Source: Arcticibacter sp. (GTDB lineage: Bacteria > Bacteroidota > Bacteroidia > 2-12-FULL-35-15). Taken from it: a DNA stretch of 64,000 bases. The position numbers and the translations under genes are program-made. Location: positions 126,832 to 190,831 of the forward strand of contig JAJNQB010000006.1 in the NCBI GenBank assembly GCA_021155045.1, in the 5' to 3' direction. Positions 1 to 64,000 of this stretch are shown in pieces; positions within the stretch are counted from its first letter, which is position 1, and every line of letters starts with the position of its first letter. The notes beneath the pieces were generated by a model. The model searched no databases and was not told where the DNA came from. It was given only the letters and a program-made list of their open reading frames with translations.

Positions 1-140
1 CGCCCCATTCTTTTTCACTATCAATTGTTAGTTTAGAGACTAATTTTGGGAATTCATTTTTTAGAAAACTTAATTTATTCATTACTTCATTACTTCATTA
101 ATTAAATATTATCTTAAAAATACAAAAACAAAATATATTT

Positions 141-899
141 TTGCATAAATATTATATTATGAAAAAAATGAAATTCGGAAAGTGGTTAGGAGGAGGGTTA
201 GGCTGGGCTTTTGGGGGTCCGCTTGGAGGTGTTCTTGGTTTTGCATTAGGGTCAATGTTTGATTCTGCTGATATTTCAGTTCAAGCAAGTGCTGGTTCGG
301 ATATATCCTCTCCTAATCATGCAGGAAATTTTGCTGTTAGTTTGCTTGTACTTTCTGCTGCCGTAATGAAAAGTGATGGAAAAACAATGAAAAGCGAATT
401 AGAATATGTTCGCAAATTTTTACATAACCAATTTGGTGAAGAACACTCAAAACAGCAGATAGCTTTATTAAAAGAAATTTTAACTCAAGAAATTCCTTTG
501 CGTGATGTTTGCCTTCAAATTAAGCAATACATGCCTCACTCAGAGCGGTTACAATTAGTTCATTATTTGTTTGGCATCTCAAAAGCTGATGGGCACGTTC
601 ACGAATTAGAGTTACAAACAATACATTCAATTGCTACTTATTTAGGAGTTAGCTTTGCCGATTTTAATTCTTTAAAAGCAATGTATTTTAAAGATACAGA
701 TAGTGATTATAAAATTTTAGAAATTGAAAAATCAGCAACTGAAGACGAAATTAAAAAAGCGTATCGAAGAATGGCTGTAAAATACCATCCAGACAAGGTC
801 GCATCATTGGGCGAAGAAGTTCAAAAGGCTGCTAATGAAAAGTTTCAGAAAGTTCAACAGGCTTACGAAAATATTAAAAAACACAAGGGTTTTTCATAA
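141..899 (+). CDS. DjlA-like co-chaperone: Gly-rich membrane segment, central TerB-like domain and C-terminal J-domain
   Basis: C-terminal J-domain with HPD motif ('DYKILEIEKSATEDEIKKAYRRMAVKYHPDKV'). N-terminal Gly-rich hydrophobic stretch (GGGLGWAFGGPLGGVLGFALG). The true start may be an internal Met (MKKMKFGKW). Confidence 0.7.
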   Translation: MHKYYIMKKMKFGKWLGGGLGWAFGGPLGGVLGFALGSMFDSADISVQASAGSDISSPNHAGNFAVSLLVLSAAVMKSDGKTMKSELEYVRKFLHNQFGEEHSKQQIALLKEILTQEIPLRDVCLQIKQYMPHSERLQLVHYLFGISKADGHVHELELQTIHSIATYLGVSFADFNSLKAMYFKDTDSDYKILEIEKSATEDEIKKAYRRMAVKYHPDKVASLGEEVQKAANEKFQKVQQAYENIKKHKGFS

Positions 900-903
900 G
901 CAT

Positions 904-1128
904 TTATTTAAGGTTGGTATCAATGGATTCAATTGAATTTCTTGGAATGGCTTCGATGAATGATGAGTTATTCGTCTCTTTAAATAGACCTATGTTATAA
1001 TTGTAGATAAATTGAAAATCGTCATATTTAAGTGGCGTGTCAATTAAAACTCCATATATTCTTTTTCCATTTTTTAAATAAATAATTGCTTGTGTGATAG
1101 AGTAGTTTAGAATGTTATCAATAGTCAT
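904..1128 (-). CDS. small hypothetical protein
   Basis: 74-codon ORF convergent with the djlA-like gene. No recognisable motif. Confidence 0.3.
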   Translation of the reverse strand: MTIDNILNYSITQAIIYLKNGKRIYGVLIDTPLKYDDFQFIYNYNIGLFKETNNSSFIEAIPRNSIESIDTNLK

Positions 1129-1199
1129 AATGTCTTTTCTTTTTATACAAAGAAAGACTTATTATATTAAATGAAAATTAATTTCTTGTTATGAAAAAA

Positions 1200-1502
1200 C
1201 TAAATTCCTCTTTTTTTGTAGATGATGTCATCTATAGAGGTGTGAGGAGATGTGGATGTGCGAGCAAGCTTGCCTGCTTTTTTTAAGTTTCCACTATTGT
1301 TGTTATTTTGAGTTGTAGTATTAGGGGATATAATTCTAAAAATAACAATATTATTTTTTATTGTAGTATCACTTTCATTTGTAGTTTCATTGGCAGTGGG
1401 CTTTTCAGGATTAGTTCCTCCTTTTTTATTTGCGGCACTTAGTTTAGTGTTAAAAGCTATAGCAAGAATAAAGACTAAAAATAATTTTAAAGTGTACTTC
1501 AT
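1200..1502 (-). CDS. small secreted hypothetical protein (signal peptide, Thr/Asn-rich)
   Basis: The internal Met start (MKYTLKLFLVFILAIAFNTKLSA) gives a classic signal peptide. The ATG at 1502 is preferred over the longer ORF. Confidence 0.4.
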   Translation of the reverse strand: MKYTLKLFLVFILAIAFNTKLSAANKKGGTNPEKPTANETTNESDTTIKNNIVIFRIISPNTTTQNNNNSGNLKKAGKLARTSTSPHTSIDDIIYKKRGI

Positions 1503-1576
1503 TTGATTAGATATTTGATATTCAAATTTAATTAAATATAACTCATGGATATAATCATTAAGATTTATTAACAAAA

Positions 1577-1608
1577 AACATCCGCTTTTTTTGAGCGGAT
1601 GTTTTTTG
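1577..1608 (-). terminator. bidirectional rho-independent terminator hairpin (catccgc / gcggatg) flanked by A- and T-runs
   Basis: 'aaaaaacatccgctttttttgagcggatgttttttg', immediately downstream of the stop of the M43 protease gene. Confidence 0.55.
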
Positions 1609-1616
1609 TAAGTAAT

Positions 1617-4352
1617 TTATTCTGTTATAATCAGTTTTCTAGTAGTGCTTACATTATCGACAGTTAGCCTAATAAAGTAAACTCCATTTGAGAAGTTATT
1701 ATCAGTTTTCGAAAGATTTATTTTATAATCACCTTCCGACTGAGTTGTATTTACGGGAACAACAATTGTTTTTCCTAAAACATCAACAACTTCCAATTTA
1801 ACATTTCCTTTTTGAGTTAAATGATAGCTAACCGATGTTGATTGATTTGTAGGGTTAGGGAAAATCATCAAATCAAAAGTATTTGTATTTTCAGCAATAC
1901 CTACAACTCCATTGATGTTGATATCGTCAATGTATAAGTTGTTAGGCTCAGGACCTGCTTCAAACACAAATTTAAATCTTACATTTTGGTTGTTTGCAGA
2001 AGTAGGTAGGTTAATGGTCTTAGTAGTCCATTGACTTGCACTTGTAGGAGTAAAAAAACCAGCACTATAACCATTATTAGCCAATGTCGCATTGCTTATT
2101 GTTCCACTAGGTAAAATTGTCCACGAGTTTCCACAAGTAATAGAATAATAAACTTTAAGCGCATCCTGAATATCAGCAGCTACCGTTCCATGAGAAGAAC
2201 CTGCATACTTGAACGATAAAGTTGCTGGGGTAACATAAGCAAGATTGAAAGAAGGGCTTATAATCTCATCTACATCATTGTTGTAGTTTTGATAAGCATT
2301 CATCAATAAACTTTTTGAACTGTTATATCCAGTATAATTTACATGTGTAAATGTATTTGCGTTATTGTCCATGTTGTTAATCTTCCAATAATACCAAAAG
2401 CTATTTGCATTTTCAAAATTTTCGGTATAACCATTACCCATAAAATCACCCCAAGGGTTACTTACGGTTATGTATTCTGTTTTTACAACAGAATCAACAC
2501 CTGATGCGTTGGTAGCAACTAATGTTACGGGCCAAACTCCTACTTGGTCATAAACAACATTTACTGTTGCAGCAGTTGAGGTAGAAGTTGGAGTGGCAGT
2601 TGAACCTGGGAATCGCCATAATAAAGATGTCGGAGTTCCATGCATGATATTTTTTTGAAAAGTAATGGTTGTACCTTTGCAAATCCAGCGTTTATCTCCT
2701 GTTACAAAGAAATCTGGTTTTGCTTTACAATCAGCTGTTGCTGGAGAAATTCCTGTAGCAGTCAAATTTGAATTAATCCAAAGATTATTTCTTGCAGATA
2801 CTGTACTTTCGAGGGCTGTACGCATTCTTAATTTTTGGTCAGTTGTAAACAATTTAGAACAATATGAATATTCCATATAATTTTCTACATTTTCCATTGT
2901 TCCAAAAGTTCCAGAAATGGTAACATTATCAATTTCGAATGAGCCAGCAGCATCTTCAGCATTGAATCCATAAATACGGAAAGTTAAAGAATCGTATATG
3001 TTAGTATATGAAGCACCTGACAGGGTTATTTTACTGCCAGAAATTGCATTTGTTGTGTCCATAGTTATAAAAAAAGTATTACCAGCTTGCACGCTTAATA
3101 ATGGATTTGCAGGCGTAACACTAGATGTTAAATTAGCCGCAAAGCCGCCAACACTTGATCTAACTGCAAATGTTCTGACTCCAGAAGTATCACGTTTAAT
3201 ATTAAAGGTAATACCAGTTAAAGTCATCGCTTGACCTGCAATTGGTTTAACTTTAAACTCATAATATTTTGCTGTGTTTAAACTTCCAGTAAGATTTGCA
3301 TAAACAGTTTCTGCATTTAATGCTCCAGTATCCCAATCGCTAAATCCAAATGCTCCTGATACAGATGAATTTGCCGAAACACCCATTGCGTTGAAACTGG
3401 TTAGTTCTACTGCAAGATTTGATGTTGTATTAATTTGATTTGGTGTTGCTGTAGGGTCTATTGTGCCTGTTGAAGTTGTAACATTTGAAAAGTCGTAAAC
3501 AGCTGTTAATGTTTGACTATCGCAAAAATAATCAGTTCTGTTATTACAATTATCATGTCCTTTTGTAACTGGCGTATCATTTACTAAATCATCGCCACAA
3601 GCTACATTTGGGTTATTGGTTGATCCCCATGTATGAGGAAGATTTAACCAATGTCCTACTTCATGAGTTAAAGCTCTTGATCTAAAAACACTTCCTGTAC
3701 CCACGCTACCAATATAATCATGTAATATAATAATTCCATCAAAAGGAGATAAAAAACCGGATGTAGCTCCAGGGTAATAAGCATAACCTGCTGTTCCTAC
3801 ACTTTCCATTGATCTTACAACCCAAACATTTAAGTATTTGTTTCTTGGCCAAGGGTTTAATTTCGACAAATCATTTGCAGAATTTGTTTTGTGAGAATAA
3901 ATTCTGTCAATACCATTTGTACAATTTCCATTAGGGTCTAGTTTTGGTAACCTAAACTCGATTTTGGTATCGGCTGCTATTCCTTGAAAGAAAGGGATGG
4001 CAGCTGTAATATCAGCGTTTAGTTTTCTAAAATCTCTGTTTAGAATCGCAACTTGATCAAGAACTTGAGCATCAGAAATGTTTTCTGTGCCATACGTATG
4101 AATGATATGAAATACTACTGGAATAATATAAACGCTTTCCGTAGCCTTTTGTTCTTTTTTTTCAGCAGCAGCTTTTATTATTTCGTTATTGTAATCAATT
4201 TGTGCCTGACGCAATTCTGGATGTTGTTGATACAACTTTTCCATCATTAAGTCGGTTCCGCAATTGAACCCTTCCTGTGCATTAGCAGTTTGACTTTGTA
4301 CAGCTACCAGAGCTAGTCCTATTAAAGCATTTTTTAGTAAACGTGTTTTCAT
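1617..4352 (-). CDS. secreted M43 (pappalysin/cytophagalysin-like) zinc metalloprotease with T9SS type-A C-terminal sorting domain
   Basis: Signal peptide MKTRLLKNALIGLALVAVQSQTANA. Zinc-binding 'HEVGHWLNLPHTW' is an HExxHxxxxxH motif of the M43 type. The C-terminal ~80 aa form a Por/T9SS CTD (PNPTN...GVYFIRLTVDNVSTTRKLIITE). Confidence 0.8.
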   Translation of the reverse strand: MKTRLLKNALIGLALVAVQSQTANAQEGFNCGTDLMMEKLYQQHPELRQAQIDYNNEIIKAAAEKKEQKATESVYIIPVVFHIIHTYGTENISDAQVLDQVAILNRDFRKLNADITAAIPFFQGIAADTKIEFRLPKLDPNGNCTNGIDRIYSHKTNSANDLSKLNPWPRNKYLNVWVVRSMESVGTAGYAYYPGATSGFLSPFDGIIILHDYIGSVGTGSVFRSRALTHEVGHWLNLPHTWGSTNNPNVACGDDLVNDTPVTKGHDNCNNRTDYFCDSQTLTAVYDFSNVTTSTGTIDPTATPNQINTTSNLAVELTSFNAMGVSANSSVSGAFGFSDWDTGALNAETVYANLTGSLNTAKYYEFKVKPIAGQAMTLTGITFNIKRDTSGVRTFAVRSSVGGFAANLTSSVTPANPLLSVQAGNTFFITMDTTNAISGSKITLSGASYTNIYDSLTFRIYGFNAEDAAGSFEIDNVTISGTFGTMENVENYMEYSYCSKLFTTDQKLRMRTALESTVSARNNLWINSNLTATGISPATADCKAKPDFFVTGDKRWICKGTTITFQKNIMHGTPTSLLWRFPGSTATPTSTSTAATVNVVYDQVGVWPVTLVATNASGVDSVVKTEYITVSNPWGDFMGNGYTENFENANSFWYYWKINNMDNNANTFTHVNYTGYNSSKSLLMNAYQNYNNDVDEIISPSFNLAYVTPATLSFKYAGSSHGTVAADIQDALKVYYSITCGNSWTILPSGTISNATLANNGYSAGFFTPTSASQWTTKTINLPTSANNQNVRFKFVFEAGPEPNNLYIDDININGVVGIAENTNTFDLMIFPNPTNQSTSVSYHLTQKGNVKLEVVDVLGKTIVVPVNTTQSEGDYKINLSKTDNNFSNGVYFIRLTVDNVSTTRKLIITE

Positions 4353-4568
4353 TTTATAATTTATTGTGATAGGTTTAAAAATTTACATTTTTGTAATAGG
4401 CAATATTATGGATTTTTATTTACAAAAACAAGGCTCGTTCGTAATTATTAAAAATGTTAATAAATATGCTAAAAACCATAGGGTAAGATGATTTCAAATA
4501 TATTTTGTTTAGTTAATATAAAATCGAACTATATTTACGGTTCTTAAATTTTAAAAAAAACATTAAAA

Positions 4569-5459
4569 ATGAGCAAATATTCTAAATTTAAAGGCACTGG
4601 AGTAGCAATTGTAACGCCCTTTTTGAAAGATAGTAGCATTGATTATAAGTCTTTAACAAAAGTGGTTAATCATATTATTAAAGGTGGTGTAGAGTATGTT
4701 GTAGCAATGGGCACAACTGGCGAATCGGTAACGCTTACAAAGGAGGAAAAACAATTGGTTGTATCTCATGTGCTGGAAGTGGTGGATAATAGAGTTCCTG
4801 TTGTTCTTGGTCTTGGAGGAAATAATACACAAGAAATTTTAAATGCACTTAAAAAATCGAACGATTTTAAAGGGGTAGATGCTATTTTATCGGTTTCACC
4901 TTATTATAACAAACCTAATCAACGAGGAATATATCAGCATTATAAGGCTATTTCGGAGGCTTCTGATTTGCCAATAATTTTATATAATGTTCCGGGTAGA
5001 ACTAGTTCAAATATTTCGGCTGATACTACTATTAAACTAGCTACTGATTTTAAAAATATTATAGCCATAAAAGAAGCGTCAGGAAGCATTGAGCAGTGTA
5101 TGAAAATTATAAAATATCGTCCCAAAGATTTTTTAGTTATTTCAGGTGACGATATGATTACACTGCCAATTATAGCAAGTGGGGGGGATGGTGTTATTTC
5201 TGTTGTGGCAAATGCTTTTCCAAAAGATTTTTCTGAAATGACTCGCCAGATTTTGGCAGGCAATGTAAAAGAAGCTCAGAAACTTCATTATAAATTAACA
5301 GATATTACCGAACAACTGTTTGCTGATGGTAACCCTGCAGGAATAAAAGAAGCGCTTTCTATTTTAGGTATTTGTCAGCCACATGTGAGATTACCATTAG
5401 TTAACGTAAACAAAGCAACTCAAAATGCTTTAAAGGAAATGGTATCTATGTATAAATAG
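4569..5459 (+). CDS. dapA: 4-hydroxy-tetrahydrodipicolinate synthase
   Basis: 'GTGVAIVTPF', 'VAMGTTGESVTLT' and 'ILYNVPGRT' are DapA/NAL-family signatures. Length is 296 aa. Confidence 0.9.
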   Translation: MSKYSKFKGTGVAIVTPFLKDSSIDYKSLTKVVNHIIKGGVEYVVAMGTTGESVTLTKEEKQLVVSHVLEVVDNRVPVVLGLGGNNTQEILNALKKSNDFKGVDAILSVSPYYNKPNQRGIYQHYKAISEASDLPIILYNVPGRTSSNISADTTIKLATDFKNIIAIKEASGSIEQCMKIIKYRPKDFLVISGDDMITLPIIASGGDGVISVVANAFPKDFSEMTRQILAGNVKEAQKLHYKLTDITEQLFADGNPAGIKEALSILGICQPHVRLPLVNVNKATQNALKEMVSMYK

Positions 5460-5464
5460 TTTAT

Positions 5465-6259
5465 TTATTCAATTATTTTATACATTTCGTATGCTTCCAT
5501 TCGTGTACAGGAGTTAAAATGCCACCATTCTGTTGTTATTGGCATAAAGCCTGCTTCAATCATTATATCACGTAAGATGCGTCTGTTTAATAATTGTTTC
5601 ATGGTTAGTTTTCCTTCATTAAAAAGCCGATCTTCTTCTCTGGGATAAGCAAGTTCTCCAAAATAATCATAAGGAGTTCCCATATCTAATTCTATTCCGT
5701 TTTCATCTCTAATACTTAAATCAACAGCTGCTCCAAAATTATGTAAAGACGCATTTTCAGGATTGGATACGTATTTGGAACGGTCGTAATAAGGAACATC
5801 AATTGCTCCCCACATTTTGTACTGAACACTTCTTGGTCGTACACCATCAAATATAATTAAAGAATAATAAGGGAATTTTGTTTTTAATAATGTTTGTGCA
5901 AATACAATTTTATCTGCAACATCTTTTTGCAAATAACATTTTTGGAAATTACCATACATGTTTGTTTTTAAAAAATTATCGGTACCAGCATATTTTAAAT
6001 CAACATCAATTGTAGAATCCATTTTTTGAATATCTATCAAGCCTGCTTCAATTAATTTAGCTTCCATTTTCGAAGAATCATTATTTTCTTTATTTGAATT
6101 TAACGTGTAATTATGGAGTGTGTCAATTTTAGTTGATAAAACAAAATCGTTTTCCGCAACAGGTAATTTGTTTTTGTTGAAATCATTTTTACATGAAACG
6201 AATGAAAAACAAAATATAAATAGAAAATAAATTATGCGACTTATAAACATATCGAACAA
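5465..6259 (-). CDS. M15-family D-Ala-D-Ala dipeptidase-like lipoprotein (VanX-like)
   Basis: Signal peptide/lipobox (…CFSFVSC). 'NFGAAVDLSIRDENG' and C-terminal 'EWWHF' are typical of VanX/M15D. Confidence 0.65.
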   Translation of the reverse strand: MFDMFISRIIYFLFIFCFSFVSCKNDFNKNKLPVAENDFVLSTKIDTLHNYTLNSNKENNDSSKMEAKLIEAGLIDIQKMDSTIDVDLKYAGTDNFLKTNMYGNFQKCYLQKDVADKIVFAQTLLKTKFPYYSLIIFDGVRPRSVQYKMWGAIDVPYYDRSKYVSNPENASLHNFGAAVDLSIRDENGIELDMGTPYDYFGELAYPREEDRLFNEGKLTMKQLLNRRILRDIMIEAGFMPITTEWWHFNSCTRMEAYEMYKIIE

Positions 6260-6291
6260 AAATAAGGATTATTAAAAATCTTCGTTTACTT

Positions 6292-7200
6292 TTGTTTGCA
6301 ATGGAAAATTATCCTTCAAAAGTTTTAATGATTCGCCCTGTGCTTTTTGGTTATAATGAACAAACAGCAGCTAGCAATTCTTTTCAAAATTCAAAATTAA
6401 ATGAAAACGAAACGTATATACAAGGTCAAGCTTTGATTGAGTTTAATACTTTTTCTGAAAAACTTAGATTTGAAGGAATTGATGTTATAGAATTTGAAGA
6501 TACTGAAAAGCCGCATACTCCAGATTCAATTTTTCCGAATAATTGGATTTCTTTTCACGAAGATAATTTAATTGTATTGTATCCTATGCTAGCAGAAAAC
6601 AGAAGGCTTGAAAGAAGAAACGAAACGATAGATTTTTTTAAAAATGAAAAAACGCAAGTCATCGATTTTTCATCATTCGAAAAAGAAAATAAATTTTTAG
6701 AAGGCACAGGAAGTATCGTTTTTGATTATACCAATAAAGTTGCTTACGCAAATGTTTCTCCAAGAACAGATAAAAAATTGTTGCAGCAATTATGTGAAAA
6801 ATTGAATTACCAATGTGTAGTTTTTGCCGCTGTTGATAATGAAGGAAAGGATATTTACCATACAAATGTATTGATGTGTGTAGGGGCAACCTTTGCCGTT
6901 ATTTGTACCGAATGCATTAAAGATTCAAAAAATGTAATTCAATCATTGAAAAAAAGTAATAAAGAATTAATCGAAATTACTTGCGCTCAAATGAATTCTT
7001 TTGCTGGAAACATGTACCAATTGTTTAACGATAAAAATGAAAGTATCATTGTAATGAGTGAGCAAGCTTTTAAATCATTAAATGAAATACAGATAAATGA
7101 AATCCAAAAACATGGGAAAATATTACACTCCCCGCTTTATACTATCGAAAAGTATGGTGGGGGCAGTGCCCGTTGTATGATTGCAGATATCCGAAATTAA
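6292..7200 (+). CDS. amidinotransferase-superfamily protein (arginine deiminase-related / citrulline-utilisation hydrolase-like)
   Basis: C-terminal 'GGGSARCMIADI' has the catalytic-Cys motif typical of the ADI/DDAH/amidinotransferase fold. Length is 302 aa. Confidence 0.6.
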   Translation: MFAMENYPSKVLMIRPVLFGYNEQTAASNSFQNSKLNENETYIQGQALIEFNTFSEKLRFEGIDVIEFEDTEKPHTPDSIFPNNWISFHEDNLIVLYPMLAENRRLERRNETIDFFKNEKTQVIDFSSFEKENKFLEGTGSIVFDYTNKVAYANVSPRTDKKLLQQLCEKLNYQCVVFAAVDNEGKDIYHTNVLMCVGATFAVICTECIKDSKNVIQSLKKSNKELIEITCAQMNSFAGNMYQLFNDKNESIIVMSEQAFKSLNEIQINEIQKHGKILHSPLYTIEKYGGGSARCMIADIRN

Positions 7201-8603
7201 CCCAATAACGTTTTTTCTGCTGCTTTTAATATTGCAAAAGCTTTTTCTGTGTTTGCCGATTCTGCATAATTACGCAAAACAGGTTCAGTGCCTGAAGCAC
7301 GAATCATTAGCCATTCATCATTATCAAAGAAATATTTCCAACCGTCAATTGTTTCTAATCGTTTAACCTTATAATTGCCAAATGAATCGTATTTATTGGT
7401 TTTGCAATTTTCTACAATTTTATTTTTTACATCTTCTTTTAAGTGCATATCGCTACGTTCAAATTTGAATTCGCCAACAATTGAATATACTTCTGCAATT
7501 AATTCATCAAGCGTTTTTCCTGATTTTACCATGTATTCCCAAATGGTTAAACCCATCCAAATTCCATCGCGTTCAGGAATGTGACCTTTTATTGCTATTC
7601 CTCCACTTTCTTCACCTCCAAGTAAAACATCATCTGTAAGCATTATACCTGCAATATGTTTGAATCCAATTTGTACTACTTGATATTCCAACCCAAAATG
7701 TTCGCACATTTTTTTTACACGTGGAGTAACAGAAAATGCGTTTACAACTTTTCCTGTGAATTTTTTTTGCGTTACCAAGTAATTGATGAGTAATAGAATT
7801 ATATGATGTGAATCTACAAAATCGCCTTTGCTATCGTATAAGCCAATTCTGTCGGCATCACCATCAGTAGCTAAGCCACAATCTATATCGCCACTTTCTT
7901 TTATTAGTGTAGAAAATGGAATTAAATTTTTATGAATAGGTTCAGGTGCTTGACCTTCAAATCCTGGGTTGTAATCGCAATGCAAGAAGGTAATATCAGG
8001 CAATAACCTTCTCATCACATTTTGTCCAGCTCCATACATTGCGTCATAAGCAAAATTCATTTTGCTATTTCGAATTGCTTTCATGTCAAAATTTTTCTCA
8101 ACATGATTTACATACATTGTTTCTAAATCAATGTATTCAATTAAACCTTGTTTTTCAAAGTCAGCTATAGAAAGCTTTTCAACATCAATAGAATTTGTAT
8201 CAGGAATTAAATCTTCAACTTCTTGAATTTGTGCAGGTAATAACGGACCACCAAAATGACCTTTTAACTTATATCCATTATATGAAGGAGGATTGTGCGA
8301 TGCAGTAATAATAATACCCAACGATGCTCCATTTTGTTTTGTCCCTAATGATACCATTGGAGTGGATACAAAATCCTTTGCCAAATAAACTTTTATACCC
8401 GCATTGGCTAAAATTTTTGCGGTGGTTTCTGCAAATAATTCTCCTGCAAATCTGCAATCATGACCCACAACAACGCTTGGCTTTTTGAAATTAGCCTTTA
8501 ACCATTGTGCCGAAGCAATAGTAACACGAGCAACATTATCTACTGTAAAATCTTTGGCGATAATTGCTCTCCAACCGTCCGTTCCAAATTTTATTTTTGT
8601 CAT
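7197..8603 (-). CDS. alpha-D-phosphohexomutase (phosphoglucomutase/phosphomannomutase family)
   Basis: Active-site 'TASHNPPSYNGYK' and Mg-loop 'DGDADR'. Length is 468 aa. Confidence 0.85.
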   Translation of the reverse strand: MTKIKFGTDGWRAIIAKDFTVDNVARVTIASAQWLKANFKKPSVVVGHDCRFAGELFAETTAKILANAGIKVYLAKDFVSTPMVSLGTKQNGASLGIIITASHNPPSYNGYKLKGHFGGPLLPAQIQEVEDLIPDTNSIDVEKLSIADFEKQGLIEYIDLETMYVNHVEKNFDMKAIRNSKMNFAYDAMYGAGQNVMRRLLPDITFLHCDYNPGFEGQAPEPIHKNLIPFSTLIKESGDIDCGLATDGDADRIGLYDSKGDFVDSHHIILLLINYLVTQKKFTGKVVNAFSVTPRVKKMCEHFGLEYQVVQIGFKHIAGIMLTDDVLLGGEESGGIAIKGHIPERDGIWMGLTIWEYMVKSGKTLDELIAEVYSIVGEFKFERSDMHLKEDVKNKIVENCKTNKYDSFGNYKVKRLETIDGWKYFFDNDEWLMIRASGTEPVLRNYAESANTEKAFAILKAAEKTLLG

Positions 8604-8632
8604 AATTTTAATTTTTTACAAATATAATTTTC

Positions 8633-9688
8633 TTAATGAATATTTCGCTTATTTAAAGCATCTCTATATTTTTTTGCATAAATTTCGTGCTGGGCAGCCG
8701 TTTTTGCAAAGTAATGTTTGCCAGATAAATCCTCTTTAGCACACATAAAAATATAATCATGTTTTTCAAAATTTAATACGGCATCCAACGCTTTGGTATT
8801 TGCAAAGCCTATTGGTCCTGGAGGTAAACCATTAATAATGTAAGTATTATAAGGCGAATTAAATTTTAATTCTTCATAAGAAACCCTTCTATCCGAAAAA
8901 TCACCAATTGCAAAAATTACTGTTGGGTCCGATTGTAATTTCATTCCCATTTTTAAACGATTTAAATATAATCCAGCAATTGTTTTTTGTTCTTCCGTAT
9001 CGCAACATTGTTCACTTTGCACAATCGATGCTAAAGTGGAAACTTCAACCTGTGTTAGCTTGATTTTTTTTGCTTTTTGAATTCGTTCTTCCGTCCAATA
9101 TTTTTTATATTCTGTAGCCATACGTTCAAAAAATTCATCAACAGAAGTGTTCCAATAAAATTGGTACGTGTTTGGAAGAAACAATGCTTGTACATTATTT
9201 TTGTTAAACCCATATTTGCTTAAAAAGGCATTGTCATTAAAAGCATAATATAAATCCAAAGAATCCGCTTCAATTCGTTTTGCCACTCTTGCAATTAATT
9301 GATTCGTTGTTTTTAATCCATTGAAATTTATTTCAATTGGTTCTTGAATTCCAGCACGAAGCAAATTAATGAGAGCATTGTTACTCATGTTTGCTAAAAT
9401 TCTGTATTTACCAGCCTTTACAGCTGATTTATAATTCTTTTTTTCTGCAAGCCATTCAAAAGAAGTTTTGTTTGCTAAAATACTGTTTTCAGAAAGTATT
9501 TTTAAAACATCGGAAAAGGTTGAGCCAGTAGGAATATAAATTATTTGCGATTTTTTATCACCTAAATTTACATTGGATTGATAAATTGATTGATACGCAA
9601 AATAACCTCCAATACTTGTTGCCAGTACAAGTAAAACAAAAAAAGAAATAATTATTTTCTTAAAAAACGAACTCTTTTTTTTTGCCAT
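8633..9688 (-). CDS. mltG: endolytic murein transglycosylase MltG (YceG family)
   Basis: N-terminal TM anchor, YceG-like domain architecture, ~350 aa. Gene-symbol call is from overall similarity to the MltG family. Confidence 0.75.
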   Translation of the reverse strand: MAKKKSSFFKKIIISFFVLLVLATSIGGYFAYQSIYQSNVNLGDKKSQIIYIPTGSTFSDVLKILSENSILANKTSFEWLAEKKNYKSAVKAGKYRILANMSNNALINLLRAGIQEPIEINFNGLKTTNQLIARVAKRIEADSLDLYYAFNDNAFLSKYGFNKNNVQALFLPNTYQFYWNTSVDEFFERMATEYKKYWTEERIQKAKKIKLTQVEVSTLASIVQSEQCCDTEEQKTIAGLYLNRLKMGMKLQSDPTVIFAIGDFSDRRVSYEELKFNSPYNTYIINGLPPGPIGFANTKALDAVLNFEKHDYIFMCAKEDLSGKHYFAKTAAQHEIYAKKYRDALNKRNIH

Positions 9689-9714
9689 TTTTACGTTTTA
9701 CTTTATAAAAATAA

Positions 9715-9752
9715 AGTAAAAAACTCTTCATTAATTTCTGAAGAGTTTTTTT
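9715..9752 (-). terminator. rho-independent terminator downstream of glyA (actcttca/tgaagagt hairpin with flanking A/T runs)
   Basis: 'aaaaaactcttcattaatttctgaagagttttttt' lies between the glyA stop and the mltG start. Confidence 0.5.
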
Positions 9753-9770
9753 ATAAGTTGATTTATGTGT

Positions 9771-11063
9771 TTATGCAAACAAAGGAAAGTCCTTCATCAT
9801 TTTGTTTACCTCTTTACGAACTTCAAGAATAACTTTTTCATTGTCATTATTCATCAATACTTTATCAATCAGGTTTACAATTTTTGGAATGTGTTTTTCT
9901 TTCAATCCTCGGCTTGTAATTGCTGCTGTTCCAACACGAATGCCAGACGTTGTAAATGGTGATTTATCATCAAAAGGCACCATATTTTTATTTACTGTTA
10001 TATCGGCTTTTACAAGTGTGTTTTCTGCTAATTTACCAGTAAGTGTAGCTTGTCCGTTTGGTAGTTTTTTTGATCGCAAATCAATTAACATACAATGATT
10101 GTCAGTACCTCCACTTATAACTTTATAACCTTTATCTACAAAACATTGTGCCATTAGTTTTGCATTTTTCATTACTTGAACACAATATTTCAAGTAACTA
10201 TCTTCCAGCGCTTCACCATAAGCCACAGCTTTAGCAGCAATAACATGTTCCAATGGTCCTCCTTGTGTTCCAGGGAAAACAGCAGCATCGAGCAATTGCG
10301 ACATCATTTTTATTTCTCCTTTTGGCGTTTTTTCACCAAATGGATTAGGAAAATCTTTGCCCATCATTATCATTCCACCTCTTGGTCCGCGTAATGTTTT
10401 ATGAGTTGTTGTGGTTACAATATGACAATAGGGAAGAGGATCGTTTAATAAACCTCTTGCAATTAATCCTGCAGGATGTGCTATGTCTGCCATTAATAGG
10501 GCTCCAACTTTATCAGCAATTTTTCTAAATGTATTATAATCCCAATCACGTGAATAAGCAGATGCGCCACAAATAATTAATTTTGGTTTTTCGCGCAAAG
10601 CAATTTCCTCAACTTTTTTCATATTCACTCTTCCTGTTTTTTCGTCCACACCATAAAAACTAGGAACGTATAATTTTCCTGAATAATTTACAGGAGATCC
10701 GTGAGTTAAATGCCCACCGTGAGAAAGATCAAAGCCTAATATTTTGTCGCCAGGTTTTAATACAGCTAACATCACTGCTGCATTTGCTTGTGCTCCAGAA
10801 TGAGGTTGAACATTAACCCATTCAGCATTAAATAATTCTTTTGCTCTATCAATAGCAAGTTGTTCTACTTTATCTACTACTTCGCAACCACCATAATAAC
10901 GTTTATGAGGCAAACCCTCAGCATATTTGTTTGTTAGTACGCTACCCATCGCTTTCATTACTTGTTCGCTTACAAAATTTTCGGAAGCGATTAATTCTAT
11001 TCCAACAGTTTGGCGTTTTTTTTCTTCTGCTATTAAATTAAAAATTACGGTGTCTTTTTTCAT
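9771..11063 (-). CDS. glyA: serine hydroxymethyltransferase
   Basis: '[10 protein letters not shown]' and the PLP-lysine region '[15 protein letters not shown]'. Length is 430 aa. Confidence 0.95.
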
Positions 11064-11112
11064 ACGGGATTGAATTTTATTTTTTTTGAGAATGTAAAAG
11101 TATAAAAAAACA

Positions 11113-11598
11113 TTAAGCTTTATTGTTTAGATTTTCTTTTTCGGCAAACATAAAAATGGGAATCAGAATCATCATCATAAAAGGCGATTGTTCTAACCCC
11201 ATTAAAAACCTTGAGAGTTCGTACATGCGTTCTGACGTGTTTTCAAAAAAATAGCCTATTCCCATAAATATTGCAGAGATAACCATTATAGTTGCGTATA
11301 GAAAAATAGAAATAGTTCTATATTTTTTATTGTTAAATAAAATTTTCAAAACCAATAAAAGTATAATTAAAAATAAACCAGAAAACACAATTGTTAATAC
11401 CCATTTTAAATTCGTTACAGTATCATAATCGTAATTTTTCAAGAAAGATAAACTTGGATGAATGGGATAATCCATATCATAATCCCAAGCTTGTAGCAAG
11501 GCGTTGATGCTTCTGAAAACATAATCCCTGTAAAAGCTTAAAAATAATACTAAAGCGAGAATTAAAAATAGAGTCCCGTTTTTTTTTGATCGATTCAT
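11113..11598 (-). CDS. small polytopic membrane protein, function unknown
   Basis: 4 predicted TM segments. The internal Met ([16 protein letters not shown]) at 11598 is the likely start. Divergent from the giant T9SS gene. Confidence 0.45.
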
Positions 11599-11738
11599 AG
11601 ATAAAACAAAATTAATATAAATGTTAGTTTGTTTTAATTTTAATTCACACATCGATTAATAATTGTGTTTTGTCGAAATGTTTTGATTTTTAATTATTTA
11701 ACATTAAATTCGCTAACATTATTTACCCTTGATAAAAC

Positions 11739-14700
11739 ATGAATAAACAATTGTCACCCCTGTTGTTATTCTTGTTGTTTGCCTTTGCTGGATTTTTTGC
11801 TAATGCTCAAAGCATTGCAAATTATGCTTCTGTGCGTACAACAGGTATAACTTATGCTTCAATATCAACTTCTGGTAATGCAATAGATAGTTGGCGAAAC
11901 AATGGAGCTTTTTCTCAAGACGATAATCGTAGCAATGCTACCGATATTGGATTTGATTTTTGGTATAATGGAACTCGTTATACACAATTTAGTGTTTCCA
12001 CAAATGGATATGTCGATTTTTCTTCATCTACAGCTAATGGAGGGGCAACAAATGGCCCTTATGGTTATGATAATACACAATTTACCGGAAATGGTGCTGG
12101 TACCTGGTTAGCTTTGGCTCCTTTTTATGATGACATGACAGCACAAGGAGGAACTGCTGCTCTTGGTAATAGTATAAAATATTTAGTCTCAGGAACTGCG
12201 CCAAATCGTGTACTTACCATTGAATGGATAAACATGGCTGTTTATTTAAATACAACTCCTAGTTTAAATTTTCAAGTAAAATTATATGAAACCACTGGAG
12301 TAATTGATTTTGTGTATGGTACTATGACGCAGGGAACAGCGAATTTTACATATACCTGCGGGATAAATGCAGCTACTTTAGCCAATACGCCTACTGTTGC
12401 TCAGCTTAAATGTCAGCAAGCTGCTAATTCTAATACATTCAGTAATTTTGAACAGAATTCTCTAACGGCAATGCCTACGAGTAATTCTAGAATAACTTTT
12501 ACTCCGCCCGTTACTACTCCTGCTTCTCCATCTGGGACATTAACATTTACTGGAGTTTCTCAAACGGGTATGACTGTTAATTGGGTTAACTGGAGTACAA
12601 ATGAAGTTGCTTATGTTTTATACAACTCTACAGATAATATTAATTTCAGCTTTGCTGCGCAAACCGCTGCAAATGTGACTTCTTATGCTTCAACAGGTTT
12701 ATTGCCTGGAACAACTTATTACTGGAGATTATATGCTGTTACTGATGGGTATCTTAGCACTTCAATAAATGGAAATCAAATAACCAATGCTGCTGGAAAT
12801 GTAATTTCAATTGCAACCGGTAATTGGAATCAAACTACTACATGGAATTGTGGATGTATTCCTTCTGCAGGTGATAATGTAACCATTGCAAACACGCATA
12901 CGGTGAGTATCAATGTAAATGCAAATTGCAATAATTTAACTGTTGGACAAGGAACGTCCGGAATATTGAGATTTACAGGAGGCACCAATTTGACAATGAA
13001 TGTAAATAATAGTATAGTTGTGAACAATGGAGCCACATTTAATGTTCAAAATAATGCAGTACATCAGTTGTATTTGGGTGGGAGTTTAACAAATAATGGC
13101 GTTTTGGATTTTGGACAAAACGTTAATAGAGCTTGTAATTTAAATTTAATAAAAAACGGAAACTCTTTTCTGGCAGGTACTGGCAGCATTAATAGGTATA
13201 ACGATATTATATTGAGCATGGGAAATTCCATTAATAATACATTGGAAGTTTCATCTTCAGTTTTTACTATAAAATCTGACTTTTTATTTTTAAATACTGG
13301 TACTTTTAAACTTTCAACTCCCAATACAATATCCTTAATTCCATTTTCTGGAGTTTCAACAATAAACAATAATTCTGGAATTATTGTTAATAGTGCTACT
13401 GCAACAGTTACATTTGGTAATACAATAAATTTATATGGGAACTTAATTGTAAATGCCGGCACCGTTAATATTGGAAATGCGAATAATGAAAATGTGGCTT
13501 CAAATGGTGGTACATTTCAAATAAATGGAGGAACAGTAAATATTGCAGGGCAATACTATTCTGCAAATATTAACACACTTGCTAAATTTACGATGGCAGC
13601 AGGAACACTTACTTTACCCACCTCTGGTTGTACTTCTACAACCATTGCTCCTTTTCATATTGATGGAGCTGGCTCAACTTTTAACATGAGTGGAGGTACA
13701 ATTGTAATTCAACGAGAAGGAGGAGCAGGACCACAGAACTTAGGTTATACAGTTCTAAATATTGCAAACAGCGCTGTAACCGGAGGTACGCTTCAAATAG
13801 GAAATGCAACTACTCCCGCTGCTCATATAATGAATATTAATAGTTCTGCAAGGGTTGGAAATTTATTAGTGTCAAGTGCCAATGCAACAGGTATGCTTAA
13901 TACTAACTCCTTAACAGTTACAAATAATATTACAATTGCTTCTGGTATTTTAAATTCGAGCAATCTAAATTTTACGCTTGGTGGCATTTGGACTAACAAT
14001 TCAACATTCACAGCAGGTACAGGGACGGTTATTTTTAACGGTACTGTAGCACAAACGTTAACAGGAAGTGTAGTTACAACCTTTAATAATTTAACAATGA
14101 ATAACACCAGTGGAAGTGGTGTTACATTGGGAATAAATACAAATGTTGGAGGTATTTTAAATTTTATTTCAGGAGTAATAACAACAAATACATTTAGAGT
14201 GATTATAAATCCAACGGGTTCTGTAACAGGTGCGGGTACAGGAAGGTTTGTAAATGGCTTTTTACAAAAAAATGTTGCAACAGGAACAAACGTTACAAGA
14301 AATTACGAAGTTGGGTTTGGGTTTACAGATTATTTACCTGTTAGTTTAACATTCGCTAGTGTTACAACTGCTGGCAATGTAACAGCAAAAGTGTTTAATG
14401 GTGACCATCCTAATATTGCAACGTCATGCATTGATGATTTAAAGAGTGTAAATCGTTATTGGCAAATAACAAATACTGGAACTGCGTTTACAAATTATTC
14501 TGCAACTTGTAATTTTATTGGTGTAGGTTCAGATGCGGATGCTGGTTCAGTTCCTGCAAATTATTTTATGGCACTTTATAATGGTGCTGCTTGGACAACA
14601 TTAACACAAGGAACAACAGCTTCAACTTCCAATCAAGCTACTGTAATTACAGCAATTGGGGCACTACAAGTAGGAGAGAGAAGAGGTCCTGTAATTACAA

Positions 14701-17700
14701 CGCAGCCAATAAACGTAACTGCTTGCAATGGAAATCCTGCTACTTTTTCAGTTGTAGCTAGTGGTTTTGGACTAACATATCAATGGCAACAGAATACAGG
14801 TAGTGGTTTTACAAATTTAGCCAATGGTGGAATTTATTCGGGCGTTACTACTTCAACATTAAATATATCAGCAGTAACTACAGGTATGAATGGATATTTA
14901 TACCGTTGTATTGTAACTTCTACAACTTGTGGAGGAAGCACAACTTCATCTAATGCAACATTAACTGTAAATGCAGCCGCAGGAGCAAGCATTACAATTT
15001 CTGCGAGCCCATCGAATAACATTTGTGCAGGAACCTCGGTTACATTTACAGCAACTATTACCAATGGTGGTGCTACTCCTGCTTATCAATGGCAACTAAA
15101 TGGAACAAATGTAGGAACGAATTCACCTACTTATATTAATTCAACTTTAAATAATGGAGATGTTGTGATGTGTATTTTAACTTCATCTGCTAGTTGTGTT
15201 CCCGGTCCTGTAAATTCGAATAATATTACAATGACTGTGAATCCTATTGTTCCTGTAAGTGTTTCAATTGCTGCAGCTCCTTCTGGTACTATTTGTTTTG
15301 GAACAAATGTTTCATTTACTGCAACTCCTGTAAATGGAGGTGTAAGTCCTACCTATCAATGGAAATTAAATGGATTAAATGTTGGAACAAATTCACCTAG
15401 CTACTCAAATTCAACATTATTGAATGGTGATATAATATCCTGTGAACTCACGTCTAGTGAAACTTGTATAACAGGAAGCCCTGCTACAAGTAATGCTATT
15501 ACTCAATCGGTAACACTTCTTGGTACATGGTTAGGAACAGCTTCTTCTGATTGGAACAATGCTTCAAATTGGTGTGGAGGAATTCCAACAAACTTAATTA
15601 ATGTTACTATTCCTTCTGGAACTCCATTTTCACCTCAATTAACAGCTGCTGGAAATTGTAGAAATATTAATATTGCTGCTGGAGTAATTTTAGATTTGAA
15701 TAATAATATCTTAAATGTATTTGGTGCTTTTTCAGGAACGGGAGAATTAAGAGGCTCATTATCTTCGGCAATAGCAATTCAGAGTGGAGCAGGAAGTGCA
15801 GGAACATTTTATATGGATCAAACAACTGCAGGTGTAACAAATAATTTAGACGTTATTACTGTTAATAGAACTGGTTCAACATTAACAATTGCAAATCCTT
15901 TAAATGTAACAAGTACAATAAATATTCAAGCAGGAACTTTTGCCACTGGAAACAATTTAACACTTGTATCTAATTCAACAAAAACAGCTCGTGTAGCTCA
16001 ATTAAATGCTGGGGCAGACATAACTGGTAATGTTACCATGCAACGATACATACCAAGCGGAACAGATGGTTGGATATTTTTATGTGCCCCAGTTTCTGGA
16101 ATAACTTTACAACAATGGGATGATGATGTAATAACTGGAGGTTTCCCCGGTTCGCAGTATCCACCTCCAACAGTTACTAATTCTTCGATTTATTCCTATA
16201 ACGAAGCATTGCCTGGTATTTATGATGATGGCTATGTTACACCTTCCAATATTACAGACCCAATAACTCCTCGAAAAGGATATTGGATGTATATCATGGG
16301 AACACCTTTAATTTTCGATGTTACAGGACCTTTATTAAAAGGAACACAAAATTTTGCTGTTACTTATACAGATGATCCTGCACAACCTGCTTATGAAGAT
16401 GGTTGGAATTTAATTGCAAACCCTTATCCTTCCACAATTGATTGGGATGGGGCTGGTTGGACAAAAACAAATGTTGCGGATGCAGTATATATGTATAACC
16501 CTACTTTAGATCAATATACCAGCTATGTGGGTGGTATAGGAACAAATGGAGGCTCCAATTTGATAGCATCTTCTCAAGCGTTTTTAGTGCAAACAACAGG
16601 CGCAAGTCCTGTATTGCAATTAACAGAAGCTGCAAAAAATGCAACCGATGGAATTTTTATTCGTTCATCTTCATCAAGTACGGATGATATTTTGAAATTA
16701 AATTTATCAGGAAACAGCTTTACCGATGAAACAATTATTCGATTTAATTCAAACGCCACAAATTCTGTAGATATAGATTACGATGCTTTAAAATTTTATA
16801 GTTATGGTACGGCTGTCCCAAGTATTGGCTCCATGCTTATTGATACTACAAATTATTCGATTAATTCTATTCCTTTATTAACAGCCGATTTAGTTATTCC
16901 AATAAAAGTGAAAGTTGGACTTTCTGGAACGTATACAATCAATTTGGATAGCATTTCAAGAATACCCGAAGGCTCTTGTTTAATTCTTATTGATTTAAAA
17001 ACAGGAATTCAAACAGATTTAAGAACAACTCCAAGCTATTCGTTTTATATTGTTGATACCACTACTTATCCTCGTTTTAGATTAAATATTGGCAAACCAA
17101 TACAAACATCTTCAATTGCTTCGTCTTGTAGTGCAACACCAGACGGTTCTGCTACAGCAACAGGAAATGGAGTAGGGCCATTCACATACACTTGGCAAAA
17201 TTCTTTAGGAACTATTTTACAAACTTCATCCAATATTTTTGGCTCAAATACCTTGAATAATATTCCGTCAGGTGATTATACTGTTACTATTTCTGGAAAT
17301 TCAGGAGTTTGTAATACTGTTTCAACTATAGTTTTTGTTGATGGCTTAGATGTAATTAATGTGTCTAGTACTGTTTTCAATGCAAGTTGCTCTGGCATAG
17401 CAGATGGCGGTATCGTTATTGATACAACCACAGGAGGTGTTTCACCATATACTTATAGTTGGTCGAATGGAAGTACAACAACAAATAATATGGGAATTAC
17501 TTCAGGTAATTATCAATTAACAATAACAGATAGTATTGGTTGTGCTCAACAAATTAATTTTAATGTTCCTCAAAATTCTGCTATTTCTGCTGGATTTACT
17601 TCCAGCACAGATACTGTTTACTTGTTGAGCAATGCACCTGTTGATTTTACAAATACATCAAATGGAGCAATAACTTATACTTGGGATTTTGGTGATGGAT

Positions 17701-18110
17701 CTGCAAATGACAATAGTCAAAATCCTTCCTACATCTATAAAATAGAAGGAACTTATACTGTTACTTTGATTGTGTCTGATGGAAATTGCACGGATACAAT
17801 TACTCAAGTTATTTATGTAATTAATAGTATAGATCCAACTGGAATAAATGAAATAGATTTAGAAAGCCTAGTTTCTGTTTATTCAAACAACTTCAATAAT
17901 TCAATTGATATTTTATTTAATTTAAACACACAACAAAAAGTTAAGATTGAAATATTTAATTCAATCGGACAAAAAGTTGTTGCAGATAATGAATTACAAG
18001 CACAGAAGAATAAACATAGTATTGACTTTGCTGATAAAGCAAAAGGTGTTTATCATATTAGGCTTTTAATAGGCAAGGAATTGATAACAAAGAAAATTGT
18101 AACCAATTAA
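11739..18110 (+). CDS. giant (2123 aa) T9SS-secreted cell-surface adhesin-like protein: beta-helix-like N-region, 3 tandem Ig-like repeats, SprB repeats, PKD domain, T9SS type-A CTD
   Basis: Signal peptide. Three ~95-aa repeats (…YQWQxNGxNVGTNSPxYxNSTLxNGDxxxCxLTSSxxC…) lie at about aa 985-1270. SprB-type repeats (C..DG...GG.sPYTYSW) lie at about aa 1790-1900. PKD-like 'YTWDFGDGS' is present. The C-terminus 'KGVYHIRLLIGKELITKKIVTN' is a T9SS CTD. Confidence 0.85.
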   Translation: MNKQLSPLLLFLLFAFAGFFANAQSIANYASVRTTGITYASISTSGNAIDSWRNNGAFSQDDNRSNATDIGFDFWYNGTRYTQFSVSTNGYVDFSSSTANGGATNGPYGYDNTQFTGNGAGTWLALAPFYDDMTAQGGTAALGNSIKYLVSGTAPNRVLTIEWINMAVYLNTTPSLNFQVKLYETTGVIDFVYGTMTQGTANFTYTCGINAATLANTPTVAQLKCQQAANSNTFSNFEQNSLTAMPTSNSRITFTPPVTTPASPSGTLTFTGVSQTGMTVNWVNWSTNEVAYVLYNSTDNINFSFAAQTAANVTSYASTGLLPGTTYYWRLYAVTDGYLSTSINGNQITNAAGNVISIATGNWNQTTTWNCGCIPSAGDNVTIANTHTVSINVNANCNNLTVGQGTSGILRFTGGTNLTMNVNNSIVVNNGATFNVQNNAVHQLYLGGSLTNNGVLDFGQNVNRACNLNLIKNGNSFLAGTGSINRYNDIILSMGNSINNTLEVSSSVFTIKSDFLFLNTGTFKLSTPNTISLIPFSGVSTINNNSGIIVNSATATVTFGNTINLYGNLIVNAGTVNIGNANNENVASNGGTFQINGGTVNIAGQYYSANINTLAKFTMAAGTLTLPTSGCTSTTIAPFHIDGAGSTFNMSGGTIVIQREGGAGPQNLGYTVLNIANSAVTGGTLQIGNATTPAAHIMNINSSARVGNLLVSSANATGMLNTNSLTVTNNITIASGILNSSNLNFTLGGIWTNNSTFTAGTGTVIFNGTVAQTLTGSVVTTFNNLTMNNTSGSGVTLGINTNVGGILNFISGVITTNTFRVIINPTGSVTGAGTGRFVNGFLQKNVATGTNVTRNYEVGFGFTDYLPVSLTFASVTTAGNVTAKVFNGDHPNIATSCIDDLKSVNRYWQITNTGTAFTNYSATCNFIGVGSDADAGSVPANYFMALYNGAAWTTLTQGTTASTSNQATVITAIGALQVGERRGPVITTQPINVTACNGNPATFSVVASGFGLTYQWQQNTGSGFTNLANGGIYSGVTTSTLNISAVTTGMNGYLYRCIVTSTTCGGSTTSSNATLTVNAAAGASITISASPSNNICAGTSVTFTATITNGGATPAYQWQLNGTNVGTNSPTYINSTLNNGDVVMCILTSSASCVPGPVNSNNITMTVNPIVPVSVSIAAAPSGTICFGTNVSFTATPVNGGVSPTYQWKLNGLNVGTNSPSYSNSTLLNGDIISCELTSSETCITGSPATSNAITQSVTLLGTWLGTASSDWNNASNWCGGIPTNLINVTIPSGTPFSPQLTAAGNCRNINIAAGVILDLNNNILNVFGAFSGTGELRGSLSSAIAIQSGAGSAGTFYMDQTTAGVTNNLDVITVNRTGSTLTIANPLNVTSTINIQAGTFATGNNLTLVSNSTKTARVAQLNAGADITGNVTMQRYIPSGTDGWIFLCAPVSGITLQQWDDDVITGGFPGSQYPPPTVTNSSIYSYNEALPGIYDDGYVTPSNITDPITPRKGYWMYIMGTPLIFDVTGPLLKGTQNFAVTYTDDPAQPAYEDGWNLIANPYPSTIDWDGAGWTKTNVADAVYMYNPTLDQYTSYVGGIGTNGGSNLIASSQAFLVQTTGASPVLQLTEAAKNATDGIFIRSSSSSTDDILKLNLSGNSFTDETIIRFNSNATNSVDIDYDALKFYSYGTAVPSIGSMLIDTTNYSINSIPLLTADLVIPIKVKVGLSGTYTINLDSISRIPEGSCLILIDLKTGIQTDLRTTPSYSFYIVDTTTYPRFRLNIGKPIQTSSIASSCSATPDGSATATGNGVGPFTYTWQNSLGTILQTSSNIFGSNTLNNIPSGDYTVTISGNSGVCNTVSTIVFVDGLDVINVSSTVFNASCSGIADGGIVIDTTTGGVSPYTYSWSNGSTTTNNMGITSGNYQLTITDSIGCAQQINFNVPQNSAISAGFTSSTDTVYLLSNAPVDFTNTSNGAITYTWDFGDGSANDNSQNPSYIYKIEGTYTVTLIVSDGNCTDTITQVIYVINSIDPTGINEIDLESLVSVYSNNFNNSIDILFNLNTQQKVKIEIFNSIGQKVVADNELQAQKNKHSIDFADKAKGVYHIRLLIGKELITKKIVTN

Positions 18111-18210
18111 CTTATAGGGCAGGTCTAAAAATTTACATTTTCATCTCCCATCTATTAAGAGGGGAAAGGGGTGTGTAATTGAAAAGCACAAATTTTAGAA
18201 CTGCTATAGA

Positions 18211-18240
18211 AGAGGAAGCTTAAATAACTTCCTCTTTTTG
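18211..18240 (+). terminator. rho-independent terminator (agaggaag/cttcctct 8-bp stem + T5) downstream of the giant adhesin gene
   Basis: Perfect 8-bp inverted repeat followed by 'tttttg'. It overlaps the stop codon of the convergent xrtF. Confidence 0.5.
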
Positions 18241-18756
18241 TTTTAAACTTACTTTGTTTGTCCAAAGCATCCACATAAAAAAGATAAAGGCATAAATTAC
18301 AATTGTAAACGTGTAGGTATGATTAAATTCTGTCCATGCTCTAGACTTTGTATCTAATATTGCAAGTGTTACAATTCTAATGATATTCAATACTTCAATA
18401 GAAATAATTCCGATACTAATAAAAACTAATTTTTTCCACCATTTGCCTTTTGGATAAGCAACGATGAACCAAGTGAAAAGTGCAAACAAGGTAATGCCAT
18501 TGCAATTATCTCCAATCCAAAGTCCTCCTGTTCCATCAACACCAATAACACGTTCAACTCCTGTGAATACTCGGTAATTCATTAATTCTAAAACAAATTT
18601 GCTTATATCAACTGTTAGATTAATAACAAATAAATCTATTGTTTCGTTCGGATGTAGCCATAGATTATACACTAGATACCAGAGTATATAAAGAGAAAAC
18701 AGGCGGATAATAAATTTTACAATTGGATTTTTTAGGTACTCAAGAATAAGATTCAT
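18220..18756 (-). CDS. xrtF: exosortase-family transpeptidase, short Bacteroidetes type (XrtF-like)
   Basis: 178 aa polytopic membrane protein. The catalytic-Cys motif 'DNCNGITLF' is of the C-[SN]-G exosortase type. The conserved Arg motif 'NIIRIVTLAILD' and a downstream His/Asn ('EFNHTY') are present. Size and motifs match the short exosortase F class. Confidence 0.7.
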   Translation of the reverse strand: MNLILEYLKNPIVKFIIRLFSLYILWYLVYNLWLHPNETIDLFVINLTVDISKFVLELMNYRVFTGVERVIGVDGTGGLWIGDNCNGITLFALFTWFIVAYPKGKWWKKLVFISIGIISIEVLNIIRIVTLAILDTKSRAWTEFNHTYTFTIVIYAFIFFMWMLWTNKVSLKQKEEVI

Positions 18757-18772
18757 GAAGTAAAGTTACAAA

Positions 18773-18804
18773 GAAAAAATCCCGTTTTAAACGGGATTTT
18801 TTTT
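18773..18804 (-). terminator. weak hairpin + U-run (possible attenuator/terminator) between the 74-aa gene and xrtF
   Basis: 'aaaaaatcccgttttaaacgggatttttttt' is a 5-6 bp GC stem with A6/T8 flanks. The stop codon of the 74-aa ORF lies in the loop. Confidence 0.35.
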
Positions 18805-19011
18805 AGTTGAATCGTATATCTTTTTTGCTCCAAAAATAATTCCTACAGCAATGAGTAGCCAAACACTACTATCCAAAGGAACTGGACAAGGAGGAAATGG
18901 ACCTCCGCAGGGAGCAGGCGGTCCGCTACCCATACCTGCTTTAGCCGTATTTGCTAAAAAGGGAGAAAATAACAAGAACGATACTATAAATATTTTTACA
19001 ATTTTATTCAT
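18787..19011 (-). CDS. small secreted Gly/Pro/Cys-rich protein with C-terminal PEP-CTERM-like tripartite tail (candidate exosortase substrate)
   Basis: Signal peptide MNKIVKIFIVSFLLFSPFLANTAKA. Mature core GMGSGPPAPCGGPFPPCPVPLD. Then a hydrophobic helix SSVWLLIAVGIIFGA, then basic KKIY…KK. It is co-directional with xrtF and immediately upstream of it. Confidence 0.55.
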   Translation of the reverse strand: MNKIVKIFIVSFLLFSPFLANTAKAGMGSGPPAPCGGPFPPCPVPLDSSVWLLIAVGIIFGAKKIYDSTKKNPV

Positions 19012-19060
19012 ATAGCTTTTTAATTTAAGACAAAATTAAAATTTATTTGTTAATACACTA

Positions 19061-21469
19061 TTATTTAATAAATTTTTTAACAACAGCACCTTTTTGATTT
19101 TCTACTTTAATAATGTAAACACCATTAAAGTTTTCTGGTAAAGCAACAAATACACTTTGGTTGCTAGCCTGTACAGAAAGGTTTTCGATAATGTTTTGTC
19201 CTAAAATATTTGTAACACTTATAGTAGTATTGTATGTTTCATCAAAGTTGAAATAAACTGTATTTCCATTTGTGTTCTGTAAAATTTGAATATTGTTTTC
19301 AATAGTGTTAGCAATAGAAGCAGCACTAATCATTGATTTACAATTTCCATTTTTAGAGAAGTGTAATATAAAACGATTTTTGTTGTCGTTTGTGTTGTAA
19401 GAAAATGTATAAGAGTTTTGCTCGTTAAGATTAATAAAATTATTTAGTAATGCATCTTCCAAAACAACACATGAATAATCTCCTACAAATTCCAATCCTT
19501 TTGCATCAATTGTAAATGTTCCATTTAAAATTGAATTTACTTCCAGTGGAATAGAATATTCTTCATTGTAAGAATTAAAAGTGTTAATTACCGATTTTTT
19601 CCCATCAATTGAACAAGTAATGCTTGGTGCTTCTTTTACTGGACTTTTTCTGAACGGATGATCCTCGTTCATATCAAATCCATTTGAAGCAGTATTGTTA
19701 GCAGCAAATTTAATCGTATGACTGTATTTACTGTTGTTATTTGTTAAATCAAGCATAAAATAAGGCTGAATAACATTCATATTCCTTAATGAGCTATTAG
19801 AAGAAGCTGTTTTTGCAGATTCATTTATTATTAGTGTTGGAGCACCTGTTGAATAAACCCAAAAACCTTGCCCTGCACCAATTTCTGTTCCAGCACCAAA
19901 AGTTGAATAGTTACCAACTGTGTAATCAAAAACATCATACGTTCCGCTTAAATTTGAGGAAGCTGCTAGTACAGAATTCCAGGAAATACTAGATGCAAAT
20001 GGATTTCCAACCAAATTAGAGCCAGCATTTGAAAAAGAAACTAAACTACTTAAATTTTGGTCGCCTTGGTTTGGAGTTCCCAATGTTGTAAGGGTTGTAT
20101 TAGGTAAATCAGCATAATTATAATCACCAGAAAGATAAACTTCATAGCCTTTGCCTGGTGTTAAAGCTGTTGTGTTGGTTGTGATAGCTACAAAATCATC
20201 CAAAGGCTCACTATAAGAATATTGAGTTGGATAGCTTGCAGGGGGAGCATATACATAGTACCTTGCAGGTAATTCTGCATCCCAATCAGCAAAGGTAGAT
20301 GCTTGAACAGGCGAAGCCATATCAGCCCATGTTGCAACTCTTGAGTTAATGAATCTCTGTATTGTAAAACTTCCAGAAATAGCACCTGTTCCAGTAATAG
20401 GAGCAATTCTTGCTGTTTGTCCAGCAGTTGATGTCATTGTAAAGCTAAGTCCATTAGTGTTAAATGTCCCATTGCTAATTGTTAGTACTTCATTCAAAAT
20501 ATAGGTTCCGCTCGAAAGGGAAACTCCAGAAGTATTATTTACAGCTAATCCTGTAAAAGTTGTTGTTCCTCCTCCAGAAAGGGTTTGTGCTGCGGATCCA
20601 TTAAAAGTAACAGTTCTTCCAGCACTTGCAGTAAAGTTTCCGTTCTTAACCCAATTTCCGCCAACGGTTAAATCAAAATTATTTGAATTTAAAGTGTTAT
20701 TGGCATTTATAGTTAAATTGTTTGCAACTATGGTGTTTGAAGGTAGTGTTTTTGTATTTGAAATAGTACCTGATAGTATAAGATTATTATAACCAGATGT
20801 TGTTAAAGGGATATTTCCATTAGTATTATATTTTAAATCAACGGTATTTCCAGATGCTGATGCAGTAAATGTTCTGCCTAACATAAAATTGGTTGCTGTT
20901 AGTGTAAGAATAGCGTTTGTACCATTAATAAAAGTTGCTCCAACTGCAGTAGGAACATTAGAAATTGTTAAACTCCCCAAATTAGTGACAGTTGCATTTG
21001 AAATACTAAAACTAGTTCGTTTTGTTATTGTTGTTCCTGCAGAAATAGTTCTAGATGACCCACTTGCAAAAGTATATCTAACACCTGTTCCAGATGATGA
21101 AAATGTACCACTACCAGAAATCGTTAATCCTGGGGTGTTGGGAAAAATGATTGCCCCATTGTTACCTGCTTCAGTACCATTTACAGTATAATTGCCCCAA
21201 ATTTGAAGAACACCAGGACTATTGACTGTGATTGTGCCTAAAACTGTTAATGCTAAACAGTAGCTTGATGTATTATTTGTAATGTTGTGGCCAGCTAAAA
21301 TAGTCAAGTTATCATCATAATCAGGAATTCCATCAGCATCAAATCCAACAACAGTCCAAGAAGCTGGGGTATTCCAATTGCCAGCTACAACATTAGAAGT
21401 AAAAGTTGCGGAATTAGAAATCAAGAATGAAAAAGTGGCAAAACAAAAAAGTAGGATAATTTTTTTCAT
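19061..21469 (-). CDS. T9SS-secreted surface protein (802 aa), truncated paralog of the 2123-aa adhesin
   Basis: Signal peptide. The segment 'FDLTVGGNWVKNGNFTASAGRTVTFNGSAAQTLSGGGTTTFTGLAVNNTSG' aligns with 'FTLGGIWTNNSTFTAGTGTVIFNGTVAQTLTGSVVTTFNNLTMNNTSG' of the giant protein. A second shared module surrounds 'PGKGYEVYLSG' / 'PRKGYWMYIMG'. T9SS CTD 'NGVYIIKVENQKGAVVKKFIK'. Confidence 0.8.
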   Translation of the reverse strand: MKKIILLFCFATFSFLISNSATFTSNVVAGNWNTPASWTVVGFDADGIPDYDDNLTILAGHNITNNTSSYCLALTVLGTITVNSPGVLQIWGNYTVNGTEAGNNGAIIFPNTPGLTISGSGTFSSSGTGVRYTFASGSSRTISAGTTITKRTSFSISNATVTNLGSLTISNVPTAVGATFINGTNAILTLTATNFMLGRTFTASASGNTVDLKYNTNGNIPLTTSGYNNLILSGTISNTKTLPSNTIVANNLTINANNTLNSNNFDLTVGGNWVKNGNFTASAGRTVTFNGSAAQTLSGGGTTTFTGLAVNNTSGVSLSSGTYILNEVLTISNGTFNTNGLSFTMTSTAGQTARIAPITGTGAISGSFTIQRFINSRVATWADMASPVQASTFADWDAELPARYYVYAPPASYPTQYSYSEPLDDFVAITTNTTALTPGKGYEVYLSGDYNYADLPNTTLTTLGTPNQGDQNLSSLVSFSNAGSNLVGNPFASSISWNSVLAASSNLSGTYDVFDYTVGNYSTFGAGTEIGAGQGFWVYSTGAPTLIINESAKTASSNSSLRNMNVIQPYFMLDLTNNNSKYSHTIKFAANNTASNGFDMNEDHPFRKSPVKEAPSITCSIDGKKSVINTFNSYNEEYSIPLEVNSILNGTFTIDAKGLEFVGDYSCVVLEDALLNNFINLNEQNSYTFSYNTNDNKNRFILHFSKNGNCKSMISAASIANTIENNIQILQNTNGNTVYFNFDETYNTTISVTNILGQNIIENLSVQASNQSVFVALPENFNGVYIIKVENQKGAVVKKFIK

Positions 21470-21635
21470 AGTGTAATAGTTTAATAAAAAATAATATATA
21501 AAAGTAGGTATTTTATTTCAAATTTTACTCCTAAAAATCTAAAATATTCTAACAATAAATAAAATAACTAATGTTAAGATATTTAATTTCTTTGTTTTAA
21601 TTATACGTTTTTAATATACACAAGGTTACATTTTA

Positions 21636-21668
21636 ACATAAATTAGATGGATATATTTTTTATATTTG
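21636..21668 (+). promoter_or_regulatory. candidate Bacteroidetes sigmaA-type promoter (-33 TTTTAA … -7 TATATTTG) upstream of wzc
   Basis: 'TATATTTG' at 21661-21668 matches the Bacteroidetes -7 consensus TAnnTTTG exactly. It lies ~35 nt upstream of the wzc start codon, with a T-rich element ~25 nt further upstream. Confidence 0.3.
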
Positions 21669-21702
21669 CACACTATATAGGTTATATAATTCGTAATATT
21701 TT

Positions 21703-24051
21703 ATGATAGAGAAAAGAAAAGATAATTTAATAGAAATTGAAGATTTAAGAAAATTTTTAAAAATTTTTTCTAGAAATTGGATTGTTATTTTATTATTTAT
21801 TTCAGTTTCTTTTCTCGGGTCTTATGTATATACACACAAGCTTCCCGATATTTATGGGGCAAAAGCTCAAGTTTTATTGAAAAATAACGAAACGTATGAT
21901 TATCAAAACCAAATTTATAAGGGAATTGGTTATTATGCCACTTATCAAGACAATGCAAATCAAATTAGAGTATTAACCTCGAATGACCTAATCGCTCAGG
22001 TTATTTCTAAATTAAATTTAGATGTTTCTTATTTTATTATCGGAAGATTAAAAAAAACAGAAGTCTTTCAATCTGTTCCTTTTGAGGTAAAAATAAAAAC
22101 AATAAATCCTGCACTTTATGAGACGCCCATAAAAATTACAATCATTGACGAAGAACATTTTTCTTTAAGTTATTTAAAGAATGGGAGTTCAATGACTAAG
22201 AAATTTATGTTTAACAAATCTATCGAGGATCAGGATTTTTATATGATTGTAGAAAAAAATTCAATCATAAACAAGAACTCTATAGCCTCTTTAAATGAAA
22301 CGGATTATGAAATAGTTGTTTCGTCAAATGCATCATTAGTTGCAAAGTTTAAGAATAATCTTAGGGTTAATGAGATTGAAAGCACCACTATTTTAGAGCT
22401 GTTTTTAGAAGACGAAATACCTCTGAGGGCAATCAGTTTTTTAGATACGCTATCAAAAGTTTACATAGATTATACTTCAAAGTCCCAAATTATTATAAAC
22501 AATAATACAATTGATAATATTGATAAACAATTAAAAGAAATAACAGATGTACTTAAATCGATTGAGGATGACATGGAACTTTACCGTTCCGAAAAAGGTA
22601 TTTTAGACATAAATAGACAGCAAGATAATTATTTTGAAAAGCTAATTGATTTTGACACCAAAAAACGAGAACTAGAACTTTGGTCACAATCTTTGGAATC
22701 TTTACAAAAGTATATTATTTCGGTAGGTGATATATCAGACGAAAAACTTTTGCCCCCATCTTATTATATTGAACAGGGGGACGATTATTTAAAAGCAGCT
22801 TTGGGTAAATTGTATACCCTTCAAATGGATAGAAACCAACGATTAAATGGTTCAACTTTAAAGAATAGAAATATAAATGAAATTGATCAAGAACTTGATT
22901 TATTAAAAAAGAATATTTTAACGTATATTGATAATTCAAAAAAAGGCTTGAAAGACAGAATAACAGATATATCTAAACAGATTCAAGAATATACATCCAT
23001 TATAAAAACTGTTCCCAAAACTCAAAGAGATTTATTAAATATTCAACGTAAATTAGATGTGAACCAAAAAATGTATTCCTATCTTTTGGAAAAAAGAGCG
23101 AGTACTTTAATAGCAAAGGCTGGTATTTTACCTGAAACAAATGTTATAGAAGCTGCTCACAGTGTTGGAATTGTTGCCCCGAATAAGCGAAAGATAACAT
23201 ATTATTTTTTAGTTATTTCTTTATTTATTTCTGCTATTATTATATTTATTCGTCAAGTTTTTTATTATAGAATAGAAAATATTAATGAACTTAAAAGGCT
23301 TACAAATATTCCTGTTTTAGGAGAAATAATTCTTAATGATGCAAATCAAGAAAATTATATAATAGTGGATAAAGAAGTAAAATCGGCTATAACTGAAAGT
23401 TTTAGAGCAATCCGAACAGGATTGGAATATTTTGCAAGCAGTAACTCTTCCAAAATTGTTTTGCTTACATCTTATAACCCAGGAGAAGGTAAAACTTTTT
23501 GTTCTGTCAATCTTGCAACAATTTTGGCAAAAGGCGGAAAAAAAGTATTGTTGCTAGAATTGGACTTACATAAACCTAAAGTTCAGAAAGCATTTGATAT
23601 AGATGTTTCTGAAGGGATAACAAATGTATTAATTGGTAAATCTTCTATTGAATCTGTTGTAAAACAAACACATGTTGAAAATTTATCAGTTATGTTGGCA
23701 GGGCCAATTCCACCGAATGCTTCAGAATTAATTTTGAGCAAACACCTTTCTGAAATTTTTAACTATGGAAGACAAAATTTTGATTACGTAATTATTGACA
23801 CTCCTCCAATTGGTTTAATAACAGATGCATTTGTTATGATTAAAGATGTGGACATATCTCTCTTTGTAATAAATTCAAAAGTTGCAAGAAAACAAATAAT
23901 AAATATTGTGGAAGAAATGGTTGAAACAAATAAATTTCAAAATTTTGCCCTCTTACTTAATGGTGTGAAAAGAAACCGATCAAAATACTATTATAATTAT
24001 GGTTATGGTTATGGTTATGGTTATGGAAATTCACCAAAGTCTAAAAAGTAA
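21703..24051 (+). CDS. wzc: polysaccharide co-polymerase / BY-family tyrosine autokinase (Wzc-like)
   Basis: N-terminal Wzz-like domain with TM segments. Walker A 'GEGKTFCSVNLATILAKGGKKVLLLELDLHKP' and Walker B-like 'VIIDTPP'. Tyrosine-rich tail 'YYYNYGYGYGYGYGNSPKSKK'. Confidence 0.85.
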   Translation: MIEKRKDNLIEIEDLRKFLKIFSRNWIVILLFISVSFLGSYVYTHKLPDIYGAKAQVLLKNNETYDYQNQIYKGIGYYATYQDNANQIRVLTSNDLIAQVISKLNLDVSYFIIGRLKKTEVFQSVPFEVKIKTINPALYETPIKITIIDEEHFSLSYLKNGSSMTKKFMFNKSIEDQDFYMIVEKNSIINKNSIASLNETDYEIVVSSNASLVAKFKNNLRVNEIESTTILELFLEDEIPLRAISFLDTLSKVYIDYTSKSQIIINNNTIDNIDKQLKEITDVLKSIEDDMELYRSEKGILDINRQQDNYFEKLIDFDTKKRELELWSQSLESLQKYIISVGDISDEKLLPPSYYIEQGDDYLKAALGKLYTLQMDRNQRLNGSTLKNRNINEIDQELDLLKKNILTYIDNSKKGLKDRITDISKQIQEYTSIIKTVPKTQRDLLNIQRKLDVNQKMYSYLLEKRASTLIAKAGILPETNVIEAAHSVGIVAPNKRKITYYFLVISLFISAIIIFIRQVFYYRIENINELKRLTNIPVLGEIILNDANQENYIIVDKEVKSAITESFRAIRTGLEYFASSNSSKIVLLTSYNPGEGKTFCSVNLATILAKGGKKVLLLELDLHKPKVQKAFDIDVSEGITNVLIGKSSIESVVKQTHVENLSVMLAGPIPPNASELILSKHLSEIFNYGRQNFDYVIIDTPPIGLITDAFVMIKDVDISLFVINSKVARKQIINIVEEMVETNKFQNFALLLNGVKRNRSKYYYNYGYGYGYGYGNSPKSKK
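24001..24026 (+). repeat. (GGTTAT)x4.3 in-frame hexanucleotide tandem repeat encoding the (GY)n tail of Wzc
   Basis: 'ggttatggttatggttatggttatgg' read directly from the sequence. Confidence 0.9.
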
Positions 24052-24057
24052 TCTATT

Positions 24058-24909
24058 ATGGATTTAAATGGCAATTGGGATGTTGTAATTCAACCAAGAA
24101 CTAAATCTTTTGATTTTGGATTAAAAAATGTATGGCGTTATAAAGATTTATTGTTTCTTTTTATTAGACGTGATTTTATTGCTTTATACAAACAAACAAT
24201 ATTGGGACCTATTTGGTTTTTTTTACAACCTGTTATATCTGCTTTAGTCTTTACTGTTATTTTTGGATATTTTGCTAAATTAGATACAGAAGACGTTCCT
24301 CCAATTTTATTTTATCTAGGAGGACTTACCCTTTGGAATTATTTTGCCGAGTGTTTAAGTAAAACTTCTGAAACTTTTATTCAAAATCAGAATATATTTG
24401 GGAAAGTTTATTTTCCAAGATTAATTGTACCCATTTCAATTATTTTGTCAACTATGTTAAAGCTAGCAATACAGTTTTTTGTATTTCTGCTTTTTTGGTG
24501 TTATTATTATTTTTCAGGTAATAAAAACATTAATCCACAGCTTACAATTTTACTTTTTCCTGTATTAGTATTAATAATGGCTGGCTTAAGTTTAGGTTTT
24601 GGAATTATATTTTCATCTTTAACAACTAAATACAGAGATATAAAGTTTTTATTACAATTTGCAATACAGCTAATGATGTATTTATCATCAGTAGTAATAC
24701 CACTTTCTCAAATTCCTGAAAAGTATAAATTCTTAATTAAATTAAATCCAGTTGTGGCGGTTATTGAAACTTTTAAGCATGGTTTTTTAGGATCAGGGAT
24801 ATTCGATTTTTATAATTTAGTGTATAGCTTTTTATTTATGATAATTACTATTTTTATAGGATTGTTTTTATTTAGTAAAGTTGAAAAATCGTTTATGGAT
24901 ACTGTTTAA
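24058..24909 (+). CDS. wzm: ABC-2 type polysaccharide export permease (Wzm/KpsM-like)
   Basis: 6-TM ABC-2 permease, 283 aa, immediately upstream of the ATPase. Confidence 0.8.
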   Translation: MDLNGNWDVVIQPRTKSFDFGLKNVWRYKDLLFLFIRRDFIALYKQTILGPIWFFLQPVISALVFTVIFGYFAKLDTEDVPPILFYLGGLTLWNYFAECLSKTSETFIQNQNIFGKVYFPRLIVPISIILSTMLKLAIQFFVFLLFWCYYYFSGNKNINPQLTILLFPVLVLIMAGLSLGFGIIFSSLTTKYRDIKFLLQFAIQLMMYLSSVVIPLSQIPEKYKFLIKLNPVVAVIETFKHGFLGSGIFDFYNLVYSFLFMIITIFIGLFLFSKVEKSFMDTV

Positions 24910-24922
24910 AAAAATGTAATAA

Positions 24923-26179
24923 TTGAGCACAGTAATTAAAGTAGAAAATATAGGAAAACAATACCGCTTGGGACAAGTGGGAACAGGTACACTTTCTCAT
25001 GATCTTAATCGTTTTTGGCACCGTGTGCGAGGCAAAGATGATCCTTATTTAAAAATAGGTGAAATGAACGATCGTTCTGTTAAAGGGGCAAGCGATTGGG
25101 TTTGGGCTTTAAAAAATATCAGCTTTGATGTGAAACAAGGAGAAGTACTTGGCATTATTGGTAAAAATGGAGCAGGTAAATCTACTTTATTAAAACTTTT
25201 GTCTCAAGTTACACTGCCTTCAGAAGGTAATATTAAAATTAAAGGCAGAATAGCATCCTTACTTGAAGTGGGTACAGGGTTTCATCCAGAATTAACAGGT
25301 CGCGAAAATATATTTCTGAATGGGGCCATATTGGGAATGACCAAAGTCGAAATAAAAAGTAAGTTGGATGAAATTGTTGACTTTAGCGGAGTTGAAAAAT
25401 ATCTGGATACTCCAGTAAAACGTTACTCTTCAGGAATGATGGTGCGTTTAGGTTTTGCAGTAGCAGCACATTTGGAACCTGAAATTTTAATTGTGGATGA
25501 AGTGTTGGCAGTTGGAGATGCGGAGTTTCAAAAAAAATGTGTTGGTAAAATGAAAGATGTGAGTAGCGCAGGAAGAACTGTTTTGTTTGTAAGTCATCAA
25601 ATGGGAATTATAAATCAATTATGTGATAGAGCTATATTGTTAAAGGCTGGAAATATATTTGCTGACGGGGCAACAAAAAAAATAGTTGATCAGTATTTGA
25701 ATCTGGATGGAAATGATGCACAGTTTATTTATACCTGTACTCCGGAAAATTTGAAAAAGGAGAATGTAATTACAGAAGTAAGACCTTTAAATTTAAAAGG
25801 AGAGGATACTTCCAATTTTTCTTTTGAGGAATCCATTTCAATGCAAATTGTTTTTAAGGCAAATAGTCAAATTTCTGGGCTTAAGCTTGGGGTGGCTTTA
25901 ACTGATAATGTTCAAAACAGGGTTTTTACAGTTGTAAAAGATGTTGCTGAATTTAAAAAAATAAATAATACATATAACCAAAAAGTTATCTTTCAACCAG
26001 GGATGATCGCCCCAAATAATTATTCATTTATCATTGCTCTATTCGTTCCTGGAAAGCAAAATTATGAAGTTGTAGAAAATGTTTGTCCAATAAAAATTCA
26101 TGATGATGGTTCAAAATTAGCATTGTTCGAAGGACAAAATTATGGAAGCTTAATTATGAAAGAAATTTGGGAGTTATAG
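24923..26179 (+). CDS. wzt: polysaccharide ABC exporter ATP-binding protein with C-terminal extension (Wzt-like)
   Basis: Walker A 'GKNGAGKSTLLKLL', signature 'YSSGMMVRLGFA', Walker B 'ILIVDE'. An additional ~170-aa C-terminal domain, as in Wzt proteins with a carbohydrate-binding module. Uses a TTG start at 24923; the upstream ATG at 24914 is followed immediately by a stop. Confidence 0.85.
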   Translation: MSTVIKVENIGKQYRLGQVGTGTLSHDLNRFWHRVRGKDDPYLKIGEMNDRSVKGASDWVWALKNISFDVKQGEVLGIIGKNGAGKSTLLKLLSQVTLPSEGNIKIKGRIASLLEVGTGFHPELTGRENIFLNGAILGMTKVEIKSKLDEIVDFSGVEKYLDTPVKRYSSGMMVRLGFAVAAHLEPEILIVDEVLAVGDAEFQKKCVGKMKDVSSAGRTVLFVSHQMGIINQLCDRAILLKAGNIFADGATKKIVDQYLNLDGNDAQFIYTCTPENLKKENVITEVRPLNLKGEDTSNFSFEESISMQIVFKANSQISGLKLGVALTDNVQNRVFTVVKDVAEFKKINNTYNQKVIFQPGMIAPNNYSFIIALFVPGKQNYEVVENVCPIKIHDDGSKLALFEGQNYGSLIMKEIWEL

Positions 26180-26195
26180 TTAGAACAGGAAGAAA

Positions 26196-26813
26196 ATGAT
26201 TAAAAAATTTTTAAAGAATATTTTATTGAAAATTATTTCGGCTGAAGAAATTTCCTTGCTATTAAATCAAAGTAGAATTAATAAGTGTAGTAGGAATGTT
26301 ATTCTTGGAGAAAAATCTTATTTTTATAGCGAGGCAAAAGTGTTTAATTTTAGAAATGTTAAATCCGCTATTGAAATAGGAAATGGTTCACATATTAGAG
26401 GTGAGTTGCTAACATTTGCTAGTGGAGGTAATATCAAAATAGGCTCTGATACTTATATTGGAGAAGGAACAAGGATTTGGTCTGAAAACGAAATAATTAT
26501 TGGAGATAATGTATTAGTATCTCATAATTGCAATATTATTGATACTGATTCCCATGAAATAGACCATGATATCAGAGCAATTAATTTTAAAAAGATGGTT
26601 GAAAAAGGGCATTCAAAAGAAAAACGGGATGTCGCAACTCGACCGATTTTTATTGGAGATCATGCATGGATCAGTTATAATGTATCTATATTAAAAGGTG
26701 TAAAAGTTGGTAAGGGAGCAATTGTCGGAGCAGGAAGTGTTGTAACCAAAGATGTATTAGACTTTACTATAGTTGCAGGTAACCCGGCTGTTTTAATAAA
26801 AAATATAAAATGA
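26196..26813 (+). CDS. hexapeptide-repeat (LbH) O-acetyltransferase
   Basis: Left-handed beta-helix repeats 'IGDNVLVSHNCNII', 'IGDHAWISYNVSI', 'VGKGAIVGAGSVV'. Confidence 0.8.
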   Translation: MIKKFLKNILLKIISAEEISLLLNQSRINKCSRNVILGEKSYFYSEAKVFNFRNVKSAIEIGNGSHIRGELLTFASGGNIKIGSDTYIGEGTRIWSENEIIIGDNVLVSHNCNIIDTDSHEIDHDIRAINFKKMVEKGHSKEKRDVATRPIFIGDHAWISYNVSILKGVKVGKGAIVGAGSVVTKDVLDFTIVAGNPAVLIKNIK

Positions 26814-27703
26814 AAAAAATAACAGATAAGCTAAAGAATAAGGCAGCCAGTATACTTCCTTCCTTTTCTAAACCACTTTCATTGGAAGAAAAGGTAAATA
26901 ATTACGTCAATGCCGGAAGAATCCCCTGGTCTAAAGGGTATGAAGAATACAAGTATCAGTTTATTAAAAATGAAATTAATTCTACTAAATCCCTTTCGTT
27001 TTTTAAAAACAAATCATTGCCTGATAACTATGCTGTTGGTTTAGATGAAAGAAGTGTTGAATATCCGTGGATATTTTCAAAGATCTCTGAAAACAAAAGT
27101 ATAATTCTTGATGCCGGTTCAACTTTTAATTTTGATTTTGTAGTTGAGCATCCTCAAATCAAAAAGAAAGATCTAACTATATATACTTTTTATCCTGAAA
27201 AAAATTGTTTTTTCAAAAATAGAATTAGTTATGTTTATGGTGATTTAAGGAATCTCTATTTTAAAGAAGAATCTTTCGATGAAATAGTATCCCAATCGAC
27301 CATAGAGCATATTGATATGGATAATTCTATATACGGTTATGACGAAAAAAATACAAAGGAAGAAAAATCTTATGAATTTTTAAAAGCAGTTAGGGAAATG
27401 TTACGAGTATTAAAACCTGGAGGAAAACTATTGATCACATTTCCGTTTGGTAAATATGAATATCACGGTTTTTTTCAACAGTTTGATGATGAAATGTTAC
27501 AAAAGATACTTAATTTGTTTCTTGATAGAGGAAAATTCATAGTTGAATTTATAAAATATGAAAAAAGTGGTTGGCGATTTGCTACTAAGGATGAATTGTC
27601 TCAAATAGAATCGTATAATCCTCATACTGGAAAAGGCAAAGGTATTGATGGTGCAGCCCATTGCAGAAGTATTGCTTGTATAGAATTCATAAAAAACTGT
27701 TAA
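26810..27703 (+). CDS. class I SAM-dependent methyltransferase
   Basis: Motif I-like 'IILDAGS', 'FDEIVSQSTIEHI' and 'LKPGGKLLITFP'. Confidence 0.55.
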   Translation: MKKITDKLKNKAASILPSFSKPLSLEEKVNNYVNAGRIPWSKGYEEYKYQFIKNEINSTKSLSFFKNKSLPDNYAVGLDERSVEYPWIFSKISENKSIILDAGSTFNFDFVVEHPQIKKKDLTIYTFYPEKNCFFKNRISYVYGDLRNLYFKEESFDEIVSQSTIEHIDMDNSIYGYDEKNTKEEKSYEFLKAVREMLRVLKPGGKLLITFPFGKYEYHGFFQQFDDEMLQKILNLFLDRGKFIVEFIKYEKSGWRFATKDELSQIESYNPHTGKGKGIDGAAHCRSIACIEFIKNC

Positions 27704-28575
27704 TGACTTGGGAGGAAACCATACAATTCATACGTACAAAACCCGAATACAAAGCACTTGTTGAGTTGGCTTATTTTGAGGCTGATCTTCCTTTAAATTT
27801 AGAACGCTTCAGGAACAGTGAAGAGTATATTGAAACGAAAAAATTAATATTACAGTATGTACCATTAACACCTTCTTCAAACCTGCTCGACATTGGTAGT
27901 GGCAATGGAATTAGTTCTGCTGCATTTGCTCTTGATGGTGTTCAGGTAGTTTCAGTTGAACCAGATCCCAGTCAAACCATTGGTGCAGGGGCAATCGAAA
28001 AATTAAAAGAACATTATCAATTATCAAATTTGAGCATACATCAAGCATTTGCAGAGGAATTAAAATTTCCTGATAATAACTTTGATATTGTTTATGCCAG
28101 ACAGTGCATGCATCATGCATATAATCTCAAACAGTTTTTGAAAGAATGTGCGCGAGTTTTAAAAAAAGGAGGATTGCTTATTACTGTTAGAGATCATGTG
28201 GTGTTTAACGATGCTGATAAAAAGTGGTTTTTAGAAAACCATCCTTTACAGAAATTTTATGGAGGAGAAAATGCGTTCACTTCAATGGAATATAAATCCG
28301 CAATGGTTAACGTTGGTTTGGAAATAAAACAAGAACTAAAACATTTTGATAGTGTAATCAATTATTTTCCTTTAAGTAAGACAGAGAAGGAAAATGCAGA
28401 GGCGAAAAGCAAAGGATTTGCAGATTCAATTGTGAAAAAGAGGTTGGGTGCAATAGGTAAAATAGATATCTTCAGGAATCTTGCTTTGAAATACGTTGTA
28501 AATAAGCTAGGAAAGGTACATGATGAAAATAATGTACCGGGTAGGATGTATACCTTTTTAGCAATAAAAAAATAA
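27703..28575 (+). CDS. class I SAM-dependent methyltransferase
   Basis: Motif I 'LLDIGSGNGISS', 'FDIVYARQCMHH' and 'LKKGGLLI'. The start was moved to MTWEE… (ATG at 27703), which overlaps the upstream stop as TAATG. Confidence 0.75.
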   Translation: MTWEETIQFIRTKPEYKALVELAYFEADLPLNLERFRNSEEYIETKKLILQYVPLTPSSNLLDIGSGNGISSAAFALDGVQVVSVEPDPSQTIGAGAIEKLKEHYQLSNLSIHQAFAEELKFPDNNFDIVYARQCMHHAYNLKQFLKECARVLKKGGLLITVRDHVVFNDADKKWFLENHPLQKFYGGENAFTSMEYKSAMVNVGLEIKQELKHFDSVINYFPLSKTEKENAEAKSKGFADSIVKKRLGAIGKIDIFRNLALKYVVNKLGKVHDENNVPGRMYTFLAIKK

Positions 28576-28576
28576 A

Positions 28577-29470
28577 ATGAAAATTCTTGTAATTGGCTCT
28601 AAAGGTTTTATAGGCTCGCATTGCGCTACTCATTTTTCCACACTCGGTCATGAGGTTGTGGGCTGTGATATCTTTCAATCTGAAGAACAAAATTACATTG
28701 ATCTGAAGTCGATTAACAATGATTTTAATCAACCGTTTTCTGAGCAACAATTTGATTTTTGCATTAATGCAGCAGGCTCGGCACATGTAAACTATTCCTT
28801 TCAATATCCGGAAAAAGATTTTGAGCTAAACGTTTCTTTGGTAATAAACCTTTTGGGAGCAATTAAAAATCACTCGGTTAATTGCAAATTCATTAATTTT
28901 TCGAGTGCTGCTGTTTATGGTAATCCAACAGTTTTGCCAGTTGCTGAAAGTGAAGAAACCAATCCATTATCTCCCTATGGCTATCATAAATTATTAAGTG
29001 AAAAATTGTTGCATGAATATCATCGTTTTTTTAATTTAAAAACCGTTAGCTTAAGAGTCTTTTCCGCTTATGGCGATGGATTAAAAAAGCAATTGTTTTG
29101 GGATATTTACAAGAAATCTATGGACTCCCAATCCATCCGTTTGTTTGGAACAGGATTGGAATCGCGTGATTTTATTTACGTTCATGATGTGATTGCAATT
29201 GTGGAAGTAATAATGAAAAATGCAAAATTTGAGGGAGAAGTATATAATGTAGCCAATGGTGAAGAAATATTAATTAAGGATGCCGTAAATATATTCTTAA
29301 AAGAATTAGGATGGTTTGGAAATGTTGTATTTTCGGGTGAAGAAAAAATTGGTGATCCAATCAATTGGAAAGCGAATATTAGCAAAATACAGAAATTGGG
29401 GTACTCAAGAAAATATAGTTTTGTTGAAGGGATAAAAAAAGAGTGTGAATGGCTAAAAGGCTTAAAATAG
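28577..29470 (+). CDS. NAD-dependent epimerase/dehydratase (extended SDR)
   Basis: Rossmann 'MKILVIGSKGFIGSH' and a catalytic YxxxK region ('YGYHKLLSEK'). Confidence 0.85.
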   Translation: MKILVIGSKGFIGSHCATHFSTLGHEVVGCDIFQSEEQNYIDLKSINNDFNQPFSEQQFDFCINAAGSAHVNYSFQYPEKDFELNVSLVINLLGAIKNHSVNCKFINFSSAAVYGNPTVLPVAESEETNPLSPYGYHKLLSEKLLHEYHRFFNLKTVSLRVFSAYGDGLKKQLFWDIYKKSMDSQSIRLFGTGLESRDFIYVHDVIAIVEVIMKNAKFEGEVYNVANGEEILIKDAVNIFLKELGWFGNVVFSGEEKIGDPINWKANISKIQKLGYSRKYSFVEGIKKECEWLKGLK

Positions 29471-30627
29471 GACTTGTATACAGCTACAATAAAGATTGGG
29501 TAGCAGGAGCCTACTACATTATAAATTTAATTCAGGCATTAAATAAACAAAGTGATGAAACTAAACCAGAGCTCATTATTTTGTCGCACTCTCAGGAGGA
29601 ATTTCAGACAGTAAAAAATACCGGTTACCCTTATTTAAAATTCCAACAACTATTTGAAAAAGATTTTTGGGTGACCTATACATTACCTGAGCGAATTGTA
29701 AATAAAATATCTCGTCTTTTGGTTGGAAAAAATATTATAAACAGGGAGCAGACACACAAACGCTTAGGCATAAAGCTTGATTTGCTTTTTCCAGCATCAA
29801 CACACATTTATTTTTCTGATGTAAAAAACAAATTATTCTGGATTCCCGATTTTCAGGAACATTTTTTACCGCAGTTCTTTTCTGAAGAGGAAATACAATC
29901 ACGCAAAGCCTATCAACAATCATTAGCCGATAACTCTTGTTCAATTGTTTTTAGCAGTAATAATGCACTAGAGCATTTTAAAGAAATATACCCAAGCTCG
30001 AGATCCAAAACATTTGTATTGCAGTTTGCAGTAACTCACCCCAACTACAAAAGTATTTCTACCGACAGGTTGTTTGTTAAATACAGTATTGATAAGCCTT
30101 ATTTCTTTTGCCCCAATCAGGTGTGGGCGCATAAAAATCATATAGCAGTTTTAAAGGCCGTTAAAATTTTGAAGGCGGAAGGCGCTAAGGATTTACTGGT
30201 AGTTTTTTCAGGAAAAGAAGTTGATTATAGAAATCCTGCTTTTTTTGGAGAATTAAAGAATTACATATCAGAAAACGGGATTGAAGATTGTGTAAAGTTT
30301 TTAGGTTTTATTGACAGAGAAGATCAATTGCAGTTAATGAATAATTCGATAAGTGTAATACAACCATCTTTATTTGAAGGTTGGAGTACAGTAATTGAAG
30401 ATGCAAAGTCAATGAATCAATACGTGATAGCATCTGATATAGAACTTCATAAAGAACAATTAAAATATAATGTTTCTTTTTTTCAGCCAAATGATTTTAC
30501 TGAATTAGCAAACTTACTAATAAAATTTAGTGTTGAAGAACCTGAAAAATTAAAGGTTGATTATCACAGTAATGTAAAAAAGTTTGGTCAAACTTTTTTA
30601 AAAATCGTAAAAGAGTTGGACTCATAG
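29449..30627 (+). CDS. putative glycosyltransferase (GT1/GT4-like C-terminal domain)
   Basis: C-terminal 'SLFEGWSTVIEDAKSMNQYVIASD' resembles the GT4 E-x7-E motif. The N-domain is not recognisable. Confidence 0.45.
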   Translation: MAKRLKIGLVYSYNKDWVAGAYYIINLIQALNKQSDETKPELIILSHSQEEFQTVKNTGYPYLKFQQLFEKDFWVTYTLPERIVNKISRLLVGKNIINREQTHKRLGIKLDLLFPASTHIYFSDVKNKLFWIPDFQEHFLPQFFSEEEIQSRKAYQQSLADNSCSIVFSSNNALEHFKEIYPSSRSKTFVLQFAVTHPNYKSISTDRLFVKYSIDKPYFFCPNQVWAHKNHIAVLKAVKILKAEGAKDLLVVFSGKEVDYRNPAFFGELKNYISENGIEDCVKFLGFIDREDQLQLMNNSISVIQPSLFEGWSTVIEDAKSMNQYVIASDIELHKEQLKYNVSFFQPNDFTELANLLIKFSVEEPEKLKVDYHSNVKKFGQTFLKIVKELDS

Positions 30628-30922
30628 TGTTTTTTTGAACTATTTTTTAAAAGTTTTATGTTTATAAAGATTGTTTAAAACTAAACTCAGATTTAGCCAT
30701 CACCTTGATGGGTTGAACTATAAAATATGCAACTTTAAGAGTTCATTATACCAATTTTTTAATAAAAAACAGGGATTAACGCAGTTAAGGTTGTACATAT
30801 CATTAACATTTTTAGCTCTTTTTATATAAAATCCACTATTATAAATGATATTTTGGGAAATACCTGCATTTGTACTAAATTAGCACATTGTTTTTGACAC
30901 AAATGCAAAAAAAGTTTAAAAT

Positions 30923-32647
30923 ATGAAAACCAACAGTGCTATTTTAATTTTACTTATTACAAGTTACATAAATGTAAATGCTCAAAATTGGGAATGGGTT
31001 CAAACAATTAGACCAGGTGGTAACGAATACTGCTGGTCCATTGCAAATGATATTTATGGTAATATTTATACTACAGGTAGGGTAAAAGCTAATTCTACTT
31101 TTGGTTCGGGAACAAATATTCAGTCTCCTCCATATATTACGGTAAACCAAACAGATGTTTTTGTAGCCAAATATCGTTCTGATGGAACATTGGTTTGGGT
31201 AAAAAGAGATGGTGGTAAGGAAGCAGATTGGGGAAGAGACATAGCTGTAGATAAGTACAGTAATACTTATGTTGTAGGTGATTATACCGATACTGCAAAT
31301 TTTGGAACATTTCAAATAATCGGATATGGAGGGGCTAGTAATAGGAATATTTTCTTAGCAAAATATGACAGTTCTGGGGTTTGTCTTTGGGCAAAAACAG
31401 CTGGAAATTCTTCGATGGCTTCCAAAGGGTATGCCGTTACAGTCGATTCTATTGGCAATTCTTATATAACAGGTTATGTAGGGGGTGTTACTAGTTTTGA
31501 TGGAATATCTTTTGGTACCGCTGGAAAAACTTTGGCTTTTATTGCTAAATTTAATTCTATCGGGACTTGTCTCTTTGTAAAAACACTTAGTGCTCAATAT
31601 TTAAGTGAAGGTCAGGATATAAAAATAAATAAAAATGACGATGTTTATTTAACTGGTGATTATAGAGGAACTCTATATGTGAATGCTCTTACATTCCCTG
31701 GTAACAGTTCTTCTTGGAGCGATGTCTTTTTGATTAAAATGGATACTTTGGGTAATTTTATATGGGCAACAACTGCAATTGGAGCGTACCAAGATCAGGC
31801 AAATTCTGTAGATTTCGATTCTAATGGAAATATATATATAGCAGGTACTTATGCAAATGATTTGACATTTGGCACAACAACTATTAATAGTCTCGGTTGG
31901 GCATCAACAGCATCTACTGCAAATGCAAAAGCCGATAGTTTTATTGCTAAATATGATGCTAACGGAAATTTTAAATGGGTAAAAACAATTCGCAATAATA
32001 TAGTTTCTCCTTTAAATCCAAATGATTTATCTTCGGATGATTTACATGTTGATAGGAATAATAATGTGCTAATCTCTGGGTATGTTATTGGAAATTCCGA
32101 TTTTGATGGAGCTTTAATCCTTCTGGACAGCACCCATGAAACAGGCTACGTTACCGCTTTCGATACGGTTGGAAATATAGTTTGGAATAAGTTAACTGGC
32201 AATTCAAACAACTCTGCATTTGTTGCAAGAGGAGTTTGTTCTGATGTTACAGGGAAATATTATGTTGGTGGAGAATTTTATGGAACTCCATATTTTAATT
32301 TTGATACAATTACAGAACAATCATACAATGGATGGGACGGTTTTATCGGAAGATTTTACTACCCAATAATTACGTCCACTGTTCTTAAGGATAATGATGA
32401 AAAAGTTTTGATTTTTCCAAATCCTACTGAGTATTTTATAAACATTGAAATTCCGAATTTCAAACCAAATGACTCTTACTTTTTAACGATTTACAATTTG
32501 TTTGGTGGGATTGCATTAAGTCAGATAAAAATAACATCTTCTCTTTCTAAAGTGCAAGTTTCAAATTTAAATTCAGGAATATATTTTTTAGAAATATATT
32601 CTAAAGAAAATAATAAAAGAGAAATACAAAAGATTATAATTAAGTAA
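30923..32647 (+). CDS. T9SS-secreted SBBP (beta-propeller) repeat protein
   Basis: Signal peptide. There are 7-8 repeats of the Y..G…DFGTF.Y.SDG..W.K type (SBBP-like). T9SS CTD '…KVLIFPNPTEYFINIEI…GIYFLEIYSKENNKREIQKIIIK'. Confidence 0.7.
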   Translation: MKTNSAILILLITSYINVNAQNWEWVQTIRPGGNEYCWSIANDIYGNIYTTGRVKANSTFGSGTNIQSPPYITVNQTDVFVAKYRSDGTLVWVKRDGGKEADWGRDIAVDKYSNTYVVGDYTDTANFGTFQIIGYGGASNRNIFLAKYDSSGVCLWAKTAGNSSMASKGYAVTVDSIGNSYITGYVGGVTSFDGISFGTAGKTLAFIAKFNSIGTCLFVKTLSAQYLSEGQDIKINKNDDVYLTGDYRGTLYVNALTFPGNSSSWSDVFLIKMDTLGNFIWATTAIGAYQDQANSVDFDSNGNIYIAGTYANDLTFGTTTINSLGWASTASTANAKADSFIAKYDANGNFKWVKTIRNNIVSPLNPNDLSSDDLHVDRNNNVLISGYVIGNSDFDGALILLDSTHETGYVTAFDTVGNIVWNKLTGNSNNSAFVARGVCSDVTGKYYVGGEFYGTPYFNFDTITEQSYNGWDGFIGRFYYPIITSTVLKDNDEKVLIFPNPTEYFINIEIPNFKPNDSYFLTIYNLFGGIALSQIKITSSLSKVQVSNLNSGIYFLEIYSKENNKREIQKIIIK

Positions 32648-32768
32648 TTTCATTATTACTGTAAAATAGATGGAAGGAATACCTAATCAGTTGTTTTAAT
32701 TATATTTTAAAAGCTTGAATTGATGGTAAAAGTCAAGTGCACCAACTAAAATATATTGTTATTTTAAA

Positions 32769-33680
32769 TTAATTCTTGCTTTTAAAGTATAATTGCGTTT
32801 TTACGACTGCATATAGAAATAAATGTTTGATTGCAATGTCTGGTGTTTCAAAAATATAAAAGAAAAATGCTTTAAATAATTTAGCTGAATTATGGTTCAT
32901 TCGCAAGTTTAAGAACAAACAATTAATACAACTTTTTTTTACTTTTTTATAAAATTCAAGATTGATAATCTTCAGATTATTCTTAACGAAATCACTTTGT
33001 AAAGTGTCTTCAATAAAATGGATGTTCCCTATAGCACTTTTGGCGTCCTGATGGCGCCTGAAATAAGTATAATATTCATCCACGTATTCAAATTTATAAT
33101 TGTGTGCTGCAATTTTTAGCCAAAAATCTACGTCCATTGAATAATGCAGTTTTTCGTCTAAGGGTCCCAATTCTTTATAAATTTTCATACTAAAGAAAGA
33201 GCTTGGCTGGTTAACGATGCAGTTATTTGTACATGGTAAATACTCGTTATTGTTTATTAGTTTGCTTTTTATCTGAGAGTCTAGTAAATTGTCATTTTTA
33301 TCAACAAAATAGCAATTGCCTACTAAATAATTGAACGGTTTTCTTTTCCATATATCTGACACTTTTTTTAAAGTGTCTGGCAAGAAATAGTCATCAGAAT
33401 TCAGCCATGTTGCAATTTCGCCCGTTGCAATAGATAAACCTTTATTAATAGCATGGCTTTGTCCATTATCCTTTTTACTTTCCCAAAAATGAATTTTCGA
33501 TTCATACTTTCTTAAAATGTCAATACTTCCATCTTTGCTACCACCATCTATTATTATGTATTCTAAATTAGGATAGTTTTGATTCAAAACAGATACAATA
33601 GTCTTTTCAAGAAATTCAGCCTGATTGAATGAAGGAGTAATAATGCTAATTTTAGGAAATTCTTCTTGCGATTGTACCAT
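32769..33680 (-). CDS. GT2 family glycosyltransferase
   Basis: 'ISIITPSFNQAEFLEKTIVSVLNQNYPNLEYIIIDGGSKDGS' and DxD 'NSDDYF'. Confidence 0.85.
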   Translation of the reverse strand: MVQSQEEFPKISIITPSFNQAEFLEKTIVSVLNQNYPNLEYIIIDGGSKDGSIDILRKYESKIHFWESKKDNGQSHAINKGLSIATGEIATWLNSDDYFLPDTLKKVSDIWKRKPFNYLVGNCYFVDKNDNLLDSQIKSKLINNNEYLPCTNNCIVNQPSSFFSMKIYKELGPLDEKLHYSMDVDFWLKIAAHNYKFEYVDEYYTYFRRHQDAKSAIGNIHFIEDTLQSDFVKNNLKIINLEFYKKVKKSCINCLFLNLRMNHNSAKLFKAFFFYIFETPDIAIKHLFLYAVVKTQLYFKSKN

Positions 33681-33996
33681 TTTTTGTATCTTTAAAATGT
33701 GAATTTAATACTTAAATTGTTTTGCAAATGTATTCAATAAAAAAAACAGAAAAAAGTTATCTTATTCATGGTATTTGATGTTTGTGAAAAAGCATATAGA
33801 TTTGTTGCAATGAATTGCCTTTGCTTGAAAATAGTTGGGTAAAATGTAGTATCCTTGATCAAAACAGAATTGAGCATTATATTACGTATGTGAGTGATGT
33901 AGAAAAATTCAAAAGCCGTCTTTAGATTGGAAGTATAACTAATAGATGGTTCAGATTATTACTGAAATGATACAGGTAGCATAGAAAGTATAAGAT

Positions 33997-34893
33997 ATGG
34001 TAATTGTAAAATTAATGGGTGGTATGGGGAATCAAATGTTTCAATATGCATTTGGATTTTTTCTAGCTAAAAAAAACAGAAAAACTTTGAAATTAGATTT
34101 AAGTTTTTTGCAAGACAGAAGAGAAAAAAAAAAAATTGTATTCAGAGAATTCGATTTAACGATTTTTAATGTGTCAGAAGAGGTTATTGCAACTAAAGAA
34201 GAAATAGCTTATTATTCAGGTGTTTCGCCCAATGGAAAATCATTGAACTTAATAATAACATTAAAAAGAAAACTTTCACTTCCTCATCATCTAATTGATT
34301 ATTCTCTTAAATATCATCCTGAATATAAATTGATAACTTCAAATATATATCTGGAAGGCTATTTTCAGTCGCCTGCCTATTTTTCTGAGATAGAGGAAGA
34401 CATTCGTAAAGAATTCATATTCAAGAATAAAATTTTACCGATTTCAAATGAATTAGCCGAAAAAATTAAAATGTCTAATTCTGTTTGTTTACATGTTCGT
34501 AGAACAGATTTTGTGGAGGAGGATTTAGGTAAAAACATACATGGATTTGTAGAAGAAATGTATTACTTTAATGCTGTAAAATTCATTAAAGAGAAAGTAC
34601 ATAAACCAGAATTGTTTATTTTCTCAGATGATATAGAGTGGTGTCAGAACAACCTTGTTTTTGATTTGCCAACTCGTTTTGTATTGAATGAACACAATGG
34701 AGAAAAAATTAGTAATTACCTGCAATTGATGACCTTGTGCAAGCATTTTATCATTCCCAATAGTACATTTGCTTGGTGGGCTGCTTGGCTTTCTGAAAGC
34801 CCCGATAAATTGGTAGTCGCACCTCTGAAATGGATGATTAATTCAGAAAAGGATGAAACAGATTTAATACCAAAAAGTTGGATAAGACTATGA
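33997..34893 (+). CDS. GT11 alpha-1,2-fucosyltransferase
   Basis: N-terminal 'VIVKLMGGMGNQMFQYAFGFFLAKK' and 'CLHVRRTDFV' are hallmark GT11 motifs. Confidence 0.85.
   Translation: MVIVKLMGGMGNQMFQYAFGFFLAKKNRKTLKLDLSFLQDRREKKKIVFREFDLTIFNVSEEVIATKEEIAYYSGVSPNGKSLNLIITLKRKLSLPHHLIDYSLKYHPEYKLITSNIYLEGYFQSPAYFSEIEEDIRKEFIFKNKILPISNELAEKIKMSNSVCLHVRRTDFVEEDLGKNIHGFVEEMYYFNAVKFIKEKVHKPELFIFSDDIEWCQNNLVFDLPTRFVLNEHNGEKISNYLQLMTLCKHFIIPNSTFAWWAAWLSESPDKLVVAPLKWMINSEKDETDLIPKSWIRL
34124..34135 (+). repeat. A12 homopolymeric tract inside the GT11 fucosyltransferase ORF (encodes KKK)
   Basis: 'gagaaaaaaaaaaaattg' read directly. Confidence 0.9.
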
Positions 34894-35888
34894 AAGGAAG
34901 TCCACTCGTTTCAGTTCTTATGCCAGTATTCAATGCAGAGCAATATCTTAGCCAGTCAATTGAAAGCATCCTCAACCAAACGTACATAGATTTTAATTTT
35001 TATATTGTTAATGACGGATCAACTGACGCCTCTGAAAAAATAATACTCTCTTATAAAGATGAGCGAATTATTTATGTAAAGAATGAAATAAACAAAGGAT
35101 TGATTTATTCCCTCAACAAAGGATTTGAAATTATTCAGAGTAAGTATTTGGTGCGAATGGATGCAGATGATATTTCATTGCCTGAAAGGATTGAAGAGCA
35201 GTTTAAATTTATGGAAAAACATTCAGATGTATGCCTTTGTGCATCTCAGGTTGAATATTTTGGACAGGTGCAAAAAACATCAAAATTCCCTACAACTCAT
35301 GAGGCGATTTCAGCATCTTTATTATTTGGGAATTGTATCGCTCACTCAAGCGTCATCATGCGAATGGAGAAGATTCGAAAAAATAGACTGAATTTTAATT
35401 CGAATTTTATTCATATTGAAGATTATGAATTGTGGATTCGCTTAGCAAAAGTAAGTAAAATAGCATTAATTGATAAAGTCCTTCTTCGATACAGAATGGA
35501 AGGGCAAAATATTACCATAAACAACTGGCAAACAAGGAAAGTAAGATTGTTTTTGGTGTATAAACAACTATTGATTGATCTCGGGATTCCCTTAACAGAA
35601 GAAAGGTTGAATATGCACATTGAACTCAGTGGAAACACAGAAACAATAGGAGGAATTGATGGTTTAATAAATTATACTAATGAAATTCGCAGACAGAATG
35701 AGTTGAAAAAAAGTTATGCTGTTTCAGAATTGAACGATGTTTTAAATCTAAATTGGCAGCAACTATTTTTTAAAGTTGTAAAAAATGGCTGGAAGGAAGT
35801 AGTAAAATATTGGTGGTTTACAAAAAATATTTCTAAATTACAAATTCGCTATATCATTGGGCATTATAAATCAACTTGGTTAAATTAA
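34878..35888 (+). CDS. GT2 family glycosyltransferase
   Basis: 'VSVLMPVFNAEQYLSQSIESILNQTY…IVNDGSTD' and 'RMDADD'. Confidence 0.85.
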   Translation: MDKTMKGSPLVSVLMPVFNAEQYLSQSIESILNQTYIDFNFYIVNDGSTDASEKIILSYKDERIIYVKNEINKGLIYSLNKGFEIIQSKYLVRMDADDISLPERIEEQFKFMEKHSDVCLCASQVEYFGQVQKTSKFPTTHEAISASLLFGNCIAHSSVIMRMEKIRKNRLNFNSNFIHIEDYELWIRLAKVSKIALIDKVLLRYRMEGQNITINNWQTRKVRLFLVYKQLLIDLGIPLTEERLNMHIELSGNTETIGGIDGLINYTNEIRRQNELKKSYAVSELNDVLNLNWQQLFFKVVKNGWKEVVKYWWFTKNISKLQIRYIIGHYKSTWLN

Positions 35889-35892
35889 TTTA

Positions 35893-37116
35893 TTGTTAAG
35901 TATTATGAGCAAGTTTCTATATTTCTTTACTGCCGAATTTCCCTTTGGGAAAGGAGAAAGTTTTATTGAAAATGAAATTCCAGTTTCTTCCAATTATTTT
36001 GAGAAAATATATTTGTTTCCTCACAGTAATAGAAGTTCGGAATGTCGGAATCTTGTGGTTAATGCAGAAGTAGTAAAAATGAATTATGGAGAAAACATAC
36101 ATTCAAAATCAATTTTAATAAATAATTATTTTTTTATTGCAAAAACTCACTTGTTTGAGTTTGTGAATTGTTCAAATAAACTTTTTTTTATTAAAAACAT
36201 TCGGTATTTAAATTCACTATTAATTAGGGGTATACATGATGCAGAATTGATTGCTCGATCAATAAAGCATCCTTTAGATGAAGTTATTTTTTATTCTTAC
36301 TGGATGAATGATTGGGCATTGGCATTATCCGTCTTAAAAGAAAAAAAAATCATTAAAAATTTTGTTTTTAGATGCGGTGGTTTTGATATTTATGATGAAA
36401 GATATGTAGGTAATTATTTACCTTTCCGTTATTTTATTTATAAAAATGCTTCCGGAATATTTCCGAATTCAAAAATGGGAGAAGCGTACATTAAAAAAAA
36501 AAAAATATTTCCTGATAAGGTAGTAGCAAAATATTGGGGAACAACCGACAATGGTGAAGGAAAGTTTGACGAAAAGACTACCTTTACTTTAGTATCTTGC
36601 TCAAGCATAATTCCTTTAAAAAGAGTTCATTTGATTGTTGAAATCCTTAAAAATATTAAGTTTGAAATGCATTGGATTCATTTTGGTGATGGTGAATGTG
36701 CTGATAAAATAAAAAATATTGCAAAAGAATTATTACCAATAAATGTAAAATATTCATTTAAAGGAGGGGTAAGTAATCAGGAAGTAATAAGCTTTTATAA
36801 AACAAATACGGTGAATTTATTTATTACAACTAGCGAAACAGAAGGTTTACCTGTATCAATTCAGGAAGCAATAAGTTTTGGAATACCTATTGTTGCTACA
36901 AATGTTGGTGGAGTTTCTGAGATAGTGAATGAGAAAACAGGTTTTTTAATAACTAAAAATTTTGAGGTTAAAGAGGTTGCGAAGCTTATTAGCCAATTTA
37001 GAATAAGTTCTAAGAATTCAAAAATATTTAGAGAAAATGTAAGGAACTTCTGGAAAGAAAATTTTAATGCGGAAAAAGTTTATGCAAATTTTTCAGAAAC
37101 GATTAAAAAAGGTTAA
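35893..37116 (+). CDS. GT4 family glycosyltransferase
   Basis: 'TSETEGLPVSIQEAISFGIPIVATNVGGVSEIV' is the E-x7-E motif of retaining GT4. Confidence 0.8.
   Translation: MLSIMSKFLYFFTAEFPFGKGESFIENEIPVSSNYFEKIYLFPHSNRSSECRNLVVNAEVVKMNYGENIHSKSILINNYFFIAKTHLFEFVNCSNKLFFIKNIRYLNSLLIRGIHDAELIARSIKHPLDEVIFYSYWMNDWALALSVLKEKKIIKNFVFRCGGFDIYDERYVGNYLPFRYFIYKNASGIFPNSKMGEAYIKKKKIFPDKVVAKYWGTTDNGEGKFDEKTTFTLVSCSSIIPLKRVHLIVEILKNIKFEMHWIHFGDGECADKIKNIAKELLPINVKYSFKGGVSNQEVISFYKTNTVNLFITTSETEGLPVSIQEAISFGIPIVATNVGGVSEIVNEKTGFLITKNFEVKEVAKLISQFRISSKNSKIFRENVRNFWKENFNAEKVYANFSETIKKG
36493..36505 (+). repeat. A13 homopolymeric tract (encodes KKKK) inside the GT4 gene; a second A9 tract lies at 36341-36349 in the same ORF
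   Basis: 'cattaaaaaaaaaaaaatattt' read directly. Confidence 0.9.
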
Positions 37117-37184
37117 TACTGCTGATTTAAGATTCATAGAGATCACGAATTTTTTAAAAAAAGAATAACAAATTAATAAGTAAT

Positions 37185-37958
37185 ATGAAGTTGTCCACCT
37201 TAAAAATAATTCTTAAGAATTGCTTGCTTCAACGAAGAACATTAGGGTCTTATATTGCAACCAATACTGTCTATAGAAAAACAGATTTGAATGTAATTGA
37301 TGGACCTTTTAAAGGGCTGCAATATATCGAAAATAGTACAGGAGGAGCATATTTTCCTAAATTATTAGGAATCTATGAAAAAGAATTGACACCCAAAATT
37401 AATGAACTTTCAAAAATAAATTTTGAAGAAATCATTAATGTAGGAGGAGGAGAAGGTTGTTTTGCGGTTGGTTTTGCAACCAAATGCAAGGATGCAAATA
37501 TTCTTGCTTTTGAACCCGGTTTTTATGGTTGCTATTTGATGCAAAAAATGGCAGAGAAAAATAATGTTGCTAATCGAGTTTCAATAAAGGCACAACTGTG
37601 TTTTCCCGAAGATTTACAAGCTGCCATAAAGCCGACTAAAAAAACATTGATTTTTATGGATGTGGAGGGTGCAGAGCTACAATTGCTAAATCCAGACATT
37701 GTTCCAGCACTTTCAAAATGTTATATTATGGTGGAAATACATGATACTGTTTCACCAATCTTGGGAAATACGATTAAAAATAGGTTTTCAAAAACACATA
37801 AATTAACCGAAATATGGCAGGAAGAACGCACTATAAAAGATATTACAATTACTACCTTATGGAAATCGGTGCTTAAAAAGCAATTTGAAAAAATAATACA
37901 TGAAGGAAGGGGAAATAAAATGAGATGGTTTGTATTTGAACCAATAATTAATCTTTAG
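37185..37958 (+). CDS. FkbM-family methyltransferase
   Basis: 'NVGGGEGCFAVGFA…ANILAFEP' matches the FkbM 'D.GAN.G…A.EP' pattern. Confidence 0.55.
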   Translation: MKLSTLKIILKNCLLQRRTLGSYIATNTVYRKTDLNVIDGPFKGLQYIENSTGGAYFPKLLGIYEKELTPKINELSKINFEEIINVGGGEGCFAVGFATKCKDANILAFEPGFYGCYLMQKMAEKNNVANRVSIKAQLCFPEDLQAAIKPTKKTLIFMDVEGAELQLLNPDIVPALSKCYIMVEIHDTVSPILGNTIKNRFSKTHKLTEIWQEERTIKDITITTLWKSVLKKQFEKIIHEGRGNKMRWFVFEPIINL

Positions 37959-37970
37959 CATTTTATTTTT

Positions 37971-39227
37971 ATGCGAATTCTACTTTTATCATTGTATTAT
38001 CCTCCACTTAACACTATCGCTGCGCTAAGAATAAAAGCATTTGAAAAATATCTGACTGAGTTCGGTTTTACTGTAGATGTGATTACCAGATATTATGACT
38101 CAGAGCAACAAAAAGGACAAAGTATGTTTTTGGGAAACCAATCGGCAAAAGATTTTAAAGAAGATTATTTTAAAATTAACAATGTAATATATACCAATTT
38201 TGATGAAAACAATGAAAAGTTGGATTTCTCAAATAAATTACCAGCTATTGTTAAGGGGCTTTATAATTATTTAAATATAGACGTATTTCATTATGGTTGG
38301 ATAAAATATGCTTTGAATGCTTTCGATAATGAGTTGAGCCATAATAAATATGATTTTGTTATTGCCTCTTATGGTCCTCCTGTTTCAATGCTTTTAGCTA
38401 ATAAGCTATTTAAAAAATATAAAATTCCTTTTCTGATTGATTTCAGAGATAGTTATATTAATGAAAAAGATGTTTCTTTTCATTTAACAATGAAGCAAAA
38501 AGTTTTAAATGCTATGCTCAAAAGATCTTCGGGGCTTATTTTTTCTACGGAAGGAATGAAAGATTATTTTCTTTTGAAAACGTCACAGAATTTACAGAGG
38601 ATTCCTTCATGCATTGTTTATAATGGCGTAGAGGAGTTGTCGCAAAATGGAGATATTGAAGAAAAAAAAATAACTGAATTTTGGAAAATCCACTCTAAAC
38701 ATGATTTAATATTATTGCACGCAGGAACTTTGTATCCAGGTCAAAATGTTTCTTTTTTTATAAATTCAACAAGTAAGTTTAATACTGAAAACAATAAAAA
38801 TGTAGGAATAATATTTTTAGGGCTATCAGAAAATCGCATGAATGAAATCGAACCACTTCCTTTTATTCATTTTTTACCAAAATCAAATTATTCTACATCG
38901 TTATTCCTTCAGAAAGAGGCTGACGCCTTGATTTTGCCTATTTGGAATGGGAGGTATACTGGATTTTCAGGAAAAACTCAAGAGTATTTATATTCTGGTA
39001 ATTTTATTATTACTAGCCCAAACCCTCAGAATGATTTGAAATTATTTCTTGATATTTCACCAAATGTTAGAATTAGCAATGACTATGATTCGTTTTCAAA
39101 ATTTTTAGATGACATAATAAGTGGAAATTGTACTAAATTGCAGCTTAATAATAAAGAAAAATTATATCGATTTTTTTGGGTGAAGAGATTAGCTGAATTT
39201 TTAAGAAAATTAAAAACAAATGAATAA
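37971..39227 (+). CDS. hypothetical protein, possible GT-B fold glycosyltransferase
   Basis: N-terminal 'RILLLSLYYPPLNTIAALR' resembles a GT4 N-domain start. No clear C-terminal motif. Confidence 0.35.
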   Translation: MRILLLSLYYPPLNTIAALRIKAFEKYLTEFGFTVDVITRYYDSEQQKGQSMFLGNQSAKDFKEDYFKINNVIYTNFDENNEKLDFSNKLPAIVKGLYNYLNIDVFHYGWIKYALNAFDNELSHNKYDFVIASYGPPVSMLLANKLFKKYKIPFLIDFRDSYINEKDVSFHLTMKQKVLNAMLKRSSGLIFSTEGMKDYFLLKTSQNLQRIPSCIVYNGVEELSQNGDIEEKKITEFWKIHSKHDLILLHAGTLYPGQNVSFFINSTSKFNTENNKNVGIIFLGLSENRMNEIEPLPFIHFLPKSNYSTSLFLQKEADALILPIWNGRYTGFSGKTQEYLYSGNFIITSPNPQNDLKLFLDISPNVRISNDYDSFSKFLDDIISGNCTKLQLNNKEKLYRFFWVKRLAEFLRKLKTNE

Positions 39228-40266
39228 TCAATCATTATATTGGGTTGATAAGGCAAGGGTATGGGCATCTTTTGCTGTTGTTGTAATTCATATTAATGCC
39301 CTTTTTCTAAATATATATAGTCAAGAAATTCCAGCATTTTGGGCTTTTTCAAATTTTACTGGATCGTTGGTTCGTTGGTCAGTTCCTTTGTTTGTAATGC
39401 TTAGTGGTTTTTTATTGCTTTCATCTCAATCTCAATCATTGAGAGATTTTTTAAATAAAAAAATGAAAAGAATATTATTTCCGTTAATTGGGTGGTCTGC
39501 CATTTATTATTTGTATTTTTTTTTTAGAGCAAAATATTTGAATGGTAGTCCTTTAGTTCTTAGTAATGTGGTAAATAACTTTTTGTTGGGGAAACCATAT
39601 TATCATCTATATTTTTTGTTTTTAATTTTTGGTTTATATTTGGCAACCCCAATTTTAAAAGTATTTATTCAAAATGCATCACAGAACTTGATTAAATATT
39701 TCGTTTTTTTTTCATTATCTGTGGTTGTTATTCCTGTATTTTTAGATTATTTTTTACCCAATAAATGGTTTGGAGCAATAGTTTTAGGGAATGATTCCAT
39801 GTTTAATTTTTTTATTCAATATTTAGGTTATTTTTTGGCAGGTTTTTATATTGCAAACTATACTAGAATAACCACTTACAATGTAATTAGAGTTTGGATT
39901 ATTTTATTTTTTTCAATTTTAGTTACGATGATAGGTACTTATATATACCATGATACAGGATATTTTTACTCATATTTAAGCATAAATGTAATGTTAATGT
40001 CTCTTGCGGTATATTATTTGTTTTTTTATTACAAAAATCCTACTTCTTTTACATTTGAAAAAATTATTAGGTTTATCGCTCCGAATACATTGGGAATTTA
40101 TTTAATTCATCCTATAATATTTGAATTATTCCCCAATATTCATCAATTATCATTTAAGGTAGGTCCATTAATTGGAACGCTAATTATTTCGGTAATAGTT
40201 TATTTAATTTCACTGATTTTAGTTATTATTGCTAGAAGAATTCCAGTTGTAAGGAATATTGTATAA
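39220..40266 (+). CDS. acyltransferase family 3 membrane O-acyltransferase
   Basis: 'WVDKARVWASFAVVVIHI' and about 10 TM segments, typical of the OafA/WecH-type AT3 family. Confidence 0.8.
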   Translation: MNNQSLYWVDKARVWASFAVVVIHINALFLNIYSQEIPAFWAFSNFTGSLVRWSVPLFVMLSGFLLLSSQSQSLRDFLNKKMKRILFPLIGWSAIYYLYFFFRAKYLNGSPLVLSNVVNNFLLGKPYYHLYFLFLIFGLYLATPILKVFIQNASQNLIKYFVFFSLSVVVIPVFLDYFLPNKWFGAIVLGNDSMFNFFIQYLGYFLAGFYIANYTRITTYNVIRVWIILFFSILVTMIGTYIYHDTGYFYSYLSINVMLMSLAVYYLFFYYKNPTSFTFEKIIRFIAPNTLGIYLIHPIIFELFPNIHQLSFKVGPLIGTLIISVIVYLISLILVIIARRIPVVRNIV

Positions 40267-40274
40267 AAATAGAT

Positions 40275-40886
40275 ATGAGGCTAAAATTATATTCATTTTA
40301 TTATATCAAGTTGAGTGGCATTTATTTGCCCTTTAAGATTTGGCATACATCAAAAATAAAAATTAGAAGTACTGCTCAAATAAAATTGGGTGGGAGAATT
40401 AGTTTAGGCAATCCTGATAAAAAAAGTGCAGTAGTATCATGTTTGCCAATCAATATTTATTTTGGTGAAAATTCAAATATAAATATTGATCATTCCGTTT
40501 CTATTGGTCCGGGAGTTAATCTAATTGTAAAAGATAGTGCAAAACTTAGTATTGGAAATAACACTTATTTTACGTCCGATATGCATATAGAAGCTGTGAA
40601 CTCTCTTTCTATAGGAAACGATTGTGCGATAAGTTGGGGAGTAACAATTATTGATGATGATCATCATGAAATGCATGGTACTGAAAAGCGGGAACAGAAG
40701 AACAGCATAGTTTCTATCGGAAATAAAGTTTGGATAGGATGCAATGTTACCATTTTGAAAAACACTCATATTGGAAATAATTGTGTAATAGCTGCAGGAA
40801 GTGTTGTGAAAGGTAATTTTCCTGATAACACTTTAATCGCAGGTAATCCTGCGAAAGTAGTAAAGCAAAATATTGATTGGAAATAA
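40275..40886 (+). CDS. hexapeptide-repeat (LbH) acetyltransferase
   Basis: 'IGNDCAISWGVTII', 'IGNKVWIGCNVTILKNTHIGNNCVIAAGSVV'. Confidence 0.8.
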   Translation: MRLKLYSFYYIKLSGIYLPFKIWHTSKIKIRSTAQIKLGGRISLGNPDKKSAVVSCLPINIYFGENSNINIDHSVSIGPGVNLIVKDSAKLSIGNNTYFTSDMHIEAVNSLSIGNDCAISWGVTIIDDDHHEMHGTEKREQKNSIVSIGNKVWIGCNVTILKNTHIGNNCVIAAGSVVKGNFPDNTLIAGNPAKVVKQNIDWK

Positions 40887-40895
40887 TTAATATTT

Positions 40896-41831
40896 ATGGA
40901 TAAAAAACGCGGAATACTCATCATTGCCCAAGGCAAACAACGCTATATACACATGGCTCGCCAAATTGCTGTTTCACTTGCTTTAAGCAATCCTCATATT
41001 TCAAGAGCCCTGGTTACTGATTCTCAGGATGAGGAACTAAAAAAATATTATGATATCATCATTCCTATTGATAAGTCTTTTGGTGTTGGTTACAGCCAAA
41101 AATTATACATGAATAAATACAGTCCGTTTACTAAAACCATGTTTATTGATGTGGATTGTTTGGTAATAGATTCTATCGATTGGCTTTTTGAGCGTTTTGA
41201 TGAACATCCAGTAAGTGTGATTGGAAAAAATATAACGGCAGGACCATTGTTAGGAACAACTGTCGAAATTTTAAAATCAAAACTCGACATCAATTATTTG
41301 CCGACATTTAATGGTGGAGTCTATTATTTTGAAAAAGGAGAGAAGTCCGAACGTGTTTTTAATGAAGCTTTAGACATATTTTATAATAAATACGATGAAT
41401 TGAATTTATGGAAATTCAGCGGGCAAGCAGGAGATGAGCCTGCTATGTCAATAGCAATGGCAATGCATAATATGCAACCAATAGATGATTCGGCAAAAGG
41501 AATGTACACTCCCGTTGGACAAAGCGGAGTTTTTAAAATGGACGCATTAAAAGGATATTGCGAATTTTATAAGCATGGAGAAAAAGTTACACCGGCAATC
41601 ATGCATTTTGGCGGTGGTTACCCTGAAGCTTTTCATTACAGACGGGAAACAACAAAACTAAGCTGGGTGTATCATTATAAAATTCCCAAAGCTTTCACAA
41701 GTTTTGTGGTGAATACAATTTATAATCCTCTTTACATTGTATATGTCTTTTTATATAGGATAGTTAAAAAAATAGTGAAAGGTGGCGAACTTAAATTCAC
41801 CCCGATAATGCCTATGTTTAGATTTGAATAA
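40896..41831 (+). CDS. hypothetical protein, possible GT-A-like nucleotide-sugar transferase
   Basis: 'FIDVDCLV' may be a DxD motif. Otherwise no recognisable signature. Confidence 0.3.
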   Translation: MDKKRGILIIAQGKQRYIHMARQIAVSLALSNPHISRALVTDSQDEELKKYYDIIIPIDKSFGVGYSQKLYMNKYSPFTKTMFIDVDCLVIDSIDWLFERFDEHPVSVIGKNITAGPLLGTTVEILKSKLDINYLPTFNGGVYYFEKGEKSERVFNEALDIFYNKYDELNLWKFSGQAGDEPAMSIAMAMHNMQPIDDSAKGMYTPVGQSGVFKMDALKGYCEFYKHGEKVTPAIMHFGGGYPEAFHYRRETTKLSWVYHYKIPKAFTSFVVNTIYNPLYIVYVFLYRIVKKIVKGGELKFTPIMPMFRFE

Positions 41832-42992
41832 ATGAAAAAACAAATTCTAATCGTATATGCAAAAAGCACTGATGAAATTTTTAATCGTCAGTCGGCTTTA
41901 GGTTCCTACATCCATTGTCTGGCAGGCATCCTTGTTAAAAATGGATATGGCGTAAGAATCAATGAGATTGAATTTGATTCTATTCCCGAACAGGAAACTA
42001 GGTCGGTGGTTGCAAGCGGGCAATCTTCTTTCAAAAAATTTCTGCCGGCATTTATTAAAGAGTATTGGAGAGACAAACGCATGTATTCCTGGTTGGGGAG
42101 CTTATATACCAATATTGACAATGGAAAACCTTTTGATAAAATAGTAGAGTTTTATACTTATGGTTCTGATATAGGCTACAAGTTATCGAAAAAATACAAG
42201 AAACCTTTGTTACTGGTTTACGACAACCCTGTATTGGAAGAACATGCTTTTTTTCATACCGGACAGCTGTTCTTTAAAAAAAAGGCAGCCGAACTAGAGC
42301 AATATAGCCTGCTTCAATCACAGGCAATTGTAGTTTATTCTGAGGCTGTTAAAAATTTTCTGACGAAAAAATTCAATCGCCCGCTTCCTTGTTTCATTCA
42401 TCAAAATGTTGATTATACACGTTTTGAATATGTTGAAAATAAAACAATCGATGATGGTGTTATAAATATCGGATTTATTGGTTCTTTTCTTAAATGGCAC
42501 AGAGTAGATCTTCTGCTAAAAGCTTTTACAACATTAAAAAATGAAGGACACAATGTAAAATTGTTCTTATTGGGAAATGGGATGGATTATGAAAACATAA
42601 AACAGCAGGCAAAAAACAACAAATATGCTTCAGCTATAGAAATGCCGGGATTTATGGATGGACAGCAACTTTTAAATTATAAAATAAAATTACATATTGG
42701 TGTGATGCCCGGTTCAAACTGGTATGGCGCTCCCAACAAAATATTTGAGTACGGAGCTGCTAAAATGGCTGTCGTTGCTCCGGATACTCCTACCATCAAA
42801 AGTTTATTTAATCACAATGAAGAATTACTGCTTTTTAAACAAGACGATGAAAATGATCTAATAGCAAAACTTCGTCTTTTTATTAATGACATTGAATTGT
42901 TGAAGAAATATGCAGAAACCCTTCAGATAAAAATTAAAAACAAGTATTCCGAAAACATTACCTTTGGGTTTTATCATCAACTCCTGGAGTAA
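41832..42992 (+). CDS. GT4 family glycosyltransferase
   Basis: C-domain 'APNKIFEYGAAKMAVVAPDTPTI'. Confidence 0.7.
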   Translation: MKKQILIVYAKSTDEIFNRQSALGSYIHCLAGILVKNGYGVRINEIEFDSIPEQETRSVVASGQSSFKKFLPAFIKEYWRDKRMYSWLGSLYTNIDNGKPFDKIVEFYTYGSDIGYKLSKKYKKPLLLVYDNPVLEEHAFFHTGQLFFKKKAAELEQYSLLQSQAIVVYSEAVKNFLTKKFNRPLPCFIHQNVDYTRFEYVENKTIDDGVINIGFIGSFLKWHRVDLLLKAFTTLKNEGHNVKLFLLGNGMDYENIKQQAKNNKYASAIEMPGFMDGQQLLNYKIKLHIGVMPGSNWYGAPNKIFEYGAAKMAVVAPDTPTIKSLFNHNEELLLFKQDDENDLIAKLRLFINDIELLKKYAETLQIKIKNKYSENITFGFYHQLLE

Positions 42993-43009
42993 ATTTGGTT
43001 TAAGAATTT

Positions 43010-43999
43010 ATGAATAGTCCTAAAAATATTCCCGTATTAAATTCTTTAAGAGCTTTTGCTGCTTTGTCTGTTTGTATATTTCATTATGTATGCACAGTTA
43101 CTGGTTTTGTTACTAATGAAATAATTTTGTCAATATTTTCATTTGGGCATTACGGAGTTCAAATGTTTTTTGTAATCTCTGGGTTTATTATACCATGGTC
43201 CATGTATAACAGTAAATATAAGATTCGCAACTTCTTTACATTTACAGCAAAACGATTGATTCGACTCGAGCCTCCTTATCTTATTTCTTTGCTTATTGCT
43301 ATTGTTCATACCTATGCAAGGACATTAGGTCCGCATTATAATGGTGTGGATATTACTCCATCAGGAAAAGAAATTCTCCTTCATTTTGGTTACTTGGTTC
43401 CATTTTTTGAGGGAGCTACTTGGATACGTCCTGTTTATTGGACGCTGGCAATTGAATTTCAATATTACCTTGCAATTGGATTGCTGTTTGGGTTTATTTC
43501 CAGTAATAAAATATGGCTGAGAATTATTATCTACATACTTTTTTTATCAGGACCAGTATTGCTTAAGTCTAATTTTTTACCTTTTCATTTACCTGTTTTT
43601 TTATTGGGTATAATTGTGTATTTATATAAAACAGATATTATAAAAAGTATTGAATTATATTCCGTAGCTACTACAATACTTGTTTTTATTGGTATATTCA
43701 ATAATTTGCCTACACTGTTTTTTGCAGGATTTACATTTTTAATAATTATGTATTTTAGTCATGTGAAAAGTGCGGTAGGTGATTTTTTAGGAAATATATC
43801 TTACTCTATTTATTTATTTCATAGTTTAACAGGAATGCTCTTGCTTAATTATTTTGCTCATTCTGCTACCTCAGCCTTAATTAAACTTTTATTAATAATA
43901 GTAGCTGTGCTTGTTACTATTCTAGCATCCTGGGTAGTGTATCGTTTTGTGGAAAAGCCTTCTAAGGAATTGTCATCAAGAATAAAATATAAAAAATGA
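43010..43999 (+). CDS. acyltransferase family 3 membrane O-acyltransferase
   Basis: 'IPVLNSLRAFAALSVCIFH' and multiple TM segments. Confidence 0.8.
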   Translation: MNSPKNIPVLNSLRAFAALSVCIFHYVCTVTGFVTNEIILSIFSFGHYGVQMFFVISGFIIPWSMYNSKYKIRNFFTFTAKRLIRLEPPYLISLLIAIVHTYARTLGPHYNGVDITPSGKEILLHFGYLVPFFEGATWIRPVYWTLAIEFQYYLAIGLLFGFISSNKIWLRIIIYILFLSGPVLLKSNFLPFHLPVFLLGIIVYLYKTDIIKSIELYSVATTILVFIGIFNNLPTLFFAGFTFLIIMYFSHVKSAVGDFLGNISYSIYLFHSLTGMLLLNYFAHSATSALIKLLLIIVAVLVTILASWVVYRFVEKPSKELSSRIKYKK

Positions 44000-45144
44000 G
44001 AATAGCATTACTAACCGATGGTATCTATCCTTATGTTATTGGAGGAATGCAGAAACATTCATTCTACCTTGCCCGTTATTTTGCTCAGAATAAAATCGAA
44101 GTGGATTTGTACCATACTGCTACTGATTTTGAAGGCGCAAATCGATTAAGCTGTTTTTCTGAAAAAGAAAAAAAATACATTCATTCCATACTTATCCCTT
44201 TTCCAAAATTTGATAAATTCCCTGGTCATTATATTCGAGAAATGTATGCATATTCTAAGAATATTTTTGAACATTTAAAAATGCGTCAGAAACCAGATTT
44301 TATATATGTACAAGGTTTATGTGGGATGAAACTATTTGAAAATAGAAATCAAATTAATGCCCCAATTGGCGTTAATTTTCATGGTTTGGAAATGTTTCAA
44401 AAGGCTGCCGACATTAAAACAAAGCTGGAACAATATTTTTTTAAAGGACCAGTATTGAAATCAATGAAAAATGCGGATGTTGTTTTTTCATTGGGAGGAA
44501 AACTCAGTAAAATAATTAGTGATCAAGGAGTTTCAAAAAAAAAAATTATAGAGATTCCGATTGGAGTGGACGAAAGTTGGTTGAAAAAAAACGATCTTGT
44601 TTTTAATGATAAACGAAAATTTGTTTTTATCGGTAGATATGAAAGAAGAAAAGGAATTGAAGAGTTGTCAAATGTTATAAAAAAGCTAACGAAGCAGATT
44701 GAATTTGATTTCGATTTTATTGGCGATATACCTAAGAATAAACAAATTAAACAGAGTAACATAAAATATTACGGAAGTATTAAGGACGCTGAAAAAATAA
44801 AAGAAATTCTTAATACTGCCGATGTTTTAGTTTGTCCTAGTTATAGCGAAGGTATGCCAACTGTAATTTTAGAAGCAATGGCTTCTGGACTTGCGGTTAT
44901 AGCTACAGATGTTGGTGCTGTGAGGGAACAAGTGGATAAAACTAATGGCTTATTGATTCAACCTGGAAATATTAGACAATTAAAAGAGGTTGTTAATAAG
45001 TTTATTCAAATGGAAGGAAAAGATTTAATGAAATTAAAGTTAAACTCCATTGAAAAAATAAAAAGTAAGTTTCTTTGGAATTTTATAATTTCTCAAACAA
45101 TAAAAGAAATCGAGTTAGTAGTAAATTATAGTAAAAAGTACTAA
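43996..45144 (+). CDS. GT4 family glycosyltransferase
   Basis: 'VCPSYSEGMPTVILEAMASGLAVIATDVGAVRE' is the E-x7-E motif. Contains an A11 tract at 44535-44545. Confidence 0.85.
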   Translation: MRIALLTDGIYPYVIGGMQKHSFYLARYFAQNKIEVDLYHTATDFEGANRLSCFSEKEKKYIHSILIPFPKFDKFPGHYIREMYAYSKNIFEHLKMRQKPDFIYVQGLCGMKLFENRNQINAPIGVNFHGLEMFQKAADIKTKLEQYFFKGPVLKSMKNADVVFSLGGKLSKIISDQGVSKKKIIEIPIGVDESWLKKNDLVFNDKRKFVFIGRYERRKGIEELSNVIKKLTKQIEFDFDFIGDIPKNKQIKQSNIKYYGSIKDAEKIKEILNTADVLVCPSYSEGMPTVILEAMASGLAVIATDVGAVREQVDKTNGLLIQPGNIRQLKEVVNKFIQMEGKDLMKLKLNSIEKIKSKFLWNFIISQTIKEIELVVNYSKKY

Positions 45145-45170
45145 ATTTACAAGCATATAAATTTAAAGTA

Positions 45171-45854
45171 ATGAACGAAATAAAAATATTTATAGCAGAC
45201 AATCTTTCGGGTTTTTCGCCTAAAACCATTCCTAATTTTATTTTTAGCTTTATTGTTTGTGCGGTTTTAGCTTTTTTACTTGGAAAATTATATATTAGAT
45301 ATGGAAACTCAATATCGAATAGAAAACAATTTGCTAGAAATTTTATGGTTTTAGCAATTACAACAATGTTTATAATTTCTGTTGTAAAATCTTCTTTAGC
45401 CTTGTCTTTAGGATTGGTTGGTGCGCTTTCCATTGTTCGATTTCGATCTGCAATAAAAGAGCCAGAAGAATTAACATATCTGTTTTTGACTATTTCTATT
45501 GGATTAGGTTGCGGAGCTGGAATGTCTATTTTAACCATAATTGCTTTTATGGGATTTGCTTTAATAATTTGGATTAATGGAAAGCTTAAACAAAAAACCG
45601 ATTCTCAAAATCTTTATCTAACCATATCCTCGAATGACCCACAAAATATTAATCTAACAACAATTGTAGAGCATTTAAAAAAAGAATGTGATTATATTAA
45701 ACTTAAAAGATCAGATGAAACCCCAAATGGTATAGAAGTTTCTTTTTTTGTTGAATTTGAGACGTTTGAAAAACTGGAAAAAGTAAAAAGCGAACTTAAA
45801 ACACTACACCCAGATATTTCTATAACCTTCATGGACAATACCAGAGAATTATAA
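45171..45854 (+). CDS. DUF4956-family membrane protein
   Basis: 'LGLVGALSIVRFRSAIKEPEELTYLFLTISIGLGCGAG' is the conserved DUF4956 core. 4 TM segments. Confidence 0.6.
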   Translation: MNEIKIFIADNLSGFSPKTIPNFIFSFIVCAVLAFLLGKLYIRYGNSISNRKQFARNFMVLAITTMFIISVVKSSLALSLGLVGALSIVRFRSAIKEPEELTYLFLTISIGLGCGAGMSILTIIAFMGFALIIWINGKLKQKTDSQNLYLTISSNDPQNINLTTIVEHLKKECDYIKLKRSDETPNGIEVSFFVEFETFEKLEKVKSELKTLHPDISITFMDNTREL

Positions 45855-46546
45855 TGAATTCTATCGAAAAGAAACTGGTTGAAAATTTACGATATGAACG
45901 TAAGTACTTAACTATGGAATATTCTGTTGGAGAAGTTGAACAGATTCTAAAGTATAACATTGGTTGTTTTTCCGAAATATATTCTCCCAGAACAGTTAAT
46001 AATATCTATTTTGATACATTAGATTTCCATAGCTATAATGAAAATGTGACTGGAGATAAGGAAAGACTCAAAATTAGAATAAGATGGTATGGATCTCTTT
46101 TTGGCGAAATCAAAAGTCCTCAGTTAGAATTTAAAATAAAAAATGGTTTGTTAGGTTACAAAAAAAATTATGAACTAAACCCATTTGTTCTAGATTCTAA
46201 CTTTAATCAATCTCAAATAAATGCTGCTATTTATAATTTACCCATTAGTATTAGAAATCAAATATCAGCCAATTATCCTACTTTGTTAAATTCTTATTTT
46301 CGAAAATATTATATATCTAAAGATAAAAAAATTAGAGTAACAATTGATTCGAATTTGAAGTATTATAAAATTAACTATACTCAAAATTATTTCTTAAATA
46401 AAACACTCAACGATAAATCTGTTATTGTTGAATTAAAATATGGAGAGTCCGATATTGAAGAAGCCATGCAAATTTCAAATGATTTTCCTTTCACATTAAC
46501 AAAAAATTCAAAATATTTAACAGGTGTTGATCGTGTGCTTTTTTAA
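45854..46546 (+). CDS. VTC (polyphosphate-polymerase/CYTH-like triphosphate tunnel) domain protein
   Basis: 'RYERKYL…IYFDTLDFHSYNEN…RLKIRIRWYG' has the VTC/CYTH-like signature. Soluble, 230 aa. Confidence 0.6.
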   Translation: MNSIEKKLVENLRYERKYLTMEYSVGEVEQILKYNIGCFSEIYSPRTVNNIYFDTLDFHSYNENVTGDKERLKIRIRWYGSLFGEIKSPQLEFKIKNGLLGYKKNYELNPFVLDSNFNQSQINAAIYNLPISIRNQISANYPTLLNSYFRKYYISKDKKIRVTIDSNLKYYKINYTQNYFLNKTLNDKSVIVELKYGESDIEEAMQISNDFPFTLTKNSKYLTGVDRVLF

Positions 46547-46555
46547 AGAAACAAA

Positions 46556-48304
46556 ATGAAACCAGTACTTAATAGAAGGAATAATAATGAGTTGAATCGG
46601 AAATATATAAAAATATTTTTTTTTATTGTGTTAGCCGCTTTCTTTTGTTTCTTTTTTTTGTTTTATTTTTATTCAGAAACAGATAAGATAAATTCTGCTT
46701 TAGCTTTATCAGAAAAACTAGAAAGACCCACTTCCACACAAGAGAGCGGGTTGTATAATTCCCCTATCTTATTGAAATTAGAAGATAATAATAATACTAC
46801 TCAAATATTCTATACGCTTGATGGAAGTGAGCCATCAGTTAACTCTATTGAATATAAAAAACCTTTTAAAATAGAATGTAATAATAATACAAATCATTTA
46901 TCTAATATTCCCACTTCTCCTAGATGGAAGCCTCCGATTGGAGATGTTTTTAAAGGAACCATTTTAAGGGCTATTTGCGTTGATAAAATTAATAATATTA
47001 AAAGTAAAGAGCTGATTAAATCATTCTTTATAAATGCAGAGGAAAAAAATGAATATTCTATCCCTGTTGTTTCTATTGTAATTAATAAAGAAGATTTTTT
47101 TTCATATAAAAAAGGGATATACGTTTTAGGGAAAAATTATGAAGACAAGAGTGATTATATTAAAAAAAAATATAGTTTGGATATGCCATGGTGGTCTTAT
47201 CCTGCAAACTATTTGTCTAAGGGAAAAAATGCAGGCAGAAAGATTTGGATTGAATATATAAATACAAATAATACAGTTTCTTTTTCTACTTATGCTGAAG
47301 CAAAAATAAATGGAAATGCAACTAGGGGCTTTGCTCAAAAATCTTTAAGAATTTCATTAGATTCAAAAATGGGGAAAGAACATGTTGATGGAATTAAGAT
47401 AGACACCATTTTTAAAAATAAAATTTATTCTTTTGTATTAAGAAATTCGGGGAACGACTGGGATAAAACTTTATTTAGAGATGAGTTTATGCAGTCATTA
47501 ATGGTAAAAACTAATTTATCAACTCAAAGTTCTATTCCTGTGCTTGTTTTTATAAATGGTGAATATTGGGGAATTCATCATTTGAAAGAAAAAATTGATG
47601 AATTTTATTTTTCTGAAAAGTATGGTTTGAATATAGATAGTTTAACTATATTAGAAAACATGGGAACTTTAGTTTACGGCAGTAAACAGGATAGTAAAGA
47701 ATTTGAAAAATTACTTGATTTTTGCAAAAATAAAGACCTATCATTGAAAATCAATTACGATTATCTCTCAAAAAAGATTGACATCGAAAATTTTATGGAT
47801 ATGATAATTGCCAATGTTTATTTCTGTAATTCTGATTGGCCAAACAATAATGTGAAATATTGGAGAAATAATAATAAGGTTGTTTGTGCTGATTCCATAA
47901 GGGCTGGAGATGGGAGGTGGCGCTGGATATTATTTGATACAGATTGGGGATTTGGGTACACTAGTAGCAATGCTTATGAGTTGGATTTGCTTGATAAGGC
48001 TAAGCATGTAGGTAGCGTTGGGGTGATTTTTAGCTCATTATTAAAAAATCAAGATTTTTTAACTAAATTTAAAATAAGGTTCAATTATCATTTATTAAAT
48101 ACTTTTGATAATGAAAAAGTGGAGCACCTGATTAATGATTTTCAAAAAAAATATTCTCCAGAAATACAAGAACATATAAATCGATGGAGAATAATTGGTT
48201 CGGTTAAAAATTGGGATAAAAATGTTGAAGATTTGAAAATATTTTCTAAAAAGAGAATGGAAATACAAAAAAAGCAATTAGATTTTTTTTTAAAAAATCA
48301 ATAA
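46556..48304 (+). CDS. CotH-family atypical protein kinase, N-terminally membrane-anchored
   Basis: 'FVLRNSGNDWDKTLFRDEFMQS…VLVFINGEYWGIHHLKEKID' and 'NVYFCNSDWPNNNVKYW…RWRWILFDTDWGFGY' are CotH motifs. N-terminal TM. Confidence 0.75.
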   Translation: MKPVLNRRNNNELNRKYIKIFFFIVLAAFFCFFFLFYFYSETDKINSALALSEKLERPTSTQESGLYNSPILLKLEDNNNTTQIFYTLDGSEPSVNSIEYKKPFKIECNNNTNHLSNIPTSPRWKPPIGDVFKGTILRAICVDKINNIKSKELIKSFFINAEEKNEYSIPVVSIVINKEDFFSYKKGIYVLGKNYEDKSDYIKKKYSLDMPWWSYPANYLSKGKNAGRKIWIEYINTNNTVSFSTYAEAKINGNATRGFAQKSLRISLDSKMGKEHVDGIKIDTIFKNKIYSFVLRNSGNDWDKTLFRDEFMQSLMVKTNLSTQSSIPVLVFINGEYWGIHHLKEKIDEFYFSEKYGLNIDSLTILENMGTLVYGSKQDSKEFEKLLDFCKNKDLSLKINYDYLSKKIDIENFMDMIIANVYFCNSDWPNNNVKYWRNNNKVVCADSIRAGDGRWRWILFDTDWGFGYTSSNAYELDLLDKAKHVGSVGVIFSSLLKNQDFLTKFKIRFNYHLLNTFDNEKVEHLINDFQKKYSPEIQEHINRWRIIGSVKNWDKNVEDLKIFSKKRMEIQKKQLDFFLKNQ

Positions 48305-48308
48305 AATT

Positions 48309-49646
48309 ATGTTAGCCTATTACAAATCAAATTTACAGTTTATTTTTTTGTTATTAATTTGGCTGTTAGTTGGTATATACGCTGGCAATGTAATCTTTTT
48401 ACTATTACCTATATCAATGATTCTTCTAAAGCAAAAATATAGGATAGAAGAATTAATTTTAGGTTATCTTTTTATCTTAATTTTATCCGACAGCTTAGAG
48501 CCGAGTTTATTATTTGCAAAATCCATAAAGAATGTTTATATCACTTTATTGGCGATTTTCTTTTTTCTTGATTTAAAATCGTTTAAACCTTATAATAAAC
48601 TATTTTTAATATTTGGTTTCTTTTTTATTTTTTCTGTAATAACAATGCTGACAAGTGTGAACGAAACTTTTTTTTTAACTAGTCTGCAAAAAACAATTTC
48701 TTATTTTTTAACATTTTTAATAATCCCTAATTATATACTTCTTATTTATAGGGAAAAAGGTGACGATTTTTTAAGATCAATTACCTACTTTTTGGTTACA
48801 GGGCTATTTCTTGGTGTGGCTTTTAAGTTTTTTGCCCATGATTTAGCTTATATTCAAGGAGGAAGATATAGAGGTATTATGGGAAATCCTAATGGGATGG
48901 GTATCGTTGCAGTTTTGTTCTTTATAATATTTTTTATTTTTGATAGCACCAAACCGATTCTTTTTACAAAAAATGAAAAAATATTTTTTTACTGCATAAT
49001 TTTTTTCACCATATATGCTACTGGTTCTCGAAATGCTATTATTGCTATTGTTATTTTTTATTTATTGCAAAAATTTTATAAAATATCTCCTTTCTTAGGG
49101 TTTATACTTTTTTTACTTTTAATTTTTGTGGTGGAAATCATTTCAAATAATTTAATTTCTATTTTAGCCAGTATTGGTTTAAATGATTTATTTCGAATAA
49201 ATACGATTGATAACGGAAGTGGAAGATACATTGCATGGAATTTTGCTTGGATTCAAATCCAAAATAATTTATTTATTGGAAAAGGTTTTGGATATAATGA
49301 ATTTTACATGCGACAGCATTATGGCGAATTATCTAAACTTGGACATCAAGGTGGGATACATAACTCTTTTTTAACTTTTTGGATGGATCAAGGTTTAGTT
49401 GGTTTATTGTTATATTTACAAGCATTTGTTTATTTGTTTTTAAAAGCGGCTAAAAAAACGAAATTCGCTTTACCTATAATGTTTACTATAGCCTTTACTG
49501 CTATATTTGAGTCTTGGTTAGTAGGCTCTTTGAGTGCATTTGCTTTTCTAAGTGTTTTTATTTTTACGCTGTTAAATGATGATGAAATACTTTTTGATAA
49601 AATAGAAAATAAAGAGGTTCAACCTGAAATTCAATTGGAACCTTGA
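48309..49646 (+). CDS. O-antigen ligase / Wzy-type polymerase family membrane protein
   Basis: About 11 TM segments. 'GGIHNSFLTFWMDQGLVGLLLY' matches the Wzy_C/O-antigen ligase domain. Confidence 0.7.
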   Translation: MLAYYKSNLQFIFLLLIWLLVGIYAGNVIFLLLPISMILLKQKYRIEELILGYLFILILSDSLEPSLLFAKSIKNVYITLLAIFFFLDLKSFKPYNKLFLIFGFFFIFSVITMLTSVNETFFLTSLQKTISYFLTFLIIPNYILLIYREKGDDFLRSITYFLVTGLFLGVAFKFFAHDLAYIQGGRYRGIMGNPNGMGIVAVLFFIIFFIFDSTKPILFTKNEKIFFYCIIFFTIYATGSRNAIIAIVIFYLLQKFYKISPFLGFILFLLLIFVVEIISNNLISILASIGLNDLFRINTIDNGSGRYIAWNFAWIQIQNNLFIGKGFGYNEFYMRQHYGELSKLGHQGGIHNSFLTFWMDQGLVGLLLYLQAFVYLFLKAAKKTKFALPIMFTIAFTAIFESWLVGSLSAFAFLSVFIFTLLNDDEILFDKIENKEVQPEIQLEP

Positions 49647-49658
49647 AAAATTAATTTT

Positions 49659-52238
49659 ATGCTTATCTCCGGAAAACAAAATAAAATGTATAAAAAAATA
49701 GTTTCAAGAAAAAATGTATTGCTTTTTCTTGTTTTATTAACTGTTGTTTCACTATTTGAATTTAATTCAATTGTTAAGTCAAAGAACTATAATAATCTTT
49801 ATGATTTTATCTCAACAGTTGTTTCTAATTACAAAAATAGCTGGGATGCAAAACCTGAAACAATTTCAATAGAAATAAAAGATAAAGATTTTAAAAAATT
49901 AGAAAAAAATAGAAAGCAAGCTTTAGAAAGAGGCGTTATTATAAATGATATGGATGGTGATTATGTATCAGCTGTGATTGAATATAATGGAAAAAAAATA
50001 AATTCGAAACTTCGATTAAAAGGGCATATGACAGATCACTTGCAAAATAACAAATGGTCGTTTCGAGTTAAAATTAAAGAGAACGATGAAACCTTTATGG
50101 GTATGAAACGTTTTTCTTTACAACATCCTGGCACCCGAGGATATATTTATGAATGGCTTTATCATGAGTTGATGAAACGAGAAGATGTTATTGCTTTACG
50201 CTATAAGTTTATTAATGTAAAAGTTAATGGAGACGATTGGGGGATTTATGCTGTGGAAGAAAATTTCGAAAATGAATTGTTAGCAAATAACAACAGATTA
50301 ACAGGACCAATTATTCGTTTTAACCCTGATTTATATTGGGTAAATCGTTATAATGAATATCAGAGAATTAATTCTTTTGACGAATTCGCTTCTTATTACT
50401 CTGCAAACCCTGAAGCTTATAGAGAAGAAAAAGTTTTAAAAGATTCCGTTCAAAAGGAATATTATCTAAAAGCTATTGCTTTGATTGAGGGCTTAAGAAG
50501 CAAACAAATATCTGTTGATGTGGCTTTTGACATACCAAGGCTTGCGAAATTTCACGCAATAATTGATTTAGTTGGCGGTGTTCATAGTATTGATTGGAGC
50601 GATATTAAATATTATTATAACCCTGTTACAGCAAAACTTGAGCCTGTTGCTTACGAAAGTTTTACCGTGCTTAATTCTAAAAACATTTCCTCCCAATATA
50701 AATTTGTTAGTTTAGACTCATCTGCAAACTATGAAGATTGGCACTCCATGATTTTTAGTGATAAGACTTTTTTCAAAGAATATATAAAACAGGTTGAACG
50801 AATTTGTTCTGCAGATTATTTAACCACATTTTTTGATGAATCGAATAAAGAACTCAAAAATAATTTAGCAATTATCTATAAAGAATTTCCGTATAAGAAG
50901 TTTGATAAGGAAGATTATTTTAAAAGAGTCAAACAAATTCAGCGAGTATTAAATCCACCGAAAGCTGTTCATGCTTACTTACAGAATATTGAAAATAACA
51001 TTGCAACAGTTCAAGTTGCTGCTATTGATGCACTTCCGGTTGAAATAAAATCTATTCAAATAGATGGTAATAATTATAAGCTTAGTGAAGATGTAATTCT
51101 TCCAAGTAAAAAAGCAAATTCCTTTTTAGTATATACTACTGTTAAATTTAAATTAAATGCAGATTTTGTATGGAAGGCTTCATATTCCGATTCTTTAAAA
51201 ATTAACTATTCCATTTTAGGTTCTTCCTTAAATAAAGAAGTTAAACTATTTCCATTTCCACATACGGATAGTGAATTTATAAATGAGGAGTTAAAAAACA
51301 AGAAATCTACAATAGAAAATGATGAAAATTTTATAGTAGATGAAAAAACTAAGATGATTCAATTAAAATCAAATAAAACTACTATTAGCAATGATGTTGT
51401 TGTTCCAGCAGGCTATGTGTTTTTTGTGAGAGCTGGGGCTGTGATAGATTTTAAAAAAAAGGCTAAACTTATTTCGTATTCGCCTTTGTCATTTATTGGA
51501 AATGTTGATTTTCCCATAACTGTTACATCAAGCGATTCATCATCTCAAGGAATTGAAATAATTAATTCAGAAAAATCTATTTTAAGTTATGTTGTGTTTA
51601 AAGGCTTTCCTATAATTGCAGATTTTCAATGGAAAAGAAGTGGTACTCTTACTTTTTATGAATCCGAAGTAGAAATTAAAAATTGCAGTTTTTATAACTT
51701 CAAATCAGAAGATGTAATCAATGTAATTCGTTCAAAATTTTTAATCCAAAATTGTTTGTTTCAAAACTGTAAAAATGATGGATTTGATGCTGATTTTTCT
51801 GAAGGGACAATCGAGGGTTGTGCTTTTGAGGATTGCATTGAAAACGCAATTGATATTACAAAAAGCAAAGTATTGTTGAAATCTATTTATATAAGTGGTT
51901 CCATGAATAAGGGATTAAATTTTAAAGATGGCTCTGAAATAATAGCCAATGACCTGAAAATTAAAAATTCTTATATCGGAGTTTCTGCAGAAGATTATAG
52001 CCTTGTGAAGATAAATGACATTGAGTTAACAAATAATGAGTATGGTTTAGTTTCTTATAAAAATAAACCTTCAGCTGGGCATGCAGATATAACCGTTGTT
52101 AAGATAAAGTTAGTTAATGTAAAAAAAGACTACTTGAAAGAAAGAAAGTCTCTAATTAATATTGATGGAGCAGAGATAAAAGAAGATATAAACGATGTAG
52201 AGCTAATCATTAAGAAAAATGGTAAAAAGAAAAAATAA
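49659..52238 (+). CDS. CotH-family kinase fused to a C-terminal right-handed beta-helix domain, N-terminal membrane anchor
   Basis: CotH-like 'FSLQHPGTRGYIYEWLYHELMKRE…INVKVNGDDWGIYAVEENFE' and 'GVHSIDWSDIKYYYN'. C-terminal repeats 'NCSFYNF…NCLFQNC…GCAFEDC' form a parallel beta-helix. Confidence 0.6.
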   Translation: MLISGKQNKMYKKIVSRKNVLLFLVLLTVVSLFEFNSIVKSKNYNNLYDFISTVVSNYKNSWDAKPETISIEIKDKDFKKLEKNRKQALERGVIINDMDGDYVSAVIEYNGKKINSKLRLKGHMTDHLQNNKWSFRVKIKENDETFMGMKRFSLQHPGTRGYIYEWLYHELMKREDVIALRYKFINVKVNGDDWGIYAVEENFENELLANNNRLTGPIIRFNPDLYWVNRYNEYQRINSFDEFASYYSANPEAYREEKVLKDSVQKEYYLKAIALIEGLRSKQISVDVAFDIPRLAKFHAIIDLVGGVHSIDWSDIKYYYNPVTAKLEPVAYESFTVLNSKNISSQYKFVSLDSSANYEDWHSMIFSDKTFFKEYIKQVERICSADYLTTFFDESNKELKNNLAIIYKEFPYKKFDKEDYFKRVKQIQRVLNPPKAVHAYLQNIENNIATVQVAAIDALPVEIKSIQIDGNNYKLSEDVILPSKKANSFLVYTTVKFKLNADFVWKASYSDSLKINYSILGSSLNKEVKLFPFPHTDSEFINEELKNKKSTIENDENFIVDEKTKMIQLKSNKTTISNDVVVPAGYVFFVRAGAVIDFKKKAKLISYSPLSFIGNVDFPITVTSSDSSSQGIEIINSEKSILSYVVFKGFPIIADFQWKRSGTLTFYESEVEIKNCSFYNFKSEDVINVIRSKFLIQNCLFQNCKNDGFDADFSEGTIEGCAFEDCIENAIDITKSKVLLKSIYISGSMNKGLNFKDGSEIIANDLKIKNSYIGVSAEDYSLVKINDIELTNNEYGLVSYKNKPSAGHADITVVKIKLVNVKKDYLKERKSLINIDGAEIKEDINDVELIIKKNGKKKK

Positions 52239-53271
52239 AACAATCTTTTTTTTATTTTGTGTTTTGAGTTTTTTATCGTTCTATGTTAAATCTCAAACGG
52301 TTTCTCCTTTTAATGGATTAAAAATTAATGATACACTTAAAAACTATTCGTTTATTGTTAGTGGACATTTTCATGGACAATCGAATAATATTTCTACTTT
52401 TCCTGCAGCTTCTCTACTTGCAAATATTGATACACTTAATAGTATTAAACCAAATTTTTTAGTCAGTTTAGGCGATTTGTTTCTTGATGTTAATGATGAA
52501 TATATCAATCATTACAACAAAAGTTTTTTTAATAAAATTTCTTTTCCAATGTTTAATGTGGTTGGGAATCACGATATATCCAATGGAAACGTATATGAAA
52601 AAAAATATGGAAAAACTTTTTTCTCATTTATATTAAACTCAGAGCTGTATATTTTTTTAAATACAGAAATTAATGATGGTAGTATAAAAGGAGAACAATT
52701 TGATTTTTTTAAACAAACTTTAAGTGTTAGTTCTTTAGATAATATTAAAAATATTTTTATTTTTTCTCACCGTCCGATATGGGCAGAGCGAATTTTGAAA
52801 TACGAAAAATTATTCTTGGAAAACACTCGCACTTCAATAGGAAAAAATAATTTTACGGAAGACATATTGCCATTATTTCAAAATATAAAACATAAAAATA
52901 TTTTTTGGATGTCTGGTTCAATGGGTGGCGGAGCTTCCTCTTTTTTTTATGATAAAAACAATGAATTAGGTATCACTTTTATTCAAACGGCTATTAGAGA
53001 TACTCCTAGAGATGCGATGTTGAAAGTAACCGTGAATAAAAAGAATGTTTCTTTTGACGGTATTTCATTAACAGGGAATAAAATTGAACCTATTGAAAAT
53101 TATAATGTTGATTTTTGGTTAAATTCTTCTTCGCCCGAAAATGATTTTAATTATAGATTATTGCCATACTTGACAAAACAAATGTTGTTACATCGTTATT
53201 TTTGGTTTGGATTTGTAACCGCATTACTTTTAATATTCATGTTTGCTTTTATTAAAAGAGGGCGCAAATGA
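52219..53271 (+). CDS. calcineurin-like metallophosphoesterase with signal peptide and C-terminal TM anchor
   Basis: 'FIVSGHFHGQ', 'SLGDLF', 'VVGNHD' and 'FIFSHRP' are metallophosphoesterase motifs. Overlaps the upstream CotH gene by 20 nt. Confidence 0.75.
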   Translation: MVKRKNKTIFFLFCVLSFLSFYVKSQTVSPFNGLKINDTLKNYSFIVSGHFHGQSNNISTFPAASLLANIDTLNSIKPNFLVSLGDLFLDVNDEYINHYNKSFFNKISFPMFNVVGNHDISNGNVYEKKYGKTFFSFILNSELYIFLNTEINDGSIKGEQFDFFKQTLSVSSLDNIKNIFIFSHRPIWAERILKYEKLFLENTRTSIGKNNFTEDILPLFQNIKHKNIFWMSGSMGGGASSFFYDKNNELGITFIQTAIRDTPRDAMLKVTVNKKNVSFDGISLTGNKIEPIENYNVDFWLNSSSPENDFNYRLLPYLTKQMLLHRYFWFGFVTALLLIFMFAFIKRGRK

Positions 53272-54311
53272 AAATCCTTTTTTTATATACCGAAATAGCA
53301 GATTATTTTTTAGCTGGTTGTAAAGAGCTTATTAATAAAGCTGCTGATGTTCATGTTGTGAGATGGCAAGTGAATCAAGAAGCTCCTTTTCAGTTTAATT
53401 ATCCCAATGGTTTAAATGTATATGATAAAAATAATTATAGTGGAATTAGACTACTTCAATTGGTAGATAAAATAAATCCCGATATAATTATTTGTAGTGG
53501 CTGGGTTGATAAAGATTATTTAGCAGTCTGCAAAAAATATAAAAATAAAGCTATTACAATTTTAACCTTAGATAACCAATGGAAAGGAAGTCTAAAACAA
53601 CTGTTCGCATCCATTATTAGTCCATTTTATTTAAAATTTCGTTTTAATAAATGTTGGGTGCCTGGAGAGTTACAAAAAAAATATGCACGTAAATTGGGTT
53701 TCGAAAATGAAAACATTATTGATGGGTTTTACACTTGTGATTTTAATTTATTTCAGAATCAATACTTGAAAAATAGAATTGAAAAAGAAAAAAACTTTCC
53801 AAAACGTTTTATTTTTGTTGGTAGGTATTATGAGTTTAAAGGCATTCGAGATTTATGGCAAGCTTTTATTGAACTTCATAATGAAAGTCCGAACGACTGG
53901 GAGTTGTGGTGTTTAGGAACAGGAACTATTGATCCGATAAAGCATGAAAAAATAAAACATTTTGGTTTTGTTCAGCCGAAAGATTTGCCTCACTATATCA
54001 AAGAAACTGGAGTTTTTGTTTTACCTAGTCATTTTGAGCCATGGGGAGTGGTTGTTCATGAATTTGCATCTGCTGGGTTTCCACTAATTTGTTCAAATGA
54101 AGTAGGTGCAAAAACAGCTTTTGTTGAAGATGCTGTAAACGGTTATATTTACAAAGCAGGTGATATTCAGCAATTGAAATCAAAAATGAAATTAATGATG
54201 AATGAAAGCTCTGAAAAATTAATTTCGATGGGATTAAAAAGCGTTGAAAAAGCTAAAAAGAATACTCCCGAAATATGGGCTGATAAGTTGATAAGAATGA
54301 TTAGTAAATAG
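53268..54311 (+). CDS. GT4-like glycosyltransferase
   Basis: 'VLPSHFEPWGVVVHEFASAGFPLICSNEVGA' is of the E-x7-E type. Confidence 0.7.
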   Translation: MKILFLYTEIADYFLAGCKELINKAADVHVVRWQVNQEAPFQFNYPNGLNVYDKNNYSGIRLLQLVDKINPDIIICSGWVDKDYLAVCKKYKNKAITILTLDNQWKGSLKQLFASIISPFYLKFRFNKCWVPGELQKKYARKLGFENENIIDGFYTCDFNLFQNQYLKNRIEKEKNFPKRFIFVGRYYEFKGIRDLWQAFIELHNESPNDWELWCLGTGTIDPIKHEKIKHFGFVQPKDLPHYIKETGVFVLPSHFEPWGVVVHEFASAGFPLICSNEVGAKTAFVEDAVNGYIYKAGDIQQLKSKMKLMMNESSEKLISMGLKSVEKAKKNTPEIWADKLIRMISK

Positions 54312-54394
54312 GGATAAGCGAATAGTAAATAGTAAATAGGGTGTAGGAGAGAGGTTAATTTAAGTGCTATCTCAACGGATTTATAAATTTTATT

Positions 54395-56283
54395 ATGTGC
54401 GGAATTAATGGTATCATAGGAATTCAAAATGTTGTTATTGCAAAAGAAAAAATTATTGCAATGAACAATCGCATGAGTCATCGCGGACCTGATGATGAAG
54501 GAATATTTGTTGATGAAAATATTGCGTTGGGACATAGAAGACTTTCAATTATTGATTTGTCGTCTGCTGGACATCAGCCCATGCAATCGTTTGATGGACG
54601 TTATCAAATTATATACAATGGTGAGTTATACAATTACAAAGAATTGAAATTTGAATTACAAAGAGTTGTTGCAGGTTCAAATCAACAAGCATATATTTTT
54701 CAGACAAATACAGATACAGAAGTTATCATTGCTGCATTTGCAAGATGGGGAATAGATTGTGTAAAAAGATTTAATGGAATGTTTGCTTTTGCTATTTGGG
54801 ATAACCAAAATAAAGAATTATTTATTGCAAGAGACAGATTAGGAATTAAGCCTTTGTATTATTTATATGTGAATGAGATTTTTGCTTTTTCTTCAGAAAT
54901 ACGTTCATTGCTTGCTAGTAATTTAATTTCGAGAAAGCTTGATCAGAATAGTTTAGTTGATTATTTGAGATACCAAACTGTTCATGCGCCTAATACAATA
55001 GTAAAAGGCATTAAAATGCTAATGCCTGGTCATTTCATTTCCATGAAAAATAATGAATTGAGAATTAAAAAGTATTGGGACATAAATTCCTTTATAAAAC
55101 CAGCAGATGCAAAAGCAAGTTACAATGAAATTTGTAAAAATGTAAATGAATTACTCACTAAATCGGTAGAAAGAAGATTAATTGCAGATGTTCCTTTTGG
55201 AGCTTTTTTGTCTGGGGGAATTGATTCGAGTGCTATAGTTGGTTTAATGAGTAAAGTGTCAACTGAAAAGATTAAAACATTTAATATATCGTTTGATGAA
55301 AGTGAATTTTCGGAGGCTAAGTACGCTACTTTAATTGCTAAAAAATTTAATACCGATCATCACGAAATACGATTAACTCCTCAGGATTTTTTAAATGATT
55401 TACCTAGTGCATTAAAGGCAATGGATCATCCAAGTGGTGATGGGCCGAACTCGTATGTTGTTTCTAAGGCTACCAAAAGAGCTGGAATAACAATGGCTTT
55501 ATCTGGGTTAGGAGGAGATGAATTATTTGGAGGTTATGATGTTTTCAAGCGCAATTTAGATTTAAATAAAAAAGCATGGCTGAATGGAATACCAAAAATT
55601 GCCCGTTCTTTCGGTGGAGAAGTTTTAACAACAATAAAACCATCAATTGCTTCCGAAAAAATTGCAGAACTATTAAGGAAAAATAAAATTAATTTTCAAT
55701 CTTTTTATCCGATCACACGACAAGTGTTAATGGATAAGCAAATTTTAAATATTATAAATAGGAATCAATTAACAAAAAATAGAGTTGCTGAAATCATAGA
55801 AGAATCTCACATCTCACATCTCACATCTCACAAGTCTCCATTGCCGAGATTTCTACTTATATGCAAAATGTTTTGCTCCGAGATACAGACCAAATGAGTA
55901 TGGCTCATGCGCTAGAAGTAAGGGTTCCTTTTATTGATTATACATTGGTGGAATATGTGCTTGGAATTCCTGATAAGTATAAAAATGTGTCGAGTCCCAA
56001 AAAACTTTTAATAGATGCACTGGGTGATTTATTGCCAGATGAAGTTGTAAATCGGACTAAAATGGGTTTTACATTTCCATGGAAGCATTGGATGAAGAAC
56101 GAATTAAAATATTTTTGCGAAAGTAATATAGTGTCTCTATCAAAACGAGCGATGTTTAATGAAAGTGCTATAATTGCCATGTGGAATAATTTTTTGGCGG
56201 ATAAAAAAATAGTTACTTGGTCTCGTATTTGGCATTTAGTTGTGCTGGAAAATTGGTTACAAGAAAATAACATTGAGGAATAG
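54395..56283 (+). pseudogene. asnB: asparagine synthase (glutamine-hydrolysing) family amidotransferase, split by a frameshift at a heptanucleotide repeat (frame 2 to frame 1 near 55805-55832)
   Basis: N-terminus 'MCGINGI' is a class-II GATase Cys2. 'SGGIDSS' is the PP-loop. The second ORF (55861-56283) continues the C-terminal AsnB domain ('DQMSMAHALEVRVPFIDY'). Frame 1 is open through the repeat, reading '…ISQVSIAEISTYMQNVLLRD…'. Confidence 0.8.
55805..55832 (+). repeat. (TCTCACA)x4 perfect heptanucleotide tandem repeat at the asnB frameshift point
   Basis: 'tctcacatctcacatctcacatctcaca' read directly. A gain of one unit or a loss of two units would restore a single ~630-aa ORF. Confidence 0.95.
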
Positions 56284-57428
56284 TGGATCATAAAAAGAAA
56301 ATTTTAATATTTATCGATTGGTATTTGCCTGGGTTCAAAGCTGGCGGACCAATTCAATCTATTTCTAATTTAGTTTCACACTTATCAGGTGATTTTGATT
56401 TTTACATAGTTACCAGAGATACGGATTATTGTGAATCGATTCCATATAAGTCCATTAAAAGTGATGACTGGAACGATTCAGAAAATGGGACGAAAGTTTA
56501 TTACTTTTCTCAAAATAATTTAAATAGAATTGGAATTAGGAATTTGTTAAGAAAAACTGATTTTGATGTTGTTTATTTAAACGGTATTTATTCTTTTTAT
56601 TTTACATTGCTACCACTTATATATTTAAGAAAAAAACACAATAAAAAAGTTGTTGTTGCAGCAAGAGGTATGCTTGCAGCAAGTGCATTGGGTGTTAAGA
56701 AAAATAAAAAATCGTTTTTTATTAGGGCTGTAAAAATTTTAAGTTTATTTGACAATGTTATTTTTCATGCCACTAATGAAAATGAAAAAAATGATATACA
56801 AAACGTTTTAGGAGAAAAATATAAAATTAAAGTAGCTGCAAATTTACCTCCATCAAAGGCTTATGACACTAATCCTAATAGAATTAAGGATGCTGGTTTT
56901 GTACGTATTGTTAATGTTGCTAGAGTTGCACCAGAAAAAAATTTATTGTTTGCATTAAAAGCATTAATGCTTTGTAGAGTAAATGTTGAATTTGATTTTT
57001 ATGGACCAATTTACAATCAAGAATATTGGAATGAATGTAAAGAAGTAATGAATAATTTGCCTCAAAATGTTAAAGTTATTTATAAAGGTAGCGTAGAAAG
57101 TGAAAAAGTTTTTGATGTTCTAAAAGAATATCATTTTATGTTTATGCCAACACAAGGAGAAAATTTTGGACATATTATATTGCAATCTTTTATGGCTGGT
57201 TGCCCAGTAATAATAAGCGATAAAACCCCCTGGAAGAATTTAGAAGAAAAAAATATTGGTTGGGATATACCATTAAATGATATTGAAAAATTTGCAAACA
57301 TAATTGAGAATACATCAAAAATGAATCAAGATGATTTTAATTTAATTTCCAAATCAACCTTTGAATTTGCTCAACAATATTTGGATAATGTTGAAATTGT
57401 AAATCAAAGCAAGAGTCTTTTTCATTAA
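56283..57428 (+). CDS. GT4 family glycosyltransferase
   Basis: 'MFMPTQGENFGHIILQSFMAGCPVIISD' is the E-x7-E motif. Confidence 0.75.
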   Translation: MDHKKKILIFIDWYLPGFKAGGPIQSISNLVSHLSGDFDFYIVTRDTDYCESIPYKSIKSDDWNDSENGTKVYYFSQNNLNRIGIRNLLRKTDFDVVYLNGIYSFYFTLLPLIYLRKKHNKKVVVAARGMLAASALGVKKNKKSFFIRAVKILSLFDNVIFHATNENEKNDIQNVLGEKYKIKVAANLPPSKAYDTNPNRIKDAGFVRIVNVARVAPEKNLLFALKALMLCRVNVEFDFYGPIYNQEYWNECKEVMNNLPQNVKVIYKGSVESEKVFDVLKEYHFMFMPTQGENFGHIILQSFMAGCPVIISDKTPWKNLEEKNIGWDIPLNDIEKFANIIENTSKMNQDDFNLISKSTFEFAQQYLDNVEIVNQSKSLFH

Positions 57429-57489
57429 ATTTCACTTGCATCATTACTATTCTTCATTAACTTTGTTTCACAAACTTTTATCGAATATT

Positions 57490-59214
57490 ATGTATATTTT
57501 AGGATTAAATGCTTTTCACGGAGATTCCTCTGCTTGTATATTAAAAAATGGAGAAGTTATTGTTGCTTTGGAAGAAGAAAGAATAAGAAGAATAAAGCAC
57601 TGGGCAGGCTTTCCTATTGAAGCAATTAAATACTGCTTAAAAGATGCCGGAATATCCATTAAAGACGTTGATTATATTGCCATTTCAAGAGATCCTTCTG
57701 CGAATGTTTTACATAAAATTAAGCATACTCTTAAAAATAAAGTTTCTGTAGGAGCTATATTCGATAGATATCTAAATTCAAAAAAAGTAAAATCAATTAA
57801 ATCTATATTGGCTGAAGAATTTAATATAGAAGCAAATGAAATTAAGGCAAAAATTCATAATATTGAACATCACCGTTCACACTTAGGAAGCTCCTTTTTT
57901 GCATCTCCTTTTGAGAAATCGGCATTGCTTTCAATCGATGGATTTGGGGATTTTACCTCAACAATGACTGCAATAGGAAATGGTAATAAAATTGAGATTA
58001 TAGATTCTGTTCTTTTCCCACATTCTGTTGGAATTTTCTATACATCATTCACACAATACTTAGGTTTTCCAAAATATGGAGATGAGTATAAAGTTATGGG
58101 TTTAGCTCCTTATGGGAAACCTATATATATAGATAAATTAAAAGATGTAATTCAATTTACTGATGATGGATTCTTTAAATTAAACCTAAAATATTTTAAG
58201 CACCATAAAGATGGTGTAAAAATGAGTTGGGAAAGTGGTGAGCCCGATATTCAAAGCATTTTTAGTGATTATATGATAGAAAAATTTGGTCCAGTTAGAA
58301 ATCGAGAGGACGAATTAACTCAATATCATAAAGATATTGCTGCTTCTGTTCAAAAAATCACAGAAGAATTGATTTTTCATATCTTAAATAATTTGCATAA
58401 AAAAGCAGGAATTGAAAATTTATGTATTGCTGGAGGTGTTGCTCAAAATTCGGTTGCAAATGGAAAAATATTAAAGAATACTCCTTTTAAAAATGTTTAT
58501 ATACCTCCAGCAGGACACGATGCAGGAACATCAATTGGGTCGGCTTTATTTTTATATAATCAAATATTGAATGAAAAGAGGGTTTCTCCGACTTATTCAG
58601 GTTCAATGGGTAGTTGTTTTACTGATAATGAAATTGAAAAATATTTGATTGAAAAAAAAATACCCTTTAAAAAATATTCTGATGCAGAATTGTATGATAA
58701 AGTAACTGATTGTATCATAAATAGTGGAGTTGTTGGCTGGTTTCAAGGGCGATCTGAATTTGGTCCGAGGGCTCTAGGACATAGGTCAATTCTTGCAGAC
58801 CCAAGAAGATATGATGCAAAAGAAATTTTAAATCTGAAAATTAAAAGGAGAGAGTCATTTCGTCCTTTTGCCCCTTCAATATTAAAAGAATATACTAAAG
58901 ATTATTTTGAGGATGCAGATAATGTTCCTTTTATGGAAAAGGTCTATTTGATAAAAGAATCTATGAGAAATAAAATTCCAGCCGTAACGCATGTTGATGG
59001 TACTGGCAGGCTGCAAACAGTAGATAAATTAGTTGAGCCTAGGTATCATGAATTAATATCAAAATTCTATGAAAAAACTGGGGTTCCGATTTTATTAAAT
59101 ACTTCTTTTAATGAAAATGAACCAATTGTTAATTCACCCGAAAATGCTTTAGATTGTTTCCTAAGAACCAAGATGGACATGATTGTTTTAGAAAATTATG
59201 TTGTAGCAAGATAA
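57490..59214 (+). CDS. carbamoyltransferase (NodU/CmcH family)
   Basis: 'MYILGLNAFHGDSSACIL…GEVIVALEEERIRRIKHWAGFP' (Carbam_trans_N) and 'GRSEFGPRALGHRSIL' (C-domain). The start was moved to the ATG at 57490. Confidence 0.85.
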   Translation: MYILGLNAFHGDSSACILKNGEVIVALEEERIRRIKHWAGFPIEAIKYCLKDAGISIKDVDYIAISRDPSANVLHKIKHTLKNKVSVGAIFDRYLNSKKVKSIKSILAEEFNIEANEIKAKIHNIEHHRSHLGSSFFASPFEKSALLSIDGFGDFTSTMTAIGNGNKIEIIDSVLFPHSVGIFYTSFTQYLGFPKYGDEYKVMGLAPYGKPIYIDKLKDVIQFTDDGFFKLNLKYFKHHKDGVKMSWESGEPDIQSIFSDYMIEKFGPVRNREDELTQYHKDIAASVQKITEELIFHILNNLHKKAGIENLCIAGGVAQNSVANGKILKNTPFKNVYIPPAGHDAGTSIGSALFLYNQILNEKRVSPTYSGSMGSCFTDNEIEKYLIEKKIPFKKYSDAELYDKVTDCIINSGVVGWFQGRSEFGPRALGHRSILADPRRYDAKEILNLKIKRRESFRPFAPSILKEYTKDYFEDADNVPFMEKVYLIKESMRNKIPAVTHVDGTGRLQTVDKLVEPRYHELISKFYEKTGVPILLNTSFNENEPIVNSPENALDCFLRTKMDMIVLENYVVAR

Positions 59215-59961
59215 ATGCTTAAAATTTCTATAATCACGGTATCTTATAATAGTTCCAAAACTATTGAAAAAACAATTGATTCGGTTGTTTCTCAAAATTA
59301 TTCGAATATAGAGTATATTGTTATTGATGGAAAATCTACGGATAATACATTAGAGCTTATTAATAAATATCAATCAAAAATTTCGAAAATAATTTCTGAA
59401 AAAGATGCTGGTATTTATGATGCTTTAAATAAAGGAATTAAACTAGCTACTGGAAACATTGTTGGAATTATTCACGCAGATGATTTTTATACTTCAGATA
59501 CTATTATTTCCGAAGTAATTGAATTGTTCCAAAATAAAAAAACAGATTGTGTTTATGGCGATTTGCAGTATGTTGATAGAAACAACACAGATATTGTTAA
59601 GCGTAATTGGATTTCTGGAGAATATAAAAAAGAAAAATTTTTGAAAGGATGGATGCCTCCACACCCTGCTTTTTTTGTGCGAAAAGAATGTTATGAAAAA
59701 TATGGTATGTTTAATACTGAATTTAAGTCAGCAGCTGACTATGAATTAATGCTTCGTTTTTTGTATAAGCATAATTGTACTGTTGCTTACTTGCCGAAAC
59801 TTATAGTGAAAATGAGAGTAGGAGGAAAGAGTAATATTTCGCTTACAAACAGAATAAAAGCAAACAGAGAAGATAAAAAGGCTTGGGAAATAAATGGGTT
59901 AAAACCAGCTTTATTTACATTTATTCAAAAACCTCTTTCAAAATTAGGTCAGTTTTTTTAA
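59215..59961 (+). CDS. GT2 family glycosyltransferase
   Basis: 'ISIITVSYNSSKTIEKTIDSVVSQNYSNIEYIVIDGKSTDNT' and 'HADDFY'. Confidence 0.85.
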   Translation: MLKISIITVSYNSSKTIEKTIDSVVSQNYSNIEYIVIDGKSTDNTLELINKYQSKISKIISEKDAGIYDALNKGIKLATGNIVGIIHADDFYTSDTIISEVIELFQNKKTDCVYGDLQYVDRNNTDIVKRNWISGEYKKEKFLKGWMPPHPAFFVRKECYEKYGMFNTEFKSAADYELMLRFLYKHNCTVAYLPKLIVKMRVGGKSNISLTNRIKANREDKKAWEINGLKPALFTFIQKPLSKLGQFF

Positions 59962-59965
59962 ATCA

Positions 59966-60397
59966 CTAAATCTCTTTTATAAAATGATATCCTCTTTTTC
60001 TAAAACCTTCTCGTTCGTAAAATGCATGAGCTTTTTCATTTTCGAGATAAGCATCTAACATTAGTCTTTTACAATTATTTTCTATTGCTTTTTTTTCGCA
60101 CCAATCGCATAGTATTTTTCCAACGCCTTTTGAACGATATTGTGGATGAACTATAACATTATCCATTTCTAAATATTTATTGGAATATAATTTTGTATTT
60201 ATCCAAAAACCTGAAATTGCAATACATTTTTCGTTTTCAAAAACGGCAACTTGACCATAACCGTTTTGTAACATTTCATTTAGCATTTTTGAATATTCTA
60301 ATTCCGACAAATTGGGTACAAGTTCATGAATGATAGAAATTTGTTCTGTCATTTCATTTACATTTAAAAGTTCTTTTATTATAAAATTATTAGGCAT
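59966..60397 (-). CDS. GNAT family N-acetyltransferase
   Basis: 'VIVHPQYRSKGVGKILCDWCEK' is the acetyl-CoA binding motif A. Confidence 0.8.
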   Translation of the reverse strand: MPNNFIIKELLNVNEMTEQISIIHELVPNLSELEYSKMLNEMLQNGYGQVAVFENEKCIAISGFWINTKLYSNKYLEMDNVIVHPQYRSKGVGKILCDWCEKKAIENNCKRLMLDAYLENEKAHAFYEREGFRKRGYHFIKEI

Positions 60398-60475
60398 TGT
60401 TTGTTTTGTCTGCTTTTGGGGGCATTGGAAATGTGTTATTAGTAGGTGTTTTTGAATAACAATAAGGTCATTATT

Positions 60476-63400
60476 TTATTTTCGAATGTTAGATCTTTCT
60501 TTTCCTAAAGATACAGAGTACCCTTTTTCAGTGCTTGTTAGTTTAAGATTTATATATCGAATTTTTTTCTGATTATTTTTATATTGTATTTCATCTTCGT
60601 CTTCTCTTCCTGAAATATTGTCATCGTTGTTTGTTATATTTAATTTTTGTTTTGCGATTTGAGTAACCAATTTGCAAGGTATTTTTAAATAATATTCCAT
60701 ATTCATGCTCATATCTTGTTTTCCTGAAATTTCAAGAAAACCAAGTGATGAATTAATGACCATATTAGGAACTGTTATTATTCCATTTTTTAAACTAAAA
60801 TTATTGCTTAATGTGTCAAACAAGACATTATTAAGATTTTTATCTTTAAAATAATCGGTTAATGCGTCTAATGGTTTGTAGTGTTTTAGTTTCCCGTTTA
60901 CAATTTGTACACTCATATTTATTTCAGAATCATCAATTTTAATAACTAAATCAGGGTGGACGTGTATTTTTCCTGTTAATTGACCAGATAATTTTCCATT
61001 TAAGTTGTCGGAAAGAACTTCATCCTGTCCAAAGTTGTCAAATTTGAACATAAGTTTTTCCAAATCAATATTATTAAATATAATTTTGGGGTTTAAGTAA
61101 ATTTTATTTTTATCAGAACCATTAAAATAACCATTCATATTAACTGTTCCATCTGCAATGCCCATATTTAATGTATCTACATATATATAATGATTCCTTT
61201 GAATTCTTAATTTGGAATAAAAATTTTTAATTAAATATTTATGATAATTTAAATATTTAATATCAAATGAAATTGACATATCTGTAAAAGGTAAATCGTA
61301 AATATTAAAAATAGCTTCATGATCTACTGTTTTTTCTTTATTTGAAACAGGAGGAGGATTGTATTTAAATAACTCATCAAAATCAATATGCGAAGATTTT
61401 AAATATAGATAATTATCCTTTTTTTTGAGATCTGGTTTTGATCCAGTATAATACTGTAGGTTTGCAAGTATATTTGAATTGCCAAGTTTCCCATAAAAAT
61501 TTTCGAATAATAGATGTTCATTTTGATAGTGGATTCGACCTTTTAGTTCTTCAATTTTTAGTGGGTGAATTTTCATGTTTGCCGAAAATTTTTGAAGAAC
61601 CACATCAATAAAATACAAGCTGTCGTTAAAATTCAAATCAGCAATTGCCGACAAGTTGAGGTTTTTAAATATTTCATGTCGATAATCTTCGGGAACGTAA
61701 TTTTCGCCTTTATATGCAAAAAGATCTTCTAGTTTTAACATTTTTGAATTAATACTAAATTCAATTTTGGTATCGCCTTTTGGTTTATCTTCAAACCAAA
61801 TATTATAGTTTTTTAATTTACCATTAAAATGAAAATCGCTTTTGTCAATTATGCCATTAAAATCAATTATTCTAAAATCTTGCTCTTCAATTAAAACATC
61901 TGCGTGAAAATCATGAAGTTTGTGTGGATAATGATTGAATTTTGTGTTTAAATTGTCAATAAAAAATTCTCCAATTGGAAGAGTTTTTGAATTAGAAAAA
62001 GTATTTGCCTTACTTATAAATGAAAAAGACAAACTAGTTTTTTCTAATTGTTCATCAATAGGTTTAGAGTTAGTTTTCTTTGTATTAGTTAATTCAAATA
62101 AATCTATAAAATTTGATTTAATTAAAAGATTGGATTTAACTATATTGTTGTTATGATGAAGTATAGCAGGTAAGTCGCTAACTTCGCCAGATATTGAAAT
62201 GTCTGATTTTCCTATTTTGGCATTAAAATAATCCACTTTTGCTTTGTGCCCATCCACAGTTATTTTTACGTCAATATCATGAATTGGCAAATGAAAATCA
62301 GGACTTTCAAAACTAAGATTTTCAACTAGGAGTTCGGTGAAATAAGATTCATTAAATTTTTCAATAGCTTTCTCCGGCATATTTAAGTCAATAATGTCAT
62401 GAAAGTTCATTGTTAAATTTACATTACCTTTTAAGTTTTTTAGGTCTTTGAGATTCAAGAAATTGGATAGAAAATCTAAATCGAATTCAGATTTTATTTT
62501 TGTTTGAATATCTGGTGATTCAAAATTTTTGACTTTTAAAAAGCCAGTAAAGGTACCAGCTTCTGGCCTTGCTGAAAAATCAATAAGAGAAAATTCCATA
62601 GTAGATAGTTTTCTCTCAGAACCATTTGTAAAATGACCTTTAAAATACAGTTGATCAAGTTTTTTTTGAGAATTGGTATTTTTAAAAAATGCATTTTCAC
62701 AACCAAAGTTTACATTTATATAAGGCTGGTTTCCATTTGCAATTTTTCCCTTGAGTAAAGCTTCAAAATAAACTTTTCCACTTTGATCATATTTTTCTAG
62801 TGCAGGAACAATTTCTTCAGGAGCAAAAGCTATAAATAGGTCAAAGTTGGGTTTGTTTCCTTGTATTTTAATATTCAGATTCATACTATCTTTTATGTCA
62901 ATGTTGCCTTCAAATCCAAATATGGCTTTTTCCATATTTAGTTCGGAAGTCTCTATTGTTAATAGTTCGTTTTCTTTGTCAAAAATAATTGAGGATTTTA
63001 GTTTAACATGTTTATGCTTAAAAAAAGTGGTATCATTATTTTTTAATACATTTAATAACAAGCTGCTTTCTAGGCTTATCGAAAGATTCGAGTTCGATGT
63101 TTTAAATTTCGATTCTGTATTATATATAAAAGCTTCAACCAGAATTTTGTTTTCTTCGTTTAATTTGGTGAAATCAATGTCGTTTAATAAAATTGATTTA
63201 ATATCAAGATGAAATTCTTTATCAACGTTTTCAATTTTATTTTCTGTTGTAAAAGCTTTGGTTATATTAAATTCACCGTTTTTATCTTGAACAATATCAA
63301 TATTTCCTTTACTTAATTTGATGAGTTTTATTTCAAATTCTTGACTTAACAAACTTGAAATTTCAAACCCTAAATAGACATCCTTTATTCTTAATAATGG

Positions 63401-63661
63401 TGGTGTTTTTTTTAATTTGTTCTCATAAAGTTTAACATCTTCAAGATCTATCGATATGTATGGGAAATTTTCAAATGGAGAAATATGGCTATCATTAATT
63501 TGTATTTCTCCCTTGAAATCTTTATTAACAGTATTTAATAGTTGTTGCACAATTGCATCTTGCTGCCAATAGACAATAATAATTAGAAGAGATATGAAAA
63601 GAATTGGAATAAAGAGTATTCCCCAAATTATTCGTTTCCATATCTTTTTATTCTTAAACAT
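60476..63661 (-). CDS. large AsmA-family-like membrane-anchored protein (1061 aa)
   Basis: Single N-terminal TM anchor (IIWGILFIPILFISLLIIIVYW) followed by a long beta-rich, Asn/Lys-rich region typical of AsmA/TamB-like proteins. The assignment is tentative. Confidence 0.45.
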   Translation of the reverse strand: MFKNKKIWKRIIWGILFIPILFISLLIIIVYWQQDAIVQQLLNTVNKDFKGEIQINDSHISPFENFPYISIDLEDVKLYENKLKKTPPLLRIKDVYLGFEISSLLSQEFEIKLIKLSKGNIDIVQDKNGEFNITKAFTTENKIENVDKEFHLDIKSILLNDIDFTKLNEENKILVEAFIYNTESKFKTSNSNLSISLESSLLLNVLKNNDTTFFKHKHVKLKSSIIFDKENELLTIETSELNMEKAIFGFEGNIDIKDSMNLNIKIQGNKPNFDLFIAFAPEEIVPALEKYDQSGKVYFEALLKGKIANGNQPYINVNFGCENAFFKNTNSQKKLDQLYFKGHFTNGSERKLSTMEFSLIDFSARPEAGTFTGFLKVKNFESPDIQTKIKSEFDLDFLSNFLNLKDLKNLKGNVNLTMNFHDIIDLNMPEKAIEKFNESYFTELLVENLSFESPDFHLPIHDIDVKITVDGHKAKVDYFNAKIGKSDISISGEVSDLPAILHHNNNIVKSNLLIKSNFIDLFELTNTKKTNSKPIDEQLEKTSLSFSFISKANTFSNSKTLPIGEFFIDNLNTKFNHYPHKLHDFHADVLIEEQDFRIIDFNGIIDKSDFHFNGKLKNYNIWFEDKPKGDTKIEFSINSKMLKLEDLFAYKGENYVPEDYRHEIFKNLNLSAIADLNFNDSLYFIDVVLQKFSANMKIHPLKIEELKGRIHYQNEHLLFENFYGKLGNSNILANLQYYTGSKPDLKKKDNYLYLKSSHIDFDELFKYNPPPVSNKEKTVDHEAIFNIYDLPFTDMSISFDIKYLNYHKYLIKNFYSKLRIQRNHYIYVDTLNMGIADGTVNMNGYFNGSDKNKIYLNPKIIFNNIDLEKLMFKFDNFGQDEVLSDNLNGKLSGQLTGKIHVHPDLVIKIDDSEINMSVQIVNGKLKHYKPLDALTDYFKDKNLNNVLFDTLSNNFSLKNGIITVPNMVINSSLGFLEISGKQDMSMNMEYYLKIPCKLVTQIAKQKLNITNNDDNISGREDEDEIQYKNNQKKIRYINLKLTSTEKGYSVSLGKERSNIRK

Positions 63662-63680
63662 GCATTATTGTTATAAATAG

Positions 63681-63917
63681 TTATTGTGTTTTTTTTGGCA
63701 TTGGACCACGTTTATAGATAATCAATCCGTTTAAAAAATTACGTAGCAATTGGTCGCCACACTCTTTATAATTTCTATGGTCTGGAGTGCGATACAATGC
63801 GTTGATTTCACTTTTTGTAATATCAAAATCTACTAGCTTTAAAATTTTGATAATATCATCATCTCTTAATTCAAGCGCTACTCGAAGTTTTTTTAATATA
63901 TCGTTGTTGGATAACAT
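63681..63917 (-). CDS. DUF1456-family small protein
   Basis: 78 aa. 'NDILKKLRVALELRDDDIIKIL…ITKSEINA' resembles the YehS/DUF1456 repeat. Confidence 0.45.
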   Translation of the reverse strand: MLSNNDILKKLRVALELRDDDIIKILKLVDFDITKSEINALYRTPDHRNYKECGDQLLRNFLNGLIIYKRGPMPKKTQ

Positions 63918-64000
63918 GATTTTGAATGTTTAAGTTAAGAGTGAAAATTAATAGAATAATTTTAGTTTAATAAAAAATCACTCCACTAATGCTGATTAAA

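Follow-up and report, generated by a model that had tools for sequence, protein, structure and literature searches.

A probable exosortase X/PID-CTERM sorting locus beside polysaccharide genes in Arcticibacter sp.

Sorting enzymes of the EpsH family share three invariant motifs, Cys-x-Gly, Asn-x-x-Arg and His-x-x-x-Gly (Haft et al. 2006, PMC1569441). For exosortase F (XrtF) of the Bacteroidota, no sorting signal or substrate is known (PMC12188702); in Flavobacterium johnsoniae its partner protein is genetically required, both genes (Fjoh_1448/1449) being needed for biofilm formation and surface colonisation, and the same screen yielded T9SS genes (PMC10936215). Archaeosortase A represents the only branch where substrate cleavage and covalent lipid anchoring have been studied experimentally, its substrates ending up lipid-anchored (PMC7157517). 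Cargo of T9SS type A is transpeptidated onto a glycolipid amine (PMC7468200, PMC13086638). A further protein-sorting system of the Bacteroidota is already named in the NCBI databases, comprising exosortase X (XrtX), a partner membrane protein and a ‘PID-CTERM’ precursor. It is covered by three consecutive curated NCBIfam models (NF046080, PID-CTERM; NF046081, XrtX; NF046082, XrtX-associated membrane protein), and homologues in NCBI carry the names ‘exosortase X’ and ‘PID-CTERM protein-sorting domain-containing protein’. A text search of the literature retrieved no paper on ‘PID-CTERM’ and none relevant for ‘XrtX’ or ‘exosortase X’.

We analysed a window of 64,000 nucleotides from Arcticibacter sp. 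and found a locus that, judged by its model matches, is a further copy of this system, known so far only as database models. We consider it most probable that the locus encodes an XrtX/PID-CTERM system, in which a sorting enzyme is devoted to what is essentially a single substrate, whose gene lies alongside. An earlier note on this DNA had placed three open reading frames on the minus strand, all of which we recovered at the same positions (the 178-, 74- and 802-aa products below), and had held that their arrangement fits no described system; it maps onto the NCBIfam set NF046080/NF046081/NF046082. The features are as follows:

18220..18756, minus strand: xrtX, exosortase X, 178 aa (NF046081, TIGR04178, PF09721)
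18502-18504 (Cys85), 18376-18378 (Arg127) and 18319-18321 (His146), minus strand: putative catalytic residues of XrtX
18774..18802, minus strand: intrinsic-terminator-like hairpin (dG, z, conservation, covariation)
18787..19011, minus strand: PID-CTERM precursor, 74 aa (NF046080)
18937-19011, minus strand: signal peptide of the precursor, aa 1-25
18883-18936, minus strand: Pro/Gly/Cys core of the precursor, aa 26-43
18811-18882, minus strand: PID-CTERM sorting signal, from aa 44, with the model match at aa 44-67 (NF046080)
19031..19038, minus strand: -7 box TAATTTTG, matching the Bacteroidetes sigma-A -7 element TAnnTTTG (conserved position)
19061..21469, minus strand: 802-aa T9SS type-A-CTD protein (TIGR04183, 34.7 bits, cut-off 23)
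11113..11652, minus strand: XrtX-associated membrane protein, longest ORF 179 aa (NF046082)
11739..18110, plus strand: 2123-aa T9SS type-A-CTD adhesin-like protein with fn3, Ig and PKD domains (TIGR04183, 32.4 bits; PKD, Ig_3, fn3)
21703-24051, plus strand: Wzc-like chain-length determinant/tyrosine autokinase (TIGR01007, 168.8 bits; Wzz, GNVR)
24058-24909, plus strand: Wzm permease (ABC2_membrane)
24923-26179, plus strand: Wzt ATPase (ABC_tran, Wzt_C)

The 178-aa protein passed the exosortase X model NF046081 (174.8 bits, cut-off 170) as well as the exosortase/archaeosortase signature TIGR04178 (52.2 bits, cut-off 23) and Pfam Exosortase_EpsH PF09721 (41.1 bits, cut-off 25.7), which bears out its earlier recognition as an exosortase from Cys/Arg/His motifs. 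These motifs are C85-N-G87, N124-I-I-R127-I and N145-H146; C85, N124, R127, N145 and H146 were invariant in an alignment of 30 sequences of 58–75% identity (A1). Two of the three EpsH-family motifs, Cys-x-Gly and Asn-x-x-Arg, are thus matched (PMC1569441), and the third keeps its His (H146) with Phe replacing the Gly of His-x-x-x-Gly. The AF2 model is a helical membrane protein (pLDDT 87), and no exosortase structure was found against which the active-site geometry of XrtX could be checked.

The enzyme had previously been called XrtF-like, and it could be asked whether the locus is an XrtF system whose missing substrate has now been identified. The size of the 178-aa protein, the shared phylum, the older JGI annotation of many homologues as ‘exosortase family protein XrtF’ and a small membrane partner adjoining XrtX, as with XrtF (PMC10936215), would all be compatible with this idea. 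However, the match to the XrtF model TIGR04128 (66.4 bits) falls below its cut-off of 90. Nine further family members scored 175–197 bits on the XrtX model and 76–97 on that of XrtF, and the only one to exceed the XrtF cut-off (L057, 97.1) still scored about twice as high on the XrtX model. The partner protein likewise matches the XrtX-associated model, with no other family reported at E values up to 0.001. We therefore regard an XrtF identity as very improbable. Even the most distant loci (34–37% identity), among them those of the cultured Pontibacter mucosus DSM 100162 and Nafulsella turpanensis ZLM-10, clear both the XrtX and PID-CTERM cut-offs. The statement in the earlier note that XrtF lacks a defined substrate family agrees with the literature (PMC10936215, PMC12188702) but does not apply to the XrtX enzyme found here.

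The 74-aa protein has the layout MNKIVKIFIVSFLLFSPFLANTAKA / GMGSGPPAPCGGPFPPCP / VPLD-SSVWLLIAVGIIFGA-KKIYDSTKKNPV, in agreement with the signal peptide, Gly/Pro/Cys core and tripartite tail previously described for it. The Sec signal peptide is likely cleaved after AKA25. The core, of 18–22 residues, is Pro/Gly-rich with two Cys, and the sorting signal has VPLD at the boundary of the membrane, then a helix of 15 residues, rich in small ones, and the basic tail KKIYDSTKK; the model match takes in PLD, the helix and the first part of this tail, which continues to the C terminus. Since the tail passed the curated model NF046080 (29.6 bits, E 4.2e-7, cut-off 26), it is no chance look-alike. PEP-CTERM and XrtA models gave no hit. 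Within the precursor, PCGGPFPPCPVPLD was invariant in 22 homologues. The family comprises 564 clusters at 50% identity, almost all of them proteins of ~75 aa (146 of 149 representatives measure 54–117 aa), with a mature part of median 22 aa containing 28% Pro and 18% Gly, and neither 1.84 billion representatives nor ~0.85 Mb of DNA flanking the loci yielded a large protein with a PID-CTERM tail. Because the family consists almost wholly of such small proteins with a ~22-aa mature peptide, XrtX looks like a dedicated one-substrate sortase. For a sorting system, such a short cargo (only ~20 residues) is unusual. Across diverged homologues the core varies (CGGPFPPC, CWPPPC, then without Cys) while the tail [VI]P[ILV]DGG + helix + KK[ILF]Y..KK persists. 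In ~70% of the family representatives the signal-peptide core is followed by a small residue and then Gln, a pair that, under the Q-rule of Bacteroidetes, predicts a blocked, pyroglutamate N-terminus.

To evaluate the conservation of the locus we compared 66 loci, namely the window and 65 species-level loci from a collection with one genome per species. By script, 55 of them have the PID gene immediately upstream of xrtX in the same orientation, or 57 when two overlapping ORF calls are counted. In line with the earlier reading, the genes for enzyme and substrate thus form a conserved cassette, which borders an EPS locus. In two further loci the PID gene lies within 8 kb of xrtX, it is unlinked to xrtX in L038 and L061, and seven loci had no PID gene within the fetched flanks. 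The usual gene order in the family is PID, xrtX, partner: partner homologues of 141–170 aa directly follow xrtX in 27 loci and lie beyond an intervening adhesin gene in 6 more. In the window, the partner gene is 6.5 kb from xrtX, with the 2123-aa T9SS adhesin-like gene, convergent with xrtX, between them. Its product matched NF046082 slightly below the cut-off (68.1 bits, E 6.6e-19, cut-off 75). The true start is likely Met19 at 11598, giving 161 aa, and a TAATTTTG box lies at 11607-11614. This third component had been overlooked before.

The earlier note had also proposed a single transcription unit headed by the 802-aa T9SS gene. The -7 box of the small gene begins 27 nt 5′ of its ATG, inside the 49-nt gap after the T9SS gene (consensus from PMC6847099). 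TAnnTTTG occurs 64 times on the minus strand of the AT-rich window, and the weight of the box therefore rests on its conserved position: of 59 loci, 36 have an exact match within the 90 nt that precede the small gene, mostly 22–32 nt from the ATG, as against 5.4% of random 90-nt windows. Between the small gene and xrtX lies a hairpin with a 13-bp stem (dG -14.4 kcal/mol, z -4.6 against 200 shuffles), in which an A-run pairs with the downstream T-run and the 5′ arm corresponds to the KKNP codons. It was missed by a consensus scan because the T-run forms part of the stem. An equivalent hairpin (z below -2) accompanies 43 of 59 small genes, with compensatory changes at one stem position (G-C 15, A-U 15, G-U 6, A-C 0; Fisher 1.4e-5) and whole-stem swaps in three loci (L017, L030, L036). 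The small gene has its own -7 box and a conserved, covarying hairpin, which makes it unlikely that the T9SS gene leads a simple operon. We propose instead that the small gene would be transcribed from its own promoter box and that most transcripts would end at the hairpin before xrtX, yielding substrate in large excess over enzyme. Since the TAA stop codon of the small gene sits in the loop of the hairpin, termination could be suppressed by a ribosome finishing translation there, which would couple xrtX transcription to substrate translation. Such a stoichiometry device is not universal, as only the CGGPFPPC clade has the hairpin; the CWPPPC clades lack it and mostly leave 6–22 nt between the small gene and xrtX.

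The same signals might suggest for the 74-codon ORF a chiefly regulatory role as a leader peptide, whose proline-rich translation and stop-in-terminator would control xrtX transcription, the peptide itself having no role. A conserved terminator with the stop codon in its loop, 24 nt before the xrtX start (17 nt from the last base of the stem), and abundant Pro-Pro runs, which slow ribosomes, fit this idea. Nevertheless, the signal peptide and PID tail are kept as protein across the 564 clusters, including clades without hairpin, the small gene also occurs unlinked to xrtX in L038 and L061, and a curated protein model matches its product. We accordingly hold this alternative to be highly improbable and retain the 74-aa protein as the putative substrate of XrtX.

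Following the exosortase/archaeosortase paradigm, from which we infer cleavage, its site and the acceptor of the peptide, the exported precursor would remain held in the inner membrane through its C-terminal helix. XrtX would attack at or near P-L-D through Cys85, aided by Arg127 and His146, to remove helix and tail, probably working with the XrtX-associated membrane protein. XrtX would then release the resulting ~20-residue peptide into water or, with greater likelihood, transfer it to an acceptor in the envelope (lipid or sugar), the obvious candidate source of which is the adjacent Wzc/Wzm-Wzt polysaccharide locus. Alternatively, the small protein might stay uncleaved as a stable single-pass subunit or regulator of XrtX or Wzc, or hydrolysis might simply release a free Pro-rich peptide without transfer. 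The low complexity of a ‘cargo’ of just ~22 residues, a cytoplasmic tail (KK[ILF]Y[DN]xxKK) conserved beyond the needs of a mere positive-inside anchor and the fact that no exosortase has a known acceptor speak for these options. However, the conserved P-[ILV]-D-G-G falls precisely where periplasm and membrane meet, a tripartite layout is the hallmark of signals for sortase-type cleavage (PMC1569441) and the nucleophile triad of the enzyme is invariant. Moreover, some of the conservation at the C terminus, that of KKNPA, is accounted for by the RNA hairpin rather than the protein, and is gone in hairpin-less clades. We thus find these options unlikely and favour processing by XrtX.

On one side of the cassette begins, as had been noticed, a polysaccharide locus (21703..26179, plus strand); in it the Wzc-like kinase, Wzm and Wzt are followed by glycosyltransferases. 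In 34 loci a gene for a Wzc homologue lies divergently beside the cassette. Other neighbours encode T9SS proteins. The 802-aa protein, with no PDB relative found and a low-confidence AF2 model (pLDDT 44), shares a ~400-aa module with the 2123-aa protein (28% identity, E 5e-32), and TIGR04183 matched 45 of 46 C-termini of this family. Its members lie no more than two genes from the cassette in 46 of 66 loci. They do so in three geometries, upstream in the same orientation, directly before the PID gene (39 of 53), convergent after xrtX (15), and past the partner gene, downstream in the same orientation (5). The convergent giant genes include those of L001, L003-L006, L010 and L035, with the partner gene beyond in L003, L005 and L035.

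This neighbourhood raises the possibility that an XrtX peptide attached to lipid or polysaccharide acts as anchor or adaptor for the neighbouring T9SS adhesins, or that both products end on the same polymer; in either case the two sorting systems would be linked in function, as the earlier note had supposed. The recurrence of this paralogous family in several geometries is consistent with it, and an anchored peptide with a free N-terminus is a conceivable acceptor, since T9SS type A cargo is joined to a glycolipid amine (PMC7468200, PMC13086638). However, clades L049-L060 and L062-L064 (among them Sediminibacterium, Vicingaceae and Cytophagales) keep PID, XrtX and partner with no adhesin gene beside the cassette, and this genome is rich in genes for T9SS cargo (4 of ~55 genes in the window). 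In addition, ~70% of representatives are predicted to be blocked at the N-terminus, the small gene, with its own promoter box and terminator, forms no clean operon with the T9SS gene, and XrtX works at the inner membrane but PorU at the cell surface. Such a coupling is therefore improbable. The T9SS CTD that the earlier note had recognised in the 802-aa protein is real; the tie to the exosortase is not core, as entire XrtX clades lack the adhesin gene and T9SS cargo is common here. The flanking T9SS adhesin-like genes recur often beside the cassette, which is suggestive, but they do not belong to the core machine and offer no proof of a new T9SS–exosortase hybrid.

Compared with known systems, the locus most resembles the NCBIfam XrtX system: enzyme and substrate tail pass their cut-offs and the partner is recognised. 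It departs from the family norm in the displacement of the partner gene by the convergent 2123-aa gene and in the partner's score (68.1 against 75), and here the 802-aa T9SS gene precedes the PID gene. With XrtF and the ‘exosortase F system-associated protein’ of F. johnsoniae it shares a short Bacteroidota exosortase and an adjacent small membrane partner, but XrtX is a separate subfamily by HMM and has a substrate candidate next door. Like XrtA/EpsH with PEP-CTERM, it combines a tripartite C-terminal signal, Cys/Arg/His motifs and EPS loci with a Wzc-type kinase (PMC1569441); XrtA, however, has at least eight TM segments and serves tens of different substrates in each genome, usually in single-gene operons, whereas XrtX has 178 aa and apparently a single ~75-aa substrate, with P-[ILV]-D in place of P-E-P. 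Archaeosortase A/PGF-CTERM of Haloferax volcanii belongs to the same superfamily (TIGR04178) and follows the same signal logic, but is archaeal, with large S-layer or surface substrates and another motif. Finally, the T9SS type A CTD/PorU sortase/A-LPS scheme, whose CTD the 802- and 2123-aa flanking proteins bear, also relies on a C-terminal signal, a transpeptidase and a glycolipid (PMC7468200, PMC13086638), but its machinery is unrelated to XrtX and acts at the outer membrane, and the conserved XrtX cassette contains no T9SS component.

The three ORFs described in the earlier note were found where it had placed them on the minus strand, at 18220-18756 (178 aa), 18787-19011 (74 aa) and 19061-21469 (802 aa). 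The sequence of the 178-aa protein contains the motifs C85-N-G, N124-I-I-R127 and N145-H146, and C85, N124, R127, N145 and H146 were invariant in a 30-sequence alignment of homologues (58–75% identity). The EpsH/exosortase family was originally defined with three invariant motifs, including Cys-x-Gly, Asn-x-x-Arg and His-x-x-x-Gly (PMC1569441). Cys-x-Gly and Asn-x-x-Arg are both kept in the 178-aa protein; of the third motif it keeps the His alone, H146 being followed by T-Y-T-F. Profile searches agreed with an exosortase, the protein scoring above the cut-offs of both Pfam Exosortase_EpsH and the exosortase/archaeosortase signature TIGR04178 (52.2 vs 23). The XrtF label given to it, however, had to be replaced: the XrtF model (TIGR04128) reached 66.4 bits against a cut-off of 90, which rules out this identity, whereas the exosortase X model NF046081 passed with 174.8 bits against 170, aligned over model positions 2–167 of 168. 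The XrtY model was not passed either (70.9 vs 160), and an XrtA/EpsH-type enzyme did not fit, since neither an XrtA nor an 8TM_EpsH model matched and the protein has 178 aa, in contrast with the long 8-TM type. The XrtF label is explained by the older JGI annotation, which names the same proteins XrtF; NCBI already names part of the homologues ‘exosortase X’ and ‘PID-CTERM protein-sorting domain-containing protein’. For XrtX, AF2 gave a confident model (pLDDT 87), and a structure search found no exosortase structure for comparison.

The 74-aa protein starts with a signal peptide ending in AKA and a Pro/Gly/Cys core of 18 residues, followed by VPLD, a helix of 15 residues and KKIYDSTKKNPV; the layout of signal peptide, C-terminal P-[ILV]-D motif, TM helix and basic cluster can be read from the sequence itself. 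This tail had been described as PEP-CTERM-like, but no PEP-CTERM model matched the protein at E up to 1, whereas NF046080 (‘PID-CTERM protein-sorting domain’) matched residues 44–67 of 74 with 29.6 against a cut-off of 26. A profile search of the PID family with 44-aa segments yielded 2818 clusters at 90% identity (E up to 10), the best 120 of which were all 42–86 aa long. An exhaustive HMMER search over 1.84 billion representatives yielded 564 clusters at 50% identity (E up to 1e-3); among the 149 sequences retrieved from its best 150 matches, 146 had 54–117 aa and the same plan. The three others, all long proteins, were rejected as PID-CTERM carriers and discarded as low-complexity because only an internal Pro/Gly-rich part matched, without the tail. 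No further PID-CTERM tail was found on larger proteins with a tail HMM and a regular expression applied to the window and the 67 loci of our genome scan (~0.85 Mb).

The features that stay constant in the family are a signal peptide, a spacer rich in Pro and Gly, [VI]-P-[ILV]-D-G-G, a helix rich in Gly and Ala, and KK[ILF]Y..KK. The spacer between signal peptide and motif has a median of ~22 aa, with 28% Pro and 18% Gly, and a Cys pair occurs in only ~55% of the family representatives, as PCGGPFPPC in the clade of the window, where it is invariant, and as CWPPPC in other clades. Since this small substrate family is the only detectable bearer of the tail, XrtX appears, from these searches, to be a sortase dedicated to a single type of tiny peptide precursor. 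Most of one set of PID-family proteins (P0121-P0246) carry the precomputed Pfam label PF28310.1, which suggests that Pfam too has recently added the family. In Bacteroidetes, a small residue followed by Gln after the signal-peptide core is expected to lead to a pyroglutamate-blocked N-terminus (the ‘Q-rule’). This pattern occurs right after the signal-peptide hydrophobic core in ~70% of the PID representatives (P0247-P0395) and is absent from the small protein of the window, where AKA is followed by GMG.

A probable third component lies on the far side of an inserted gene, 6.5 kb from xrtX:

11113-11652, minus strand: candidate XrtX-associated membrane protein (NF046082, 68.1 bits against a cut-off of 75, E 6.6e-19)

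Homologues of this protein are the immediate downstream neighbours of xrtX in 27 loci. The exosortase F system-associated protein was not recognised in this partner, for which the XrtX-associated model was the sole family at E up to 0.001. The arrangement, which the earlier note could not map onto any described system, is already known: enzyme, substrate and partner are curated as a trio in NCBIfam (NF046081, NF046080 and NF046082), with the enzyme as XrtX. Literature searches found no paper on PID-CTERM and only irrelevant ones for XrtX or exosortase X, so that the system is known as database models only.

We compared gene order in a scan of one genome per species, which yielded 67 loci, all from Bacteroidota and mostly from MAGs; xrtX is intact in 65, and the counts below use these 65 loci plus the window (n=66; loci are designated L001 onwards). 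A PID gene lies directly upstream of xrtX on the same strand in 55 of the 66 loci as scored by script, and in 57 when two loci with overlapping, over-long ORF calls are added; in two more it lies within 8 kb without being adjacent. The central idea of an exosortase beside its substrate was thus right, and the small gene is conserved next to xrtX homologues. Both curated cut-offs were passed even by the most distant members (34–37% identity), among them two cultured ones, Pontibacter mucosus DSM 100162 and Nafulsella turpanensis ZLM-10. The simplest and most widespread order is a divergent Wzc gene followed by PID, xrtX, partner and glyA. The clade of the window, which we call CGGPFPPC after the core of its small protein, has a T9SS gene of the 802-aa type between Wzc and PID, and often a large convergent T9SS adhesin gene between xrtX and partner; in the window itself this is the 2123-aa gene (11739-18110, plus strand), which displaces the partner by 6.5 kb. 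A convergent gene of the giant adhesin family also follows xrtX in L001, L003-L006, L010 and L035, with the partner visible beyond it in L003, L005 and L035. Another clade (L039, L040, L045-L047) has uppS and bamA on the upstream side and a giant same-strand T9SS adhesin gene after the partner.

A single transcription unit with the T9SS gene at its head, as proposed in the earlier note, does not describe the region best, since the small gene has its own -7 box and a terminator hairpin:

19031-19038, minus strand: -7 element TAATTTTG, an exact TAnnTTTG starting 27 nt before the ATG of the small gene
18774-18802, minus strand: 13-bp hairpin in which an A-run pairs with a downstream T-run (dG -14.4 kcal/mol, z -4.6)

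The Bacteroidetes -7 element is TAnnTTTG (PMC6847099), and the one found here lies in the 49 nt that separate the small gene from the T9SS gene. By itself this box is common in the AT-rich DNA of the window; 36 of 59 loci have an exact copy in the 90 nt preceding the small gene, mostly 22–32 nt from the ATG, against a background rate of 5.4% of 90-nt windows. The hairpin spans the stop of the small gene, its 5' arm being formed by the KKNP codons and its loop containing the TAA. Hairpins were compared by folding each sequence and then arm by arm. An equivalent with z below -2 was found in 43 of 59 small genes, a count that includes L032, L041 and L061, whose z scores come from another structure. 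It is present throughout the CGGPFPPC clade save in L011, whose hairpin is weakened by a mismatch in the stem (z -1.05); in the clades without it, the PID-xrtX gap is mostly 6–22 nt. One stem position covaries (G-C 15, A-U 15, G-U 6, A-C 0; Fisher 1.4e-5, the lineages not being independent), and whole stems are compensated in L017 (CCTG/CAGG), L036 (TCTCGA/TCGAGA) and L030 (ACCTTCC/GGAAGGT). A scan with the sigma-70/terminator consensus did no better than on shuffled sequences and failed to pick up the hairpin, its model being unsuited to Bacteroidota. The KKNP(A/V) codons (18790-18804, minus strand) double as the 5' arm in L001-L036, L042, L048, L058 and L066 as well. As judged from this comparison, the apparent conservation of the protein C-terminus partly reflects RNA constraint: KKNPA is conserved in the CGGPFPPC clade, and the C-terminus variable elsewhere, because of the hairpin.

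The small gene would be a strongly expressed unit under its own promoter, and a leaky terminator after it would provide far more substrate than enzyme. With the TAA in the loop, a terminating ribosome would block the hairpin, and read-through into xrtX may therefore require that the substrate is translated. Some co-transcription of the T9SS gene and the small gene is possible, as no terminator was found in the gap that separates them. The small ORF contains another TAnnTTTG (18831-18838), which was dropped as an xrtX promoter, as it lies upstream of the hairpin and, judged from the protein sequences, appears unlikely to be conserved, homologues having AGAAYGG where the window has GIIFGA. The partner probably starts at Met19 (ATG 11596-11598, minus strand) rather than at the first ATG of its ORF, and a -7 box TAATTTTG (11607-11614, minus strand) lies 8 nt upstream of this start. 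Judging by this box, the partner gene, parted from xrtX, seems to have its own promoter.

Both large neighbours carry a T9SS type A C-terminal domain (TIGR04183, cut-off 23), with 34.7 bits in the 802-aa protein and 32.4 in the 2123-aa protein; Pfam Por_Secre_tail remained below gathering in the former (21.4 vs 27). For the 802-aa protein no sequence relative was found in the PDB, and its AF2 model, aligned with the window paralogue only, was unusable (pLDDT 44). The two proteins are paralogues with a common module of ~400 aa, and members of this adhesin family occur at most two genes from the cassette in 46 of the 66 loci, in three different geometries, with a type A CTD in 45 of the 46. These data might be taken to indicate that the exosortase pathway and the T9SS are functionally coupled. 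However, entire XrtX clades lack an adjacent adhesin gene, T9SS cargo genes are dense (four in the 64 kb of the window) and the small gene is transcriptionally punctuated. In addition, the probable pyroglutamate N-terminus of most PID peptides argues against this end as a general PorU acceptor, and we consider coupling improbable. It is equally doubtful that the ~20-residue peptide, attached to lipid or to the polysaccharide of the adjacent locus, docks or anchors the flanking T9SS adhesins; were this true, it would imply a physical hand-off from an inner-membrane exosortase pathway to the type IX secretion/attachment pathway. T9SS type-A-CTD genes also occur at 30923-32647 (plus strand), encoding a 574-aa SBBP beta-propeller protein among glycosyltransferases, and at 1617-4352 (minus strand), encoding a 911-aa M43 peptidase/PKD protein.

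Divergently upstream of the cassette lie genes for a Wzc-type chain-length determinant/tyrosine kinase, Wzm/Wzt and glycosyltransferases. This polysaccharide locus of ~36 kb (24000-60000) is entirely on the plus strand and has a steady positive GC skew, the cumulative skew rising from 0.19 to 3.1. Inside it are two CotH-kinase-like proteins (46556-48304 and 49659-52238, plus strand), an unusual component in an EPS gene cluster, one of which has Fn3-associated/CHB_HEX_C domains, whereas the other has a right-handed beta-helix fused to it. At its far end, a large envelope protein of 1061 aa (60476-63661, minus strand) has a weak, sub-threshold N-terminal match to DUF748 (42.3 bits vs 50). Scanning the window for Rfam families and tRNA genes gave no hits.

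Sequence features and gene linkage are the established part of this system; cleavage, its site and the acceptor we infer as follows. Sec would export the precursor and signal peptidase I would cut after AKA25. The C-terminal helix would then hold it in the inner membrane with P-L-D at the periplasmic face, where XrtX would cleave at or near the motif, with Cys85 as nucleophile assisted by Arg127 and His146. The partner would probably assist XrtX, by analogy with the XrtF partner, which is genetically required in F. johnsoniae (PMC10936215). Finally, the acyl-enzyme would be resolved onto an acceptor, which might be a lipid, by analogy with ArtA (PMC7157517), or, from the genomic context, the product of the adjacent Wzc/Wzm-Wzt locus.

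As far as we found, several features are new: a substrate family that appears essentially ‘cargo-less’, its members predicted to yield a Pro/Gly-rich peptide of ~22 aa; a candidate promoter box and putative stop-codon-spanning terminator conserved at the small gene; the splitting of the cassette by an adhesin gene in this genome; and T9SS adhesin-family genes as recurrent, not universal, neighbours. For the window, the value lies in correct annotation, as XrtX instead of XrtF and as a three-part system split by an adhesin gene, to which the two regulatory features of the small gene are added. To our knowledge, the chemistry has been defined for none of the bacterial exosortases; even XrtA lacks an established cleavage site and acceptor. 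A product of ~20 residues is of ideal size for mass spectrometry and, since cultured carriers exist, the question of the exosortase acceptor could become directly testable.

XrtF is a Bacteroidota enzyme needed for biofilm formation and without a known substrate (PMC10936215, PMC12188702); by analogy, its missing substrate may likewise be a tiny ORF that has escaped annotation. Whereas XrtA has tens of diverse PEP-CTERM proteins, XrtX has a single detectable substrate type and is the most stripped-down case, with an enzyme of 178 aa, one partner of ~160 aa and one substrate with a mature part of ~20 residues.

Follow-up and report, generated by a model that had tools for sequence, protein, structure and literature searches.

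The closest described relatives of the locus considered here are sorting systems that pair an exosortase or archaeosortase with proteins carrying a short C-terminal tail. The PEP-CTERM/XrtA (EpsH) system resembles it in having a signal peptide, a tail composed of a motif, a helix and basic residues, an exosortase, and an exopolysaccharide locus with a tyrosine autokinase. That said, PEP-CTERM sorting is the work of one enzyme on many varied cargo proteins, whereas the present locus has one enzyme and one cargo-less peptide, and the motif of the former is P-E-P rather than the P-[IL]-D of the family described below. Archaeosortase A with its PGF-CTERM substrates belongs to a homologous superfamily (TIGR04178) and likewise has conserved active-site residues, but that system is archaeal, its substrates are large S-layer and other glycoproteins, and its motif is PGF. 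Archaeosortase A carries out proteolysis that depends on the conserved active site, and the PGF-CTERM helix is replaced by a lipid anchor (PMC6098224).

"Dedicated" sorting systems, in which one enzyme serves one target and the pair is recognised by adjacency, are by now an accepted category (bioRxiv 10.1101/2023.06.07.544157). JDVT-CTERM-type systems from the same study offer a second parallel to our locus, with a single target beside the enzyme and conservation of the two-gene neighbourhood, though their enzyme family and motif are different and the PID-CTERM target is practically without a mature domain. The XrtF system (TIGR04128/TIGR04127; Fjoh_1448/1449 in Flavobacterium johnsoniae) also combines a small exosortase, of about 175 aa, with a small membrane protein, and both are required to form biofilms and to colonise surfaces (PMC10936215). 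XrtF is without a known target, whereas XrtX has the adjacent PID-CTERM peptide.

It is this last system, PID-CTERM/XrtX (NF046080, NF046081, NF046082 and PF28310), to which the locus belongs. The system is known from database curation alone; in the literature searched there was no mention of PID-CTERM and nothing relevant on XrtX. Its three components are all present in the window, as we call the whole 64,000-nt stretch of Arcticibacter sp. DNA that was analysed, with the tail and the enzyme scoring above the curated cut-offs and the partner just under. The order mini-gene, xrtX, (partner), glyA beside a Wzc-like gene is common to the window and to other Bacteroidota. Compared with the system elsewhere, the clade to which the window belongs has P-L-D-S-S in place of P-I-D-G-G, an invariant core of the form (GM)n-PP.PCGGPFPPCP, a hairpin over the stop codon of the mini-gene, and two large inserted T9SS genes.

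The PID-CTERM mini-protein gene lies at 18787..19011 on the minus strand and runs from ATG to TAA, encoding 74 aa (MNKIVKIFIVSFLLFSPFLANTAKAGMGSGPPAPCGGPFPPCPVPLDSSVWLLIAVGIIFGAKKIYDSTKKNPV). The first-pass annotation had described a signal peptide, a tiny core and a sorting tail beside an exosortase, and all of these features are indeed present in the ORF. Residues 1-25 (18937..19011, minus strand) are predicted from a reading of the sequence to form a Sec signal peptide, MNKIVK / IFIVSFLLFSPFLA / NTAKA, with K3 and K6 followed by hydrophobic residues 7-20 and then by A23-K24-A25 and G26. A-K-A is predicted to be a signal-peptidase-I-type site, with cleavage before G26. A site of the A-x-A type is kept across homologs (KAA/G, FAA/G and MAA/G, the slash marking the cut), as is the n/h/c layout. 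The short mature core, residues 26-43 (18883..18936, minus strand; GMGSGPPAPCGGPFPPCP), consists of a Gly-Met repeat and a loop rich in Pro and Gly in which C35 and C42 form a C-x6-C pair. The sorting tail occupies residues 44-74 (18790..18882, minus strand), as placed by a profile match at residues 44-67 and by an anchored logo; it reads V-P-L-D-S-S (with P45-L46-D47), a 13-residue helix (V50-A62), K63-K64, a polar stretch, and finally K70-K71-N-P-V. A regular-expression scan of all ORFs in the window turned up no second tail of the PID type.

Several other interpretations of this small frame were set aside. An ORF of 54 aa on the opposite strand (18851..19015) was taken to be the shadow of the conserved minus-strand frame. 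The idea of a lipoprotein was dropped because the predicted cleavage site lacks a Cys, and that of a RiPP precursor was rejected as well, there being no modifying-enzyme genes beside the mini-gene, whose immediate neighbours are xrtX and a T9SS-tailed gene. As for metal binding by the Met/Cys-rich core, the Cys pair is missing in 26% of the family and the GM repeat is limited to one clade.

The NCBIfam model NF046080 (PID_CTERM) matches the 74-aa protein with 29.6 bits (cut-off 26; E 4.2e-7), aligning residues 44-67 to profile positions 1-24 of 25. The margin over the cut-off is 3.6 bits, and the window tail reads PLDSS, not PIDGG. PID_CTERM was the sole NCBIfam hit of the protein at E <= 1, other sorting-signal models, including PEP-CTERM, giving no match, and the same model matched 22/22 homologs at E <= 0.1. 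A scan of the mini-protein itself with a Pfam-A copy that apparently lacks PF28310 produced only spurious sub-threshold TatA and TrbC matches on the helix. Pfam PF28310 ("PID_CTERM") is recorded, as precomputed annotation, on many of its homologs, including a public protein (P0001) that is 99% identical, and NCBI names several homologs "PID-CTERM protein-sorting domain-containing protein". With NCBIfam and Pfam models and a name in public annotation, the system is already known, and the 74-aa gene is an ordinary, slightly divergent member of the catalogued PID-CTERM family. The earlier suggestion of a new sorting-signal class thus gives way before the above-cut-off match to NF046080, the presence of PF28310 on homologs and the existing NCBI names.

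A logo built from 198 unique mini-proteins, anchored at the Pro of the motif, shows how the tail is constructed. The motif part reads [V 47% / I 41%]-P 100%-[I 52% / L 40% / V 8%]-D 99%-G 70%-G 83%-[I/V/L], and the helix part that follows reads x-[L/F]-L 98%-x-x-A 83%-G 88%-x-x-Y 60%-G 92%-x-K 64%-K 85%-[I/L]-Y 65%, with further Lys residues at +25 and +26. The motif stands in fixed register with the 13-residue helix and the basic cluster, and a constant distance to the helix with basic residues after it is just what the first-pass annotation had proposed to look for. Of the 18 residues that precede the motif, Pro makes up 33% and Gly 21%. A pair of Cys is present in 67% of the family sequences, with C-x6-C and C-x4-C the usual spacings, while 26% have no Cys at all. 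Within this family the window clade is a divergent branch, distinguished by P-L-D-S/G-S/G, an N-terminal (Gly-Met)n of variable length and an invariant CGGPFPPC loop.

When 1.84 billion cluster representatives were searched with a full-length profile at E <= 1e-3, 564 clusters were found, and 147 of the best 150 were 54-117 aa long; the 3 long entries among those 150 matched through internal Gly/Pro-rich stretches only. A second profile, restricted to the linker plus tail (46 columns, E <= 0.1), retrieved 954 proteins, the best 120 of which were all 50-76 aa. The median family member has 76 aa, 46 of them before the motif, and about 20 of those are left once the signal peptide is removed. Judged from these searches, the PID-CTERM family appears to consist essentially of cargo-less mini-proteins. 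Such a near-absence of cargo is odd for a "sorting" system, and it counts against the explanation that we favor below.

The exosortase gene (xrtX, 178 aa; 18220..18756, minus strand) starts 30 nt downstream of the mini-gene on the same strand. Its product matches the XrtX model NF046081 with 174.8 bits (cut-off 170) and the general exosortase/archaeosortase signature TIGR04178 with 52.2 bits (cut-off 23), and it fails both the XrtF model (66.4 bits, cut-off 90) and the XrtY model (70.9 bits, cut-off 160). XrtX was also the best-scoring model in 11/11 further loci whose enzyme was scored, including three exosortases from distant loci (172.6, 164 and 166.5 bits). For the scored enzymes XrtF comes second or third, at 66-93 bits. 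Residues C85, R127 and H146 are invariant among 34 XrtX sequences. By these scores the neighbouring enzyme is XrtX, not XrtF, so that the specificity for XrtF suggested for the tail by the first-pass annotation falls away with the enzyme's failure on that model.

The third component, a homolog of the XrtX-associated membrane protein, is encoded at 11113..11652 on the minus strand. It matches NF046082 with 68.1 bits (E 6.6e-19), below the cut-off of 75, and in tblastn comparisons it is 45-52% identical to ORFs of about 160 aa directly after xrtX in three other loci (L016, L018 and L026). NF046082 itself matches ORFs of this size that directly follow xrtX in L018, L029, L030, L033 and L034. In the window the partner gene is 6.6 kb from xrtX, across a 6.4-kb gene for a 2123-aa T9SS protein, and is followed by glyA (9771..11063). 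The exosortase F system-associated protein model (TIGR04127) matched neither the partner ORFs (E <= 1e-3) nor the window protein (1e-5), all of which fall to NF046082 instead.

The gene at 11739..18110 (plus strand) that separates xrtX from the partner gene is convergent and ends in a T9SS tail (Por_Secre_tail, 32.4 bits). Homologs of this 2123-aa protein are found, again convergent and downstream of xrtX, in L001, L003-L006, L010 and L027. On the other side, directly upstream of the mini-gene, lies the gene for a second T9SS-tailed protein, of 802 aa (19061..21469, minus strand; TIGR04183 Por_Secre_tail, 34.7 bits), and in most close loci a homolog with 36-75% identity is encoded there in the same orientation. 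Over 527 aa the 802-aa protein shares 29% identity (E 2e-50) with the DUF8202 protein of L035; in L035 and L041, both marine Flavobacteriales loci, a DUF8202 protein fills the slot upstream of the mini-gene.

Beyond these T9SS genes lies the start of a divergent polysaccharide locus (21703..26179, plus strand), which by its best NCBIfam matches encodes a Wzc-like tyrosine autokinase followed by Wzm-like and Wzt-like subunits of an ABC exporter. The kinase gene spans 21703..24051, and the best models of the next genes are of the Wzm, Wzt and acetyltransferase types. The best matches in this locus are to TIGR01007 (168.8 bits, above its cut-off) and to NF050109 and NF050108 (both below their cut-offs), and there are weak matches to models of XrtA-associated kinases.

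Individual mini-proteins led to eight more loci in distant Bacteroidota. In 8/8 of them an exosortase gene is found no more than 1.5 kb downstream of the mini-gene, and in 6/8 the two are immediate neighbours. Their typical order is a divergent gene for a protein of about 775-804 aa, then the mini-gene, XrtX, a membrane partner of about 126-165 aa, and SHMT; in L035 and L041 a partner-sized ORF precedes XrtX, and there is no SHMT gene inside L035. The protein of about 775-804 aa has Wzz/AAA_31 Pfam hits on record in 5/8, and in all eight its gene adjoins, in divergent orientation, either the mini-gene or the DUF8202 gene, the latter being missing from 6/8. NusG-like, ABC2-membrane and Wzt genes are found on the kinase side of many of these loci. 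The window keeps the same frame, with the Wzc-like kinase at one end and the partner and then glyA at the other, and adds the two large T9SS-tailed genes. The position of the cassette beside a Wzc/ABC polysaccharide locus seems to be constant.

Conservation of the mini-protein was followed at two depths. A search over 5.8 billion proteins gave 22 homologs, which are 61-86 aa long and include one at 99% identity; across these 22, G28, P34-C35-G36-G37-P38-F39-P40-P41-C42-P43, P45 and D47 are invariant. A scan with the exosortase sequence, limited to one genome per species, found 34 loci, every one of them in an uncultured Bacteroidia or Flavobacteriales MAG. In all 34 the exosortase gene is preceded, at a distance of 14-100 nt and on the same strand, by an ORF of 71-83 aa and like design; absence from relatives or loss of synteny, which the first-pass annotation had named among the outcomes that would tell against the gene, was not seen. 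One mini-protein (L018) carries P-L-N, not P-L-D, and the (GM)n repeat, confined to the window's clade, differs in length among relatives. Codon usage was compared across the 22 loci with the exact 14-residue core PCGGPFPPCP[VI]P[LI]D. Every core codon varies synonymously while the amino acid is fixed, and all four codons occur at most Pro and Gly positions. Since synonymous codons vary and residues do not, purifying selection acts on the protein, and selection at that level rules out both a chance ORF and a purely RNA-level element. The 74-residue ORF is a real, conserved protein-coding gene.

Around the mini-gene lie putative expression signals that are particular to the window's clade. A terminator-like hairpin of 13 bp, with A-run and U-run arms, is found at 18774..18802 (minus strand) by folding and by its conservation across loci. 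Its 5' arm encodes K-K-N-P-V-stop (V/A in the clade), and the 3' arm with its U-run falls in the gap that separates the mini-gene from xrtX. The folding energy is -14.4 kcal/mol (z = -4.3), and 0/200 shuffled sequences fold as well. A crude automatic rule picks out a hairpin with a T-run spanning the stop codon in 31/35 loci, and one is visible in L023 and L024 too; differing stems are maintained in L008, L023, L030 and L034. A rule-based terminator scan did not flag the hairpin, because the T-run belongs to the extended A/U stem, and an Rfam search returned only leader and sRNA matches below the gathering score, driven by the hairpin.

Promoters of the Bacteroidetes have a -7 box with the consensus TAnnTTTG. 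A match to this consensus (TAATTTTG; 19031..19038, minus strand) starts 27 nt upstream of the ATG, and in 25/35 loci TAnnTTTG occurs in the 110 nt that precede the start, at 22-39 nt in 24 of these. With its own -7 box and a hairpin over its stop codon, the mini-gene looks separately transcribed, and it is probably expressed as its own short, abundant transcript, from which little would read through into xrtX. Other loci are arranged differently, since in five of the distant loci (L036-L040) the gap between mini-gene and xrtX is 0-13 nt, so that the genes nearly abut or overlap without space for a terminator. A separate transcript for the mini-gene fits a ratio of substrate over enzyme.

Taken together, we think it reasonably probable that the ORF encodes a PID-CTERM mini-protein that is the dedicated substrate of XrtX, in a Bacteroidota cassette that heads a Wzc/ABC-transporter polysaccharide locus. 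The one-to-one adjacency of mini-gene and exosortase gene is the signature of a "dedicated" sorting system. The mini-gene would be driven by its own -7 box, and most transcripts would end at the hairpin over the stop codon, leaving more mRNA for the peptide than for xrtX. The pre-protein would be exported by Sec and cut by signal peptidase I after A25, and helix V50-A62 would keep the resulting 49-residue peptide in the inner membrane, K63/K64 and K70/K71 presumably facing the cytoplasm by the positive-inside rule. By analogy with archaeosortase A, Cys85/Arg127/His146 of XrtX would then cleave at or beside P45-L46-D47, on the outer face of the membrane, and hand a Pro/Gly-rich peptide of about 20 residues, possibly closed by a C35-C42 disulfide, to an acceptor. 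Candidate acceptors are a lipid and the product of the adjoining polysaccharide locus. The constant position beside a polysaccharide export locus, together with the biofilm and colonisation defects of mutants in the sister enzyme XrtF or its partner, points to a role for the cassette at the cell surface or in the matrix. Besides the scarcity of cargo, several points weigh against this reading: the narrow margin by which the divergent tail passes its cut-off, the partner's score under its own cut-off and its distance from xrtX, and, for the terminator, the silent rule-based scan and the lack of space in L036-L040.

It may also be that the mini-protein is never cleaved, and instead stays in the membrane as a stable single-pass subunit, or acts as a regulator, of the complex of XrtX and its partner, with P-x-D-G-G, the helix and the KK pair forming a docking surface. 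That there is hardly any cargo to sort agrees with this, as do the strictly one-to-one association with the enzyme and the finding that the helix region is the best conserved part family-wide (L 98%, A 83%, G 88%, G 92%). Yet known sortase-type signals have this same layout of motif, helix and basic residues, and in curated models it counts as a sorting domain. XrtX also retains its catalytic Cys, Arg and His, and in the window clade the PCGGPFPPCP core shows stronger conservation than the helix, as would be expected if the core were the product. All told, we regard an uncleaved subunit as unlikely, though it fares better than any other rival to the dedicated-substrate reading.

Somewhat less plausible again is the proposal that the released peptide is a building block, which would be joined to polysaccharide, would anchor the T9SS/DUF8202 protein, or would be ligated head-to-tail into polymers or rings. 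The near-total restriction of both wide searches to mini-protein sizes (147 of the best 150; the best 120) is consistent with such a role, as is the constant adjacency of the Wzc/ABC locus. Distant lineages, too, have a DUF8202-type T9SS protein encoded immediately upstream, and in the window clade the predicted mature N-terminus is Gly or Ala while the motif ends in Asp. This proposal is, however, pure inference; six of the eight distant loci have no DUF8202 gene, and many family members would begin with Gln or Pro after removal of the signal peptide, which argues against a universal N-terminal nucleophile. In its strongest form it would mean that XrtX sorts no protein at all, its sole substrate being a Pro/Gly-rich peptide of about 20 residues, often disulfide-looped, that serves as a building block, either joined covalently to the polysaccharide or lipid from the adjoining Wzc/ABC locus or acting as surface anchor of the co-located T9SS DUF8202 protein. 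We consider that form equally doubtful; if true, it would be a peptide-tagging chemistry undescribed for any exosortase.

There is very little room left for the proposal that the tail is an unrecognised C-terminal sorting signal specific to XrtF. It drew some appeal from the scores, XrtF being the nearest curated relative of XrtX, and from a report that the substrates of XrtF are unknown (bioRxiv 10.1101/2024.12.02.626408). But the signal already resides in NF046080, PF28310 and public protein names, the enzyme passes the XrtX model and fails that of XrtF, and the partner matches the XrtX-associated family, with the exosortase F system-associated protein undetected; we count the proposal as refuted by the model scores. 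Finally, that the region is merely an intergenic terminator with an accidental reading frame can be dismissed with near certainty: the frame is short and of low complexity, and its 3' end coincides with a hairpin that is covered by sub-threshold Rfam leader and sRNA matches, but every Rfam match stays below the gathering score, similar mini-proteins fill 564 clusters, the HMM matches exceed curated cut-offs, and we regard the idea as refuted by the codon test, with its invariant residues and freely varying synonymous codons in 22 loci.

In current annotation pipelines the gene would be labelled "PID-CTERM protein-sorting domain-containing protein", with "exosortase X" for its neighbour, and nothing found here changes that classification. 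What may be useful to students of the system are the cargo-less nature of the substrates, the terminator and -7 box of the window clade, and the recurring DUF8202 and T9SS neighbours. To our knowledge, no substrate of a Bacteroidota exosortase has been experimentally characterised. The cassette is unusually tractable, with one tiny substrate, one enzyme and one partner, and could serve as a minimal model for exosortase action; it may also illuminate the biofilm phenotype of the sister enzyme XrtF.

The cassette formed by the PID-CTERM mini-protein gene (the mini-gene), the exosortase X gene xrtX and the gene for the XrtX-associated membrane protein has a recurrent neighbor. In the window, the serine hydroxymethyltransferase gene glyA (9771..11063, minus strand) lies directly 3' of the gene for the XrtX partner, and it holds the corresponding place in seven of the eight distant Bacteroidota loci (L036-L042), with one variation: in L041 it directly follows xrtX itself. 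No glyA is found within locus L035. glyA is thus a housekeeping gene with conserved synteny to the XrtX cassette.

The cassette itself is contiguous in other lineages; in the window it is split by a convergent gene for a 2123-aa T9SS-tailed protein (11739..18110, plus strand), located between xrtX and the partner gene. In one marine locus, L041, a sulfotransferase-family gene (6338..6949) separates the mini-gene from the genes for the partner and the exosortase, which hints that modification chemistry is possible in some lineages.

Within the window's clade, the mini-protein ends in a near-invariant K-K-N-P-A/V. The codons for this segment (18790..18804, minus strand, and its homologs) make up the 5' arm of the terminator hairpin, so that peptide tail and RNA structure are mutually constrained. 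Distant members of the PID-CTERM family have different tails and lack the hairpin. Antisense to the mini-gene runs a 54-aa ORF (18851..19015, plus strand) beginning MSSQTLLSKGTGQGGNGPPQGAGGPLP, most likely a shadow ORF mirroring the Pro/Gly-rich frame.

Diverging from the cassette is a long same-strand gene run (21703..~60000, plus strand) that looks like an ABC-transporter-dependent polysaccharide locus. Annotation covers its first four genes. The run opens with a Wzc-like tyrosine autokinase, and the genes behind it have Wzm-, Wzt- and acetyltransferase-type models as their top hits.

Directly upstream of the mini-gene lies a gene for an 802-aa DUF8202-type protein (19061..21469, minus strand). 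Sequence comparison places residues ~1360-1800 of the 2123-aa protein at 25-29% identity to this protein and its homologs, indicating that the two flanking giants have a domain in common. DUF8202-type genes occupy the same position in L035 (1868..4972) and L041 (2937..5963), the three examples encoding about 800-1030 aa; among them, the T9SS tail is confirmed for the window protein only. Because this gene recurs immediately 5' of the mini-gene in distant Bacteroidota lineages, yet is absent from six of the eight distant loci, the arrangement suggests that a T9SS cargo and the XrtX system are functionally linked in a facultative way.

What the first reader, a model, noticed from the sequence alone, without database searches (positions are those of the whole stretch)
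34124..34135. A12 tract in the GT11 alpha-1,2-fucosyltransferase and A13/A9/A11 tracts in GT4 genes: possible homopolymer phase variation of glycan structure
The fucosyltransferase ORF has an A12 run at 34124-34135. The GT4 at 35893-37116 has both A13 (36493-36505) and A9 (36341-36349) runs. The GT4 at 43996-45144 has an A11 run (44535-44545). By a rough composition-based estimate, runs of 9 are expected by chance in this AT-rich DNA but runs of 12-13 are not (about 0.2-0.4 expected per window). They also cluster in glycosyltransferases, encoding Lys runs, where a ±1 slip would truncate the enzyme. Homopolymer-mediated switching of fucosyltransferases is well known in Helicobacter.
Basis: seen in the sequence. 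Interest (0 to 1): 0.5.

Follow-up and report, generated by a model that had tools for sequence, protein, structure and literature searches.

The report
Slippery repeats in polysaccharide genes
The long A-runs are real but no more numerous than this AT-rich genome's lysine codons predict; even so, the longest run and a nearby 7-base repeat differ between otherwise identical assemblies, each change shifting a surface-sugar gene's reading frame, which is an ordinary kind of bacterial on/off switch.

Summary
All four tracts sit exactly where stated. They are in-frame AAA-lysine runs in a GT11 fucosyltransferase and two GT4 genes of a large polysaccharide locus in an uncultured Bacteroidota genome (30.5% GC).

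The claim that they exceed chance fails. Shuffling synonymous codons within genes predicts 3.1, 1.9 and 0.76 runs of at least 11, 12 and 13 bases; 3, 2 and 1 are observed. The tracts are absent from two syntenic relatives (34% and 40% GC). They are by-products of Lys-rich loops and 84% AAA usage.

Length variation does occur. A second sequencing run (SRR16980155) matches the window over 43.8 kb with no substitutions. Its only internal difference is A13 to A14, which splits the GT4 gene at 35905-37116. The focal A12, the A11, the A9 and a T10 are the same in all three assemblies.

I also found a perfect (ATCTCAC)x4 repeat at 55804-55832, exactly where an asparagine-synthase-like gene is frameshifted. 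One more unit restores a 631-aa protein. Both independent assemblies carry k-mers that need at least 5 units.

Verdict: these are slippage hotspots acting as de facto switches, a new member of a known kind. A sequencing artefact at A13/A14 is not excluded. Selection for switching is not shown.

The parts
33997..34893 (+). GT11 alpha-1,2-fucosyltransferase-like gene (298 aa)
   Evidence: It hits PF01531 at 1.2e-31. The HxRRxD-type motif LHVRRTD and the other invariant columns are shared with 13 homologues. The identical protein is present in all three assemblies.
34124..34135 (+). A12 tract (GAA AAA AAA AAA ATT = E-K-K-K-I, codons 43-47); the focal tract
   Evidence: Seen. The length is the same in the NCBI window, SRR22387982 and SRR16980155. 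Homologues have RKN or KKN at this site.
35905..37116 (+). GT4 glycosyltransferase 'GT4a' (403 aa from ATG 35905; the ORF list starts at TTG 35893)
   Evidence: It hits PF00534 at 3e-22. The independent Logan gene call is 403 aa.
36341..36349 (+). A9 tract in GT4a (K-E-K-K-I)
   Evidence: Seen. It is invariant in all assemblies.
36493..36505 (+). A13 tract in GT4a (ATT AAA AAA AAA AAA ATA = I-K-K-K-K-I); the only homopolymer seen to vary
   Evidence: It is A14 in Logan SRR16980155_32451. There the gene is called as a 223-aa C-terminal fragment (P0142), and the predicted 203-aa N-terminal fragment was neither called nor found. This is the only difference in 20,672 aligned bases. K197 and K199 are conserved in homologues, while the other two Lys positions are S/N/D/K.
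43996..45144 (+). GT4 glycosyltransferase 'GT4b' (382 aa)
   Evidence: It hits PF00534 at 3.8e-30 and PF13439. The identical protein is in all three assemblies.
44535..44545 (+). A11 tract in GT4b (TCA AAA AAA AAA ATT = S-K-K-K-I)
   Evidence: Seen. It is invariant. The orthologue in L008 has H-K-K-I.
39516..39525 (+).
   Evidence: Seen. It is invariant in both Logan assemblies.
54395..56283 (+). Asparagine-synthase-like amidotransferase gene, split into ORF1 54395-55897 (500 aa) and ORF2 55861-56283 (140 aa) in different frames
   Evidence: ORF1 covers TIGR01536 positions 1-424 and ORF2 covers 448-517. The protein made by adding 7 nt (631 aa) covers 1-517/517 and Pfam Asn_synthase 2-354/354 in a single stretch.
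55804..55832 (+). Perfect heptanucleotide repeat (ATCTCAC)x4.1 at the frameshift point of the asparagine-synthase-like gene
   Evidence: TRF score 58 with 100% matches. None is expected in 100 shuffles. 2, 5 or 8 units give one long ORF. The Logan left contig ends ...(ATCTCAC)4AT and the right contig starts C(ATCTCAC)4AA. Both need at least 5 units, on flanks that are otherwise 100% identical.
23997..24026 (+). Perfect hexanucleotide repeat (TTATGG)x5 encoding YGYGYGYGYG in the C-terminal tail of the Wzz/GNVR/P-loop (BY-kinase-like) gene 21703-24051
   Evidence: Seen. The Logan contigs on either side end at 24026 and start at 23997, so they overlap by exactly the 30-nt array. Copy-number heterogeneity here is inferred only from the assembly break.

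Best explanation
The A-tracts are lysine runs written almost entirely with AAA codons. They lie in surface-loop positions of three glycosyltransferases in a 30% GC Bacteroidota polysaccharide locus. They arose as by-products of AT-biased composition, and neither their number nor their conservation points to design.

Runs of 11-13 A are nonetheless physically prone to slipped-strand mispairing during replication. At the longest one, in the GT4 gene at 35905-37116, this appears to have happened. One population sample carries A13, giving an intact 403-aa enzyme. Another carries A14, giving a predicted 203-aa N-terminal fragment plus a separate 223-aa C-terminal ORF. In the A14 form, the sugar this enzyme adds would be lost, or much reduced, from the polymer.

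The same locus holds a more classical switch. A 7-nt repeat in an asparagine-synthase-like amidotransferase is out of frame at 4 units and in frame at 5 units. Its copy number differs between assemblies.

Shown here:
- the tract positions and their frame consequences;
- the lack of statistical excess;
- the lack of conservation in relatives;
- the sequence differences between assemblies.

Inferred, not shown:
- that the differences arose in vivo;
- that they are reversible;
- that they change the glycan;
- that transcriptional slippage and ribosome sliding on A11-A14 make both states leaky (from the literature only).
For: The codon-aware null matches the observed counts, and the Markov nulls agree. 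AAA makes up 84% of Lys codons, and 4 of the 11 runs of three or more Lys are pure AAA.

Homologues have K/R-rich residues at the same sites. The syntenic loci L008 (40% GC) and L010 (34% GC) have no A/T run longer than 9.

SRR16980155 against the window:
- 14,966 + 20,672 + 8,197 nt were compared with zero substitutions.
- The only differences are A13 to A14 and the base next to the heptamer.

SRR22387982 matches the window over 24890-55832 except for the terminal base beside the heptamer. The restored asnB-like protein matches its family end to end.

Precedents:
- A8/A9 tracts in V. cholerae wbeL and manA (PMC3441752).
- A9 to A8, A8 to A7 and T9 to T10 changes in A. baumannii gtr6 and wzx (PMC10249906).
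- A poly-A tract in L. monocytogenes inlA that varies about 1000 times faster than point mutation (PMC2831843).
- Heptanucleotide switches in neuO and pglE.
Against: - There is only one observation of A13/A14. Poly-A/T indels are the commonest artefact of library PCR and Illumina sequencing, and they worsen near 14 nt.
- I could not see the reads, so the allele frequencies within samples are unknown.
- The focal A12, the A11, the A9 and the T10 never vary across the three assemblies.
- No simulated frameshift product of GT11 or GT4b is in the 15-billion-protein collection, and nor are the N-terminal frameshift fragments simulated for GT4a.
- The exact heptamer copy number in the Logan data is unresolved. 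It is at least 5, and the contig-end pattern fits 6 or more, or a mixture. An in-frame allele has therefore not actually been observed.
- Whether the NCBI assembly and the Logan runs come from the same or different samples is unknown.
Confidence: 0.55

Rival explanations
1. Pure composition plus technical artefact. The tracts are incidental Lys runs, stable in vivo on the relevant timescale. The A13/A14 difference comes from polymerase stutter in library PCR, Illumina homopolymer miscalls, or the assembler's choice between bubble arms. No biological switching occurs at any of the four tracts.
For: - The codon-shuffle and Markov nulls explain the counts.
- The tracts are not conserved.
- Three of the four listed tracts, plus the T10, are invariant.
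- Poly-A/T indels dominate low-quality calls and rise with PCR (PMC4240813).
- Illumina indels increase for tracts around 14 bp.
Against: - The consensus changed only at the single longest tract.
- Eight other tracts of 9-12 nt in the same 20.7 kb are identical.
- A stutter artefact normally leaves the modal length unchanged, and PCR stutter favours contraction over the +1 seen here (my own knowledge).
- A second, non-homopolymer repeat in the same locus also differs between assemblies, so repeat instability in this population is not only a homopolymer-calling problem.
Confidence: 0.25
2. Evolved contingency loci. Selection has installed and maintained long A-tracts specifically in glycosyltransferases so that the fucosyltransferase and both GT4 enzymes switch ON and OFF at high frequency. 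This would generate combinatorial glycan variants, for example to escape phage.
For: - All three runs of at least 11 are in GT genes, while non-GT genes have none against 1.97 expected.
- 7 of the 8 other runs of three or more Lys in the window are broken by AAG.
- The GT11 tract is near the 5' end (codons 43-47), the preferred position for switching tracts.
- A13/A14 variation is observed.
- A heptamer switch in the same locus shows that repeat-based frame switching exists here.
Against: - The enrichment is borderline (P about 0.05-0.06) and was tested after seeing the data. The 'pure AAA' contrast is circular, because the tracts were picked for being long.
- The total count equals the null.
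- The tracts are absent from the orthologous genes of syntenic relatives.
- Two of the three long tracts are mid-gene.
- No variation is seen at A12, A11 or A9 in three assemblies.
Confidence: 0.2
3. The tracts act mainly at the RNA and protein level. RNA polymerase slips on runs of at least 9 A, and ribosomes slide on consecutive AAA codons. The tracts would then lower and diversify enzyme output from any allele, and would partly rescue out-of-frame alleles such as A14. That is an attenuator, not a DNA switch. This reading is compatible with the others.
For: All of this evidence is from the literature.
- Transcription slippage occurs on runs of 9 A/T in bacteria (PMC5009743).
- An A11 run restores frame in C. 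rodentium tssM (PMC4256274).
- Ribosomes slide on iterated AAA, and such runs are selected against (PMC4363877).

Within the window, runs of at least 10 are depleted, with 4 observed against 8.0 expected (P=0.027).
Against: Nothing in the sequence data tests this. No RNA or protein data exist for this organism, and the slippage properties of Bacteroidota RNA polymerase are unknown to me.
Confidence: 0.15

Closest known systems
Vibrio cholerae O1 wbeL (A8) and manA (two A9) poly-A tracts in O-antigen genes (PMC3441752)
   Same: Both are in-frame poly-A tracts inside surface-polysaccharide biosynthesis genes. A single-base slip truncates the enzyme. Variants are found among otherwise clonal isolates, and the changes alter a phage receptor.
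   Different: In V. cholerae, switching, reversion (for manA), LPS phenotype and phage selection were all shown experimentally, and the tracts are conserved in all 37 O1 strains. Here the tracts are longer (A11-A13), not conserved in relatives, and supported by one assembly-level difference. No phenotype is known.
Acinetobacter baumannii K-locus gtr6 glycosyltransferase (A9 to A8, A8 to A7) and wzx (T9 to T10) slippage mutants (PMC10249906)
   Same: Both involve homopolymer slippage in a capsule glycosyltransferase, acting as the recurrent mutational route to an altered surface glycan.
   Different: Those mutants were recovered under phage selection in the laboratory and were described as resistance mutations. 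Here no selective agent is known.
Helicobacter pylori fucosyltransferase phase variation
   Same: A GT11-family alpha-1,2-fucosyltransferase carries a homopolymer near the 5' part of the ORF, and a +1 or -1 change truncates it.
   Different: H. pylori uses poly-C tracts, and futC also has a translational frameshift element. Variation there is documented within strains. Here the tract is poly-A, and the GT11 tract was invariant in every dataset available.
E. coli K1 neuO poly-psi heptanucleotide repeat (PMC9659370) and Neisseria meningitidis pglE heptanucleotide repeat (PMC7157529)
   Same: Both have a perfect 7-nt tandem repeat inside the coding region of a glycan-modifying gene. The reading frame depends on the copy number modulo 3. 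This is the best analogue for the (ATCTCAC)n repeat at 55804-55832.
   Different: The known cases lie in an O-acetyltransferase and a glycosyltransferase of host-associated Proteobacteria. From memory, I place the neuO repeat near the 5' end. Here the repeat is about 75% of the way into an asparagine-synthase-like amidotransferase of an uncultured Bacteroidota, and the OFF form keeps the glutaminase domain and most of the synthetase domain.
Citrobacter rodentium tssM1 A11 transcriptional slippage site (PMC4256274)
   Same: An A-run of similar length lies inside a coding region, where RNA polymerase slippage yields products in more than one frame.
   Different: That is a programmed site that restores an otherwise interrupted gene and was shown by mass spectrometry. 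Here the effect is only inferred.
Invertible-promoter phase variation of Bacteroides capsular polysaccharide loci (reviewed in PMC11868660)
   Same: It occurs in the same phylum and gives the same biological outcome, namely ON/OFF heterogeneity of surface polysaccharides.
   Different: The mechanism is site-specific DNA inversion by invertases, not repeat slippage. A scan of 30500-34100 found only weak AT-rich inverted repeats. The Pfam scans of the window's ORFs returned no recombinase or invertase family.

Membership tests
Repeat-mediated (slipped-strand) phase-variable / contingency locus | A repeat tract lies within the ORF or promoter, and a change in its length switches the reading frame or expression | tested here: met
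   A +1 or -1 change at each A-tract truncates the enzyme. Heptamer copy number sets the frame of the asnB-like gene.
Repeat-mediated (slipped-strand) phase-variable / contingency locus | Tract length varies among clonal or near-clonal genomes, or within a population | tested here: inconclusive
   A13 versus A14 is the sole internal difference in 20.7 kb. Heptamer k-mers needing at least 5 units contrast with 4 units in the window. A12, A11, A9 and T10 are invariant. An artefact at A13/A14 is not excluded because the reads were not available.
Repeat-mediated (slipped-strand) phase-variable / contingency locus | Tracts are over-represented relative to composition and codon expectation, implying selection for mutability | tested here: not met
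   The codon shuffle expects 3.1, 1.9 and 0.76 runs of at least 11, 12 and 13; 3, 2 and 1 are observed. Enrichment in GT genes is borderline (P about 0.05-0.06) and was tested after seeing the data. This test covers the homopolymers only. The heptamer is far beyond chance, with 0 expected.
Repeat-mediated (slipped-strand) phase-variable / contingency locus | The tract is conserved in orthologues or strains | tested here: not met
   The orthologous codons in the syntenic locus L008 are CCT AAA AAG AAT and AAA AGT AAG AAT. No run longer than 9 occurs in L008 (21 kb) or L010 (15 kb), or is implied by the homologue alignments.
Repeat-mediated (slipped-strand) phase-variable / contingency locus | Switching is high-frequency, reversible and has a phenotype | not testable with these tools
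   This needs cultures, or deep read and long-read data with glycan analysis. The organism is known only from metagenomes.
Glycosyltransferase family 11 (alpha-1,2-fucosyltransferase) | Match to the family profile and conserved catalytic motifs | tested here: met
   PF01531 scores 110.5 bits against a cut-off of 23.9. The invariant G-G-N-Q-M-F N-terminal motif, the R168-R169-x-D171 motif and the C-terminal P-N-S-F-W-W motif are shared with 13 homologues, some of which are named alpha-1,2-fucosyltransferase by NCBI. Donor and acceptor specificity were not tested.
Glycosyltransferase family 4 (GT-B, Glycos_transf_1) | C-terminal Glycos_transf_1 domain, with or without the N-terminal Glyco_transf_4 domain | tested here: met
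   GT4a hits PF00534 with 79.4 bits. GT4b hits PF00534 with 105.1 bits and PF13439 with 45 bits. Both A-tracts lie just upstream of the C-terminal domain, so truncation removes that domain.
Heptanucleotide-repeat coding switches (neuO / pglE type) | A perfect 7-nt tandem repeat lies inside the ORF, only copy numbers of one residue class modulo 3 give the full-length product, and copy number is polymorphic | tested here: met
   (ATCTCAC)x4.1 has 100% matches. 2, 5 or 8 units give 624, 631 or 638 aa, while 3, 4 or 6 units give 511, 500 or 518 aa. The full-length product matches the family end to end. Contig ends in two runs require at least 5 units. An in-frame allele itself was not observed.
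Invertase-driven promoter inversion (Bacteroides capsule type) | Inverted repeats flank a promoter upstream of the locus, with a nearby site-specific recombinase | tested here: not met
   Only weak, AT-rich inverted repeats (71-88% complementary) occur in 30500-34100. The Pfam scans of the window's ORFs returned no recombinase or invertase family. Only this one region was scanned for repeats.

The most novel reading that the evidence does not exclude
An uncultured, free-living Bacteroidota lineage varies its surface polysaccharide through a small set of slippage-prone repeats. The set would comprise an A13 tract in a GT4 gene, a heptanucleotide repeat in an amidotransferase, possibly a YG-encoding hexamer in the chain-length/kinase protein, and further A11-A12/T10 tracts. 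Different samples of one clone would then carry different ON/OFF combinations. That would be repeat-based phase variation in a phylum where capsule switching is known only through DNA invertases, and it is plausibly driven by phage.
Probability: 0.3. Interest if true: 0.6.

Novelty: new member of a known kind. Interest (0 to 1): 0.4.

Why it matters
If the length differences are real in vivo, this is an example of repeat-driven ON/OFF switching of polysaccharide genes in an environmental Bacteroidota known only from metagenomes. Phase variation has been studied almost entirely in host-associated pathogens. In this phylum it is attributed to invertible promoters.

There is also a practical point. 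Annotation pipelines will call such genes pseudogenes or split genes (GT4a in one assembly, the asnB-like gene in the NCBI record). Short-read graph assemblies break at the repeats. Both are recognisable signatures that could be mined at scale.

If the A13/A14 difference is an artefact, the finding reduces to ordinary AT-rich lysine runs.

Tried and rejected
1. Looking for other strains.
- The genome-contig scan with GT4a returned only 36-37% identical Bacteroidota MAG hits, so the species is not represented there.
- Two JGI metagenome scans, with the flanks of the A13 tract and of the heptamer and a variable gap, returned nothing.
- The nearest GT11 and GT4a homologues are only 70% and 60% identical.

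2. Exact look-ups of simulated products.
- The +1 and -1 frameshift products of GT11, GT4a and GT4b were not found.
- The asnB-like products for 2, 3, 5, 6 and 8 heptamer units were not found.
- The second result is expected, because the Logan contigs break at the repeat.

3. A text search for the two SRA run accessions found no paper, so the sample origin and sequencing platform are unknown.

4. An invertible-promoter alternative was considered. Inverted repeats around the GT11 upstream region are weak and AT-rich, and no recombinase family turned up in the Pfam scans, so I rejected it as unsupported.

5. I rejected the contrast 'pure AAA in the three GTs against AAG-interrupted Lys runs elsewhere' as evidence. 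It gave 3/3 against 1/8, but it is circular, because the three tracts were chosen for being long.

7. I did not run structure prediction. The Pfam domain boundaries already show what each truncation removes.

8. Whether the two halves of the A14 allele (203-aa N-domain and 223-aa C-domain ORFs) could work as a split GT-B enzyme is pure speculation and was not pursued.
Full report
THE OBSERVATION

The window is 30.5% GC.

The genes are as described.
- 33997-34893 matches Pfam Glyco_transf_11.
- 35905-37116 matches Glycos_transf_1. The mechanical ORF starts at TTG 35893, but the independent gene call uses ATG 35905 and gives 403 aa.
- 43996-45144 also matches Glycos_transf_1.

Every tract is an in-frame lysine run: GAA-AAA-AAA-AAA-ATT, ATT-AAA-AAA-AAA-AAA-ATA and TCA-AAA-AAA-AAA-ATT. 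A slip of one base ends the proteins at residues 53/57 (GT11), 207/209 (A13 tract), 154/171 (A9 tract) and 184/203 (GT4b). In each case the catalytic C-terminal part is removed.

The genes lie in a locus of about 38 kb (21.7-60 kb). It has a Wzz/P-loop kinase-like protein, an ABC transporter pair with a Wzt C-terminal domain, about eleven glycosyltransferases, acyl-, acetyl-, methyl- and carbamoyl-transferases, a Wzy_C protein, CotH/VTC/DUF4956 genes and an asparagine-synthase-like amidotransferase. T9SS-tailed proteins, and SHMT relatives named only as Bacteroidota or Bacteroidia MAGs, place the organism in uncultured Bacteroidota.

IS IT MORE THAN CHANCE?

That null ignores the strong neighbour dependence of AT-rich coding DNA.

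- Markov models of order 1-6 expect 2.6-5.0, 1.0-2.1 and 0.4-0.9.
- The most appropriate null keeps every protein sequence and each gene's own codon usage and shuffles synonymous codons. It expects 3.12, 1.92 and 0.76. The observed counts are 3, 2 and 1.
- Lysine is encoded by AAA 84% of the time. Of the 11 runs of three or more Lys in the window, 4 are pure AAA, where about 6 would be expected.
- Runs of at least 10 are slightly depleted, with 4 against 8.0 expected (P=0.027).

The number of long tracts therefore needs no special explanation.

The clustering in glycosyltransferases is borderline. GT genes have 3 runs of at least 11 against 1.26 expected (P=0.054). Other genes have 0 against 1.97 expected (P=0.05). 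Given three runs, the chance that all fall in GT genes is about 0.06. GT genes are also richer in lysine (10.4% against 7.4%), and the comparison was made after the fact.

WHERE THE TRACTS COME FROM

Alignments with homologues show that the lysine runs sit at positions that are basic in the whole family.
- The GT11 site is D-R-x-P-R-K-N-F in the consensus and E-K-K-K-I here.
- The GT4a site is Y-I-K-[SKDN]-K-[NK]-x-F, with K197 and K199 conserved, and I-K-K-K-K-I here.

Two syntenic loci from relatives were recovered, with the same gene order (for L008; for L010).
- L008 is 40% GC and carries the GT11, GT2 and GT4a orthologues in the same order.
- L010 is 34% GC and carries the closest GT11 homologue (70% identity).
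- Neither has any A/T run longer than 9.
- In L008 the orthologous codons read CCT-AAA-AAG-AAT and AAA-AGT-AAG-AAT.

The tracts are therefore specific to this lineage and track its lower GC content. This is the pattern expected of a compositional by-product and not of a conserved regulatory device.

DO THE TRACTS VARY?

Exact-protein look-ups showed that GT11, the adjacent GT2 and GT4b are each encoded on three contigs in public assemblies. GT4a is on only two. A homology search then found a 223-aa protein that is 100% identical to the C-terminal half of GT4a, on a Logan contig from run SRR16980155. That contig is 31,838 bp, one base longer than the 31,837-bp contig from run SRR22387982.

Aligning 20,672 bases of that contig to the window gives one difference: the A13 tract is A14. 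The A12, A11, both nearby A9 tracts, the T10 and three T9 tracts are unchanged.

Further contigs from the same run match the window perfectly over 14,966 and 8,197 bases. In 43.8 kb there are no substitutions at all.

By contrast, a third run (SRR22388206) carries a related strain.
- It shows 24 substitutions in 5.4 kb.
- It has two homopolymer indels.
- One gene is replaced by a different one.

The organism is therefore a natural population sampled several times. The SRR16980155 genotype is the same clone as the window except at repeats.

THE CAVEAT

One A13/A14 difference between assemblies is not proof of in-vivo switching.
- Illumina indel errors rise for tracts of about 14 bp.
- I had no access to reads, so I cannot say whether each sample is pure or mixed.

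Against a pure artefact:
- The consensus changed only at the longest tract.
- Eight tracts of 9-12 nt nearby did not change.
- The change is an expansion, whereas polymerase stutter mostly contracts runs (my own knowledge).

I put the artefact explanation at about one in four.

A SECOND, CLEANER REPEAT SWITCH

Tandem Repeats Finder showed two perfect arrays, and both coincide with the ends of the Logan contigs.

The first is (ATCTCAC)x4.1 at 55804-55832. None is expected in shuffles. It sits exactly where an asparagine-synthase-like gene is broken into a 500-aa ORF and a 140-aa ORF in another frame.
- Adding one unit gives a single 631-aa protein.
- That protein matches TIGR01536 over 1-517/517 and Pfam Asn_synthase over 2-354/354 in one stretch.
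- The two window ORFs cover model positions 1-424 and 448-517.
- Copy numbers 2, 5 and 8 are in frame. Copy numbers 3, 4 and 6 are not.

The contig ends give direct evidence of a copy-number difference.
- The Logan contig on the left (SRR22387982) ends ...GAAGA(ATCTCAC)4AT. Its last base is T, where the window has A.
- The contig on the right (SRR16980155, the same contig in two samples) begins C(ATCTCAC)4AAG. Its first base is C, where the window has A.
- The flanks are 100% identical over 12,565 and 8,197 bases.
- Both terminal 31-mers can exist only in an allele with at least five units.

In a k=31 graph a clonal 29-nt array should not break the assembly. The pattern of ends (the last k-mer that still contains a flank base) fits an array long enough to make the periodic k-mers cycle, or a mixture of alleles. 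This last step is my inference about assembler behaviour. An in-frame allele was not directly seen.

The second array is (TTATGG)x5 at 23997-24026. It encodes YGYGYGYGYG in the C-terminal tail of the Wzz/GNVR/P-loop protein. The flanking Logan contigs overlap by exactly this 30-nt array. That suggests a branch there too, though with no direct evidence of a second allele.

HOW IT MOST LIKELY WORKS

Replication slippage on the A13 run adds or removes one A. This toggles GT4a between an intact two-domain GT-B enzyme and a form that lacks the nucleotide-sugar-binding domain. Slippage on the heptamer toggles the amidotransferase between a form truncated in the synthetase domain and a full-length form. 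Either change would alter the repeat unit or its decoration.

Published work shows that shorter A8-A9 tracts in O-antigen and capsule genes are the dominant route to phage escape in V. cholerae and A. baumannii. Heptanucleotide repeats control neuO and pglE.

Runs of at least 9 A also provoke RNA polymerase slippage, and runs of AAA codons provoke ribosome sliding. The ON and OFF states are therefore probably leaky. This is inference from other organisms.

The focal A12 tract in the fucosyltransferase has the right position for a switch (codons 43-47). However, it was identical in all three assemblies, so for that gene the hypothesis remains untested rather than supported.

COMPARISON WITH KNOWN SYSTEMS, AND NOVELTY

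The mechanism is the textbook slipped-strand one. What is less usual is the setting, an uncultured environmental Bacteroidota. The recent review I read describes polysaccharide phase variation in Bacteroides only through invertases. Two literature searches for repeat-based switching in this phylum found nothing relevant.

The homopolymers fail two features expected of evolved contingency loci: excess over expectation and conservation. I therefore file them as hypermutable by-products that work like switches. The heptamer meets the structural criteria of a coding-repeat switch.

Overall this is a new member of a known kind, of moderate interest. The decisive test is a read-level analysis of the named runs.

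Noticed in passing
window 55804-55832, within 54395-56283: A perfect (ATCTCAC)x4 repeat sits exactly at a frameshift that splits an asparagine-synthase-like amidotransferase into 500-aa and 140-aa ORFs. One extra unit restores a 631-aa protein that matches the family end to end. Two independent Logan assemblies carry terminal k-mers that need at least 5 units.
   Followed up: yes
window 23997-24026, in gene 21703-24051: A perfect (TTATGG)x5 repeat encodes a YGYGYGYGYG tail (tyrosine cluster) of the Wzz/GNVR/P-loop kinase-like protein. Both flanking Logan contigs stop at this array and overlap by exactly its 30 nt. This suggests, but does not show, copy-number heterogeneity. Changes here would stay in frame and alter the number of tyrosines.
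   Followed up: partly
window 57409-59210, compared with L009 4576-5153: A 99.5% identical strain in run SRR22388206 lacks the carbamoyltransferase gene (57436-59214). It has a shorter, unrelated segment carrying a hexapeptide-repeat transferase instead, so gene content in this locus differs between co-occurring strains.
   Followed up: partly
window 63689-63696 and about 60419-60423: Both indels separating the SRR22388206 strain from the window are in homopolymers. One is a T8 run (9 in the other strain) 28 nt upstream of the AsmA-like gene's start codon. The other is a C5 run (C4 in the other strain) in the intergenic spacer 60398-60475.
   Followed up: no
window 39516-39525 and 39704-39712, in gene 39220-40266: T10 and T9 runs (Phe codons) lie inside an Acyl_transf_3 acyltransferase gene, a class of enzyme that I recall as often phase-variable elsewhere. 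Both runs were invariant in the two Logan assemblies.
   Followed up: partly
window 45171-52238: Two CotH-domain proteins, one with a right-handed beta-helix, are embedded in the middle of the polysaccharide locus with a VTC-domain protein, a DUF4956 protein and a Wzy_C protein. The same DUF4956-VTC-CotH order is kept in the relative L008, and DUF4956 is followed by a truncated gene at the contig end in L010.
   Followed up: no
window 30923-33680: A T9SS-tailed SBBP beta-propeller protein (30923-32647) and a lone minus-strand GT2 gene (32769-33680) interrupt an otherwise plus-strand locus just upstream of the fucosyltransferase. A T9SS-tailed protein is kept in the same place in the relatives, where the neighbouring GT2 gene is on the plus strand.
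   Followed up: no
window 11739-18756: A 2123-aa PKD/Ig-repeat protein with a T9SS sorting tail lies next to a small exosortase-EpsH-like membrane protein (18220-18756). In the Logan gene calls there is also a 74-aa ORF with a faint PID_CTERM hit, which may be a sorting system.
   Followed up: no
window 5181-5187: A G7 run lies inside the dihydrodipicolinate synthase gene (4569-5459). It is the only G/C run of 6 or more in this 30% GC window.
   Followed up: no
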